The translations under genes were made by a program, and so were the position numbers. Source: Klebsormidium nitens (taxonomy: Eukaryota; Plantae; Klebsormidiophyceae). From it: a DNA stretch of 64,000 bases. The stretch covers positions 113,591-177,590 of the forward strand of contig DF237089.1 in NCBI GenBank assembly GCA_000708835.1, in the 5' to 3' direction. Numbering within the stretch: position 1 is the stretch's first letter; every line of letters starts with the position of its first letter. The notes under the pieces are model-generated. The model had not been told where the DNA came from and made no database searches. It worked only from the letters and a program-made list of their open reading frames with translations. Positions 1-64,000 of the stretch are shown piece by piece.

Positions 1-220
1 GAATCAACGAGTCGTTTGTATGATTGATATACACCGACTCTGACGCGAAGCCAAATGCCTTCTTGAATACCTTCTAATCTGGTCAAACGCGAGGTATGTT
101 GGGAACAACAAAAATTTGACCATGAACATCGTTAAGCGCTCTAGGCCGTCAATCACGTGAGCGCTGCTCCACTCTTGACGCCTCAATGACCTTTGATCAG
201 GATACTTCTCCTACTTGCAG

Positions 221-1077
221 GTTGGTGGAGGCCGGAGCCTGGAAGAGCGGAAGGCCTCCGAGCTTCCCGGCCCTGGGGAGTACGTCACCGTGTCTGCTGT
301 GGGGCCTCAGGTGGAGTCCTCCCGGCCGTCTAAACCGGCCTTCCCCTTCGGCAGCGCGGGCCGGAACAGCGGAACTGGAAAGACCGCGGCTCCCGGCCCG
401 GGCGCTTATAAGAACGAGAAATCCGGGTTTGGGGCCCAGCTGACGTCGCCCAAGCGGAGCATGCCCGCCGTGTCCTTCACGAGCGCGAGCAGGTTTCCCA
501 GGTGGGTTGACGGCTACCTGTGGCGGTTAAGGATGACTCGAGATTCGTTCTGCTCTGGGTTCAGATTTCCGGGAGACTTGCAGGATATAGAGGAACCAAA
601 AAACGTTTCTGCGGAGAAGCGCCGAATGACTTTACAAAATCTGCACAGTTTCAAAGCCTTGGACTTTATCGGCCCACAGCGAAAGATTGTTTGAAGTGCC
701 CCGCATACGAAAATGTCTGTCATTGAAATCCCTCTTTGATTGAGAGTAAACGAATTTTCATGATGTTGTTAAGGGAAGCCACCTGAAGAATCAGATATTT
801 TGAGGAACAAAGTGAAGACCTCTGGGTCATGCCTGCTTCTGCCAGAGGTCCAAAAAGAGGCTGTCGATCTTCAACCATCCATTTGTTTCTCTGCTCTCAA
901 GCCTTCGTGGTTTGCGTATGAGATTTTCAATTAGTACGAGGATGTCAATCAGGTCAAGCCAGGTTTGCTACATTGGGACGTATCAGCCGGTACGGTAGAC
1001 TGGCGACAAGAAGCTTTGCACTGCCTTGCAGGTCCGCCCTCGAGAAGACGCCTGGTCCCGGCTCCTACTGCAATTGA
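221..1077 (+). CDS. 3' exons of a PGPGxY-repeat (SHIPPO/STPG, ODF3-like) protein; 5' part lies upstream of the window
   Basis: Exons 221-501 (acceptor cttgcag, donor AG|gtggg, phase 2) and 1032-1077 (acceptor ccttgcag, stop TGA 1075-1077). They encode three PGPGxY motifs (LPGPGEY, APGPGAY, TPGPGSY) plus F(G/T)SAxR spacers typical of the SHIPPO-repeat family. Confidence 0.75.
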
Positions 1078-2062
1078 TCAAGAATACGAAGTAGGACGGA
1101 ACGGAAAAGCAAAGCGTTTTCCCGGGATAGTGGGTGGCAACTGCTGTTGAAAAGCTCTCCGGACTCGAAACGATGCACAATCTGCATGAGTGACCCAACT
1201 TTGACTTGAATACGACGTCGGGTATGCGAAGGCGCCCTTTAGGAAATCGTCAATCAAGTGCATCATCTTCGGAATCACTTCTTTAAGTGGTGTGCATGCA
1301 TTTCCGAGCTGGCAACAAATTTTGCTTTGGTCGTTAACCAAGCCACGGCGGCATTCTATATGAGCCGGACTATTTGGCAAATCGTGCCGCATCTTTCCCT
1401 CCGATCCCTTTCGAGAACGAATGATCTTAAACGTGCAGTCAGCTCGTTAGTCGTGCTGCAGAAAGTAACCTAGTCTTCAAATTAAGTTGACTTGGCATTC
1501 AAGCGTAGGTACTCCGTAAGCATTCGAAAGATAATGTGTGTAGGCCGTAATGTATCCCGTGCGCGCTTATAACGAGGCCACCCCGGTCGAGTTCACGTGT
1601 GCTACTAAATAAGCAGACAGAAAGGTGCTGGTGATGGTTACTATCCCAATTTGGAAAGGTTCTGGCCATGAAAATATAAGCGGACTCATTGCAGGCTTGC
1701 TAAAAGTGCGTGTCGGATGCGAACTCATCGAAACAAAAGTGGTGGAGCAGCGCCCTGACACATGGCGCCCGCTCACGGTAGAGAATAGAGGTGATCATGT
1801 TTCCGTAAAGAACGTGCTCCTAGTCTGCTAATAAGTGCCGCACCTTTATACCTATGTCAGTGTATTCTGTCCTACTCAACTCGTTGTATACATGTTTTTG
1901 GGATCCATCCACTGCAACAGGACGTTGCGCAGGCTCCCAGTCCTGTCATGAAAGCTTCGCTCAATAAACCGCTGTTGTTTTGCTTGAATAGCTCACACAG
2001 CTCACTACTACTTTGACTACTCTTGGGCTTCTTGCTACTTTTGACGTCGTTCAGTGCCGCTT

Positions 2063-5000
2063 CTAGCGCGCATGAGATGCGTGGGCATCAAACACGAACC
2101 CCTCCGCCTCTTCAACCGCAACGATTCTGTCGTCGGAAATTTCCGCCTTCTCGTCTTCCGGCTCCTCAAACGACACGCGTCTCTGCCGACCGCTCACCCT
2201 CCGGACATAATTCCCCCCCGGGGGCAAAGAATGATTCAGCCGCTTCCAAACCGAGTCCATCGATTCGGTAGTTTCACCCGGTTTGTTTCGGGGCGATCCT
2301 TCCTCGGGACTCGGATTTACGCCCGGCGGATGCCCAACCGCAAAATGGACAGTCCGCGACCTTCCTAAATCGCCGCTGGTTCGTTCCAGTAATCCGGCCA
2401 CGTCGCTCGTCCCCCGGGCGAGCCCCCGGGCGGGTCTTTCCCCCGGGAGCAGTTCCGCAGAGCTTCGCAAGCTTTTCAGCAGCCCCGACGCCTCGCTCTG
2501 CGCGCGCGCGGGCCCGCCGCGCGCGACCGACGACACGCTGCTCATCAGGAACGCCGACGCGCCCAGCTGTTTCGGGGGGGCACTGAGCGCGGTCTGGATG
2601 CCCCCCGGACGGAGTGAGCGGCCAAAAGCCCCGGCCGAGACGTCATTTTCGGCCCGGAGCATGGGGGAGTTCATCGGGGTGAGGGGCATCAACCCCTGCT
2701 TGCGCAGCCGGATGCGGGTCACAATCCCCCGAGCATGGGCCTGGGGAAAACAAGGTTAGGGGTAAGTTTACGTGAAACGAAGCTCCGAATTTCGAAACCG
2801 CAGCGGAATAAGCGGGTTTGTGGTTGTTCTAGTCTGCAAATTTTGGGTCTTGAAAGCTCGCAGGTGAGCTCGTTTTCAATCAATGGGCCCTTTTCTCTTT
2901 GATGTCGGTGCATACACGTGTTGTCGACAACGGGAGGGGTTGAGAAAGGCCGAATTATTCCTAGGCTCTCCTATTTGAACCCATCAGCCTTCATTTCGTG
3001 ATTAAAACAAACTTAAACGGGCAATTTGTGAGATTCCGAGTGGGTCGGACGCAACTCATGAAGACTTCACGATGATGTAAGTGCCGACTGACGTCAGCCC
3101 TCAAACATCGTCTCAAGTCCGGCCCTCACCTATAGGTCTCGATTTCATGTTGACTAGGCGTACGTTGACTAAATGAAAGCCCCCTATGGACGGGTAGGGC
3201 CTGGGGGTTAGGGTGGGTACGGGTGCGGAGCGGGTGTCATTTATCGGTTTAGGTTTTTAGGTTTGTTCGTTCCCCGAGCACTATCCTTAGTCAACATGCG
3301 CTTGGTCAACATGAAATCGAGAAGTATCCCTCACCTGGATGGTCATGGCCGCAATGGCCTTGGAGACGGACATGGTCTTCATGATCTTGGCCGGGTCATG
3401 GTTCTTCTTCTTCTCCAGCGCCTGCAGCCTTTTGGGCAGCGCGTTGAAGAACTTGCGCCGTGGGGACTGCAGCTTGTTGTGCAACAGACGGCGCAGACGC
3501 TTCTCCGCTTGGTACTGCACAGGGGAAGCACATACGCATGTTTTGAAGGCTCTTACAACCAATCCCATCCACTTGCAAGCAGGCGTATCGACTTCGCTTG
3601 ATCAGAGGAAAATCCTTCAGTCTAACGAGACATCGGAATTTATCAAAGCGGGAACCGTAAAAGGCCGCTGCACCTCTGTGAATCTTAAGGAATCTGATGG
3701 ACATTCGAGAGCGTGTGGAAAGTAGATAAAGAGAAAACAGCGCTTCGTCCAAGAGATGACTCGCTTTGAGTCGGCTCAACTTAACGACTTGAACGCCTTC
3801 TATGAAACCGAAGCACTTTCTAATATCTCTCACCCGGTATCTAAGTAGGTGGTTATCGACTTTCGCACTGGTGGAGAACGAAAAAGGGGTGCACTCACGT
3901 TCTTACAGAAATTAAAAACTGCCAGAAAGATGTTCGTGGAATCAGAAGCCAAGCAACGGTGCAGTGACTGGTCCGCAAGAAATAGTTGGCAACACCAAGG
4001 GCGCCACATCTGCGCTGTGATCTGTTCCCCGCCCGCTCACCTCGCACCACTGCGTGTTGAAAATGCTGGCCCCCAGCCTCTTGCTGTTCGCCGCCACAAA
4101 CGCGATCGTCACCAGCGAATGCAGCACCAGATCGTACGGCACCCCGCGGCTGAAGATGGGAATGTTCATTTTGCTCGCGAGCGGCAGGACCGCGCTCGGG
4201 CTCGGGCGCAGCGCGTTCTCGTCCGCGCGTTTCACCCCGAGGGGTTCCCCCAGGTCCGTCAGCAGCAGGTACAACTGCTCGGGGGTGATCCAACCGGTCG
4301 CGGTCGGGTCGTGCCGCGTCCACACCGCGTCGAACTTGCGGAGGACCACAGTGTTCACCACCCGGGAGTCCTGCGGGCGTCGGCCGAAACAAAGCTGGAT
4401 CCCAAAAAGTGCCGATCTCGCAACAGCGCGGCGAAACGGTTAAAAGTGGATTATCTGGTTCATCTGGTTCACCTGTGTTTTCCTGAAACGTTCTCTCTCG
4501 TGCAAAAACGGCTAGTATTAGACAGCAAGATGATCACCAAAGATTGTGCGATTGGTCTGAACACTCTTCGCTCAGATGTGGATATTTCTTATACGACAGA
4601 TATTTCCGGAAAAGGTTTTGCCAGGGACATGTAGCACAAGGCACGAACCTTGACCGCCAATCTGGCGCCAGACAACGACGATGCACGTCGAATAGACAGC
4701 GGGTTTGAACAGAGTGAGGGAAACAAGGAAACGGGTCGCGATCCGCGCGCGCGCACCTCGTCCTCGACCTCGCTGAAGGCCTCGATGATGATGGCGATCA
4801 CTAGGTTGAGCAGCACGAACTGGCCCAGCACCACGAACGTCACGAAGAACGGCACGGCCAGCCACGTGACGACCATGCAGTCGTGCATGATGAAGTTCCA
4901 GTTCTCGCCCGTCAGCATCTTGAACATCACCAGCAGGCTGTACGGGAACGTCGTGAAGTTGATGAGTGACGTCATGGACTCCAGCGGCCCGTCGGGCGGC

Positions 5001-8000
5001 ACGTGGCCGAAGAGCGCAACGCCGAAGATGGCGAAGATGTACAGCTGGAGCAGGAGCAGGCTGCCGACGGAGTACAGGTTGGGCAGCGCGGACACCAGCG
5101 ACTTGAGCAGCTTGTTCAACCCGTGGTGCGTCCTGCGCAGGGGGAATACAAGACGCTTTTCAGGACTGGGTTGTCAGAATTGAGCTTTCAAGGTCGAGTT
5201 TCAGGATCGATTTTCAGGACTAGGTTTGCAGATGGCTATTCAGGATTGAGTTCCAGGCTTGGGTTCTCAGGATTGCGTTTCCAGGGGTGGGTTTTCAAAA
5301 GCTTGAGCAGGTGGTCGGACTCTGTGGCCTTTTCTTGAGGTTCTTAGGTCTCTTGAGGTTCTTAGGTCGCTTTCTGGCCTGGGGAAGCGGCGAAGGAGTG
5401 AAAGAGGGCAGAGAGCAAAGAATCACTTGCAGAGGAAGCTCGGGTCTGAGTCCAATTGTTGTTGTGATTATACGGTCAGCTTTGAAGCCACCAAGTGTGT
5501 GTCATTCATATCTCTAATTTGATCCGTTTGCGTTAAAAGGAACACCTGCAAACAGTCTGCTTTTGCTTTGATCGGTCAAGGCGTCAAGCCTTTCGGGGTC
5601 GAGCCACTCGGCAATCCTTCAAGATGCTACTGATAAAAGGTTTCCAGCAATTCAAATGACAGCGGCGGCAGTAGTAAATGCGGGAACATCAATAGGCAGA
5701 ATTCCAGAGGGTTCACAGCGCCCGTGCCGGTTTGAAATTTTGCACAAATTGAATCGTCTCGCGGCGGCTTGCCTGGCCAGCTTGAGCATTCTGAGCACCC
5801 GGAAGCACCGCACGAGCGGCGCGCCCGGCCGCGCGCCCATGGCCTCCCCGGTGAAGGTCATGACTAGAATCACCAGGTCAAATAAGTTCCACCGGTGCTG
5901 GAAAAACTGGCGGACGCCCAACCCGAGCAGTTTCGCGGCGACCTCCGCCGAGAACACCCCCGCGAAGATCCAGCCGGAGTACCGCGCGAGCGCGCGCGTG
6001 CGCGCGCCGGGGGGCACCTCTTGCGTGCACAGGATGACCAGGTTCAGCGCAATCGCGGCCGCGAACGCGCGGTCGAAGTACGGGTGCTGGACCAGGTTGA
6101 AGAAGGACGCGCGCAGCGCGCGCGCGGGGGAGCGCTTCGCGGGCGGGCGCAGCGCGGCGTGCGAGCGCATTTTCTCGATGGCCTTTTGGGTCTCGACCCA
6201 CTCTTGCTGCATGGGGGTGAGGCCCTCGATCTCTTTGTCCTTCTTAATGTTGCCGAAGCTCTCGATGACGATACCTGCGTAGGAAGGGGCTCCAGAGATC
6301 AGGAAGCTGGGCTGACGGTGGCAAGCTGCAAAGATGGTAACGGGAAGACAGATACTCCTGCGTTGTGAGCGCTTGCCTGTACCACCAGACCCATGATTGG
6401 CAAAGCGGAAACATTTCTTGGGCGGGGAAAGATCCAAAAAAACGTCACCACAGCCACATAACAGCTGTGCTTGACATAAGCGTAATAAAAGCAAACGATT
6501 CGGGGTCGTAGTTGACTCTGAAGCAACCATTCTAAGTTCCGTTCTGCATACGAAGCGTTGTAAAGATATCCGATTGGGCTGCGTCCGCTCACCTACGAAG
6601 AGGTTGATGAGGAAGAGCGAGCCGATGGCGATGAATGCGATAAAGAAGAGCGACGCGTAGGGCCGGTAGTTGAGGATCGGCGCGTGGTCGATGGCCACGC
6701 TGTCCATTCCCGGGTACATCAGGTAGTTGGCATTCTCCGTCGTGCTCAGCTCGAAAAGAGTCAAAGCAGAAGCGCCCAGGTTGTCAAACGTGTAGGGCAC
6801 CGAATTGACCCACCTGGATCCGAGCAACGGGGAAATCAACGTTCAACCAATTTCGACTTGTCAGCTTTAGAGCTTTGTGAGTCTGTTTGCACGGATCTGG
6901 AGGGAAGTCGGATCAGCTTCTCGAAAGGAACAGGGATTGGATCTCGATCACTCGGAACAAACATCTGATGAGGACAATGAGACGGTTTTCAAAAGCCTTT
7001 AGTCATCATAAGGCAGGAGTTGGTAAGAAGAACAAGGTATCAATGGCTTACACGCTAAGATCAACACGGTGGCAACGCTTACACGCCCAAGCATATAGGA
7101 AACTGACAATCAAGATGACCGGCATGAAAACAGTCGGGATCTTCAGATGTTCTTTGAAAAGCTGAGAGCGACCCTGTCGAGATCACGACGCGAGATTGAA
7201 TGATTGAGAGGCACTCAAAATCTGGTGTGACGTCAGCGGGCTTACTCGCGCGTTTTATTGTACGCGTCCACGCCCGCGCAGTCCGCGCGCAGTTGGACGT
7301 CCGGGTCGGTGCACATGGAAAAGGCGCCGCCGAAGATCTGGACCCCCAGCGTGGCGAACACCAAAAAGATGACGGCGCCAATCATTACCACGCTCGTGCT
7401 CGCGCGGAACGCGCCCAGCAGGGCCGCGGCCACCATCTGCAGCCACGTGGAGAACCTTATCAGCCGAGGGGCGGCTTAACTGATCACCATAGCACTGCGA
7501 GACTGGAAACGCGAGGAGCTGAAGCCGTCGTTGAGGTAATTAGAAGCGGCTTGATACTAAGGAGAGGTTGCGGACCGCGAGAAAGACAGGAGAAGCTCCA
7601 CAGGATTCATTCACCAGTACAGGCCTCATTGGAGCTGCCTCAATCTTTCTTGATCTTAACTGATATCTGAAGCTTCATTACTGTGCTTGCAAAACCTCCG
7701 ACTTGCCAGGAGACAATGCTTGCAAACTATCCTTGCGTTTCATATTGCAAGGATATGTCTTTCGAGGACCCATGAGGGCCCCTCAGAGCTGAGGATTCCA
7801 GGTCCTCTTCAACAATTGAAACTTGCCCGGTGACCTCTTCTTCGGCGACCACTCACCCTGAGCCCCGGGGCGGTCTGCGCCAGCCTCAGCGCCCGGAAGA
7901 CTCGGAAGACGTGCAGCAGCGGCCACCGGTTCTTCGCCGCGACGCTGATGAGAGTGGTCAACGTACAAAGCGCGTCCAGAACGTTCCAGGGATCCCTCAG

Positions 8001-11000
8001 ATACGCACCCGGCTCAAAGAGGACGCCCAACTGCAATTTCAGCGAGGGCTTCAGAGCGGAGGATGGAGCGATTGGTAAACTCAAGCCTGGAGTGCAAATG
8101 GTCACCCTAGGAAAGGCCTTAAGAGGAGGGCAAAATTGAATCCCTAGTAAGACCGAGATGGACCTCTGAGTAGCAGCCAAACTAGGTATCTACCACCGAT
8201 TGTAGCGTGATCTACCGTGAAGCTAGCAGCAGACATAAGAGGACCGGAAGCAAAGCAAAACTTGGAGAAGCCGTCTGCACTGCAGGCTTCCGAGTGAAAG
8301 CTTTTTCGAAGACTAGATGAATGCTCCCTTTTCCTATCATATCCGCTTTCAAAGACCTAACCTTATACCTCAGCGCAGCGCCTCAGCCGTTCCTCGATTG
8401 AAAATCAATGCTGTGAGTTGCAGATCGATCTGAAGGATCCGGGGCCTCTATTTTGATGAAGCATTTGGCAGCTTGCCCCTAAAACTACCAAGAACGACCC
8501 GCCTCACCGCCGTCATCTTGAGCAGCACCTCGGTCGTGAAAAGCGCCGCAAACACAGCGTCCATCAGAACGATCGCCCTCCACTCGCGGCCGCCCTCGCG
8601 CATGGTCGGCCGGTCAGCCATCAGGATGAAAGTGCTCACAACCACGACAGCTGGCACCAGCCTCGTGAACCGCTTATCTACAATGAGCTGGTGAATCTTT
8701 ATCCGGAGGGGGTGCTGGTCCTTGAGTAGGAAGAAGGCTTTGCTCGACCCCCTGCGGAGAGGGCCCTTCTCCCTGCCACGTGTCGCCTTTCTGGCCAGGA
8801 TCGTGATGGGGTCCGAGCGCAGGTGTAAAGAAGGGATGTGGGCGAACGACAGGTGGCGCGCGAGCGACGGTTTCTTCAGCGGCCGCTGATCGATCAGACG
8901 GATCAGACTCTTCCACTGCACTTTCGGTTTCATGAGAGCGGTGATGCTCAGCCTCCGAGTCAGCCTCCGCTTCTCCGTCGCCTTTGTGTGGCCTCCCTTC
9001 GCCGGGCGGAGCATGATGTGCGGCGAAGACGCGCTCCGCTGCAGCGCGCGCGCGCCCTTCCCGTCGGCTGACGTCACCTTCGCTCCCGGCATGTGCAGTC
9101 GGGGCAGGTTGGGAACCGGCAATATTTCCATTTTTGACACTTCGCCTGACGGGGGCGGTGACACCACCTTCTGAAAGGAAACAGTGTTAAGTCCCGCTAC
9201 GAACCGAGCCGTCCGCTGCTTCCGTCCCCGAAGGCCCCTCGGAACGGCGGAACTGGGGGGATCCTCGGGAAGATCTCCCGAGCCCGATGATGACGCGGGC
9301 TCGTCTGATTGCGGCGTCACCCGAGAGGAGTTGGGGAAACTTTCGGCGTCCAGGTCAAGGGCGCTGTCAGACTGCCCCGTCAAAAGAGACGACGCAGCAC
9401 GGGGGGAGAGCGAGTCGACCCCGTTTTGCCCCTCGGTTGAAAACCCGGGCCCCCCCTTTCGCCCCTTCAAGCGGCTCCCCGCTCGCCACGTGGCGCTGAG
9501 GTCCATGGGCTTCGCCAGGTCGATGCCCAGCTTGGCGCACGCGGCGAGCGCGGCCGCCGATGACGACGTCATGCCTTCCTGCGATGACGTCATCCTTGAC
9601 TTGCGCCGCTCGTGGCCGGCCGCGAGCTGCGGCAAAGCGTTCGCGAGCGCGCTCTTGTCTTCCGGCCGGAACCGCGTGTGATTTCCTTTCCGCTCGCTTT
9701 TACCTTCTTTTATGATTCTAGCCAAGTCCCCCGGGTCAAACCGGGCGCTGGCTTGGGGGCTGATGGGAGGGGTGGCGGCCAGAGAATTCAGTCCGGTGTT
9801 TAGGGGGGTGCTTCCGGCGGAATCGAACACTTCAGGGTCGATGGGGAGGCCACGGAGCGAAGCCGACAACGGGAACGCTAGCTGCATCTCATTCTTGACT
9901 TTTGATTTCGCGTCTTTAGCCGCTGCTGACGTCGGACTTGGGGGCTCGGGTGGCGAAAGAAGGTCACGAGCCGCGTCAGCCGCGGCCGGCTTGTGCGCGC
10001 TCTGGTCGCGGATGCGCCGCAGAAACGCGCGCGGAGACAACATGGTCGCGAGGGTTTTGGGGGAGATCGGCTCGCTCACGTCGGCGCTCTTGCCGCGGAG
10101 GAGGTTGTTAGTGGAGCGCATCTTGTGCGCGCGCGCGCGAAAGCGCGCCATCTTCTGCTTGAGGGCCATGCCTGCGGGGTGACATTAGGGTAGTCGGATG
10201 AGAAACGATAAGGTAGCTTTGAGAAAAGGTCAAGGAGTTGCTTGCGACTCAACTATGTTGACGTTGACTTCTCCCTTTAAGTGAGTGAGCTATGAGCCTC
10301 TTGTACAAACTGAGACCATACGCTTTTCGTTACATTACAGAACGTGAAGGCGACGACTAAGAAGGCACGGGTTATGTGAGCTGCTTTTGTGCTTATACAA
10401 GACGAGTTTTGTGGTCAGCTTTTTAGGAGTCCTGTCTACGGCACTCATCGCGTGACCTTTCCTGTTTCCTGCAGCCAATAACCAGGAGCTTTACCAAACA
10501 GTAGGGTTATGAGTATCTGACGGTGCGACTACGGATCGCTCTGAAAACTCCCCTGTAAAAAGCCATACTTTCGGGTAGATTGTCCCCAATTCCCTCATCA
10601 TCAACCATCTGAGACAGGTTCCTGCGATGCGACATGACGTCATCCTTCAATTTAAAGCCAGCCCATGTTGAAATATTGTGCGGGCGCGCTTACCCGCGGA
10701 GAGAAACTTCTTCCGAAGCTCTCCGCTGAGGAGCTGCTCCCGCTGGGTGTTCTCCTCGAACGACTCGATAAGAATGGCCAGCAGCAGGTTCAGCAGGATC
10801 GTTCCGCCGGCCACGTGTACGAAGATGACGTAGGGCGCCGCCCACCAGCCGATGCCGCGGACCGCGGACGCAAGCACGTCGTTCCAGTTGTAGTTTGCAA
10901 TCACCTGACACGTCGAGCTTTCTAAGCTTTGAGTGCGTGGCCAGTTGTTTTAGCAGACGCTATCTTGAATCACAATGGTTTTGACTTTGTCATGGATCAG

Positions 11001-14000
11001 TCACGGAGCCCTGCTTTCTGACGAAAGGCCCGAACATGGTCTTTACGTGACACCCAAACCCACGGTATTGCAAATGGCAGTAGTTTTCAGATCCGAGCAT
11101 AATGAAGCAAACATGTCGTCTGCTCGGCAGACTCGTATATGTTGATGAGCATAAGACAACTCGTTAGACTGTTTCTCATGGGAAAGAAGGGCAGATTTCT
11201 CTGCTTATTTGCTAACCGAAGAAAGTAAATGGTACACAAATGTAATCCGACAGCTTGTTGGCAAATCGCGGTCATCACCTGGAAGGTGGTAAGGCATGCC
11301 CAGAAGAAGTTGTCGTAATTGGAGCGCGGCTCGCCGTCCGGGAAGCTGAGCTTGCCCGCCAGGATCTGCATCCCCAGCAGCGCGCTAACTAGGATGAAGA
11401 GCAGCAGCAGGAACGCGAACGGGCGCACCGCGCGCAGCGCGCTGAAGACGGACGACAGGAAGATGGCCAGCGACGGCCACTGGCCCGCCAGCTGGAAGAC
11501 CCGCAAAACGCGGAACGTGCGCATGGACGCCACGTTGTGGATGACGCGGCCGCTCGTGCCGAAGTCGACGAGCGCCATGACGAACATCGCGCCGTCGAAG
11601 GCGGTGAACGGGTCGCGGCAGAAGGGCACCGGGCCGTGCGCGAGCGCGCGCAGGCTGGTCTCCAGCAGGAACACGATCGTGCACGCCTGCGGGGGAGAGC
11701 TTTCTCTTTTGGTTTGTCATATTGAAAAGAACGGCGTTTCTAAGACAGAAGTCGTGAGCTTCCAGTTCCGGCGTTTTACCCGCTCTGCTCAGAGCAGGTG
11801 ATTAGAGAGTGCGGTTGTCTAAAGATCATCTCTTCCGAAAGCTGGTCCGAGCGGCAGAGCCTGAGTTCGCCAAGTCCGGAGACAGAAGAACGCAAAAGGA
11901 GCAGCTGAAAGGCCCAATGGCCTGCTCGGGTGAAAGACTGAATGAGCAAAATTCAGCGGATTTGAGGGAATGTAAATTCGTTGCGATCAAAGCAGGACGT
12001 TGAGCACTCACGAGGTCAACTCCGTTGATCGCGCTTCGCAGCTTGCGCGGCGCGCCCTCGTAGCGCAGCGCGAGCACCAGCAGATTGAAAACCACCACCA
12101 GAATGAAGCCGATGTCGACTCGCGGCCGCGCTAACGTCACCCGCAAATCCCTCCGCATTCTCCGCCACTTTCTCCGCACCAAGAACAGCCGGTGCCGGAT
12201 CCGATGCTTCCACGACACTCGCTCCTCGATTGTTTCGGTCTCCTCTAGTTCGTCCGTTTGCCGGAAGTGGGAGGAGTAGGAGGGGGTCCCGGGAGCAAGT
12301 TGGTCGTGCGCGTTTGCAATCGACTTCGACGACAAGGACTTTTGGCTAGACTTTCGAAAGCGCTGTCGAAAGCTGTCGAAGGCCTGCTTGGGCGAGCGCA
12401 GCGCGTTCCACAAGGGACTCCTCGGGGGATGCCGGGGCGTGCTGTTGAGGGCCTGCGAGAGACCGGGGCAAAGCACTGAACACTTTGAAGATTTCTGCGC
12501 CTTTCAAATCTTCTGCATGCCCGTCGATTGACCAAGTTTTGGACACCGGTCCAATCAACATGATCAAAATATGTGTGGACTTCTTTTCGATCAGATTCAA
12601 AAGCGTACCACCAGAATAGACAGAGGATTTATAGCTTATTCATAATAGCAACTCACAATCAAGACCCTGGAGCAGAAGATGATTGAAGTGTAGAATTTCT
12701 GGGTGGCTACCGTTTGCTCACCCGTGTTTCGATGCGCATCCGCCTCATGTTTTCCGCCTTGACGTGTTCCTCTTGCTTCCGCTTCTTGAAGTTGTCGTAC
12801 ACAACGGCAAGGGCCAAGTTCATGATAGCGAAAGCACCTGGGATGCAGGCGTGGCAAAAGATTCGGAAAAGCTCTTATGAAAGGCTTGGAGTGCATTCAT
12901 TGGCGCACTCCTGCCCTTCACCTTGCGATAGTGCTCTGTACTCAGAAGCCATTGCTGTATTGGCTTCTTTGATGCAGGAAGTAAAAACAATCGGCGGCCA
13001 ACTTCTGGCTTGAGATGAGCATGTTTCGGTGGTCAAGGAGCGACTCTGGAAGCAGAGGGTCTAAGGGATGAATTCATTTGGAAGCTCTTGGTTCCCTTGA
13101 TTGAAAGGGTCAAGCACATTTTGAATCTTATGAAAAGAATACACGATATCATGGGACAACTCAGAAGTCAAAGAAGCGCCCCGTTTATCCAGAGATTTAC
13201 TCAAAGGAATGTTGATGTCGTTCAAGAAGCGTATTGCAATCGGAATGGTCTGTGCCATGTGCCTCAGGAATGCCTGCAAAGCAATCTAACGTCAAGATTA
13301 AAAGAAGGACGATTGCCTAACCGAACGGAAACGGCCGGCCTCACCAAAGACCACCACGGTAATCCAGTAGAACACCGCCCAGACGCCCTCCGCCTCCACT
13401 GTTGCGTACATGTTATCGGACCAGCCCTCGAGCGAGATCGCCTCGAACAGGACAATCGCCGCGCGCGGCAGGTTCGAGAATGACGTCAGGTTTTCGCAGG
13501 GCCAGTGGCCAGTGTGCTCGCAGGAGGTGCCCGGGGGACACATGTGCGCCCAGGGCTTGTCCTGGCCGCTGCACCGCCGGCCGTCGGTGAAAGCCCCTGA
13601 GGCGTCCACGCACTGGCGGTCGAGGGATCCCCCGAAAAGCTGCACGCCCATGATGCCTGCAAGGTCGAAGGAGGGGGAATTTGGTGCTTCGTTTGATGCA
13701 CAGATGCTGCGTTCCTTAAGAGCCTCAGGGCTGGTCGAGCCGAGTTGTCAGGAAGCGAAAGGCTCGGAAAAGATACAACAGACGAGACACGCCGAGACAT
13801 CCTGCGGGACATAGTGCATAATTAGACGAAATAGGGCTTATGAAGTGACGGAACGAGGACGTGCTTGATAGTTGCCGGAAACCGACTTTTTCGTAAAGTG
13901 TCGGCAAATGCCAGAAAAAGGAGAGCCGGGAAAAGGGGCACTGACCGAAGAAGGTGAGGAAGAAGCAGAGGAGGAGCGAGACGTTCCCGAGGCGCGGCAG

Positions 14001-17000
14001 GGAGCTGAAGACTGTCCCCACCAGCACGCGCATGGTGGGGGACGCGCTCACGGTGCGCAGCGGCCGCAGCACGCGCACAACGCGCAGCACGCGCAGGAAG
14101 CCGAGCGGTAGGGCGCGGCCGCCGGTCGGGAGCTGCAGGGAGGGTTTGGAGGGTCCCCGGTTGATCGACGTCTCAATGCAACGTTCTCAGGGTTTGCGAA
14201 GTCATCCGATTCAACATTAGAACAAGAAGGTGCGGTGTGAAGGAGAAGTTGCGGGTGGAAGCATCGTACTCAAAGCGCCTGACCGTTCATACGATGCTAA
14301 GCGATTTGAACTTCCTTCCAGCGCTATCGGCTTATCTTGGAATAATAGTTGGACGCTTCTGATTTGATCGAAAAGAAGCGAACGGAGAACGGTCCAGGGT
14401 CAGCAAAAGGGGGCTCAAGGGGTCAGGGTTTATGGCTCACTTCTCAAGGGAAAGTTCACCACACAGTGACCCTATAGGAGTGGTAGAGGGAGCTACAACT
14501 ATCTGACCAAGGCTCAAACGAAAACTTTTTCTTTCTTCTGTATCGGTTCTGGGGGCGGCTCTTACCAGCACGACCAAGCTGGCCCATGTGAGAATGAAGT
14601 CCAGCACGTTGAGAGGGGACCGCAGGTACGCCGTCGGGTTGAGAAGGAAGCCGTATGCGACGATCTGTGACAAAGAACAGGCCCCGGTAAGGAAAGACGC
14701 GGACAAGTAATGTCAAGCGGCCTGTGGAGAACCAATTTTGTCCGCCTGGCCTTCGCTCCTTGACAAGTCAAGACCGGATGCCGCGTTCTCGGAGATACGT
14801 TTTCCCAGCCTTGACAATTGGCTGGTTTTGTTGGCTGGTTCTCTGAGCCCACACTCAGTAAGTTCAACAACGTACCTTCTGATCAACTCAAACATAGATC
14901 AGTCTCCCGAAAGTCACAATCAATACGACTCACATTGTCGGCTTACGTTTTCAGATCCAAAGAATGCAGGGCAAACATTCCCGACGCAAACAGGTCACGT
15001 CGGCCGGTTTCGAAATTTTGCGGGGCGCTGACCTTGAGGCCCATTTCGAGGAAGAAGACGGCAATGAAGCCGATGTCGATGCGGCGCACGAGCATGTTTC
15101 GGTGCGACGTCTCCGCCTGCGTGGGGCTGTATGTGGCCATGTCGACGCAGCTGCCCAAAATGCACACCAGCATCACGTGGCTGAAGAACCGGTGCTCCAC
15201 CACGCGCCGGCAGAGCATGCGGAACGGGTTGGTCGCCTCCAGGAAGAACAGGCTCTTGCTGAAGTCCTCCGTCTGTGGGGGAATGCAAGGGCTCGTAGGT
15301 GATTTCCATAGGGCAAGTTTGGAGTAATTCCGGCAAGGGATTTCCTGAAAAGTTATCCAAGATCCGCTTGTATTGCAACTCGAGAAAGGCTTGAACTCAG
15401 CAATGCGTGTCAAGGTTGGTCGCCTCCAGGAAAAAAGGCTCTTGGTGAAATCCTCCGTCTGCGGGGGGAGAGGCGAGGTCGTGCGCTTATTGCCTGTTGT
15501 GAGTATGGGTGATTTTTGGCGAGGAATTCCCCAAAAGTTACGATCCTGTTCAAGTTCTGCTTGGGTTACCAGTCAAGAGAGGCTGAGAATCACCTGCCCC
15601 TAAAGTTCTCACGGGGCATACGGACAAATGTTGATGAAAGTGAGCTGAAGCTTGTCAAGGCCTCGTATTGACCATCCCCGCAAGCCGTGCTTCAGACTCT
15701 CCGGCTCCTTTTCCCTCACGCAGCTTTCGCACTCGATCAAATGGCGGCATCCTCCCAACCAAGCCTAAAATACTCCTGGCGCCAACAAACGAGACGCGAC
15801 CGCTACCCTCTAACGTTGAATCTCCTGAATAAGCATTCTTCCAGCAGTCACGAACGTGGGCCAATCATGCTAAGAGAACCACAGCCCACCTGCATCGCGA
15901 AGTTCCTCGTTGCCGGCTTCTGGTGGTACCGCGCCAGCAGCTGCGCCGTCCGCGGCGTGGCCTGCGCGGTGCCTTCTCCCCCGTCGCTGTCTTGACTGAA
16001 CCGCACGGTCCTTTCCGACCGTTCATCTTGCGACGCATCGCTGGCCCGGTCGGACCTTCGCCGAAATGCCGACCGGCCTGGCTTTGTGCCGGAAACCGTG
16101 GGGACGTCCCCAGGCATCCCCTCAGATCGTCCGCTGCTCCCCCGGTCTAAAGTGTAAGCGTCCGAATCGGACGGCCGACGCTGCGGCTCGAATGTGAACA
16201 CCCCGCTCTGGTTCTGCGACGTGACCTCCACTCCGATCTCCATGCTATCCGTAATCCCGGGAAAATTGCCGCTGGGGTTGAACGCGAACGAGCTCCGCCG
16301 CGGCGCGCGCTTCCCGCTCGAGACCCGCTGGAACTGCCCGGTCGACGAGTCCTCACCTTGACTCGCGTCTTGTGTCTTGGCTTCTGATGCTGACGTGTCT
16401 TTCTTCACCTTCCCGGGTGCGTGTACCCGCACCCTCGGAAGATGGAACTTCGGCATCTCAGGCGAAGCGATCGGCAGCAAGCCTGGCTCCTGCTCTAAGC
16501 CTCGGCCCGACGGCCCCGATTGCCTGCTGCTACGAACAGGGGCCGCATCGGATGGGCCCACTCCGTTTGACGTTGCCGTAAGTTGGGAGTGAGGTGGACT
16601 CCCGGCAGAGTCCGAAAGGTTCTTGCTCGACAGCCGTGACAGTTGCGGGGAACGGGGACGGGAGTTTCCGCGGGAAAGGGGGGGACTGCTGGGGATGGCG
16701 GGGGGCTGAGCCCAAAGGCTGAAAGAGTCGCCCGACCTTTGTACCTGGATTGCGGCACTTGCTGCTTGCTGGGGTGATGTACTGGCTCTAGAAGTGGCGG
16801 AGGAGGGAGGGGCAACGTGTGGAGTTTCGGAAGAATGCTTTGGCGGTGCTTGAGAAGGGTCTGCATCAATCCGGCCTCCTCGTAGGTTTAAGGCTGGTTT
16901 TTGAGGAACAATGGGGTGCGGTGTTTTGGGAGGCACACCGTCTGCATGACCAAGAGTCTTTGCTGGTGCAATCTTAGGTGCCTCTTTTAGTACGAGGGCT

Positions 17001-18283
17001 GCTGAGGGGGGCGCATTTCTTTGTGCCGCAGCAGAAGAGCTAGCGCCAGCGTGTGATGAAGACACTGAAGTGGTGCTCCCGGCCGACGGAGCACCCTCTC
17101 TACTTTGGTCGCCATGTGCCCTTTTGGCACTTTCCACCCTGATGGGTACTGACTCCTTTGCGCTGACCTCTTCCAATGCTACCACCCCCGCCAAGATATC
17201 GGTCCTCCCCGTTGCCGCAGGATCTTCCCCAGAGCGTACATGCTGACTTGCCGCACCCAATGCCGTCCTGCGCTCCTGCTGCTCAGAAAGCGCCTCATTC
17301 AGGATTTGCCCTTCCGCCGGCGCCTCTTTCCTCGGCGACGCTCCCCGCCGCATGTTGCGCAAAACCCGCAGCCCCGCCGTAACTGCCGCAATGCCATTTG
17401 GGGCACCTGCGCCACCTGCGGAACCCGCTCTTACCCTCGGAACCACCAACCCATCCAAAGGAGAGCTTTCTACCCGTTTTGGAGATCTTGATGGCGCCCG
17501 CTTTGGGCTCAGCCCCTCACCGCTACCCACGGTGTCTGACCACCCTTCCACTATCTCCCCCCCCAGTGGTTCTATCACTTTGGCCCGCCGTTTACTTGGT
17601 GACTCAAGCTGCCCAGATCCTGGGCTTGGTGCTGGCCTCTTTTCGTCAAACCCCCCCGCCTGGTGCACACCGACCTTTGCAAAAAAAAATCCTTCGTGGG
17701 CCTCACCTATGGAGGCGCTCCGAGCCCGGCCGCTAGTGGTAGCTGCGTCCGGCATGGCTCCCTGCTCTGCATCCGGCCTTGCATTTGTGCTGTACAACTT
17801 AGCAGGCTTGCGCGGGGAAGCATTCCCACTTGCCACTCTTGAGGGGGGGTCTGGATGGGCGCTGAGAGCAGGCACTGGCAACCTCCGGTGGGCAAACACC
17901 GCTTCATCATCATTATGTGGTGGATCCTCATGTGTTGAATGATCCTTCTTTGCTTCCGGACTGCTCGGTGCCTTTGTCCCACCATTCTGCAAGGCCCCGA
18001 GCTTGATGGTTGCAAACCTGGCGGCATGGAACGCCGGTGACGGGCCAGCTCTAGGACTTCCCAGCTTTGAGCTCCTTTCCTGCTGCAAGCCATCTGTTCT
18101 AGAGCTGGCTGCCAATTGCTGCTCCCCATTGGAGACTGAGCTCTCCTCCTTTCTAGCTGGTCTACTCTTGGTTCTAGATGGAGAAGCGAGCTCTTTCGTA
18201 TCTGCCTTGGCGGCAGAGTCTGCCTCATGCGCTTGCAGCGGTGGCGGCTTCCTGGCGGGAGGCGGCGCCGAGGAGCCGTCCAT
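2063..18283 (-). CDS. Four-domain (4x6TM) voltage-gated Ca2+/Na+ channel alpha subunit, ~2907 aa, 18 exons
   Basis: Exons (minus): 15890-18283, 15033-15272, 14566-14664, 13946-14132, 13345-13656, 12722-12837, 12012-12452, 11279-11686, 10694-10904, 8508-10171, 7857-8030, 7246-7436, 6593-6813, 5773-6274, 4757-5132, 4041-4370, 3335-3514, 2063-2740. They sum to 8724 nt in phase. Four S4 segments (RVLRVVRVLRPLR, RTFRVLRVFQ, HVFRVFRALR, RCFRVLRMLK). P-loops ISLEGW, IANYNW, STTENA, LTGENW. S6 motifs MNLALAVV, LNLLLAIL, INLFVGIV, LNLVIAII. C-terminal EF-hand-like segment (VWTRHDPTATGWI) and IQ motif IQAHARGIVTR split by intron 17. The start codon at 18283 is the first ATG of the long first exon (inferred). 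Confidence 0.93.
3137..3322. mobile_element. MITE-like foldback element (copy 1) in channel intron 17
   Basis: ~37-bp imperfect terminal inverted repeats (tctcgatttcatgttgactaggcgtacgttgactaa ... ttagtcaacatgcgcttggtcaacatgaaatcgaga) around a G-rich core (gggtgcggagcgggtg...ttaggtttttag). The core is shared with 26479-26670. No clear target-site duplication. Confidence 0.65.
5158..5369. repeat. Degenerate intronic minisatellite (~14-bp ttcaggaNtgg-like units) plus a short ttcttgaggttcttaggtc duplication
   Basis: Repeated tttcagga/ttcagga/ctcagga/ttccagg units at 5158-5310, and cttgaggttcttaggtc twice at ~5334-5369, inside channel intron 14. Confidence 0.6.
15412..15550 (-). repeat. Tandem duplicate of the exon 2 acceptor and first ~45 nt of channel exon 2, with a 1-nt deletion (pseudo-exon)
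   Basis: ccccgcag|ACGGAGGATTTCACCAAGAGCCTTTTTTCCTGGAGGCGACCAACC at 15458 versus ccccacag|ACGGAGGACTTCAGCAAGAGCCTGTTCTTCCTGGAGGCGACCAACC at 15272. Upstream intronic words (ggtgattt, aaaagtta) are also duplicated. Confidence 0.8.
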
Positions 18284-19253
18284 CCGCACAGCAAAGCGCG
18301 TCAACCGATGGAGACCCTAAGCAAGAGCATCCTCCTCATAAGCTCTCAGCAAGAGCTGTCTTCAAGCTAGAAGATGCATCCTACTGGGGGCCTGAAGCTG
18401 GAGCTGAATGTGCTTTTGGCTCCAGGTGGGCCACATTCTACCGTGGGTATCTGCGTGCAGCTCGAAATCAACGGTAGCGAGCGGGGCAGGCTGAGGTGGG
18501 TCGCTGGTTCTGGCTGCACATGGTGCCTTTATGTATCAAAACTCTGTATCTGTTCAACAATGTTAGTCGAGTCTCGATCAACACCTCTGATACTGGTGGA
18601 CGTACTGGCCTGAAAGTACCACACCTGTTTTGATGATCACCCGCCAATTTGCATGTGCAGTTTACATGCACGCAATTCACTGCCTGAGCACATTCTGAAG
18701 CGCGCGCACACAGCCCTTAAGAAGATCGACGGCCGAAAAAGTATCTGAATATACAATCGTACGGACGTAAAGGGCCACTCCTTTCTGACCAAGTCGTATT
18801 CAATCAGAATAAGGACCTGGCCAGCGTCCGGTGAGAGCCTTGCCAGAGCCGAGTTCTGCTTCAGACCTGCGCTTTGGAATATTCCTTCAGCGCCAGAAAC
18901 GAAGCGCTCCCGGTACCTATTATGAAATTCCACGTCTTCTCTGGCGCGATGCTAGCTCGTCTTGAATTGCTAGGGGCTACAGCGCTGCTGAGCGTCCGAG
19001 AGGGCAAGAATGCTTCCAGGGTGCTGTCTGGCTGTGGGAGATGGCAGTGGCAGCATTAGTGATTCATAGCAGAGCTTGACGAGCGACCTGCTATTCTAGT
19101 CAAAGGTCTGTCAAGAGCAGCCACAGCGCGGGCAGCAGAAGCCGCAGTGGTGAATGATCCTTGACCTGTGTGAACCTGTGAAGTGTCAGTCGGAAAGTGG
19201 GCAGCTGGTGTTACAAACCAAGCAATGTTCAGATCAGCAAGCCTGGGGCAGTT

Positions 19254-22200
19254 ATGGCTCTGTTGACTCGGCTGGGATTCCGCCTGAAGAAGACCACTTT
19301 GGCGCATCAGTTCCCCTATCCCCATGAGCACTCCCGGCATGCGGCCTACGCAGTGCTGGCCGGTTCGCTGTTCTTCATCAGCAGCGATAACTTGCAGAAC
19401 CTGCTCAACCGCTTTGATTCCAACATCAAATGGTGGGCAATCTATGGCTTCCTCCTGGGCTTCTTCTACTTCTTTGCGTCGCCCTTCTTGGGGAAGGTGA
19501 GCCGCTCAAAAGCCTCGTAAATGGGCTGAAGCAGTCACAGATGATTTTGAGGTTCTGATGTCAGAATCTTGTGAATCAAGAGATGACGCTTCTTGTGGGA
19601 ACAAGAGGAATCGTGCGTTGGATTCTGCCGGAAGGAGAGTCATCACTGATGGTGGTGGTGCAGATTCAGCATGCTTCAGGAATGAAGCGAGCTTGTTTTG
19701 CCAACAGAATTGGAGCACCATTCTTGTTGATAGGGAACAAGGCTTTCCTACTCAAGTTCTGCATGATGTTGTTGGCTGGACTTCTTAGAGCATACTTCCA
19801 TCTTGCTTCTGCAAAACTTGCCCACTTTGTCATTTCCCGCTGTTGAAATGTCGAAACTCTTCAGCGTTGGCCTGCCCCAATAATCGTGTTGCGTCCGACA
19901 AAACCAACGTATAGAAGGGGAATGATGTGGACTTTACGTTTTTGAAGCCCTCCCTCAAATACATTTCAGTGGGGGTAGATTCACAGCAAAAAAGGGCCCA
20001 CAGGATGACTTCTTGATAGGTTTATCGACTCAAACATGAAAACATATAAGAGGTTCTGGGGGGATCCCCCTGCTAGAGTACGGCCCGCTCTTTGAACACT
20101 GCCCCCCCCCCTGGCAGGCGATGGCCCCCAACTACTCCAACTTCAACCGGTGGTACATTGCGTGGCTGCTCGTCGCAGCTGTCTACCACTTGCCCAGCTT
20201 CCAGTCCATGGGGGTGGACATCAAAATGAGCCTCTCGCTCTTCCTCTCCATATTCCTTGCCTCCGCGGCGGTCCTCTTGGCTTTTCATCTGTCATTTTTG
20301 GGGCTGTGGTACGTTGGCCTGGCGGCGCGGCTCACCGGGGAGCGGCCCGAGATTCTCACCATCCTGCAGAACAGTACAGTAATAAGGTATGTCCCCCCGT
20401 TAAATACGCCCCCCAATGAACTGCTTGTTACTGCTTGAGCACATTCACGAGGTTAAATCTGCGAGAACTTTATTCCGTTCTGATCAGCCCTGTCATTGAC
20501 AGCCAGCTTATGGTTGTTGTTGACTCTTTGAAGAGTTGATTGGAAGCTTTCTAGAAGCTTCTGGACCCTCCTGTGATACGGTACGCAAAATGCGAGCATC
20601 TCACCCCCCCCCCAACGTCCTAGCCCACTGCTTCCCAGTTTCTTCCATGCCCTTTCAAGCATCTGTTTTCCTCCTGGCCCCCTTTCGTCGAGCATTTTGT
20701 GAGTCAGACTCTTCTTTGCTTTTGGACTTCCCTAGTGTGTTTCCTCCTTACGTACCCCCATAAAAACCCAAATTCACAACAGCTGTTCATTCTCCTGTCC
20801 CTTCCCACCCCAGCATCGCGTGTTGCCTACTCTACACGCACTGCGGCAACGCGGTGCCCGTCCTCCCGCCGCCCCGCTCGCTGCGCCACATCTTTGACCT
20901 CAAGGAGCAGGTCTGCCGAGTCTGGCTCGGGCCGGTCGGGTCGTCCCGCGACTACCCCACGTTTTCCAAGTGGGCGCTCTATGGCGAGGTGAGCTGCGCA
21001 GGCCTCTCAAGTGCTTGACGTCTAGAAACAAGTCAGTATGTGGAGAGATTGCTGGAAAGGCTAATGATCAGGACACAAACCTGTGACGCCTTATGCGGAT
21101 CCGTTTTGCTATGGTCGCTCACTTAAGTTGATGAATGCTCTCGTGTCGCAGACATCAGAAATCCTGCCATGACACTGTACAAGTCATGGGAGGACGGCAT
21201 GTCGCGTAGATACTGTCCAGAAATTGCGCGCAGTGTCATGTAAGCAGAGAACATATGTGGGGTCATCCCATCAATGCAACTGCAATCGCTTCTCATTACT
21301 TCTCATACTTTGGTCTTTCGGACGTTCGGACTGAAAAACTCACACCCTTCTCTCGGCAGGCTGTCTTTGAAGACGCCATTGTGGGGACGTCCGACTTCAT
21401 CTCCCCAGTATACTCGCTATGGGCGACTTTCATTTCGCTGTACATAGCCCACTACGTGGTCGAGCGCTCCACGGGGTGGGCCCTCGCGCACGCCAGCCCC
21501 AAACCCGAGGAGCAACCCAAGGTTAAGCCCAAACCCAAGAAGGTCAACCGGCCCGACTTCCTGCCCATGGTCCCCTGGTATAGCGGGTGAGTGCTGCATG
21601 TGTTCCTGACTTTGAGCTGCGCTGCAGGACGTCTGTTTTCCCCTGAGGCTATGATTTTAGGAGGATTGGGTCCGGGCCTTTTGAGTAGGTTGGCTTTCAA
21701 GGTTGAGAAGAGCGCTGACTGAAACCAAAATCACGCATTTTTACTGCGGCACCTACCCCTTGCGGTTCAGCAAAGTTAGGGATTTAAGGACTTCGTTTTC
21801 AGTCTTTCAAAAGCTCAACCCCGTATCTCGTTCCGTGACCAAACTCCGCTCGTTCTTGGCTGGCAGGACCTCTGCGGACCTGTTCAAGACGGCCTTCGAC
21901 CTGATCATCTCCGTCACGCTTTTCCTCGGCCGCTTTGACATGCGCACCATGCAGGTGAGCCTGACAGTTTTGGTCGCTTTCTCCTTGATCTGCAGATATG
22001 ATGAAAAGTCTCAGTCCCCGTATGCTAAAGATATCTCTTCCCACTTTCTCGAGAAGGAGGAGAGGCTAGGAGACCTTTCTTCCCACTTTCAGGAGATGCT
22101 CGAACGATCATAACGACAAGCTGAGCCAGGACAGGCTGGGTTTATTCTCAGATCGCCGCGCGCTCTGGCAGTAAATGTTTGTGAGCATCGTTTCTTGCCA

Positions 22201-25200
22201 GCCCTGGACCGTATCGATCTTCAAGATATCAATGTTTTCACACCTCCGCTGTTCCTACTTCGCGCAGGAACAGTCCAATATCAATTGCAAGACTCACCTC
22301 CTCTGAACTCCTAGAAGTTTAAACTAAAATCATCCCAAATTGTCTTGCTCAGGCCGCCATGTCATCAGCGCAAGCCAAGTCCCGCGGGAACGGCTTCACA
22401 TACAAGCACCTGGCGTCGTCCAAGGACCTCTGGTTCGACTTCATGGCCGATACTGGGGACGGCGGCAACTCCACTTATACCATCGCACGCTTGCTGGCGC
22501 AGCCCCATTTGACGCTGCGCTTTGCGGACAAGTATATTGTGCTGCCGCGCTCCAAGCTGCTGCTCATTGGAGGGGACCTCGCGTGAGCTTTTCCGCCTCT
22601 CTCGAGATATAATATTTTATTCACGATCCAACTCCGTGTATTCTGGGACGAAGCAGACCACGGATTGGCGGTTTCGGATTGGCTATTCCTCGCTTCCCTC
22701 CTTGATTACGTGGTCTGCTAGCGAGGAATAGCCAATCCGAAACCGCAGGTTTCAGATACTCTTCTACTGAGAGGTCTTAAGTAGGAGGCTGGCTAAGAGC
22801 TTTTACAGTCCGATGCATCGCGGCCAGAATGAGCCCTTGTGAGTCTGATGCTTTCTTCTTATCCCTTTCGCTTTCACGGACGCTTAACTCTGTAGCACCT
22901 ACGGAGCCAAGGTTACAGGGACGCTTGACTTTTTTTCAACAGCTATCGTGTCCTCGTGCTCAAAAAGGCGTTGACTTTTTGCCCGTTTTAGGTACCCCAA
23001 CCCTTGCAAAGAGTCGTACGAGAAGCGCCTCTTCCTACCTTTTGAGTACGCGCTCCAGCCGCCGACGTGCTACCACAAGGACAGGATTGCTGTACAAAAA
23101 CCGGAGCTGCCGCCAGGGGTGCCCAGTCTCAAGAGCTACGACGGCCCACAGTGCTTTTGCATTCCCGGGAACCACGACTGGCAAGTCATCTGCGCGCGTT
23201 GCGCTTCTTTGTCACGCATCTGGTTGATTCTATTCGTGAAGAGCTAGCATACGGATCGGTTTCGGGGTTTACTTGTGGTTCTGCACAATCAGCGGCTGGG
23301 GGAGTTGCCAGGTGATTTCCGGTTTCGTTAGGACGGTATCGAAACCCTGCTCTCTGCCTTGATGGCACAGATTAGCTTCCTAGAGCCAGAGAAACCTTGC
23401 CACACAACTCTGAGGTTGCTTCAGTCACCAGATGCTTCCAGAACTGAGCTGGTTTTCTCAAACAGCCCCTAATCTAAACTTCCTTCGTTTGTACTTTCTA
23501 CGTCATCACAAATGTGGTGGACTCTCCGACATGAGAAAAGCTCACAAGAGCCAACGCGAGTATCCTCATGCGAATCTTTGGCTGCAGGCTGGACGGGTTG
23601 GACACATTTATGCGGTACATCTGCCATAAGAGCTGGCTCGGCGGCTGGCTTATGCCGCAGGTGAGAGATGGCGGTTTTTCTGCTGTTGACGTTTTCGAAA
23701 AAGAAGCAGGCACTAACGATGGTCATGCGCGAGCTGCTTGTTACATATTCGTCCATTCAATGAAAACATTATTCAGCGGTTCGCAACCCGCACAGCGTGC
23801 ACTCTTCTCGTTGGTAAGGCAGCGGGGTTGGTTCTCGGATTGTTGATCGCTACGAGGAGTTTTGAGGAATGGGTATTGCAGGCAGCTCACATTTGCGAGA
23901 ACTCTCCCACGGGACTCAGGAGCGAGTCCAGGGGTAACCTGCCATCTTTGTCTTGGCCGAAATCTCGTCCGCCCTTGGGAACAGTGATCGAGGGGCGGCT
24001 ACGCAGTTCGTGAAAGCCTTTCAGACCCTTTACTTTTGGAGCTTTGACCGCTGGCTCAACCCACGCTCCCCTTGCAATTCTACTGGCTGAAAAGTGTCTC
24101 AGCTTGCGTCAGTTGTCGTTGCAGGAGAAGAGCTACTTCTCGCTGAAGCTGCCGCAGGGCTGGTGGATCTTTGGGCTGGACCAGGGTCTCGCGGAAGACA
24201 TCGACATCTTCCAATTCAAATACTTCTCGACGATCGCAGACGAGCAGGTGAGCTTGAAGCCTCCCGCGAATTTTGCCTGCTGGATTTCAAGAGCGCCAAG
24301 AAACATGGTCGAAAGTGGACGATTTCCACTTTGCTCAATCGACACATCAGGACTGTTTAGGATGCCGCAAAGGGCAGTTCTCAGACATCCCATGCAGATG
24401 GTTCCCTGCTTCACAAGACCTATTTCTCAGGGAGCCCCGGAAAACATGATTGCAACAGATGAATCTCCTTGGTTGGCGTGCATGTGGGTGCGGTTATTGC
24501 GTCGGACGCTCTATGCAACTGGAGTTCAGAAATCCGCAGTGCCCCTTCGCGACCTTACCTGAGCTTTGTTAGGCAAGTCCGCAGAATGTTTAGGAAAGTC
24601 GGGATCCGTCTTATTCTTGCACCAGGCGGATGAACAGGGAACAAAATGAGGATTTTGGTTGTTTGGACATAAATGCAAGCTAAGCTTTCTGATGCCGCTG
24701 ACGTCACCAGGTGGGCCCCGAGGACAACGTCATCATCCTGACGCACGAGCCGTCCTGGGTGCTGGACAACTACTGGGGCCACGCCACCGGCAAGAACGTC
24801 ACGTACCTCGTCAAGCAGCACCTCAAGTGAGCGCGCGCGTCTTCTTGCCATTCATTTGCGACATACAACATAATTGGATCTTGTATCATAAAGCTTCCGC
24901 TCCTTAGTCTCGACTATCTTGTCCCCACCTTAACGTTCTCAAACGACATTGAATGACATCGGCAGTGGTCAGGTTTTCTGGCGGGCCCGAGAGAAGTTCT
25001 GCCTTTGTCGCCTGAAGTTCTTTCTCCGTTCCTTTCCTCGTCTGCGAGTCCCCAGTTTAACACGCCACGCCACTTCGGTTTACTGCCCTCGTTTAGGCCA
25101 ACGCTTCAAAAGTTGGTTCACCCACGAGTGAGTAGGGTTAGTATAACCCGGGTGCTACCATCCCTGGCAGTCTGTGCTTCAAATCAGATTTGACTGCGTG

Positions 25201-28200
25201 TCTACTCTACGTGGTCCCCGATTGTGACAAAGTTTTCTTCATCAGGGGCCGGTGCCGCATGCGCATGGCGGGCGATTTGCACAACTACATGCACCACACT
25301 GCCAGCACGTCTTCCCCCGCCACCCCCCTGTACGAACATCTCGTGGTCAATGGTGCGGGAGGCGCGTTTTTACACCCGACGCACGTGTTTGCCGGCTTCG
25401 ACAAACTGCACGGCGCCAAGTACGAGTGCCGGGGAGTCTATCCCCCTGTTAGCGTCTCGCGAAAGGTGGGTGGCGGAAATAGTGGAAACAAGCTAGTCTT
25501 GACATTGGTTGTCAACGCTTGAAGAGTACTGAGCACAATCTCAGAACTAAGAAGCTAAGAGAGGCTGGTCATTCTTGTCGTTGACGCTTCTGGGCTTGCT
25601 ATGCGTGAAATTCTATTGGCCCACTAGTCAGGCGCCCTTTTGAAGATCGCAGCATTGGAGGATGGTAAGGATTTTATGCTTGTTCCTTGCATCCCGGTGC
25701 TAGCCTGATTGAGAGGATGTTCTACTTTCTGCACTTCAGGCTTCTAAGTCTAAATCAGCTTTCTTCTGCGGTTGAAGAAAGCTTTTTGGCAGCCAGACTC
25801 TTCACATTTTCTGCGCGTTCGTGCTTACAGATCAGTTTGAGCAACATCGTCAAGTTCCGTAAGAAGAACTGGCGCTTCGACATCGTGGGCGGCCTCGTCT
25901 ACTTCGTCCTCGTCTTCTCGCTCTTCCCGCAGTGCAAGATCGACACCGTCACACAGCAGGTACGCACCAGCACGCTTTGGACCACAACGGACACGGTCTG
26001 TTCTCTGTAGCGGTGGTCAAACGGGTTGGGCGTCGGACGTTTCTTGGTCGTCTCGTTTCCTTCACCTGCTACATTCTTCTCTGGCATTCGAGCTCGTTCC
26101 GCGCTTTCAGCTGCAGAGCAAGATGAAAGTGCATTGCTCTTTTTGTTCGAAATTTTGGACGGCAGAAGCCGATCCAGCTTTTTTTTCGAATTTCAAAAGC
26201 AATCCAAAGTGCAATATCGCATTCGGGATGCGTTGAAACACCCAAGCAGCTCGTACGAGTCCCTAACGAACTCGGTTTCATCTGGCGATGTCCGGCAAAC
26301 TTACTCACTGGCCTGAATTTACACATTTTGGGCCGTGCGTGCAGGTAACGTTTCGCGGGCACGTGCTGCAGTTCTTGCGCGCCATGTCGGAGGCGTGCCT
26401 GGACCTGCTGCAGCACAGCTACGTCTCAATGACCGGCCTCACCATCATGCTCTTCCTCAGGTGCGCCACTCTCCGACTCCGATAACTCTCGTGTGACCTA
26501 AGAACCGTGTGACCTAAGATAGGCACCCGGGGGACGGGTGGGGTTGGTATGGTGGTTAGGGTGGATTGGGGTGCGGAGCGGGTGATTTATTGGTTAGGTT
26601 TTTAGTTGGAAGTGCCCGGGTAACTCGTATCTTAGGTCACACGCCCGTGAGGTCACACGAGAGTTACCGGCATCCCTTCCGCTGTCGTAGGAGGATTCAA
26701 CTTGCCACGGCTGCTGCATCTTGATCTTTACCAAATCCAACAGTCAACTTATGACCAGACTTCAGAGTAATCGGTTTTATCTGATTATACTCATTCGGAT
26801 GGAATTCACCACTGCAGTCCGCTTCCTCGAAGAGGGGCCACTTGGTTTCAGGGGTTGTGCACTGCTTCAGATATGATCAGAGATGTCTGAGAGCGCCCTT
26901 GGTGGATTGTTCGACAATTGAATTGGAATCCGACCTAGCAGCGACTTTTTCTGCGTACGATGTGGGCGCCTACGATAATTCTGCTGGCAAGTTCCTACTA
27001 CGCAGCAAAACACCTCTCCTTGACTTGGTCGGTACGGGCGTTCTGAGCTCACGATCCTCTTCTTTGGTGCAGCGTTCTGTTCGTCCCGGGACGGGCGTCT
27101 CGGCGTACACGTATGATTATCGGCTGCCTGCATCTGGGCGCCCACCTATTCGCTGGTAAGGATTGGAAGTTTGCTTGTGAATACGGTAGTAGTTGGGAAT
27201 TGGCTTTGTGACTACGTAGTGATAGGGACGATTGCCTGAGACTTCATGGAAGCTTTACAGGAAGCCGTCGGTACAACGATGGAGAGCCAGCAAGATGATT
27301 GCATCCGCTTTCGGCTGGATCCTTGAAAGCAGCGGCTGTTGCCAATACTCAGCCGTCGCCCACGAATGAGTCCGTAACATGTAGGAGAGCCTTAGTCAGC
27401 CCGTCTGGAGCATCCAATAAATCAGTCTAAAGTTCAGCGATGAATGTAAGGGAGGAGTCTACACATCCCCGGAAAGCATCAGATTGCAGGAGAGACAAGG
27501 CCAAACGCCCTTGAGGGCGGTAGCACATTCCCTTACCTTCCCCCGTGCAGCTCTGGTGTTGATGCTCCTTTTGGAGCTGGGTGTCGACGTGTGCGTGCGG
27601 CATAAGCTGCTGGGCACCTCAGGGTACCATACGCTATACGACTGGTACCAGCAGGTGGGGAACGAGCACTTCCCGGACCCCACCGGGCTGCGGCGGCGCA
27701 TGGAGGAGTGGACCTACGGCTTCTACCCCGCCTGCGTCAAGTACCTCATGGCCGCCTTCGACGTCCCGGAGGTGCGCGGAGTCTGAGTTTCTGGATTCTG
27801 GGGTTGATTGAGGTTGACTTTTCAGTTTTCTGAAAACTGGGTCTTGAGTCTCCTGACATTCTGGTTCCCCATTGTCCACTTCTCACGTCTTTGCATTTGA
27901 GGAGCATTTGTTTCTTAGTGAACGTGACAGAAAGAATCAAGCTTGGGCCGACTGCGTAATCAATCACGGGAATCAGTCGACCGAACTTTTCATTACCCCC
28001 CTTATGTGTCTGTGTCTCTGGAGGTGCTTATGGGTTGCGTAATATGGTACGCCTGTTGACCGGAGGCCAGAGCATATATGTTGCTCTGGGTTCGTGATAG
28101 ATCTTGCATGCCTACGCTAAAGGAAATGGGCCAGTCGACCGCTACCGAAAGCTGTTGTGTTGCAAGAAATCCTGATGTTACATGACTCGCTCGACTATCT

Positions 28201-29484
28201 TGATCTCAACCTGTTTGCTTGATTCAGGTTATGGCGGTGACGCGGGGCCAGATCTGCGAGCACGGCATGGACGCGCTTCCCCGCTACTTCACGCTCATCT
28301 ACTACGCCTCCGTCTTTCTGTACTACTGGGTGTTCTCCACTCCGATCGTATCTCTTGTCTTCGGCTGCTACCTTTACATCTCCATCAACTGGTTTAGCCT
28401 CCACTTTGACGAGGCCTTCTCCTCGCTGCGCATCGCGAACTACAAGTCCTTCTGCCGCTGTCACATACGGCCGGACGGCAGCTTAGAGGTGAGAGGCGGT
28501 CTTGGGGCTGCGCTCTTCTCTTTGGTCGAAGTCGCTCGATATTATTGGTTTTCCGTGCTGACAAAGAATGGTGCTGGTATGATTTTGAACCCGGTATTGG
28601 ATGGCATGTGGCTTTTCCCTATCACGCTGTTGACAATGGAGAAGTCTTTGACGTCAAGGATCCTCTGTAGTGCTGACTTATTCGGTTTGCGCAAGACGGT
28701 ATCTGTTTGTAAGCTGGTACATTTTGAAAGAACTCGATGTATTCCCAGACTCAGAGAGTAGAATGGAGACATTGATGTTCCCAGAGATGCCGGGGCGCTT
28801 GAACGGCTGATCCTCTCCTGCAGGTGTTCTCCATCGCCGTTGACAAAGTTCCTCGGGAGTGGGCTCTTGACCCGCTATGGGAAGCAGAAAATGCCACGAA
28901 ACCAGGTCCGTCTTTCTCTTCATTCCAGGCACTCCAGAAAAGATTTTACAGGCCTCATCAATCAAGAAAATAGGCTTCCCCTTTTTGATTGCTGGTTTTA
29001 TGGACCATACGGCTGCCTCTGTCGTCCGGTTGCTGCATTCTTTTCTGCAACTTCGTTTCTGTACGTTTCACTTCCTTCCGGTGCCAAAATATTGGATCCG
29101 CTCGGCGCGTTTGTGAGAGCGAGAATGATTCCTCGAGTTGCATGATGGTCTGTTTCTCGGTCCTAATCCAGGCCCTTTCAACTCCCTCGAATGCGTTCTC
29201 TTGCAGTGTCCCATTTGCGGGACCACCCAAGCCTGTGGGTTCCGGTGTCCCCGTTCCGGGACAAGCAGTGCAATGCGCGCATCGTCGACCATTTCGTCGT
29301 CGAAAAGCTGCCGCCTAAGCACGTGCTGTCGCCAAAACCGGCGCCAAAAAGCAGCACGAGCAGCGAAAGCCCGGGGATGCCGCCGCTCTTCCCCGGGGGC
29401 AGGTTAGACCACCTCATGGGCGAAGAAAACGATACGCCCGCTAATGGCCTAAATGAGGGCCATAACCATTCTTATAGTATTTAA
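19254..29484 (+). CDS. Membrane-anchored calcineurin-like metallophosphoesterase (plant At4g11800-like family), ~1040 aa, 18 exons
   Basis: Exons 19254-19496, 20118-20386, 20814-20988, 21360-21586, 21867-21954, 22353-22582, 22992-23180, 23588-23660, 24125-24247, 24711-24826, 25246-25465, 25831-25959, 26345-26460, 27073-27155, 27551-27771, 28228-28488, 28824-28905, 29207-29484. They sum to 3123 nt in phase. Family signatures PYPHEHSRHA, YSNFNRWYIAW, WFDFMADTGDGGNSTY, GGDLAYPNP, IPGNHDW, AGDLHNY, NGAGGAFLHPTH. Confidence 0.93.
22652..22746. repeat. Interleaved inverted repeats (11-bp and 27-bp perfect stems) in intron 6 of the metallophosphoesterase
   Basis: A=agcagaccacg 22652-22662 pairs with 22709-22719. 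B=gcggtttcggattggctattcctcgct 22668-22694 pairs with 22720-22746. Order is A-B-A'-B'. Confidence 0.85.
26479..26670. mobile_element. MITE-like foldback element (copy 2) in metallophosphoesterase intron 13
   Basis: ~43-bp terminal inverted repeats ccg(a/g)taactctcgtgtgacct-N7-gtgtgacctaagata, with an internal G-rich core homologous to the element at 3137-3322. Confidence 0.7.
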
Positions 29485-30717
29485 CGTTGGGCAGACACTG
29501 CCGCCGCACGAGCACAATGGACACATTGGTCCGGAAGTCATATTCGGTCAAGGTAAGGGAAGGTTGCCTTTATGGCGTCCCACCGTCATAAGAAGTTGCG
29601 CAGCAGGAAACAATCGATTTCAATCACAAGTCGCGCATGCACTTGCATCAAAGAATGTTTCGGCAGGCTTCAAGTTGATGATTTTCGTGGCGCACATAAT
29701 GTAAATCAGGTGCTCGCAAAGCTTACAAATGATGCAGGCCGGCTAGTATTCCTGTGGGCCCGAGCCGCCTCGTCATGACCGTTGCATGCATGGCGCCTGA
29801 GCCGGGTAAACGTTTGAAAACGCTAGCTAGCTACTAGTATTAACCATGACATGCTACGATCTACACCGCATGCGCATCGTCGGTCGGATGGCCGGAAGGG
29901 CGACTCGGATACATGACACTGAAGACATGTGCAGTGCATGGGACATTAGCATTGAACACCTGCTCCTGCTAGGCAGTACAGTATAGTGGCCTGCTTAATA
30001 AGTTGCTCCAATGAGTTTGATGCAGCCGCGTGGTACCATGAATTAAGCATGTGGGGGTTGAGTTTATATGGTTGTTATGCACGCATACATGAATACTGAT
30101 GTTTGGTCGGGCCTCATTTATTCAGATTGACAAAAGTTCAACTTCTGTCAACAATTAATATCAAGAACTTGAGCTCTGGTTAAAGTGCTAACTTTTGGAA
30201 AACCGTTGCAGTTTGAAATGAATCGACCGCCCCATCTTGCTCATCAGCGACTCCTATTAGTGGGTCACCTATTACTTACGCAGACGCACTTCTTTTCTAC
30301 AGGTATACATCAACAGGATGTCAGCCCAGTACTCACCTTAGCGTGCACATCAGGAAGTTCACTGCTTTGTTTTCTAATTAAGATTTGTCTTAGCTCAAGA
30401 ACTCTCTGGAAATCGGCAAAGGGGATCACCTGCTGCCCCGGCCACTCTAAGAATATAAAAGGGTCAGGACGATTGAACTGGTCTCGAAGCCCCTTTTCAC
30501 GACTTCTTGGCACCACCGTCGAGCCAACCAGCAAAACACTGCCCGCTGCCTTCGAAAGCCGTAGGTTAGGCTGCGATGCTCAAATGTGCATAACCCTTCA
30601 ACCAAAAGCAAGAACGGTGGCCACTCAAGGCCAGTACCTGGTACCTTTTCCGCAATCTATATCCGCTGCAAAATGATCAAATCCTAAAGGCCAAGCGGTC
30701 CAACGATCCGGCCTCGC

Positions 30718-32906
30718 TCAGGATATAAAGCAACCGCTTGGTGTTTCCGTCTTGGCCACGTTTCCGTACGCCGCGAGCTCCACTACGTCCATGTCTCGTT
30801 CTGCAAGGGTGTCACTCACAGTGTTGATCTCGACCGTTCGTTAGCGTTCAGGGCTTGAACAAGTCGCCGAATACTTCCGTCAGGCGCCTTGTCAAACTCA
30901 AGCGAGGTTCAGCAATAAACGATGAACAGCTTCAACAGGTCTACAACCTCGAGACGCAACAAGAAGGTCAAGCTCATACCGGTCAGAACAAGCTACAAGA
31001 GCGGAAAGAACACCTTAAAGTAAGGTGACCGAAATACGTTTTCAGTGGCAGCAAGGTTGTTGTATTATTCTCCGCCAGTAAGCTTGCGTGAGCCTGCAAC
31101 TCATCTTGTAAGAAGTGTCTGTACGAGGAGTTAACTCGAGAATACTTCTTCAAAAGAAGGCCCGGTCTAGTTTGGGCCTGCTAGTTCGAACCCTTGGAAA
31201 GGCATGTGCGAGACTTACTCGAGAATCGACAGTAGGCGCTTTGATTCGAAATGTCTGAGTACGTCATGTCCGTCCGATTGCTCTTGACCCGATTCGCTCG
31301 AGCCTGAACGCCACAGGAAGAGGTCAGGTCTGTCAAACGAACGCAGCAAGTGTCAAAGAAGCCCTTGAAGAGACAACAAGATGCGAACCACTTTGAAAGA
31401 ATGGACGCTCTAAAAGCTTCCCAGGGACTTGCTATCAGAGCGTCTTCGTACGACAATCCAACCACAAAGAAACGGTGCCATGCGAGCAATAGCTGCCCGC
31501 TTTCACATTATTACAGGCAGAAGGCAGAGTTCACTTATAAAGAACTGCAGAAGTGTTCCATGTAGATACAGGGAAATGTCGTCACTGTCCAAAATTAAGT
31601 ACGCACCTGTAGCAGCTGGCAGTTTTCTATGACGCTTTTGCCCCCCTGCACAGGATGTTCCTCCGGTCAGCATAGCAGCAGATCATGGCGTCAACATTGA
31701 AAGGAAGGGGTGCAACACATAAGTTTATAGAATCATAAGTAAGAAGGAGATGCAACCTTGAACTACAGCTGCGGCACAGGAGGTTTGCTGAAAAAGCTTC
31801 CGGAAGGATCACCATTCGACACTCTCTCACCATCGTTGTGGCTGTGATCAACTGGTTGGACTGTCAATTGAATTCGCCGAAAGGTGGAGGATATCATGCT
31901 AGAGCAGACGGGCACCCGGAAGCCTTGAGCTTCTTTTTCTCGTGTTCCTTGCCTTCGAAAAGGGCTGTATGTGATCGTAATTGTGGCAGAGGCACCCGTC
32001 ACACGCCACGAGCTTCTTGAACACCAGGTTGCCATACGGGTCCATTCGCCACCGGTCCGGATTTCGCCCCGGCACCGTCTCCGCCTTTCGCCAGCACGCT
32101 TCCTTCACGTCCCAGGGAAAGGAGCGCGGGCCCCGCTCATCGTACTCCTGTGGCACAGTACTGGACTCACTTCAGACAGTGAAAAGTTGGGACACTGAGA
32201 GATAATGAGGGGAAGAGGGGGCATTGTGGAGTCCATGCTCTGGTTAGAACTTGCTCTAAGCCTTTTCCCTGCAATCTTTGGAGTTTTGAGAACAGCATGT
32301 TTGTAGGGCATGAAGCTGAGTTCAGTGGGAGAAATGAAAACTATGCGTGGGTAAGAGACCCAGACAAAGCACTTTGAACGACCTGATGAATGATGCCAGT
32401 GGTTCTAAAGACAATAAACTTTTACTTTCTGACCAAGGAGGCACGAAAAGCACAACTGGTTCGGAGACAGTCTTTCGCATTGGAGCTGCTTCACAAACAA
32501 CGGATGATGCAATGCAGTCTGACCGTCCTCCGCTCAGGCTTGCATCAAGTACCTCATCTGAGTACGAGTTGCCCCGTCGATGCCGCCTTGGTGGCGTCAC
32601 CGTCCGTGCACTGTACGTTGTCGATGCCGCATTGACTGGCACCTCCTCTTTCTCCCCTCTAGTCTTGGTCGCCTCCATTTGCTGCACATTTGCAGTCGCC
32701 ACACTTCCGCCTTGCTTAAGTGGACTGTTGCTGCGAAAGCCACCCTCTTTGGCAACCCAACGGCCCCCTTTGCCTCCCTTCTGATTCGCGCCGTAATGGG
32801 GCCTTGCTTGAGGGGGACTGTCGGGGATTCTTGTTTCGTTTGCAGGTGAACTGGACGTGCGGGAGCTGGCCAGGACCTTGGCAGGCTGCGAAGATCCTGT
32901 GCTCAT
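30718..32906 (-). CDS. Plant-type HNH endonuclease domain protein (At3g47490-like), ~251 aa, 5 exons
   Basis: Exons 32553-32906, 31953-32147, 31607-31645, 31219-31303, 30718-30800 (756 nt, in phase). Product contains PRSFPWDVKEACW..VPGRNPDRWRMDPYGNLVFKKLVACDGCLCHNYDHIQPFSKGGKSVIENCQLLQARANRVKSN and RDMDVVELAAYGNV, which are characteristic of this family. Confidence 0.88.
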
Positions 32907-34398
32907 CTTTGGAACCTCAGAAGACCCCGACTTTCACTCGTGGAGCAAGTTCTCACAAGGAGATGGAGGCGAATGGGCGTTGGGGGATGAAAGCGTAACG
33001 GGTATAGGCTCTAGCCTCTGAGAATAGAGCCTGAGGCAGCTAAGCCAATCAAGCTTGCTGAACGCAGGCCGGCTTGCTGAACAACATTCAGATCTTTGCT
33101 GAGTTCAGCCAAGAGCAGGTTTAGCCGTTTTGTTTAGCCGTGGGCCCGGCCGCGGGCCCCGGGCCCCATACTAATGGTAATGGTAAAAACTCCTCTGTTA
33201 GCTCGACTCGAGTTCATAAACCGGCACCGGCAGGCACTGCGGCGAGGCTGAAACAAACCGACGCCAGTGATAACGACGCCTGTGACCGTTTTTCAAAACA
33301 TGCTTTGAAGTCGCATCGCGCTCTAGTTGACAGCTCGCTCCACACCCACCTGCAGCCACGTTCGACACAAATCTCTGATGAAGCAGAGAATGAGATGGCG
33401 CCTTCAACGTCCATCTGCTGTAATCGCAGCTTAAGCAGCAGGACCCCCTGTCAGAGAGGGGGCTATGAGCTCATCAGAACATGCACAACGATGAGGACCG
33501 GTACATTCTCTGCAGCGCCGCGCTGCCGGCCAAGTCCTTTCCGATCCGACATTGCGGCGGGCAGCTTTCGGAAAGGTCAATCAACAAATCTGCAGGCAAA
33601 GGGTTGCAATGCTGACTCTGTGGACCAGCTATTTGGCATCCCTGGTCCTAGGCAAGATGCATGCAGAGGAACTGTGCAGTTGATCGAGAAGATTCACGGC
33701 AGTCTTATCAGGAAACATCCTGAAAATGGTAGGAAGTCAGCACTCCGCAATGTCCACAGGCCTGGGAACTGGCTGGGGCGAGAAAGCTCCGGGAGTCACC
33801 GTAAATCTAGTGAGACTGGAAAGGAGGTGCACCGGCTGGAAGTAGCTGATGAAGGCAGAGCGGCAGGAATCGACTCGGCTCCTGGTGATCATTGCAAGCA
33901 CCCAACAGAAGTCGTTAAACGGCAGTTCGAGACCGTCAAGGGACGGAGGGGCTTTCTTGCTGCAAGCACCGTGAGTCGAGAGATCTGATCATCGTTTGCC
34001 ATTGTTAATGTCACACTTTCTTTTTTGCCTTGCCAGATTGAGTAAAAGTTCTAACATCGATTTGGAGATTCTAATTTTCGAGTGTAAGTGCGAGGAATAA
34101 TATAGACTGATGTTGAAACCTGATTCATTTTCGCCTCACCCTTTTGACGAGGGCGCCTGCACATCCTGGGCAGCGTTCACCCCTGCTCACAGGCAATCGC
34201 CTTTCAAGGTTGTCGCAGGGGTCCTATTACACAGGCATGGAATGCAGGCTGGAGCCTTACTAGATTTTGAATGTTTTGTGTTTAGAGGCAACACCACAGC
34301 TGGCAACATTACAAACTATCTACTTTCTCTGCACTCATCCCCGTTTCACTCTTCCTCCAACAGTCTCAATCAACACATCCACACCATGGCTTCTGCAC

Positions 34399-35502
34399 AT
34401 GGAAAACTTCCGCTTGTCAGTCCGTCGTCTCTCTGTGCAGTGTCTGTGCAAGGCAGTCTTTGGCTGCAAGGCCAGTCATGCAGACAGCTCCCAAGGCGAG
34501 GCTCTATGCTCCCAATGTCATGGAAGCGGAGCAGTCCCGTGTAACTTGTGCGGGGGGACCGGGCAGTGGCGACAAGGCTTTCAAAACGGGATAGAGGTAA
34601 ATAGCGTCTGGCCTTAAGCTTTTAAGATGACCACTAGTTTGATTGTTAAGGGAGTCTTTCGGTTGGGGAGTTGTTACTCCTCATAAGACAAGAGGCATGA
34701 GATACAACACAGTATCTTCGACTTGTCATTGAGCACCAAAGCATGCATTGATCCGGGATCCCATCCAGCTGCTTAAAGCAGCCACTCGATATTGTACCGT
34801 CCAACAGGGTGCATCGATTTTGACAGTGCAAAGTAATCAGAGACAGGTTCCATGTTGGAAAGCCATATAGTGAGTACGAGTTTTTTGTATCCCTAAAAGA
34901 GATATTGTTCCTACCTTTCAGCAAACCTTGGAGTGTCCACAATGCAGCGGCCGGGGCCTGCTCAAATGTGTGCGTTGCCTAGGGACCGGATTGGGGGACA
35001 CTGGTGGTGAGCCAATCCTTCGATAGTTGGTATTTGAAGTCTGTTGCGTACATATCTGTTTGGCGGAACTCTGTGGGCCACCAATCAACCTCTTCTAGAT
35101 AGTTGCATATGTGCATCCGGATACTCGTTCACTTTGTGTGCGACTGAGATTTCAAGTGAAGCTGCGCGAGCAAGGCTTAAGGACAAACGACATGCGCTAA
35201 CCTTTTTGACATTACGAAGCTCGTGATGAACACTGCAGATTCTATTAGAAATTGTCGAGAGTCAAGTCGCTTGTCGGATTCTGTCAAGTGCTTGCTTCGA
35301 CACTGAGAGCGTTAAGATATTCAACCTTCAAAGAACGCACTCGGCCTGCTCGAGCCCGGACGAGACTGGAGCCGTTCTTCAACTTTTCGCAGTGCGCAAC
35401 TTTCTGGGATGGTTGGTGCGTTCGCCCGGGCTTGTGCTTTGGCTACCATTTGCAGACGTCCCGGCAGACTTAGACAGACTCGAAGTACGACTTCTCGACT
35501 GA
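34399..35502 (+). CDS. DnaJ-type zinc-finger (4x CxxCxGxG) protein, PSA2/EDA3-like; 5' end and last exon uncertain
   Basis: Exon ending at 34596 encodes CSQCHGSGAVPCNLCGGTGQW. Exon 34922-35006 encodes TLECPQCSGRGLLKCVRCLGTG. The tentative last exon 35393-35502 follows a strong acceptor (cttttcgcag). The true start may lie in an upstream exon (an acceptor-like ctctctgtgcag ends at 34440). Confidence 0.65.
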
Positions 35503-38500
35503 CTGTCCCTGGAAAGTTCTCTCGTGCACAGACTTAAACAATTGGCAGTCTAAATATTCCGGTTGATGTGTCTCGCTAGGCCTGCTGAGGGGCGCGGCAG
35601 TAAAGGAGGGGCACATGCGCGTTAGGGCGGACGGGTGAGCTGGCGCCATCGTCGCCTTATGTATAGAAAACCACGTTCTTTGCTTCGCATGCCAGCTCAA
35701 GTTTGCTTGATATCGCTCTCACGAACGTGGGCCTCAAGGGACAATCCTTTCAGTTGTCAGGTCTGAATCAATAGTATCCGCTAAAAGCAGGCTGATCTTG
35801 AGATGTAGAGTCTCCCTTTGTTTGCACTTAGTTTTCATGAGTCTTCGAAGTTTCTGTCCGCTGCAGTCTGCAAAGAGCGCTCTTTGCGGCAAAGTATCTT
35901 GAGGATTGCGATGGGCAGGGATTTGTTTCGCTTAGGTACTCTGAAGATGAAAAGATGAATCGTCGCTCTCATGTGAGCTTGGTGAATGCCTGCAAGCCAG
36001 CAGAGATGGTATGAGAAGTGCTTCAAATCGCACTGTACCTTCACAAGTTCTCGTTCGAGAACTTGTACACCCTACCTCGTCTTTGTACACTTGGGCGACG
36101 TTCCCGATTCACGAGTGCGTGAAAATGTCTTTCGCGAATTAGGACTTCTCGGCCAACGACTCATGCAGGTCGATAGAGATTCTCGATTGTGACTACTTCC
36201 CTGCCACGAGGGGGAAGGATTGCCGGCCAAGCGCAAACGACAACAGGCTGACAGAAGATAGGTGAGCAGCCGTGTCGCACGGAGTTGTCGATCAGAAGCA
36301 AAGCCTTCAAAGCTAGTTTGAAGATGGGGCTTCAAAATCCGTTCAACTGACTGCATCACCTCCGGTGACTTAACTTTATGGAGCGTGTCGTAACGGTGTG
36401 CTTGGAATTTAGGTAAGCCAATGTTGGGGTTGGTGACTCCAATGCGCCCGGGGACACTTTATGAATGGACTCATTTGAGAATCCTGGGAGTTATTACTCA
36501 TTGGCTCTACGCTTACAGGGCTCTGTCAGCACCCCGGGGAGGTCTTTATCCACGTCCGGATCTGGTCGACATTGCAAAGAAAACCTGGCGGATCGTCGAA
36601 GGAGGCCTTGAGACATAGAGCAGCGAAGTATGCATTTCAGCGATTGGAGCCTACAGGCATGCAAAGGTCAACTTAGGCCTGCAAATACTTGTACAGCATA
36701 GTTGAAGCTTGGAACCTTGTAAGATCATGCAACAGACATATAGGGTATAGCATAATAAGGCCATGCAGTTGGAGCCAACGTGCGCCCCCGTAAGGTATCA
36801 CTCAGCATCATAGGGTCCCGAATCGGGCACCTGGACGATCGATCATGTCATGAGGAGGGTGTTGCCAACCCGGCCCTCGAGTCGGTGGCTTGTGCCACTG
36901 AACCTTTCGCATGTGCCTCATCTGGCTCATAACTGGCCGGCCGGCCTAGTCACTAGCTGCTGTTCATTGCAGATCGCATAATGATGTCTTACACATGACC
37001 GTGTACAACGTCGCCGGATACCTTTTTCCCCTCCGAAAACGAAAAGATCCCCTAAGCTTTGAAGTACGGGGCAGGGGTTTTTTAACGGTCAGACGTTCTG
37101 CACGCCTCATGTTGTAAGTTTGTTTTCTACCTAACCCAACTCTACCGTGACAACCGAAGCGAAGCTCTGAGCGACGGCGCCTTTCGAGATCTTCGTAGCA
37201 GGAGGGTCGAGCCACGAAAAGCTACCGTTGGGACATAGAGTTTCGTAAAAAATTTGCTCGGTAGGTTGTTAGGGTAGTCACGTGTAAATCACAGCTGGCA
37301 TAGGTTCACTCGAACTTCGACACATTTGTGTGCCATGAGAAGCCTATGGCCAATTTGGCGACGGCGTATTTGAAAAGATACCATCATGAAAGCGTGGGCA
37401 GTCTGAGTACGTTCAATCGTTGGGAGCCTGACTATTTGCAATCCATATACCATTGCAACGCAGGCCGGCCATCACGTACGAATCTGCAGACCTTGAGCTT
37501 GACAGCATTCTGTAAGAACTTGAAGGCCTAATATGAGTGCCGGCACTTTGGTTTTTCGCCATGCTATCTGCAGCTCAGCTCAACGTCATACAAAAACCGA
37601 AGCATGAAAGAGTGATGACCCACAGAGCTCTCTTTCGAGTGGCACAGACAGAACATCAAGCGCTCTTGGGGTTCAAGAAGCAAGGCTCTAGTTTGCCAAG
37701 CAAAGGTCGAAATGTTAGGCATGAAGTTACCACATTCGCCGCCCGCCGAAATCTGCAAACAAGCAAGGAAAGCGAGCGGGATGAGTAGACTTTATTCCAA
37801 GTCGAATTAGTAACATGAGAAACTCAAACTGAAGCTTAAAATGGTGGTGCAGCTTCTGTTGTACCTAACCACATGAATGCATTCAATGAAGCCACTGATG
37901 TCCGCCACCTGTACAAGATTGCGGGGGCGCGATGCAACATTCGTGCGAGCTTCAAGAGCAGCGGTTGGCATTAAGACAGGTCATGGAGCTTATTGCAGTT
38001 GTGGCCGCTTGTTGCCTTGCAAAATAACACAGCCACACCACTTATGACTTATCTGACTTGCCAAGATCCTGCTGTCCAGGACTCTACATGTGTATAACCA
38101 ACAGCTAGGCCGGCTCTAAGTACCTCTCAACTAAAAGCGAGCAGAGCAGAGCAAAAGCTCACTTGATGGCTTTAGTCAGTGGTGTAGGTGATGACTGCCA
38201 ACTCTTTCATGATTTGTCAGCCTAGCGCACGCTTGAAAGCTGCCTGCAGAGGAAACGATTGAGGATATTGCAGAGTTCCATGCCGCCATGGTTTGTGAAG
38301 CTTCTTGTGACATGTATCAGAGCTAGTTTGCCGTAACACCACGTCCGCGACGAATGTGTTTTCCACTTGAAAATTGGCAAGTAAACCCCACCATTGCGAG
38401 CCACTTAGCAATCATCGCTGTCTAATGTGAACGGCTTCCCCAAACAGCAAACAAGCAAGCTGGTAGTAGCGTAGCATCACAAGCAAAACCTTAGACGACT

Positions 38501-39650
38501 TGAAAAGCAATCATACACAATCCGACGATGAAGCAGCTGAAGCTTGAAACAGCACTCAAGCCGCGCAAGAGCTACCTATGCAACAGGCGGTATGGACTAA
38601 GGTGACTTGTCAGACTTCCTGGCCTGCCTTGTAAGGGGACACTAAGCAATGTACACATCATTTCAGTAGCTCTGAACCTACATTGAAGCAAATGTCCGGA
38701 AGGAGGAGACCTGTAATCCTCTCAATAGCAACATCATTTTGTAAGGCAACCCTTTGACCTGGTGAATGAACTGAGATACAAACAGCCGCTTTCTGTCTGC
38801 TTCTGCTGAACGTACCGGTGTATTCTAGCGTGTCCAGCGGAAGTGCCAGCGCCAACTCGCAGCCCAAGCGGGGACCATCCAGGGCTGGCATGCCCGGCGC
38901 TCAGCAGGAGCACTGCTGCTCAGGGCCAGCTGAGGTGCAGAACACTATGGGTGGTAGCATGCGCAGCTCAGGGGCGGTGGATGAGCTGGGCAATGCGGGC
39001 ATGGGAATGCAACTTTTTGCGGTCATATTCAGCATCGCGCTCTCAAGGGTTCTAGCCTTAAGGTCATTCTGCCTCCCCCCACGATGCGCTGCTAGCCAAC
39101 CTCAACGTGCTGCTCATCAGCTGCTTGTTGAGCCCCTGAGCGGCGCTGCCTTTGCGCGCGTCTCTCGACCCACAGCCTCCTTGCTGTTGTCAGTGTCACT
39201 GCCTCCCAGACTCCACGCAAGGAGGCGCCGAGCTAAGCGGCACACACAACTAGCCTCCCTGCATTGCATGTCCTTCCCAATGCATGTCCTTCAGTGCTGC
39301 TGCCTCTGGCCGTGTCTGGCGAGCCTCCGCCATGAAGGCCAGAGCTACGGCTCTACATTCATGAGCCAAGCTAGGCCCGGCATATTAGGCATTGCAGCTA
39401 CCTGCGATGATTCAGGCGGCCCCAGGGCCAGGGCCATGGTGTCAAAACGATGCGCATTTTGTAGCACAGTAGCGGAGGTCAAAAAGTCAGCGAAACTGCC
39501 CCAATTTTGTACCGAGGCTGCAGCACGCGGAATAATTTTTGGCACGGGCTTGGCAGGCATTTGGCGGACTATCAATTTCGACTTTGTGCGCTAACGCCGC
39601 CAATTTTCCGCGGAGATTGCCGGAATATTCCCCCAAGGAATTTTGCACCG

Positions 39651-39676
39651 TAGCTGTCCCGTGCACGGGACAGCTA
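39651..39676. repeat. Perfect 26-bp palindrome within a caatttt-rich, repeat-like tract
   Basis: tagctgtcccgtgcacgggacagcta equals its own reverse complement. The flanks (39445-39860) carry recurrent caatttt words and an imperfect terminal inverted match. Confidence 0.8.
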
Positions 39677-42600
39677 CAACTTGGCTCGGGGCAATTTTGC
39701 CCCAAGTCGGTATATGTTGGAGGCCGCGCCGTAACAAACTCCCAATATTCGACCTATTTATTGCGCCAAGTTTGCGGCAGTCCGTAGGCGGCAAGTAGGT
39801 AGTTCGGACGGCGCTCGTAGGTAAATTTGAGCCTTGCCACAATAAATGCGCAGTTTTGTAGGAGTTTGGCTGTAAATGTGGCCTCTGCGCAGATGTGTGT
39901 CAATGGTTGCCATGACAAAATACACGATGCTCCTTCCTTCTAGAGCTCCATGGATGTCTTGCAAAGGCGTCCCCCAGCTTTGGTAGATTTCCGTGGATCG
40001 ATACTCAAGCGCTGTGGGCAGCCATGGAAGAAGGTCGTTCAAGAGCTTCCACCTTTTCTTTTGCCTTCGTTCTCCCCCAGATCAAGTTCGAGTCCACTTG
40101 ACACTAAAATGAGTAATCCAATATTGGCGGACCGACTCGGTCGACGAGGAAATTTACGAGTGCTATGTATTACTTAGTAATACTGGAAGTGAAGTCAGCC
40201 ACACCATTGGCATGAGCCATGATGAGGAGTCAGGAGTCAGGACTCAAGAGTCAGGTATCCCACTGCATTTCATGTATATTTAGGTAGTTGCAAGGGGGCT
40301 CAGCTCTATTGGCAGCCTGGTTGCGAGTCTGCCATGGCACACAGGGGGCACACAGTGCGGCAGACCTGCTGGATCTTTAATAGTACAGCATGTCAAGCTT
40401 TCAGGCAAACCTTACCGGGTTCGGGGCAGAGGCTTTCTAGTGGGTGGATCATGGCTTCCTTCATGCCACATTTTTAGTCAGGTGAGCTCAAGTTAAGCGG
40501 CGGTTTGTCAGCATTTTCAGCAGGGCCCCGACGTGTTTGGACATGAGTCCAATCTGCTTGTTAGGTCTCGGCACTCACCACGAGAACGATGGCCTCCCTT
40601 GAGAAAGCAAGTATCTTCAAAGTTGCTGCATTGGCCCACAAGCTTTCACTTTCAGCGGTCATTCGATGGTTCAATTCTCACTAGCAAAACTCCCATAAGG
40701 TAAACTGTCACTCCCTTGTTTGCTCTTTGATTCTGAGCTGTATGCTTCCTGGATACTTCAGCAACTTTCCGCCAGGAGCGAGTGCAAGAAAGATTATCAA
40801 TGAACCTGGCGCGCAAAAGTGTCGCCAGGCTCATTCCAGCTGCAAACTCGTTGTCTGATTTGGCTTAAACCCCTTCTGCAACTTTGGCAGGGCGACCTGA
40901 ACCCCTTCTGCAACATAGTAATGTGTTTTGCTGCTTCGGTTTGGTTGATGCAGCTCTCATGGGGAGCCCAATGTTGGGTGAGCTTTGCATTTCCCTGATT
41001 TCTTGCCGAGCAAATGCCAACTCGATTGCTGAGCTGACTCCCCATTCTCCCCATTCTATTAGCAGGCGGTTGAGTCGATAGAGAATTTGATCCGAGCTGG
41101 AGGCGCAGTCTGCAACGTGCCCCACCTGAGGTCTGCTTTCCTGCCCTCCTTATCACCACTTCAAAACTCTGTTTTGCTGTGGTTTGCAACATTTTCAGAA
41201 TCGGGTTTCTGTGTGCTCCTAGATTAACCAGAGGGTTTTGCCTCTGTGCCGACAGGTGCCAGTGTCAGCAGGTTTGCAATTGCAGTGAGGTTGGCAGCTC
41301 TTGTTATGTCTCCTGACATCAGGTCAGCTTTCAGGTCATGAAGAAGATGTTGGAACCGTGCCCAACAAACAGTGAAATTCGATCACCTCATAGCATTTGT
41401 ATCACACTTGTACACACCGCAACTTCTTTGTCCTTGACCTGTTAGCCAATGCTCCCAAGACAAATTGCTTGCTTTAGGGATTTTTTCGCAGAAACATCTC
41501 GGTGCTGTAGAGATCCCTTGTTTGTTTACATGCTGCCGCAATCGTAAGCGTAGATTGTTGACGGCAATCAAGAATCCTGTCAAGTTCAGATTTGAGAGCA
41601 GTCCTGAACTGCTATTGAAACTCTTAGAGCTGTTGAAGTCTACCTCTCTGAAAAACCTTCACTCAAACTGTCTTGTTCTTCTCAAAGTTCAAGTGGCGGC
41701 AGGGGGCGCTAGCACGGGGGCTGTGCCATCAAACGTCCCTACAACGCTACCGATTAGAAGTCCTACAAGCCAAGAGACTCTCAAGTTGTACGCGCACGTA
41801 TGTGCCAGCCTGTAGGATAATCTTGAGTCCTACTCTTTTGCCCGTGTAAGCGGGTGAGGCAACATCAAGAAACAGTTGGACTTTGAAACCATCGAAGCTT
41901 CGCATTGAACAAACTCGACATGAACTGATCAAATAAAAGAAAGTATATCGACATTATCAGCTAGCATTTTGGACAAGAAGAATACTGCTCTTCCTTTCCG
42001 AGTTTGTCTGCTAGAGGCAGCTTGACTCGTGTAGGTATGCAAGGACGGATCTTGACTATCAAGCACGTTGCATGGCTTTGTCTCGGTATACGGTCAACTT
42101 TTTCACTCCAAATCTGTTCATTGTGATTTGTTGGTAAATGCGTCCATGATATATATCGTAACGTAGGATAAGTGAATAAGCGCACTTGTAGAACATCAAA
42201 TGGATCTTGGGTCTATATGCCGATCAGTGCCGCGGCCGTGTGCAGCCACATCCGATTCATAGGGATATCCAGATTGATATGGAGCTAACCACAGCAGGCG
42301 GCTTATACATCATGAGCTGTACACTATCACATGTTCAAGTGGCTTATGTTTTTGACTGGCCATGTACATACTTTCCAAGTGGTTTGTCGTGCGGTACTAT
42401 AATGGTGCACATGGCGGCCAACCTTATCTCTCATCGTGTTGTCGTGTCGCATATGAATCGCGTGTATCTGTATATGCATACACTCCACAGAAAGGTGACA
42501 CGTGGTGCTGCCGTTTGTCATTGGAGGATGTATAAGCGAGTTAGTCTAAGCCCGCTCACATTAGAAGGGTGAATGAAAAGCGAGTCCCATGACACAACCG

Positions 42601-43001
42601 TGTGTTATCCAGCGGTCGGGTCATACCATGCTTTCAGCATTACGTGCATGCAAGACCAGGGCGCCTCAGTCGTCGCACAGCATCGATTAGATGCTGCAGA
42701 TTGGCCTTATTTTGTACATCAAGCGACACCGAATTGAGGGTTAAGTTGACCTTTGACAGTCGGAAAAGAAACATGTGAACATGATGAGAAGTCTTTGATT
42801 TCTGCATTGAAAGCCAAACAAAATATCGCTGCCTAAGATGTACAAACCGCCAGAGCAATCGGTATTTTTGAGCATACAAGTACATGCTCCAGAGTCTGAT
42901 GTCCTTTATGAAAGTACGCAATGTTCTCTGGATTCTTCAGGAAGCTTCCACGGGAGCCACAGTACTTCAGTTCGACAACCTTAACCCCATTCCATTCCCG
43001 C

Positions 43002-45080
43002 CTACCTTCGTGTTAAAGCCGCCCCTGGCAGCCTAGCAAGCTGTTTCAACGCTGTCCAAACAAGACAGGCCCACAGATACGCCACGCAAGCTTCAACCGC
43101 GTACTGGACTAGGATGCGGTACCACGGGAAAAGCGCAGCATAGAAAAGGCTCGTAGCACTGGCAGCCAAAACATGGCTCTCGCCTTGTAGCAAAGAGTGG
43201 ACTGGCCGCCACATGGACTCGAGAACGAATCCCGCGCCCCAAAGTGACGTCAGCGGCTTGGCTTGCCCCAGCAGCATCCTTTGAAAGACGTAGAGGAGGC
43301 AGGATAGTTGATCGAAGAGTTGCAGGACGTCAATAGTGAGGTATATTCCCTTGAGCAGCAACTCGTACTTTATTGCTGTGGCAACCTCGCGCTCAAAGGG
43401 CGAGTTATCGAAGGTGCTGACGCTATCCGTGGCCTGATCAAGACTCCCGCCCGGTGCTCCACCTGGGTGCTGCACCACTCTCACCCGGGCACCCCGCTCT
43501 GAGGAGCACAGCGCCTTCAGCTTTGAGAGGACTCCCCGGGCTTTGCGAAGGTCCAGGCAGTAGAAGGACCGACGCATATGGATCTGGATCTTGGCACCCG
43601 GCTCGTTCGCATCCAGGAAAGCGGTCAGTGCGTGGAAGTCTGATTGACGGAGGCGACAGTCCAGCTCCAGGATTTGAAGGTCCTTGCTGTTGCGCAACCC
43701 CAAAGACGAAAGGACGGAGTTTCCCAACCGGAACCTAGGGCGCATGAATCCAGTCTGCTGAAATGTGACGTGGCCCACACCACGCTCCCCCAGCATATCG
43801 CAGAGCGAAACGATGTTTGCGTTACTCAGCCGGCAGTTCCGCAAGACGAGGCGGAGCTTGGAAGGTGACGCGCTCAGGTATTCCTGCAGTTCGTCTCGCA
43901 GAAGATGCTGATCTACTCCATTGAGGAGGTTCTCAATGACCACACTCTGGCTCAAAACCTTGGCTTTAGCACCGCGTGTATAAGCCCTGCCTGCTATCGC
44001 TTCGACCTCCGTCCTGAGCTTAGCCAGGACGAAAAACTTCTGCTCGAATCTCTGATATGCTGCTGATGAATCCGGATACACCGAGGAACGGAATGCTGCG
44101 AGGCTCGAGGAGAGAGAAGCGGCTACATCATGCTCTGAACCCCCTTCCTGATCACCCAACCAAGAATTGAAGTTCTTCAGAAAGTGCTTCAGATTCGGCC
44201 CAAAGTGCGCGCCAGAAACTAGCAGATTTACGCGCACTGAGCAGTCGACAGCCAAAGCCTGGATCAGACTGACCAGGTGCAGGGAGAACAGAGGGTCCAT
44301 GTTGCCCTCCATTCTGAATTCTGTCTTGAATCCTGCGGCTGAGAGAGCTACGATGCAGGCTGCGATGAAGGCTGGTGATAGATCTGCGGCCCCAGAGGCG
44401 TTTAAAAAAACAGCAACCTTTGCTGAGTCTACTTGAGCAAGCCTCACACTGGGTGGACCGTTGAAGGAAGCAAGAAGAGTCCTCTTGAAAGCACTGGGGT
44501 GCTTTATATTTGCCTGACAAGCCGCGATGAGTCTCAAGATCCGAGGGAAGATCCGAATCACCCGGTTGACTTGGTCGCTGAACCAGGTTGTGCATGTTTC
44601 AACGATCGCTCTTGTTGGACCCCAAGATGCCGGCACTACTCGGTAAAGGAAAGAGAAGAGGATCGCAGTCAGGGGGAACAGAATGTTGGCTCTGTGGGGA
44701 CCAACTTCCACAGCCATTGGTAGCCTGTTCAGACACTCGTTGAAAGGTCTCTTGATGAAGCTTTCAGCCTGCGTCAGTTCCTCGAGAATCTCCGCCATGG
44801 CGTATACCTGAGATGAGAGCTTCTCCAACAAGCCTGAGTTCGTTCTGCTCAACAGATGGAGTAGCTGGTCATCGCTGAGGTCCAGAGCTTGCATGGACGC
44901 AAGGTTTAGCTCCCGCCAAAGTTCCGGCTCCCTCAGCGTGTCTCGATGGCTCTTGCTCAGCAGCTCCAGCCGCAGGCGATCCTTCAGGCCGATTTTGTTC
45001 AGGATGATGCGCAGAACGTCGCCAGGCAGCGAAGACCGCGGCTGCGCTCCTCCGAAAGTGGATTCGGTTCCCTGCGCCAT
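43002..45080 (-). CDS. F-box protein (~690 aa first exon) with LRR-like and hydrophobic segments
   Basis: Long uninterrupted ORF with ATG at 45080. N-terminal F-box pattern LPGDVLRIILNKIGLKDRLRLELLSKSHRDTL..PELWRELNL. The ORF stop TAG overlaps a donor-like AG|gtaggc, so a further exon (42934 downward) is possible. Confidence 0.75.
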   Translation of the reverse strand: MAQGTESTFGGAQPRSSLPGDVLRIILNKIGLKDRLRLELLSKSHRDTLREPELWRELNLASMQALDLSDDQLLHLLSRTNSGLLEKLSSQVYAMAEILEELTQAESFIKRPFNECLNRLPMAVEVGPHRANILFPLTAILFSFLYRVVPASWGPTRAIVETCTTWFSDQVNRVIRIFPRILRLIAACQANIKHPSAFKRTLLASFNGPPSVRLAQVDSAKVAVFLNASGAADLSPAFIAACIVALSAAGFKTEFRMEGNMDPLFSLHLVSLIQALAVDCSVRVNLLVSGAHFGPNLKHFLKNFNSWLGDQEGGSEHDVAASLSSSLAAFRSSVYPDSSAAYQRFEQKFFVLAKLRTEVEAIAGRAYTRGAKAKVLSQSVVIENLLNGVDQHLLRDELQEYLSASPSKLRLVLRNCRLSNANIVSLCDMLGERGVGHVTFQQTGFMRPRFRLGNSVLSSLGLRNSKDLQILELDCRLRQSDFHALTAFLDANEPGAKIQIHMRRSFYCLDLRKARGVLSKLKALCSSERGARVRVVQHPGGAPGGSLDQATDSVSTFDNSPFEREVATAIKYELLLKGIYLTIDVLQLFDQLSCLLYVFQRMLLGQAKPLTSLWGAGFVLESMWRPVHSLLQGESHVLAASATSLFYAALFPWYRILVQYAVEACVAYLWACLVWTALKQLARLPGAALTRR

Positions 45081-45949
45081 CGTGCGCTCCACGAGATAAT
45101 TCTACTGAGAAGGTTGAATAAGACCCGTCGCTTTTTTACATCGTTGTTGTTTCTTCACACAGGTACAACTCAGGACTCGCTCTCCCGCCATTGCTGATGC
45201 GGCGGCCGGGCAGCTTAGCGCTTTGCCGCGACACGGGCAGCCGCGGCCGCTGACCCGCTGGCGCGGTTTTGCACAGATTTTGCAGGAAGGTGCGCGGCCC
45301 TGTACCGTGTACGGCACCAAGCTGCTGTGGACTGTTCAGACGGCACTTCCGCCCCGCTAAAGGAAGTAGGGCATGTCCCGCGTCCCCATGTACAGCAATG
45401 GGATCATTGTGATGGTACTCTGTCAGTATGCAAGTGCAGCTAAGCTTATAGTACAATACATTCTGCGATAGCATCCACGATTCGCAATCGACTGAAGCAC
45501 GACGCAGGTACCATCCAATCATTCATCTCAGTTCACCTCATAACGTCCAAAGATTTTGAGAGATGGCTTTGACAGTCTGAGAAACAAATATCACATTTGG
45601 ATCAAGATGAGCATGTTTCGATGCAGTAGTACCATGGTATACGCCGTGGACGTCTGTGAGAATTTGCAGCCGTTTGCGTCCTCTGGCAACATCATTTTGG
45701 TAGATGATCGAAAAAGTCTTGGAACACACACCATCTTCCAATAGAACCTTCTGACGTTCCATGTCGGTCGCGAGGGCACTTAGTACTAGTCTAGACGTGA
45801 AAAGTGGCTGCAGATGTGTACTGCACCTGAACCAAGCGGGGCTTATCCGAGAGAGGGTCTTTTTCCTCAACTTGCACAATGTCTTTGTCGCAATTTTATC
45901 TCCATTGCGTCTGTCGAAGCTTAAGGCTTTCTACGGACCCATTATACAG

Positions 45950-48900
45950 TTATCGGCTCGCTAGAACCGCCTGCAAGGGTTCTCCTGATCGTCTGTCATG
46001 TTCTCGACTCCTTCTCAATGTACATAACAACTCAACGCAGTATATCGCGCTTATCATAAGCGCAAGGCACCCGCTCAGGATCTGCAGAACTGTCGCTGAT
46101 GACGTGGCGTTTTTGAGCGACAGGCCAACAAAGGGCCCCATGATCATGCCCCCCGAGTAGAGTCCGTCGTACAAAACAACTGCGACGGCTTCGTCTTCGC
46201 TTCCCGTCAGCTTCAGTGCGCTCACAAGCCGGGGGAAAGTGGGATCCCCCATCAAGGCCATGCCAAAACCTGCAAACGAAAGGCAGTTCCGTGTCAAGGT
46301 TTGCCTTGCAGCAAATTCCTTTGTTCGAAGTTCGACACCGTCTGAAAAGATTTGGAATGTCACCTTGATTTTTGATTTGGAAAAGCGTATGCTTGTCGTC
46401 TTTTGGAGGAAATCTTGAATGCTTCATAAAAATCGTTGACTGAGAGCTTCGATGGGTCCAAGGCTGTCCTTTCATGTTTTGAAACACAAATCTTCAGTCC
46501 TTCGTAGACTGCGTCTAAATGTAGATATCGGTACAAGAGGCAGTCTCTCCTCAGGCCCAGACATTGGGCAGGGCTCAAAGCCTTCTGGCAGAATCTGCGT
46601 TCCTACCCTCTCGATTCTCTTGACAACAACAATGCAAAGCTCTGAATTTATGCATTAAAATCTCTGAAAGTAAGAAGCAACGGTAACTTCTTCTCGGCGT
46701 GGCGCACTTTCTCCCCGTCTCGACCATTGAGACTGGTTCTGATGCGTAGGTGGTTACCGCAGCGATCGAACTTAACTCTGCGTCAGGAGAGAATCTCCCC
46801 GTCCAAAAGTTTCCCCGCCCAGGAGTTTCAAACAGGTATTTTTCCAACTAGGTGCGCCCCGCTTGTCTTATCGCCGGGTACAACGAAAAGCATGATTGGT
46901 AAGCAGGTTCGGCTTACCAACGGGAAGCATCACCAGCATTTGTGCCCAGAGCGCACAAAGCGCGGGCATGGCCATCACCGGCAGAACCGCCCCCATGGCA
47001 GCCGCCCCGAGAACCATAGTGTGAATATCCCCCACGGCGCCGATCATCCACGTGGTCGCCCAGTACGAAAACCAGCGTACGCGAGCGCGAGCGCGCCGAA
47101 GACGAGACCGGTCTCAGCGGCCGACACGTGGCAGGTGTCCTTCAGGAACAGCGGGACGACCGTGTCGAAGGCGCCCATAAGCAGCGCTTCCGCAAAGATA
47201 ACTAGAATGGCGGGAAACGCGTGCGCGCTCAGCAGCACGAGTCCCACTAGTGACCAAAAAACGGAGGGGGGCCGACCGCTGGGCTCCCCTTTAACTAAGT
47301 TTTCGCGGCTGATCTCTGGCGACTCGACTACTATTTGGGTTCTGCCCTGCTTTTCTTCGGGTACACTATCCTTGGTCAAAGTAGCTGAGGTTCTGGATAA
47401 CGCATTTGAGCGCCCAAAAATTCCCTTTGTTCCGCCGCTCGCGGAGTCATCACTCTGCTCGCTGCTACAGTAGCCGGAATAATCGCCGCCGGAATCGCTA
47501 TCGCTGGTGCTTTCTTCCTGCTCGCCGCCTTCTGCAAACGCCCCCAGCGCTGCGCCCTCCATGCGCTCGTTGCAAGGTTCCGGAATAGCAGCTGGTGTCA
47601 AGCCCAGCTGGACGTCCCTTTCTGGTGCTGCTTGACACTCCCCAAGCGCTTTCGCCCCAGTTTGAAGACCCTCGCTCTCGCCCGAATCCGACTTTTCTGG
47701 CCGTCCGTTCACACCGCCACTAATTTCGAACTTGGCTGCCGACCCTTCGATGCAAGTGCTCGGTTGCACCTCCGGGTTTCGGCCCAAACCCTGTTTCTCC
47801 TCCGCTCTGAATCCCAGTTCGCAGTCAACGGGTTCACTAGTACCTTCCCCAACGATCGCATCCGTCGGGAGAATGCGACCGCCGATCACCCACTTTACCA
47901 CGTGGCTTGAGCTAAGCAGCAGGATCAGCCCCAGGGTCGCTGACGTCAGCAGGCCGATAATAAAAAAAGGCAGCCACGCTTTGACCAGCCCGTATAGAAG
48001 GGGGACGAGAAACGGTCCGAAAACGTACCCCAACGATTGGGCCGCGAATAGCAGACCCACGCCCTGCATCAACCCATCCGCTTCGCCACCAGTAGCCTGC
48101 GTTCTTTCTGAGAAACGGTCAAATTCCGTTGCAACCCGCTCTCTGGATTACAAGGAGCAATCCTTGCTTGCTTGTCATCGGTTTCCGACTCACTTTCATC
48201 AACCTCCGAGGCGTCTTGTGGAGAGATCAGGGCGAGCACCTTGAACGGGTCAACGAAGCTGCTGGGCGGGTTAACCGGGAGGTTAGGCTTGACCGAGGTG
48301 AGGGTTCTGGGAACCCCGAATTCTGCCGGTGCCGCTGCAGCAACAGGAGACGTATGCCTCCGGTTCAGCCATTCCGGCGACCAAGAATCCGCGGCCGGAC
48401 TCGTCTCGTCGCCGGATTCGGGCGCCTGAATGACGTCAGCCTGACGGCGCGCTCTGACAGCGCGGTTGGGATTTAGAGCAGCCGTTCGGACAAGTTCGAG
48501 CGCGCGGATCGACTGCCTTCCGCCCACAATGACGCTCGCGCTCCGCAGCGCCGTCAAGATTCCGGCGTCGCCACTGTTCCGGCGGAACGAGCTGCCGTAG
48601 TTCGTTGCAAGGGCACGCCGTGAGAGCGCGCGCCGCAGAACTTTCGGATGGGGGGTGGCGACTTGGGCTTGCTCTAGAGCTGGCTCCTTTCCCCCCTCTT
48701 GCGACGATCTCGCCCCTCCTTCATACCCAGAGCTCTGAAGCTTCGTAACCATGGCTAGTGCCGCGGCAAACAGGAACTCGGCACTGGCCCCCATCAAAAC
48801 CAGCGCCCCGTAGAGCTGCCATAGGCTATGGTTGAGCCCGAGCAGCGCGCATGACACCAGAAGCGCGGTGAGACCCATTGTAAGCACGGGCAGGTGACCA

Positions 48901-49112
48901 GTGTTAAGCAGAAGAAACGTCGACGGAAGCATTGCCGCGAGGGTTGCGCCGTAACCCACCGCTATCAGGTTTGCGACGGTTTGCTCTGAGCCCCCGAAGT
49001 GGGCAACTAGATATGGCAGGAGGGGGACTATAGCTCCGGCGATCATGGCGTCAAGGAAAAGGCCCGTGCTGACCAGGCCCCGGAGAACGGGGGCCAACCG
49101 GGGGGGCACCAT
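45950..49112 (-). pseudogene. MFS transporter paralog A (SLC18/DHA1-like) with two apparent frameshifts
   Basis: Collinear with paralog B (52143-55449). It has the same single phase-1 intron position (46270-46917). Frame breaks lie near 48090-48110 (stop at 48069) and at ~47065-47075 (11 nt versus 12 nt in B between two TAC codons). Confidence 0.7.
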
Positions 49113-52100
49113 GGTCACTGCAACGACGAGAAGAAATCTCTCACCGGGTGTTCGCTTGGCGCGCACCGCACTTTCAACGCATTTCTGATTGACTTTAGGT
49201 TCATTGCAGTCGTGAAAAGTGTCCATCTGCCGCCCTTTCTCTACGTGGTTCGCTGATTCGAGCTGAGGAATACAAACGCTGAGCGACAAATCTCAGCAAA
49301 CCTTGTTGCCTAGTTGCAAGTTTATCCGATAGAAAAGGTGCCTGAACACGTGATGATGATATCCACCGCAAATATTGTGCACACTACTAGGGGCTTGACA
49401 GGTTTTGAACGGCAAAGGTGCTTTGGTTTACCTGCAGATGTTCCCCACCCAGCGTGCTACCACTTCCGCCCACAAGCTGTCCAGCACGTTCTTTTCAAAC
49501 CCCGTTCTAACAGCAAAAGCAAAAGTTCCAGTGCCATTGCTGAGGGGAATTTCATGGCATTCCAAAGTTGGCCTGCCACTCGTTCTGAGAAGAGAAATGG
49601 ATGGGCTAATATGTGAAGACCCGCCAGAAGTTCCATAAGCTGAAAGCCTTTTTATGTACTCACATTTCTTGTATTAGCAATGGCTTCCGACCTTCTTATC
49701 TGCCACACTGGTCCCTGCAGGTGCACCACAGCATCGGTGAGGGATGCTGAGGCTTGCGAGCCGTATATTACAACGAGGCGACTAAATCTGCATTGCGGGT
49801 CGCTCAGCATGTTACGTAGCCCCCCGCACTGAGGGTTGACAACCGGATTCTGGTGCCATCCCTCGCTCTGGTGCTTGACATGACTTCGTGGGAAGTCGCT
49901 TGAGTCACATCCTTCGAATATCCCCCAACAACCGGGGTTCTCCAGTTCCCTCTGATCGAACGCAATCTCCATAGTGACGGTGAACTAAATACTGACGCCG
50001 GATCAGACTCAAGCCTTCTTGAAAGACGGCTATAATGCAGCAGCCTCCGTGTTGTCTAAGCTCGTAGGATGCTTCGACTCAGAAACATCTGAGAATCCAA
50101 GCAAAGTATCTAAGGATCCAGATCAAGCGCCGATTCAGTCGACGGTCCGGCTCCACTTCTCCTCTGTCAACTTGAGCAGTAATGCAGACTCTAGATACCA
50201 AATGTTATTCCAGCCTTCTGTCATTACAACTTACAAGCTTTCAAGCGCCGACTGTGATCGTGCATCAAATCCTACTCTATCGTATCAGATCAGGGGTCGG
50301 ATTGGAGTGAAAGACAATATCGTGATCTGACATGATTGATTCTAGGACCGGAATAGGCTGACTCAATGATCATATCGAAATTGAGAACGTGTGCAATCAT
50401 TGAATAGATAGCGTACACAAAAGGCAGACCTGTATTCTGGTCGAGGCCACTTGCTTCTGGAACTCAAAGATATTTTTAGTTTCAGCGTTGACCAGAGCCA
50501 TCATTGTTGAGCAGATACAGATCTGAAATGGAGTGACGCAACTATTGGAACCCGGCTTTGATACGCTGCAAGGTGGCCCACCATTTCGGATTAAACTAAA
50601 CGAATGCCAGATCTTCTTGACCAAATCACAATCCCGGACAGCATTCGCAGGCTGGTCAACGTTGCCCTTTTGCCCTTTCGTCAGACGGAAGTAGGACGGA
50701 AATAATGCCGGGACCTCGAAATAACCGGGAGTCGGATATCTACAGTCTGAACCATGCTGATTGATGATCGCACAGAGGTTGGATGCTATGTGCAAAGAGA
50801 GTCAATTGCAGGCGGGGTCCGTCAGGCACTGTCATGACTCGCTGCACGTCTGAAGCTTATTGATAACTCGCAGTGCATGATCCGGTACCCTATGGCACAC
50901 CGAAAAGTGCGGTAAATCTGTGTGTCAGATAAAGCCAGCCAGGGCCGAGGCCGGGGCCCCGCCGCCGACTTGGTAAGCTACCTAGCTATAGCCTACACTG
51001 CTACAGCCTGGGTGTGACGGTACGGTCACACTTCCCGGCCGACGATTGGAATCCTACCGACCTTCGCGCGCGCGCGTAGCTTTCAATGATTGCCATCGAC
51101 CCAGACCACGTGGCAGAAACCATTTCCTTTCAACACAGACCGTCCGATAAAGGGTGATCGTAACCCGGGGTTTGCCCGTTCCAACTATGTTCGAGCTACG
51201 GTGCTACGAGCTGGTCAGGAAAGGGTCAGGAATTCAGAATCAAAGGAAGGATCAAAGTGGTTGAAGTAGGTTCTCGCTCGTGGTTCACCACCGACTTCAA
51301 TTTAACAAGCACTGCCGCCTCAGACGCACGCTTACCCGGCAGCCGCAAAACAGTATTGTTTGTCATCATGTGCACTAAAGGAGCACAGAAGAGGATCCTT
51401 GGAAACAAAACCAAGCTTTCAAGCTGTCTGGTACAAGTATGGAATTGGTTTTATCATCATCACGCTCAATTCAATGGTGCTGCGCGCTGGCTTGCCAAGC
51501 ATTCCGAAGTATTTGAAGGGCCTTTGCGCATGCAACGATCCGCTTGATTAAATTCGAGGGGTCCGGAACCAGTGCATGTGCGGAAGCCTCATCAGTAGCT
51601 TAAGAACTCGAAGGTCTTAAAAGAAGAGAAACCTTGACGATTGATCATTCATCTTAATATTTTCAAACAGCCGCCGTGCATTTTGGACGTCGGAGTCAGC
51701 AACCGCAGTACTGTGACAAACCACCGCTTTTTGGGGCTTATAACTAGGCTGCCACTCGCTCGATTCTGACTGACTTAACGGTTTGAAACTAAATTGAAAC
51801 TAAGATGAGCTCTTAGGACTTCATCGGATTATGAAGGGGCCGTCTGGTCAAGGTTGGCAAATAGATTCAGGAGTAGGACGTGCCCTAGGTAACAACTCCA
51901 GGATACCTGCTGCCATAAAAGGCACTTGTGAGACAACATGGCTTCGGCGCACTCCACGTACTGATAAGAGAAATCAGAACGGGGGCATCGGAAATATTGT
52001 AGGTAGCACCGAGTGTTTGAGGTCATGCAACCCTTGTTTTGAATGAGTCTACGACCTCAGATTAGATTTCTAGCAACATGCGAAGCGCGCATTTCAACTG

Positions 52101-52142
52101 TGAACCGATCCGAGTTTGTCGAACCTCGAGCCCTTCAGAGTG

Positions 52143-55100
52143 TCATTCAGCATTCGCCTCCTCAGGGGCGCTCGTGCTACTTTGCCGTTTTATTCCTCCC
52201 TTCTCGGACTCGGTCCCTCTCCCTCTACTCAAGAACTCGACAACGTAGATCGCGCCCACTACAAGCGCCAGGAATCCGCTCAGGATCTGCAAGACTGTCG
52301 CCGATGACGTGGCATTCTTAAGTGACAGGCCGATGAAAGGCCCTACGATCATTCCCCCCGAGTAGAGAGCGTCATAAAAAATGACTGCAACCCCGTCGTC
52401 TTGACTTCCCCGAAGATTAAGGGCGCCCACGAGCCGGGGGAAAGTGGGACCCCCCATGAGCGCCATCCCAAAACCTGCCAGGGCAGAGATTCTCTTTGAG
52501 TAGGAGTATTTGGTCATGTCTTTGTGTTAGCTGCTTCCTCGTTTGAGCGTTTGCAGCAAAAGGCTGATTCTCGAGCGCACCCTTGATTGATGATCGGCTG
52601 CTCTTCAAGACCGGATAAGGAAAGATGAAAATATTCGAGTCAATTTCTATTTGAAGAAGCTCACAGACATCCTGCATTTGTGAAACCGTTGCACAGTATT
52701 CTTCATAAGTTCACAAATCACCCCCCCTCACTCGCTTTTCAGGAGGTATCGAGAACCACTCCGCAGGACGCTTGCTTTGCTTCTAGGTCTGAGGTATTAT
52801 GCAGAGTGACGTAACTTCTGGGAAAGCCCCTCGTTAATGTTTCATCCCTTTCGTCCGCAGAATCCACTGTCTGGCTCGAACACGCTGCCAGTGACGCTTG
52901 CAAACAATCACATTTCTCGTCAAAACAACGCCAGAGAAGCAGAGATCAGATTCGGAGTTGGATTAGGAGGACGTACCAATGGGGATTATCACCAGCATCT
53001 GAGCCCAGAGCGCGCACAGCTCGCGCATAGCCATCACCGGCATGACCACCCCCATGGCAACCGCCCCGAGAACCATGGTGTGAATATCCCCCACCCTCCC
53101 CACCAGCCACGTGGTCAGCCAGTACGCCGCGCCCGCGTACGCGAGCGCAAGCGCGCCAAAGATGAGCCCGCTCTCAGCGGCCGACACGTGGCAGGTGTCC
53201 AGGAGAAACAGCGGGATAACGGTGTCCACGGCGCCCATTACCACCGCCTCTGCGAAGACGACTAGGATGGCGGGGAAAGCGTGGGCGCTCAATAGGAGAC
53301 CGGCGACGGAACGGAGGACCGAGGGGGTTCTGCCTTTGGCCCCGGGTTTAGGAGACGGGTTAGTGCCCGCCAGCGCTCCGTTTGAGGCTTGGGAGCTAAA
53401 CCCGGGCTTTGATTCGGTTGCGCTTTCCGCTTCCCGCAAACGGCACAGAAGGTGAGGATCAGGGAGCGCCTCGGAAAGTTCTACCAGCGGACTTGGGCTC
53501 GAGTCGACATCAGATCCTCTCGGAAACGAAGAATTTGAGTCCCTGAAAGAGCCGCTGTCTCTACGCTGTCTCGTGGACGACGACTCGACTCCAGGCGAGC
53601 CCTTTTCTTCGTGGTACGATTCTGGCAACACGCGCTGCGTCACGTGCTTCTCGCGCTTGCGCCTGGAGCTTTGGATGGCAGCTGGTGTTAGGGCCGGCGC
53701 CGCGCTCTTGCCCGGGGTGTCTTGACACTCTCTAGAGACTTCGCCTCCGTTGAGCTTTTCATTGCTTTCGGCACAACCTCCGGTTGCAGGCCCCTCAACA
53801 CAAGCTCTCACTTGGACCTCCCGGTTCCCTTCTACACCTGTGCTTCTCTCCTCCTTTTCGACCCGTTCCCGAACGTTCGTGTCAACTTCTTTTGAACCAA
53901 AGCTCCCTCGCAGCTTGCTCAGACCCAAAATCTTCTCCGATCTGCCTTTGAGACCTCCGAGCATTTCCCCTGCACTAGTCTCATCAACGTCGCCCACTTG
54001 CCTCTCTCTGCTACTGCCCACGACTTCTGTGACGTCACGATCGTCAAGGTGGCTGACATCAACATTCACATCTTGTTTGTCGCCGGCACCTGCGACTTGG
54101 ATTGAAGCGCTTTGATCGCTCCCGTCACCAACCCTCTCGCATGCATCCGGCGCCCTGAGAATATCTTCCTCCGTGCCTCTCCCCGAATCCCCGGTCTCCT
54201 TTCCCGCGTCCCCAGTCCAACACGCCACCCATCGTTCCACACGGTCTGAGCTCAGCAGCAGAATCAGCGCCAGGATTGCTGCCGTCATAAGGCCGATGAT
54301 CAGGAAGGGCAGCCACGCGTCGACCAGACCGTACAGAATTGGGACGATGAACGGTCCGAAAACGTAGCCCATCGATTGGGCCGCAAACAGCAGACCCACA
54401 CCTTGGACCAACCCCGTCGACCCACTAGCCGAAGGCGTTCTGTCCTGCTTCTCTTTCTGCGTTTCTCGCTCTTGCTCTTGAGACCCCGTTTCGGGTGCAC
54501 AATCCGGCCTTTCCGTTCCGCTCCTTGCACTTTCTGACGGCTCAACAACCGTGCTCGAAAGTCTCTGCTCGACACGTAAAGGAACCAGAACGAGCGACGT
54601 GTTTGCAGCGGGAATGCCACCGAAAGTGGGCTTAGGGCCAACTAGGGATAGGGTCACCGGAACCGAGGGCTTTTCCGGTGGCTTCGGAAGAACCGGGGAG
54701 GTGTGCCTCCGGTCTAGTTCCGAAGGCGACCGCGGACTGGCGGGCGCACTCAGAGCGACGCCGGCTGATCCCCCCCGGGCGAATTGACCCCCCGTATACT
54801 TTCCGGAAACCGGTCCCACAGTAGCCGTCCGAAGGATGTCACTTCTTCCCAGAGTGAAGCTCAAACTGCGCAGAAGGTTCGACACCTCAGCTGCGCCACC
54901 CATCTCCCGGCCTATGAACCCGTAGTTAGCCAGAAGCGCGCGCGGGGAGAGCGCGCGAGGAGAAAGCGCGAGCTGTAAAACTTGCCACGGGGGTGCCGCT
55001 TGGGCTCCCTCCTCAGCTGTCTCCTCACCCCCTCCTTGCGAGGCTTCTGCTTGCGCTGCCCCCCCGGACTTGTGAAGTTTTGTGACCATGGCTAGTGCCG

Positions 55101-55449
55101 CCGCAAATATGAATTCGGAACTGACCCCCGTCAGAACCATCGCCCCGTAAAGCTGCCATAGGCTATAGTTGAGCCCGAGCAGGGCGCATGACACCAAAAG
55201 CGCGACGAGGCCCATTGCGAGCATGGGCAGGTGGCCGGTGTTAAGCAGCAGGATCGTCGAAGGGAGCATCGCGGCGAGGGTTGCGCCGTAACCCACTGCT
55301 AACAGGTTAGCGACGGTTTGCTCGGAACCCCGGAAGCGGACAACTAGGTACGGGAGAAGGGGAGTGATGGCGCCGGACGTCATAGCGTCCAGAAAGAGGC
55401 CCGTGCTGATGAGGCTCTGGACAACCGGGACCAATCGGGGCGACACCAT
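52143..55449 (-). CDS. MFS transporter paralog B (SLC18 vesicular amine transporter/DHA1-like), ~934 aa, 12 predicted TM helices
   Basis: Exons 52977-55449 and 52143-52474 (2805 nt, in phase). TM1 STGLFLDAMTSGAITPLLP, TM5 AAQSMGYVFGPFIV, TM7 FAEAVVMGAVDTVIPLFL, TM11 YSGGMIVGPFIG. Very long Ser/Glu-rich loops. Confidence 0.82.
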
Positions 55450-57617
55450 GGTTGCTGCAAAGAAGGGGAACGTATTTTCAGCGGGATAAGAGATTACGAA
55501 ATCCTTCTCTGAATTGGAGTTGAATTTTTGCTTGAAAGTTGTTGAAAGTATTTCGCTTCTGACAGTCTTCGAGATGGCATACCGTTGTGTTCTGTTCAAA
55601 CCTGCTCGATGTAGCAGAGCTGGCCGAATCTAGTTGGATCTTCGAACTGAATATCTACAGGACACCACTCAAAAATAGTTTTGCACTAGGTAGTTTTGCA
55701 CTGTAAAACAGAACCCATTAGCAGGTGGGCGTTAATTCAAAAAAACCAGGTCTTGAAGAGCTTGCCAACATTTCGGTGGTCAAAGGTCCAAGGAACAACT
55801 CAGAAGCGTGCTAAATCCTGACATCAGCGGATGATTGCATGACATGAAAGAATTACGACATTGGTGGTGTAACAGAGCTACTCCATACCTTGAACTACTT
55901 CTCAAGAGCTGCAAAAACGTACACGCAGAACCTTTCGAAGTTGACGTCGCACCCTTAAGCGACAACCCTACAGCTGCTCCAGACCGTCACGTGCTCAAGG
56001 ATTAACGCTCACCTTGTTTTGGATTGAAAAAGTTCGTCAGAGGTGCTTCCAACAAGGGCCGTTCCAAATCGACTTTGCACCGTAACCAGGCCGGACACCA
56101 AAACTTGACTAGTAGCCCGAAGCGTGACAAAACGTCCGAAATTCTTATGACTGACAACAGTTGTCATGCGGGTGCTCTCTTCGCTCAGATCAGCAGATTC
56201 ACCCATGGATCAGTAGTGGGCGCATGCTGATCTGTCCACAAAGCTGTCGGCCGCAATATGCGCAGAGTACTTGCGAGGCCCAATATCCGTATCTCTTGTA
56301 CCGGATAGAGTGCACGCCGTCTGTAAACATCAATTTTAAGTGACAGGATTTTACCCCCGAGGCACGTTACTGAAAATTGATGTCTTCAGGTCGAAGACCG
56401 GTGGGCTGATATCTTGTGTTGTGAACGCTCCTTTGGTCTTGAAGCACAGATATTGCGGCTTTATGTAAAGACTGACTGACAAAGATTCCATAACCACACC
56501 TGTCTTCCAATGCAACCCGGTTGCTCTTTGGAGGTGATCAAGCGAGTTGCATATTCGTGCCTACTTTGTCCTTCAGATCGTCCGGTATACTTGACACCGC
56601 AAACCCACTTACATTAGGCTAGCCCTGTGGGTCCAATAGCTAGTACTTGACTCGACAATACCTCGAGCGCTGCAAACCCAGAAGTGACCACATAACTACC
56701 GGTTAATTAAAAAGACTTGGTCTTCAGAATGTCACCAGCTGGCTCCAACGGTCTGCAAGGGATTGGCCGGTACTGAACGTGATTTCAGCTTGACATTCTT
56801 AACGCGGTATACCAGCTAACATCCAAGTGCAATCTGCATCTCACGTCTTTGATAGTTCAATACTGGTTCAAGACCCTGAAGACCTTCCCCGCTTCTGGCA
56901 TTCTGACAAGTTGTGCACTGATCTCGCCGTCGGAAGCCTTCGACGAAGTCTTTGCGCCTGAGCAGAAATTATTACGGGATCTGATTCAGTATTAATGAGG
57001 CGTAATTCTTATTGTAGGAGGACACGTGCATGCACAAGGCATGCATGTTGAATTTGTCTGAAATCTGGATCGTCGTCGTGTACGGGCGGCGGCGGCGGTC
57101 GACTGCTCCATCGATTTATACCTGTATCCATCAAATGGCGCGCGCGGACAGTACGAACGGTCACGTGGTCTAAGGTCTAGGTCTACGTGAATAGATCGAG
57201 ACCGTTCGATTTTAATGGATCGTTACCAATTTAATTAGTTCGAACTTTTGAAGTTCAACATTGAATCCGATCGGCAGCGTGGCCGCCGCAGCCGGCCAGC
57301 GGAGGGGCCGGGGCCGCCCCGCTGCCTGCCGCGCGCGCCAAAGCCATCGTGTACGGTCAGACGAACAGTCACGGTTGTCGCTCGACGGTTGGGGGGGGGG
57401 CTCGTGGCTGGTGGGGTCATCGGAATGCTCGCGCGTTGAGCGATGAGCAGTCAGCTGACGTGAGTCCGTTAGATTGCACAGGCACTTTGAGCACGGAATG
57501 CGTCATTCCGCATAAGCAGCGCCCGCTTATGGTCGGAACCCTGGCCCCGCGGCCGCCTGACCGCGGAGCAGCGCGCGGCCGCGACTAGCTGACTAGGCCA
57601 CTGAACAAGAAGACGTC

Positions 57618-58748
57618 TTGCTCAAACTTGAAGAAGACGTTCAGTTTGTTCTTAATAATATCACAGAAGGAAGCGCCTGTGGCGCCTCCGGACTTAGCTC
57701 TACGCTTCTTTCAATTGTCTATTTGGCGCGAACTAGGATGGAGAGAGAATTAGAGACCCTGATTGCCATTAAGGGGCTTCCTTGGTTAGTAGGGAAGGAC
57801 TTCCAGGTGATTTACGAAGGAAGACCTGTCCAAACTATTCTGTCAGAGATTCACCCTGATGGAACTTTCTCCGGAGTGGACGAACACGGTAACCGTTATC
57901 CAGGCACCATCGCTCCCGCGGATGTGCGGATCGGACGGGGTACTCGTCTGAACAACGACCCTGTGATCGAGACTCTAAAGGAGTACAAGTTAGAGTGGGA
58001 ACAGTACACGGTCGCCATTCCTGGCTTCGGTGCCTTCCCAGCGCCTCCGCGCGAGCAGCCACAGCAAGGTGTCCGTCCTGAGGGGCAGGCGGCACGGTTC
58101 GGAGTTCCCCCTTATGCACCAGGGTTTCATCAGGCGGGACAAGGGCAGGCTGAAGTCAGGCCCCCCCATGTCCAAATTCCGCAGCAGAATTACGCTTTTG
58201 GGATGAATCCTGAACAAACGCCGGCAGCGTTGGCTGCGCAGACGCCCGCCATGAGAATCCTGCAAGGGGGCCTGAACAACCCCTTTCACCCAGCCTCTAC
58301 CGCACGGCTGGAGAAGACGATCCGTCAGTTGGTGTCCAAAGGCACCTTGGAGTCTCATCTGACGTCAGTGCTGCGGGAGATCAACCCGAAGCTGCCCGCC
58401 TGGTCTACCAAGGCGGCCTATCTGTTTGATATCTACCAAGAGTCTGACTCCCAGGTAGCCCACTTGCTGTCAGCGGTATACTTATACGCTACGCGTCTCA
58501 ATTACGTCTCGCCGGACTTGGAGTGGCTCGCCAACGCCTTCGTGGCTGAGAGGAAGATGAAGATCGAGCAGGCGGGGGACAGCACCACGTGGTCTGCTGA
58601 GACAAGGGCGACGTTGGAAGCGGAGATTCGCCATGCTTTCTTTGAAAGCAAGGCGAAGGCAGATACGCTGCTCGGCAAGGGGGTGGTCCGCCCCCTCTTC
58701 GACCCGGACAAACCGCCCAGGTCAGACCTTCCTTCTCTTCTAATGTAA
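57618..58748 (+). CDS. Probable ORF1 (gag-like) of the downstream DIRS-like retroelement
   Basis: Intronless 376-codon ORF (first ATG 57738) with a Pro/Gln-rich middle part, directly upstream of and co-oriented with the RT ORF. The gag identity is positional inference only. Confidence 0.45.
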   Translation: MLKLEEDVQFVLNNITEGSACGASGLSSTLLSIVYLARTRMERELETLIAIKGLPWLVGKDFQVIYEGRPVQTILSEIHPDGTFSGVDEHGNRYPGTIAPADVRIGRGTRLNNDPVIETLKEYKLEWEQYTVAIPGFGAFPAPPREQPQQGVRPEGQAARFGVPPYAPGFHQAGQGQAEVRPPHVQIPQQNYAFGMNPEQTPAALAAQTPAMRILQGGLNNPFHPASTARLEKTIRQLVSKGTLESHLTSVLREINPKLPAWSTKAAYLFDIYQESDSQVAHLLSAVYLYATRLNYVSPDLEWLANAFVAERKMKIEQAGDSTTWSAETRATLEAEIRHAFFESKAKADTLLGKGVVRPLFDPDKPPRSDLPSLLM

Positions 58749-59878
58749 GCCTCATGGCTCCCCAATCAGATTCTGTGGAGTATTCGAATAGGTTATGTGG
58801 GAACTGAACGGTATTATGCAAGTCGATGATTCGAGTTGCCTCAAGAACGGATTCGTTCGGTCTGAATGCTTGGTCAGACACCCCAAAGATGGTCCCCTCA
58901 ATTTAGGCAAAGGTTCACTGAGGAAACTCTCGCTTCGAAGTAGCTTAGTTGACGAATGGTCTGAGCCCTGTGGGCCTGAGCTTTAGGCGACCTGGTTAGT
59001 TAAGATTCGGACTAAGTCGTGATATCTGGCTGTGCGAGCTGTTAAGAACGTCGTGCTCGATTCAGATTCCAGAGCCCTGTGGGCGCAGCTGAGAAAGTAG
59101 TTGACACGTGAGCATTTGAGCATGATGCTCGGCCATGTGTGCCGTCGGTCAGCGTGACGTCATCTGTGGGCTGAATGCCAAAGCCCTGTGGGCAGAACCT
59201 GGGGCAGAATTGCCGTCTTAGGAATCTAAAGGGGCATAGAGCCCGGCCATGTGTGCCATAGGTAGGCATAGACGCCTCTCAAAATGTGAGACAAGCCTAT
59301 AAAAGGCAGACATGTGTCCTGATGCCGGTTTGTGCCGGCTTGCAGGAGGAATAACAACAACAATCAAGGCAATTGGAACCAGGGCAACAAGAACGGCCCG
59401 CCGGGCGGAAGGCAGAACTTCGGAGGCGGACAAGGCGGCGGCCGCGCTAGGTTTGGCCGCGGCTTCAAAGGAGATAGGGACAATCAAGGAGAGCAGGGAG
59501 TAGGACAGAATAGAGGCAACATGTAAATTTACTGAGTGGTCGATAAGTTCGAAGATCACAGGAACATTACGTGCTTTGCAGAGTCGAATTACGAAATTAG
59601 ACGTAGATCAATGCAGGCAAGACGTAGAATGTTAGCGGTTCGGAGCTGGACAACGTAGATAGTCGCCACCGACACCTCAGAACTGATTAACGAGCCTCCT
59701 TTGAAAAATTAGAAGGTCGAGGGTGCGTCAGACATTTCATCTAGTCCGTTTGAGACGAACCTGGCAAATGTACCCTGAAGTTTTGCATATGTCACTTACT
59801 TTACTTCACAAGTGTATGGAATCACAAGTTTGATTACCGATGTAATACCGACCAAATCAGCAAGCACGCCTTTGGGAG

Positions 59879-61910
59879 ATGCTGATGCATCCCCGTTGTA
59901 ATGACAGCAACATGCCGCATATGGCATCAGCGGAGTTGGTGCCGCTCGAGGCGCAGCCCTGTGGGCTCAATGCGGAGCAAGATCCGCCAGCACAACTGGA
60001 AGCTGCGCACGACCCCTCAGCTGCTGCCCCCGACTCCGACTCTGCCGGAGACGCTGAACCCTTCTTCGAAGCCTCAGCTGACGAGATCGATCTCGACGCT
60101 GATCCGTTGACTCGCGACAGTAACCCCTCAGAGGCGTCAGACTGGAACTTCAAGTTCTTTTCTTCTCGTTTCGCGCCACGTGTCGCAGCGGCTTTGGACG
60201 CGGAACAGCTCACCCGCAACCTAAGGTCCCTTCTCACGGAGATAGAGGCCGGACCGGAGATTAGTGCGATGCTGGAGAAGGAGCTAACAGCCTGGCTCAA
60301 GTCGGTAGAGGGGAAGGTGCACCCGGTTGAGCACTTCGTGGCAGGCAGCTTCGGCCGTCACGTCCCTGTGTGGGAGGAGCTGCTGAAGGACTCCTCGCGG
60401 CCTGCTTCGAAAACGGTGTTGTCCTGGTTACGAAACGGCATAAAGCCGTCTTTCGTTGGCACAGCCCAGTGTGATCCCAAGAAGCTGGAGAGGGTGAAAC
60501 TCATGCTCCGGAGAACCATAGGGGAGGCGAAAGTCGAAGAGTGGCTCTCGGGGGACGTGCCGCATCCTGTAGAGTTCCCCAATCACCGCTCGTTCCACGA
60601 GAACGCAGACTTTGGCATCAAGACGGTCGGCGAGATGCTAGTCAACGGCTCCGTTGAGCTTTGCCCCCCGGGTCAGCGCAAACCGAAGGTGGTTAACCCC
60701 CTAGGAGTCGTTAACCTCCCCAAAGGGCGCCTAGTGTTAGACGCCGGTTACGTAAACGCCTTTTTGAAACCGCGCCCGTTCAAATACGAGACACTCCGCG
60801 ACATTCTAACATTTCTGGCCGCCAACGGCTTCTTCTCGACGTGGGACTTCAAGGCGGGTTACTACCACGTGCTCATTCACCCCCGCTTTCGGACTTACTT
60901 CGGTTTCAGGATTGGCAAGGCCTACTTCCGGTACAACGCAATGTGCTTCGGTTGGTCCGAACAGTGCTATGCGTACACGCTGATCACTCAGGAAGCCGCC
61001 AAGGAGCTCCGAATCAGGGGTGTCCCCGTTTCAAGTTACCTGGACGACGGGTTAACCGCCAATCAGAGCTATGCCCTCTGCCTCTGGCTCATTGTGGTGA
61101 TCATCCAATTCCTCACCCTCCTCGGGGCGGTTTTCAGCCTGTCTAAGTGCCAATTCTGGCCGTCCCAGACGGGCGAGTGGCTCGGATTCGTGGTCGACAC
61201 TCCGGCGGAACAGTTCAGGGTTGCGGCGGATAAGCTAGCCAAAGTAAAAGGGGTTTGAACCGAGCTTCTCACCGCGGATGACGTCAGCCCACGTCTCCTT
61301 GCGAAGGTCGCGGGCAAAATCATCGCGATGGGACCCGCGGTTCTGCCGGCCTCTTTGTACAGCCGGCCCCTGTTTCAGGCGATGCAAGGACGCATTTCCT
61401 GGGATGAGGTTTTTCCCACGCCTTTGGCGGCCAAAACAACCGCCAAACTCTTCTTGGAGCGCCTCGACGACTGGAACGGCAGGCGCTGGTTTCCGCGCCG
61501 GATCCTGATTGAAGCTGCTTCTGATGCATCTGACTTCGGGTTTGGGGGATCCCTCCACATCGCCGGCAGCCCCCCCTTCCACGTGGCGGGATCCTTGACG
61601 GAGGCGGAGGTCAGCCAATCAAGCACGGCGCGCGAGATGATTGGCTTTCTTCGCGTTCTGCAACAAGCCGTCCTCCACCACCGCCCTCTCCTTTCGGGGG
61701 CAGCGGTTTTGTTGGTTGGCAACAATCAAGGCGCGGTGGCGGCAGTCAACAGCATGAGGAGCTCGGCGCCGGACGTTAACACCGTTCTCCAGGAAATCTT
61801 CACGTTATGCTCTGAAGGAGATTTCGACGTTCTAGCATAGTGGAAACCGTGCAGAGTTGGCTGTACAGGACGCCCTTAGTCGAGTGCCAGACGCTTCTCA
61901 GGAGGACCAG
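59879..61910 (+). mobile_element. Decayed DIRS-type (tyrosine-recombinase class) retrotransposon pol: reverse transcriptase + RNase H
   Basis: RT motifs KGRLVLD..YVN, FKYETL, WDFKAGYYHV, AMCFGW, YLDD (61037-61048), WLGF. After an in-frame TGA (61256-61258) the same frame continues into RNase H (SDASDFGFGG, STARE, GNN, then WKP..DALSR across a TAG stop and a frameshift). Confidence 0.85.
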
Positions 61911-61929
61911 TGGGTCGAGAACTACTGCC

Positions 61930-62160
61930 ATTGTGGCCCTCCGACCCTACTTAGGGGGGCTGTCGGACCTTAGGGACAAAAGTTTCGAAATCGAATCTTG
62001 GCCTTAAGCCTGGGGTTCAACCGGTCACTCACAAGGCCTACCGGTCACTACTTAGGGACTTAGAACCGACGCCGGGCTCCTATCCCTAAGTACTTATGCT
62101 CTGCGTCGAAGCTTAGGGGCCTGGGGGCTGAGTACTACCCCAAGTCCCTAAGTCTTGGAG
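61930..62160. repeat. cttaggg(ac)/(gt)ccctaag-rich repeat tract where the pol homology ends
   Basis: At least four cttaggg words and two ccctaag inverse words within ~230 bp, plus accggtcact duplicated. Confidence 0.5.
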
Positions 62161-62666
62161 GTAACAGAGGGTATCCACACCCCGCGTGTCCGTACATTCC
62201 GGGAGGGGCACTGCCCAACCCGACTGTGTCTTATAATAATACTCAAGTCTACAAAGGTCCCCCCGGGCACTCAGAGTATCCGATCTTAAAAGCACTTGCT
62301 TCCGAGTAACCAGGAGCACGTGCTTTTTGGCAGCGCGGTGCGCCGGGCGGCCGTAATCTTGGTGCAATCCAAGCTCGCGCACGCGCTCACCTCTGCCACG
62401 TACACACACGAAGCGTCGAAGCGCGACCGCGGGCTACTCCCCCGCCCACATTGTCCCAAAAGTTCGGGAACGTGTCTGTTCAACCCCCAAAAGTCAGGGC
62501 ACGTGACTTGCCAAGCTCAAATTGGTCCGAATCCACCGACTCCACCCACGCACTTCCGAATCAGCTCAAGCTGGTCCGAACCAACTCAAGTTCGTCCGAA
62601 TCAGCTCACCTATGCTGGGTGCATCAGCCATCTGCACATCACTGAGAATGGCGAGACCCTGAACAC

Positions 62667-62846
62667 GCCCGGGGGAAACAATGTGGTAAGATCCGGTCGT
62701 ATTCGCCCGACGGCGGTTGTGGGAGCTGCATCAGTGGTGCTCGGTTAGTTACCGGGTGTATACCGGGCACTCTCCTAGGGTTTGATTGGGGTCTAAAATG
62801 CCCGGGGGAAACAATGTGGTAAGATCCGGTCGTATTCGCCCGACGG
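62667..62846. repeat. Perfect 47-bp direct repeat separated by 86 bp
   Basis: gcccgggggaaacaatgtggtaagatccggtcgtattcgcccgacgg at 62667-62713 and 62800-62846. Confidence 0.9.
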
Positions 62847-63082
62847 TAGCATTCCGTGTAACCACGGTAGCATGCATGGGCCACGTGTCCAGGGTGTGCG
62901 CGCAGCTAGCGTTTAGTTTGAGTGCCCGCACAGCCTTAAGTAATGAGGCATTGTCAACAGGAATTGTTTACGCCCCGGAATCTCTCCAACCTGATTGGCT
63001 GTGCGTAAGTTAAGCATTATTTTTTAATTAGTCATCCGTGATTGAATTTGCCATTATTTTCTAAGCAGTATTGCAATAAGCT

Positions 63083-63720
63083 TTGAAGTACAACTCAACA
63101 GGTACTTCCGGGACTCGCTACTGGAGGCACCTGCACACGGACGACGTCACAGTCAACGGGCTGCCACTGGCTGCGATTGCGACGCGGCGAGTACCAGCAA
63201 TCTCTACTATGGAGTCGTCTCTCTCAACCTGCTGCCGCAGATCCCCACCTGTAAGCTCACCGGAGACTTTCTCACGGGCGCTTTCGCTTCGAGCTTCTCT
63301 CCCGCGGCAAGCGACATGTATGAGCTCGGGGGACCCACGAGCAACTGGAATACGGGGTATGTCAATTCGATCACGACTCATGGCGAGCAATGGGCAGATC
63401 ATGTCAGGACCAGGCGACTTTACGATCACGGCAACCTCCAATGCCGCGAGCCTTGTATTCTCTGAAGCGAACCATTCACGTGAGCAACGCGAGTCTGACC
63501 GTCACTGGGGCCATCACTGCCTCTGGTGCGACCCTCACCGCACCTCTGACAATGCGTTCCAACTCAGTGGGTATCACTGGATCCATTGCCTCCCCTTCCA
63601 GCCGAGCATCAGCCGTCTATGCCACTGTCGTAGGTACAACCGCCCTTACAGATGACAGCAACCTGTCTCTCGGGCCTCGTGCCACGACCGCTATTTGTAC
63701 TCTGGGCCTTTTATAGGCAC
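63083..63720 (+). pseudogene. Degenerate Thr/Ser/Ala/Gly-rich ORF resembling a viral tail-fibre/beta-repeat protein
   Basis: Two overlapping frames give GTSGTRYWRHLHTDDVTVNG ... SNASLTVTGAITASGATLTAPLTM..GITGSIASPSSRASAVYATVVGT. Intronless, with a frameshift near 63470 and stops downstream. Resemblance is judged by eye. Confidence 0.35.
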
Positions 63721-64000
63721 TGGAATGCCGCCAACTGGCAGATCTTAGTATCGATGGTGACACGGTGGCCAAGTTGGCACATGTCTGTCCGAACCCAACC
63801 CCATACGCGCGGTAATAAGTGGTTTTGATAAATTGGACGGTCAATATATTGCCTGTTGCCGCCTTGGTTGACCACGGGTACCCCGGATGGGACTTTCTCG
63901 GACCTTTTCATGATCTGCCGTTACAAGTAACAGGCACTCGGACCCAGCTTCAAACGCCTACTATGACGCACTATGTTAGACCTTTCATAGGTTGTTCACA

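What the first reader, a model, noticed from the sequence alone, without database searches (positions are those of the whole stretch)
4898..13429. Four-domain channel with a non-canonical E/Y/E/E selectivity filter and loss of the domain III pore tryptophan
Seen in sequence: the filter residue (two before the conserved Trp) is E in DI (LEGW, 13427-13429), Y in DII (Q-V-I-A-N-Y-N-W, 10890-10892, aligning with canonical Q-I-L-T-G-E-D-W), E in DIII (6735-6737) and E in DIV (GENW, 4904-4906). DIII reads TTENAN, with Ala in place of the near-invariant Trp (6729-6731). Established: Cav channels use EEEE, Nav DEKA, and NALCN EEKE/EKEE/EEEE. Inference: a bulky aromatic residue in DII with only three acidic residues could give altered Ca2+/monovalent selectivity or a distinct channel subtype. 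The otherwise intact 2907-aa frame argues against simple decay.
Basis: partly seen in the sequence, partly recalled or inferred. Interest (0 to 1): 0.82.

Follow-up and report, generated by a model that had tools for sequence, protein, structure and literature searches.

The report
Algal voltage-gated channel with altered pore
The soil alga Klebsormidium nitens expresses and conserves a voltage-gated calcium-channel relative whose pore ring has three acidic residues plus one neutral one and lacks a near-universal tryptophan, a real but untested natural pore variant.

Summary
On the minus strand an 18-exon, 2907-aa gene encodes a four-domain voltage-gated channel. Its filter residues are E (DI), Y (DII), E (DIII) and E (DIV), and Ala replaces the DIII pore Trp, all at the stated codons. 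Spliced contigs from three runs of one study confirm the 11279/10904 junction and the Tyr codon. One contig covers the DIII motif without change. The window is Klebsormidium nitens.

Six related loci (about five distinct lineages) all keep E/E/E in DI, DIII and DIV wherever covered. They also keep the DIII Ala, with three synonymous codons. dN/dS is 0.07-0.19, so the gene is neither decaying nor an artefact.

The Tyr is clade-specific. K. nitens and two relatives read A-N-Y in DII, while a sister clade reads T-G-P. These three codons carry 5 of the exon's 8 non-synonymous differences.

The conserved design is therefore E/x/E/E without the DIII Trp, not "Tyr". The channel sits among green-lineage Cav-like channels, and its nearest relative has E/D/E/E with all four Trp. 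I infer a Ca2+-permeable, less selective, voltage- and calmodulin-regulated channel.

The scan logged this same stretch from an overlapping window (s1-323189) and a V/T/D/D paralogue elsewhere in this genome (s1-290858). This is a new variant of a known kind.

The parts
2063..18283 (-). Coding region of the four-domain channel gene: 18 exons, 2907 aa. Exons: 18283-15890, 15272-15033, 14664-14566, 14132-13946, 13656-13345, 12837-12722, 12452-12012, 11686-11279, 10904-10694, 10171-8508, 8030-7857, 7436-7246, 6813-6593, 6274-5773, 5132-4757, 4370-4041, 3514-3335, 2740-2063.
   Evidence: The model was assembled with no internal stop. Junctions 6 to 13 are supported by spliced RNA contigs or their loose ends. 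The other junctions are inferred from GT/GC-AG sites plus conservation in orthologous loci. Pfam Ion_trans matches six exon ORFs.
13415..13441 (-). Domain I pore loop AISLEGWSD; filter Glu (residue 1050) at 13427-13429.
   Evidence: The motif is identical in L001, L003 and L004.
10905..11278 (-). Intron 8, between TTFQ and VIANYNW, with a GT donor and an AG acceptor. The 8 bases CAGGTGAT occur at both boundaries.
   Evidence: Sequence. The joint is seen in contigs of runs X1, X2 and X4. The intron position is shared by all orthologous loci.
10878..10904 (-). Domain II pore loop VIANYNWND; filter-position Tyr (residue 1404) at 10890-10892. The variable triplet A-N-Y lies at 10890-10898.
   Evidence: Tyr aligns to the E of Cav3 QEDW. 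A-N-Y is kept in L003 and L007 with synonymous codon changes, and is T-G-P in L001 and L004-L006.
6723..6746 (-). Domain III pore loop STTENANY; filter Glu (residue 2172) at 6735-6737; Ala (residue 2174) in place of the pore Trp at 6729-6731.
   Evidence: Transcribed without change in the X1 contig covering 6591-6811. The motif is identical in the four loci that cover DIII (L001, L003, L004, L005), with Ala codons GCC, GCA and GCG.
4892..4915 (-). Domain IV pore loop LTGENWNF; filter Glu (residue 2463) at 4904-4906.
   Evidence: Identical in L001, L003 and L004.
14055..14093 (-). Domain I S4 voltage-sensor helix with five Arg at every third position.
   Evidence: Conserved in L003 and L004.
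11492..11524 (-). Domain II S4 with three Arg.
   Evidence: This exon's best solved-structure match is Cav1.1 at 3.7e-34.
7875..7913 (-). Domain III S4 with His plus three Arg.
5773..5810 (-). Domain IV S4 (R, R, R, K; the last Arg is completed across the inferred GC-AG intron 14 at 5132).
4251..4334 (-). C-terminal EF-hand-like region of the Cav/Nav type.
   Evidence: Pfam GPHH at 25.3 bits, just under the 26.8 cut-off. The same weak hit is recorded on the orthologous loci.
2699..3352 (-). IQ calmodulin-binding motif, matching IQxxxRGxxxR. It is split by intron 17: exon 17 ends at 3335 and exon 18 starts at 2740.
   Evidence: Both halves are present in L001 and L003.
15890..18283 (-). Long low-complexity N-terminal exon of about 798 aa. 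The start codon and the junction to exon 2 are inferred only.
   Evidence: ORF. Junction candidates. It aligns as coding to L003 with dN/dS 0.31. No reads were laid on it.

Best explanation
This is a working gene of Klebsormidium nitens for a voltage-gated, probably calmodulin-regulated, four-domain cation channel of the green-lineage Cav-like family.

Shown. It is intact, correctly spliced, transcribed and under purifying selection. Its four voltage sensors keep their S4 arginines. Its pore ring is E/Y/E/E, and the domain III pore helix has Ala where nearly all relatives have Trp.

Shown by comparison. Relatives of K. nitens keep Glu in domains I, III and IV and keep the domain III Ala. The domain II filter triplet is fixed as A-N-Y in the K. 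nitens clade and as T-G-P in a sister clade.

Inferred. The pore works with three glutamates and one neutral wall. By analogy with other three-acid rings (Nav2/DSC1 DEEA, fungal Cch1 NEEE) it should still pass Ca2+, but with weaker Ca2+ selectivity and more monovalent current than an EEEE channel. Loss of the domain III Trp, which normally makes inter-repeat hydrogen bonds that stabilise the pore loops, probably loosens or reshapes the filter on that side.

The burst of change in the domain II triplet between clades, followed by conservation within the A-N-Y clade, suggests that this wall was retuned after the acid was lost.
For: Codons and alignment are. Splicing and transcription: five GT-AG joints, including 11279/10904, appear in contigs of runs X1-X4. 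There are no variants at the Tyr or Ala codons.

Ion_trans matches six exon ORFs and GPHH matches weakly. The S4 arginines and the IQ motif are conserved.

Organism: a neighbouring ORF is 100% identical to K. nitens KFL_001400230.

Orthologues L001 and L003-L007 are. dS is 0.28 with dN/dS 0.07 against L003, and dS is 0.73 with dN/dS 0.18 against L001.

The DIII motif is identical in five genomes despite synonymous changes, including the Ala codon. A-N-Y is kept with synonymous changes in three lineages. The DII triplet has 5 non-synonymous differences over 6.7 sites, against 3 over 150 sites in the rest of exon 9.

Tree: the channel is sister to P0021 (E/D/E/E, all four Trp; support 0.99) inside a clade with Pleodorina, Pedinophyceae, Prasinoderma and Micromonas channels.

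Precedents: DEEA channels conduct Ca2+ (PMC3591268). The Trp ring forms inter-repeat hydrogen bonds and is absent only from Cch1 domain I among the channels compared in PMC6259924.
Against: There are no electrophysiology data and no structural model, because the tools could not take a spliced protein. Selectivity is therefore inferred from analogy only.

RNA support comes from one study, at low contig depth (about 3-6).

The direction of change at DII (which state is ancestral, and whether the acid was lost once or twice) is not resolved.

The Pro-type clade shows no synonymous variation in the triplet, so constraint there is not demonstrated.

The N-terminal exon and several junctions are inferred, not read-supported.
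Confidence: 0.6

Rival explanations
1. One reading: the domain II Tyr is itself the adaptive selectivity determinant (through its hydroxyl or a cation-pi contact) and defines a distinct channel subtype with its own ion preference. The Pro-type sister clade would be a second such subtype.
For: A-N-Y is conserved in three lineages with synonymous codon changes at the Ala and Asn codons, with dS up to about 0.5-0.7 over this 70-codon exon. The triplet changed at about the synonymous rate or faster between clades, while the rest of the exon has dN/dS of about 0.04. Neither Tyr nor Pro was seen at this position in 147 homologues.
Against: Two chemically unrelated residues (Tyr, Pro) are both tolerated in otherwise nearly identical pores. 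That fits a position that simply needs to be non-acidic. Three codons are too few for a formal test of positive selection, and a single multi-nucleotide mutation could explain the cluster. There are no functional data.
Confidence: 0.25
2. The pore is functionally compromised and the protein is kept mainly as a voltage sensor or scaffold, as in non-conducting Cav1.1 variants.
For: The Trp that stabilises the pore loops is missing in domain III, and one filter acid is lost. The S4 sensors are fully conserved.
Against: Pore loops I, III and IV, including all three Glu, are identical across clades despite dS of about 0.7. The pore exons have among the lowest dN/dS values (exon 9 is 0.09, exon 13 is 0.10). 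Such conservation is not expected for a dead pore.
Confidence: 0.08
3. It is an artefact or a decaying gene: a wrong splice model, an assembly error or a pseudogene.
For: None found. Only the low RNA contig depth and the single RNA study leave any room.
Against: The junction is seen in three runs, and the transcript sequence is identical at the key codons. The 2907-aa frame is intact. dN/dS is 0.07-0.19. The same motifs occur in six independently assembled loci. No alternative DII pore exon exists in introns 7-9.
Confidence: 0.02

Closest known systems
Green-lineage four-domain Cav-like channels (the clade holding the Pleodorina protein labelled from gene symbol CAV2, plus Micromonas, Prasinoderma and Pedinophyceae channels; Chlamydomonas CAV2 is the studied example)
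   Same: It falls in the same tree clade. It has four Ion_trans repeats, charged S4 helices and an acidic pore ring with an N or D after the filter residue.
   Different: The nearest relative, P0021, has E/D/E/E and all four Trp. This channel has a neutral DII residue, no DIII Trp, an N-terminus of about 800 aa and a II-III linker of about 500 aa. Published surveys report odd rings in Chlamydomonas (D/D/D/D, T/E/N/D; PMC5824947), but in what I read they do not report this ring.
Animal T-type channels (Cav3, EEDD)
   Same: They are the best solved-structure matches for the DIII pore loop to S6 (2.7e-26) and for the DII P2 helix to S6 (1.7e-12), with the same DIII turret length. Cav3 proteins are also among the top full-length hits.
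   Different: The ring is E/Y/E/E, not EEDD. The DII S1-S5 region matches Cav1.1 better. The channel has a Cav1/Cav2/Nav-type C-terminal EF-hand-like region and an IQ motif. It is not in the animal clade.
Nav2 / DSC1 / BSC1 channels (DEEA ring)
   Same: They have three acidic residues plus one neutral residue in the ring. They are voltage-gated, and the ring is reported to conduct Ca2+ (PMC3591268).
   Different: Their neutral residue is Ala in domain IV, not Tyr or Pro in domain II. All four pore Trp are present. They belong to a different, Nav-related lineage.
Fungal Cch1 (NEEE ring, no Trp in domain I)
   Same: It combines one neutral filter position with loss of one pore Trp (PMC6259924).
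   Different: In Cch1 both changes are in domain I and the S4 charges are depleted. Here the neutral residue is in DII, the missing Trp is in DIII, and all four S4 helices are charged.
Rhodelphis marinus channel P0124 (E/A/E/E)
   Same: It is an independent case of a neutral DII filter residue together with loss of the DIII Trp, which is Phe there.
   Different: It is distantly related and is not in the sister group of this channel. Its residues are Ala and Phe rather than Tyr/Pro and Ala.

Membership tests
[quoted passage not shown] | Four Ion_trans (6-TM) repeats in one polypeptide | tested here: met
   Pfam Ion_trans matches exon ORFs of all four domains. Solved Cav and Nav chains match at up to 3.7e-34.
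[quoted passage not shown] | S4 helices with basic residues at every third position | tested here: met
   There are 5, 3, 3 (+His) and 5 basic residues in DI to DIV, conserved in the orthologues.
[quoted passage not shown] | Pore Trp at filter +2 in every domain | tested here: not met
   DIII has Ala. W is present in DI, DII and DIV. 143 of 148 homologues have W in DIII.
Calcium-selective Cav channels (EEEE or EEDD ring) | Acidic residue at the filter position of all four domains | tested here: not met
   DII is Tyr, and Pro in the sister clade.
Calcium-selective Cav channels (EEEE or EEDD ring) | Asp next to the DII filter residue (the 'calcium beacon') | tested here: not met
   DII reads Y-N-W, with Asn at +1. 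An Asp is kept at +4.
Cav1/Cav2/Nav-type C-terminus | EF-hand-like domain followed by an IQ motif | tested here: inconclusive
   GPHH scores 25.3 bits, just under the 26.8 cut-off. An IQxxxRGxxxR motif is present across exons 17/18 and conserved. Calmodulin binding was not tested.
Nav channels (DEKA/DKEA) | Lys in the DII or DIII filter position | tested here: not met
   The ring is E/Y/E/E.
NALCN / Cch1 leak-type channels | Depleted S4 charges and an EEKE, EKEE or NEEE ring | tested here: not met
   The S4 helices are fully charged. NALCN chains are only weak matches, at about 4e-5.
Green-lineage Cav-like clade | Groups with chlorophyte and prasinophyte four-domain channels in a tree | tested here: met
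   FastTree on 972 trimmed columns and 147 sequences: sister to P0021 (0.99), within a group holding Pleodorina, Pedinophyceae, Prasinoderma and Micromonas. Deeper nodes have moderate support (0.69-0.74).

The most novel reading that the evidence does not exclude
After the domain II acid was lost, two Klebsormidium clades fixed different three-residue filter walls (A-N-Y and T-G-P) under episodic positive selection. Together with the shared loss of the domain III Trp, this would create pore types with ion preferences not seen in any characterised four-domain channel. It would be a natural case of selectivity retuning in the algal lineage close to land plants.
Probability: 0.2. Interest if true: 0.7.

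Novelty: new variant of a known kind. Interest (0 to 1): 0.45.

Why it matters
Four-domain voltage-gated channels are said to have been lost in land plants (PMC6259924, PMC6509283). Their presence has also been linked to flagella, with a putative candidate reported in the moss Physcomitrella (PMC4685582). Klebsormidium belongs to the streptophyte algae, the lineage that includes the land plants.

This channel offers a natural, selection-tested experiment on two rules of pore design, the four-acid ring and the four-Trp brace. It also offers a matched pair of natural variants, Tyr-type and Pro-type, for testing what the domain II wall contributes.

It does not overturn anything. Surveys already describe protist channels with unusual rings.

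Tried and rejected
- Two metagenome scans with the DII and DIII exon alignments found no relatives.
- The exhaustive representative search found no close full-length orthologue. It found only a 200-aa fragment at 75% identity, and everything else was at or below 34%.
- The K. nitens annotated protein for this gene never appeared, so I could not use it as a reference.
- A word-based search from the sister protein P0021 returned no Klebsormidium protein.
- MAFFT in automatic mode timed out. I used the fast progressive mode instead.
- I looked for an alternative, canonical DII pore exon in introns 7, 8 and 9 on both strands and found none.
- My first guess that the window was apicomplexan was wrong and was dropped.
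- A scan of the gene for long direct repeats found none.
Full report
**Observation**

The minus strand between about 2063 and 18283 carries a multi-exon gene whose exon ORFs match Pfam Ion_trans six times. One C-terminal ORF weakly matches the Cav-type GPHH domain.

- LEGW, with E at 13427-13429.
- VIANYNW, with Y at 10890-10892.
- TTENAN, with E at 6735-6737 and A at 6729-6731.
- GENW, with E at 4904-4906.

HMMER alignments to solved T-type channels place the Tyr on the Glu of QEDW in domain II. In domain III they place the Glu and Ala on the Asp and Trp of SKDGW, without gaps.

**Splicing and expression**

Four runs of one study hold parts of the stretch. Their contigs, laid on 6500-12499, show five joints with GT-AG ends on the gene strand, so they derive from spliced RNA.

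The contested joint, 11279 to 10904, appears in three runs. Eight bases (CAGGTGAT) are the same at both boundaries, so the cut point is ambiguous by alignment, but the mRNA is the same either way.

No difference from the genome was reported at the Tyr codon. One contig covers 6591-6811, the domain III motif, with no change. Loose ends of contigs fixed three further junctions.

Intron 14 needs a GC donor. That junction and the N-terminal exon are inferred, not read-supported.

No alternative domain II pore exon lies in introns 7-9.

**Organism**

A neighbouring ORF is 100% identical to Klebsormidium nitens KFL_001400230. This confirms a lead from earlier notes of this scan.

**Architecture**

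All four S4 helices keep their basic residues (5, 3, 3 plus His, and 5). A C-terminal EF-hand-like region is followed by an IQxxxRGxxxR motif split by intron 17. This is the layout of voltage-gated Cav/Nav-type channels, not of NALCN or Cch1.

By solved-structure similarity, the domain II sensor is closest to Cav1.1. The domain II and III pore halves are closest to Cav3.

**Relatives**

An exhaustive profile-free search found only a 200-aa fragment at 75% identity. Otherwise it found channels at or below 34% identity, from varied protists and animal T-type channels.

In a tree of 147 sequences the protein is sister to P0021 with support 0.99. P0021 is an unnamed channel on a gene-dense ENA contig. 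The pair sits in a group with Pleodorina, Pedinophyceae, Prasinoderma and Micromonas channels. P0021 has E/D/E/E and all four Trp, so the two oddities arose on the Klebsormidium branch.

Across 149 homologues:
- Domain II is acidic in 143 of 147, and is never Tyr or Pro.
- The domain III Trp is present in 143 of 148, and is never Ala.
- One Rhodelphis channel independently shows E/A/E/E with Phe for the domain III Trp.

**Orthologues**

The fragment led to a 160-kb metagenome contig carrying the orthologous gene (L001). A search with the domain II exon ORF gave four more short proteins, and from them five further loci.

All six loci share the intron positions. Wherever covered, they all read LEGW, TTENAN and GENW.

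Domain II falls into two states:
- V-I-A-N-Y-N-W in the window, L003 and L007.
- V-I-T-G-P-N-W in L001, L004, L005 and L006.

**Selection**

Over the transmembrane exons:
- Window against L003: dS 0.28, dN/dS 0.07.
- Window against L001: dS 0.73, dN/dS 0.18.
- The low-complexity N-terminal exon, window against L003: dN/dS 0.31.

The domain III motif is unchanged despite synonymous differences in several of its codons. The Ala codon itself is GCC, GCA or GCG.

Within the Tyr clade the triplet is kept with synonymous changes: GCA/GCG/GCC, AAC/AAT, TAC. Between clades the triplet carries 5 non-synonymous differences over 6.7 sites. The other 67 codons of the exon carry 3 over 150 sites. That is a sharply local burst of change between clades, followed by conservation within the Tyr clade.

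The Pro clade is too shallow to show constraint. Three codons are too few for a formal test, and one complex mutation could have changed them together.

**Interpretation**

The conserved design is three glutamates plus a non-acidic domain II wall, with no Trp in domain III. The Tyr is real and is kept in its own clade, but it is not the common denominator.

Reviews state that the pore Trp residues form inter-repeat hydrogen bonds. [quoted passage not shown]

Three-acid rings are known to pass Ca2+ in DEEA channels (PMC3591268). Cch1 has NEEE. Protist channels with unusual rings are already catalogued (PMC5824947; PMC6259924).

I therefore infer a voltage-gated, Ca2+-permeable cation channel with weaker Ca2+ selectivity than an EEEE channel. 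This step is inference. No current has been measured, and I could not model the spliced protein.

**Novelty**

This is a divergent member of a known family with a pore combination I did not find described. It comes with an unusually clean natural contrast between two clades.

A paralogue with V/T/D/D was followed up elsewhere in this genome (s1-290858, not checked here).

Interest is moderate. The finding is real and testable, but it lies within the known tendency of non-animal four-domain channels to vary their filters.

Noticed in passing
window 15227-15281 and 15414-15467: A segment of about 55 nt that straddles the exon 2 acceptor is duplicated 186-187 nt upstream inside intron 1, at 89-95% identity. 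This creates a second in-frame acceptor at 15458 that would add 62 aa. It resembles the 'junction echo' introns noted elsewhere in this genome. Which acceptor is used was not checked.
   Followed up: partly
window 10897-10907 and 11272-11281: The same 8 bases, CAGGTGAT, sit at the donor and the acceptor of intron 8, so the exon start after the acceptor looks like a donor site.
   Followed up: no
window 5133-5772: Intron 14 appears to use a GC-AG pair (AG|GCAAGC). This was inferred from frame and orthologue conservation only, with no reads laid there.
   Followed up: partly
window 8900-9099 and 11300-11499: RNA contigs of much higher depth (20-56) match only short parts of these bins and then continue into unrelated sequence (loose ends at 9037 and 11324). 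Other abundant transcripts seem to share a short stretch with this gene.
   Followed up: no
window 59879-61255 (+): A 459-aa ORF with a reverse-transcriptase domain (RVT_1, 3e-10), probably a retroelement.
   Followed up: no
window 47047-49289 (-) and 52966-55599 (-): Neighbouring MFS transporter ORFs. The ORF at 52966-55599 is 100% identical to K. nitens KFL_001400230. KFL_001400225, on the same contig, is 57% identical to it and probably corresponds to the ORFs at 47047-49289, suggesting a tandem pair.
   Followed up: partly
L001 and L004 (both from JGI metagenome 3300060285): Two different contigs of one metagenome each carry a full Pro-type orthologue, with dS of about 0.2 between them. 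They are either two related species in the sample or two diverged copies.
   Followed up: partly
P0124 (Rhodelphis marinus): An unrelated channel has both a neutral domain II filter residue (Ala) and a non-Trp residue (Phe) at the domain III pore position, the same two sites as here. This could hint at coupling between the two sites.
   Followed up: no
P0073 (Pleodorina starrii): A four-domain channel is named 'Caveolin-2' in the public record. This is apparently a mis-expansion of the gene symbol CAV2. Its ring reads S/E/S/E in my alignment.
   Followed up: no
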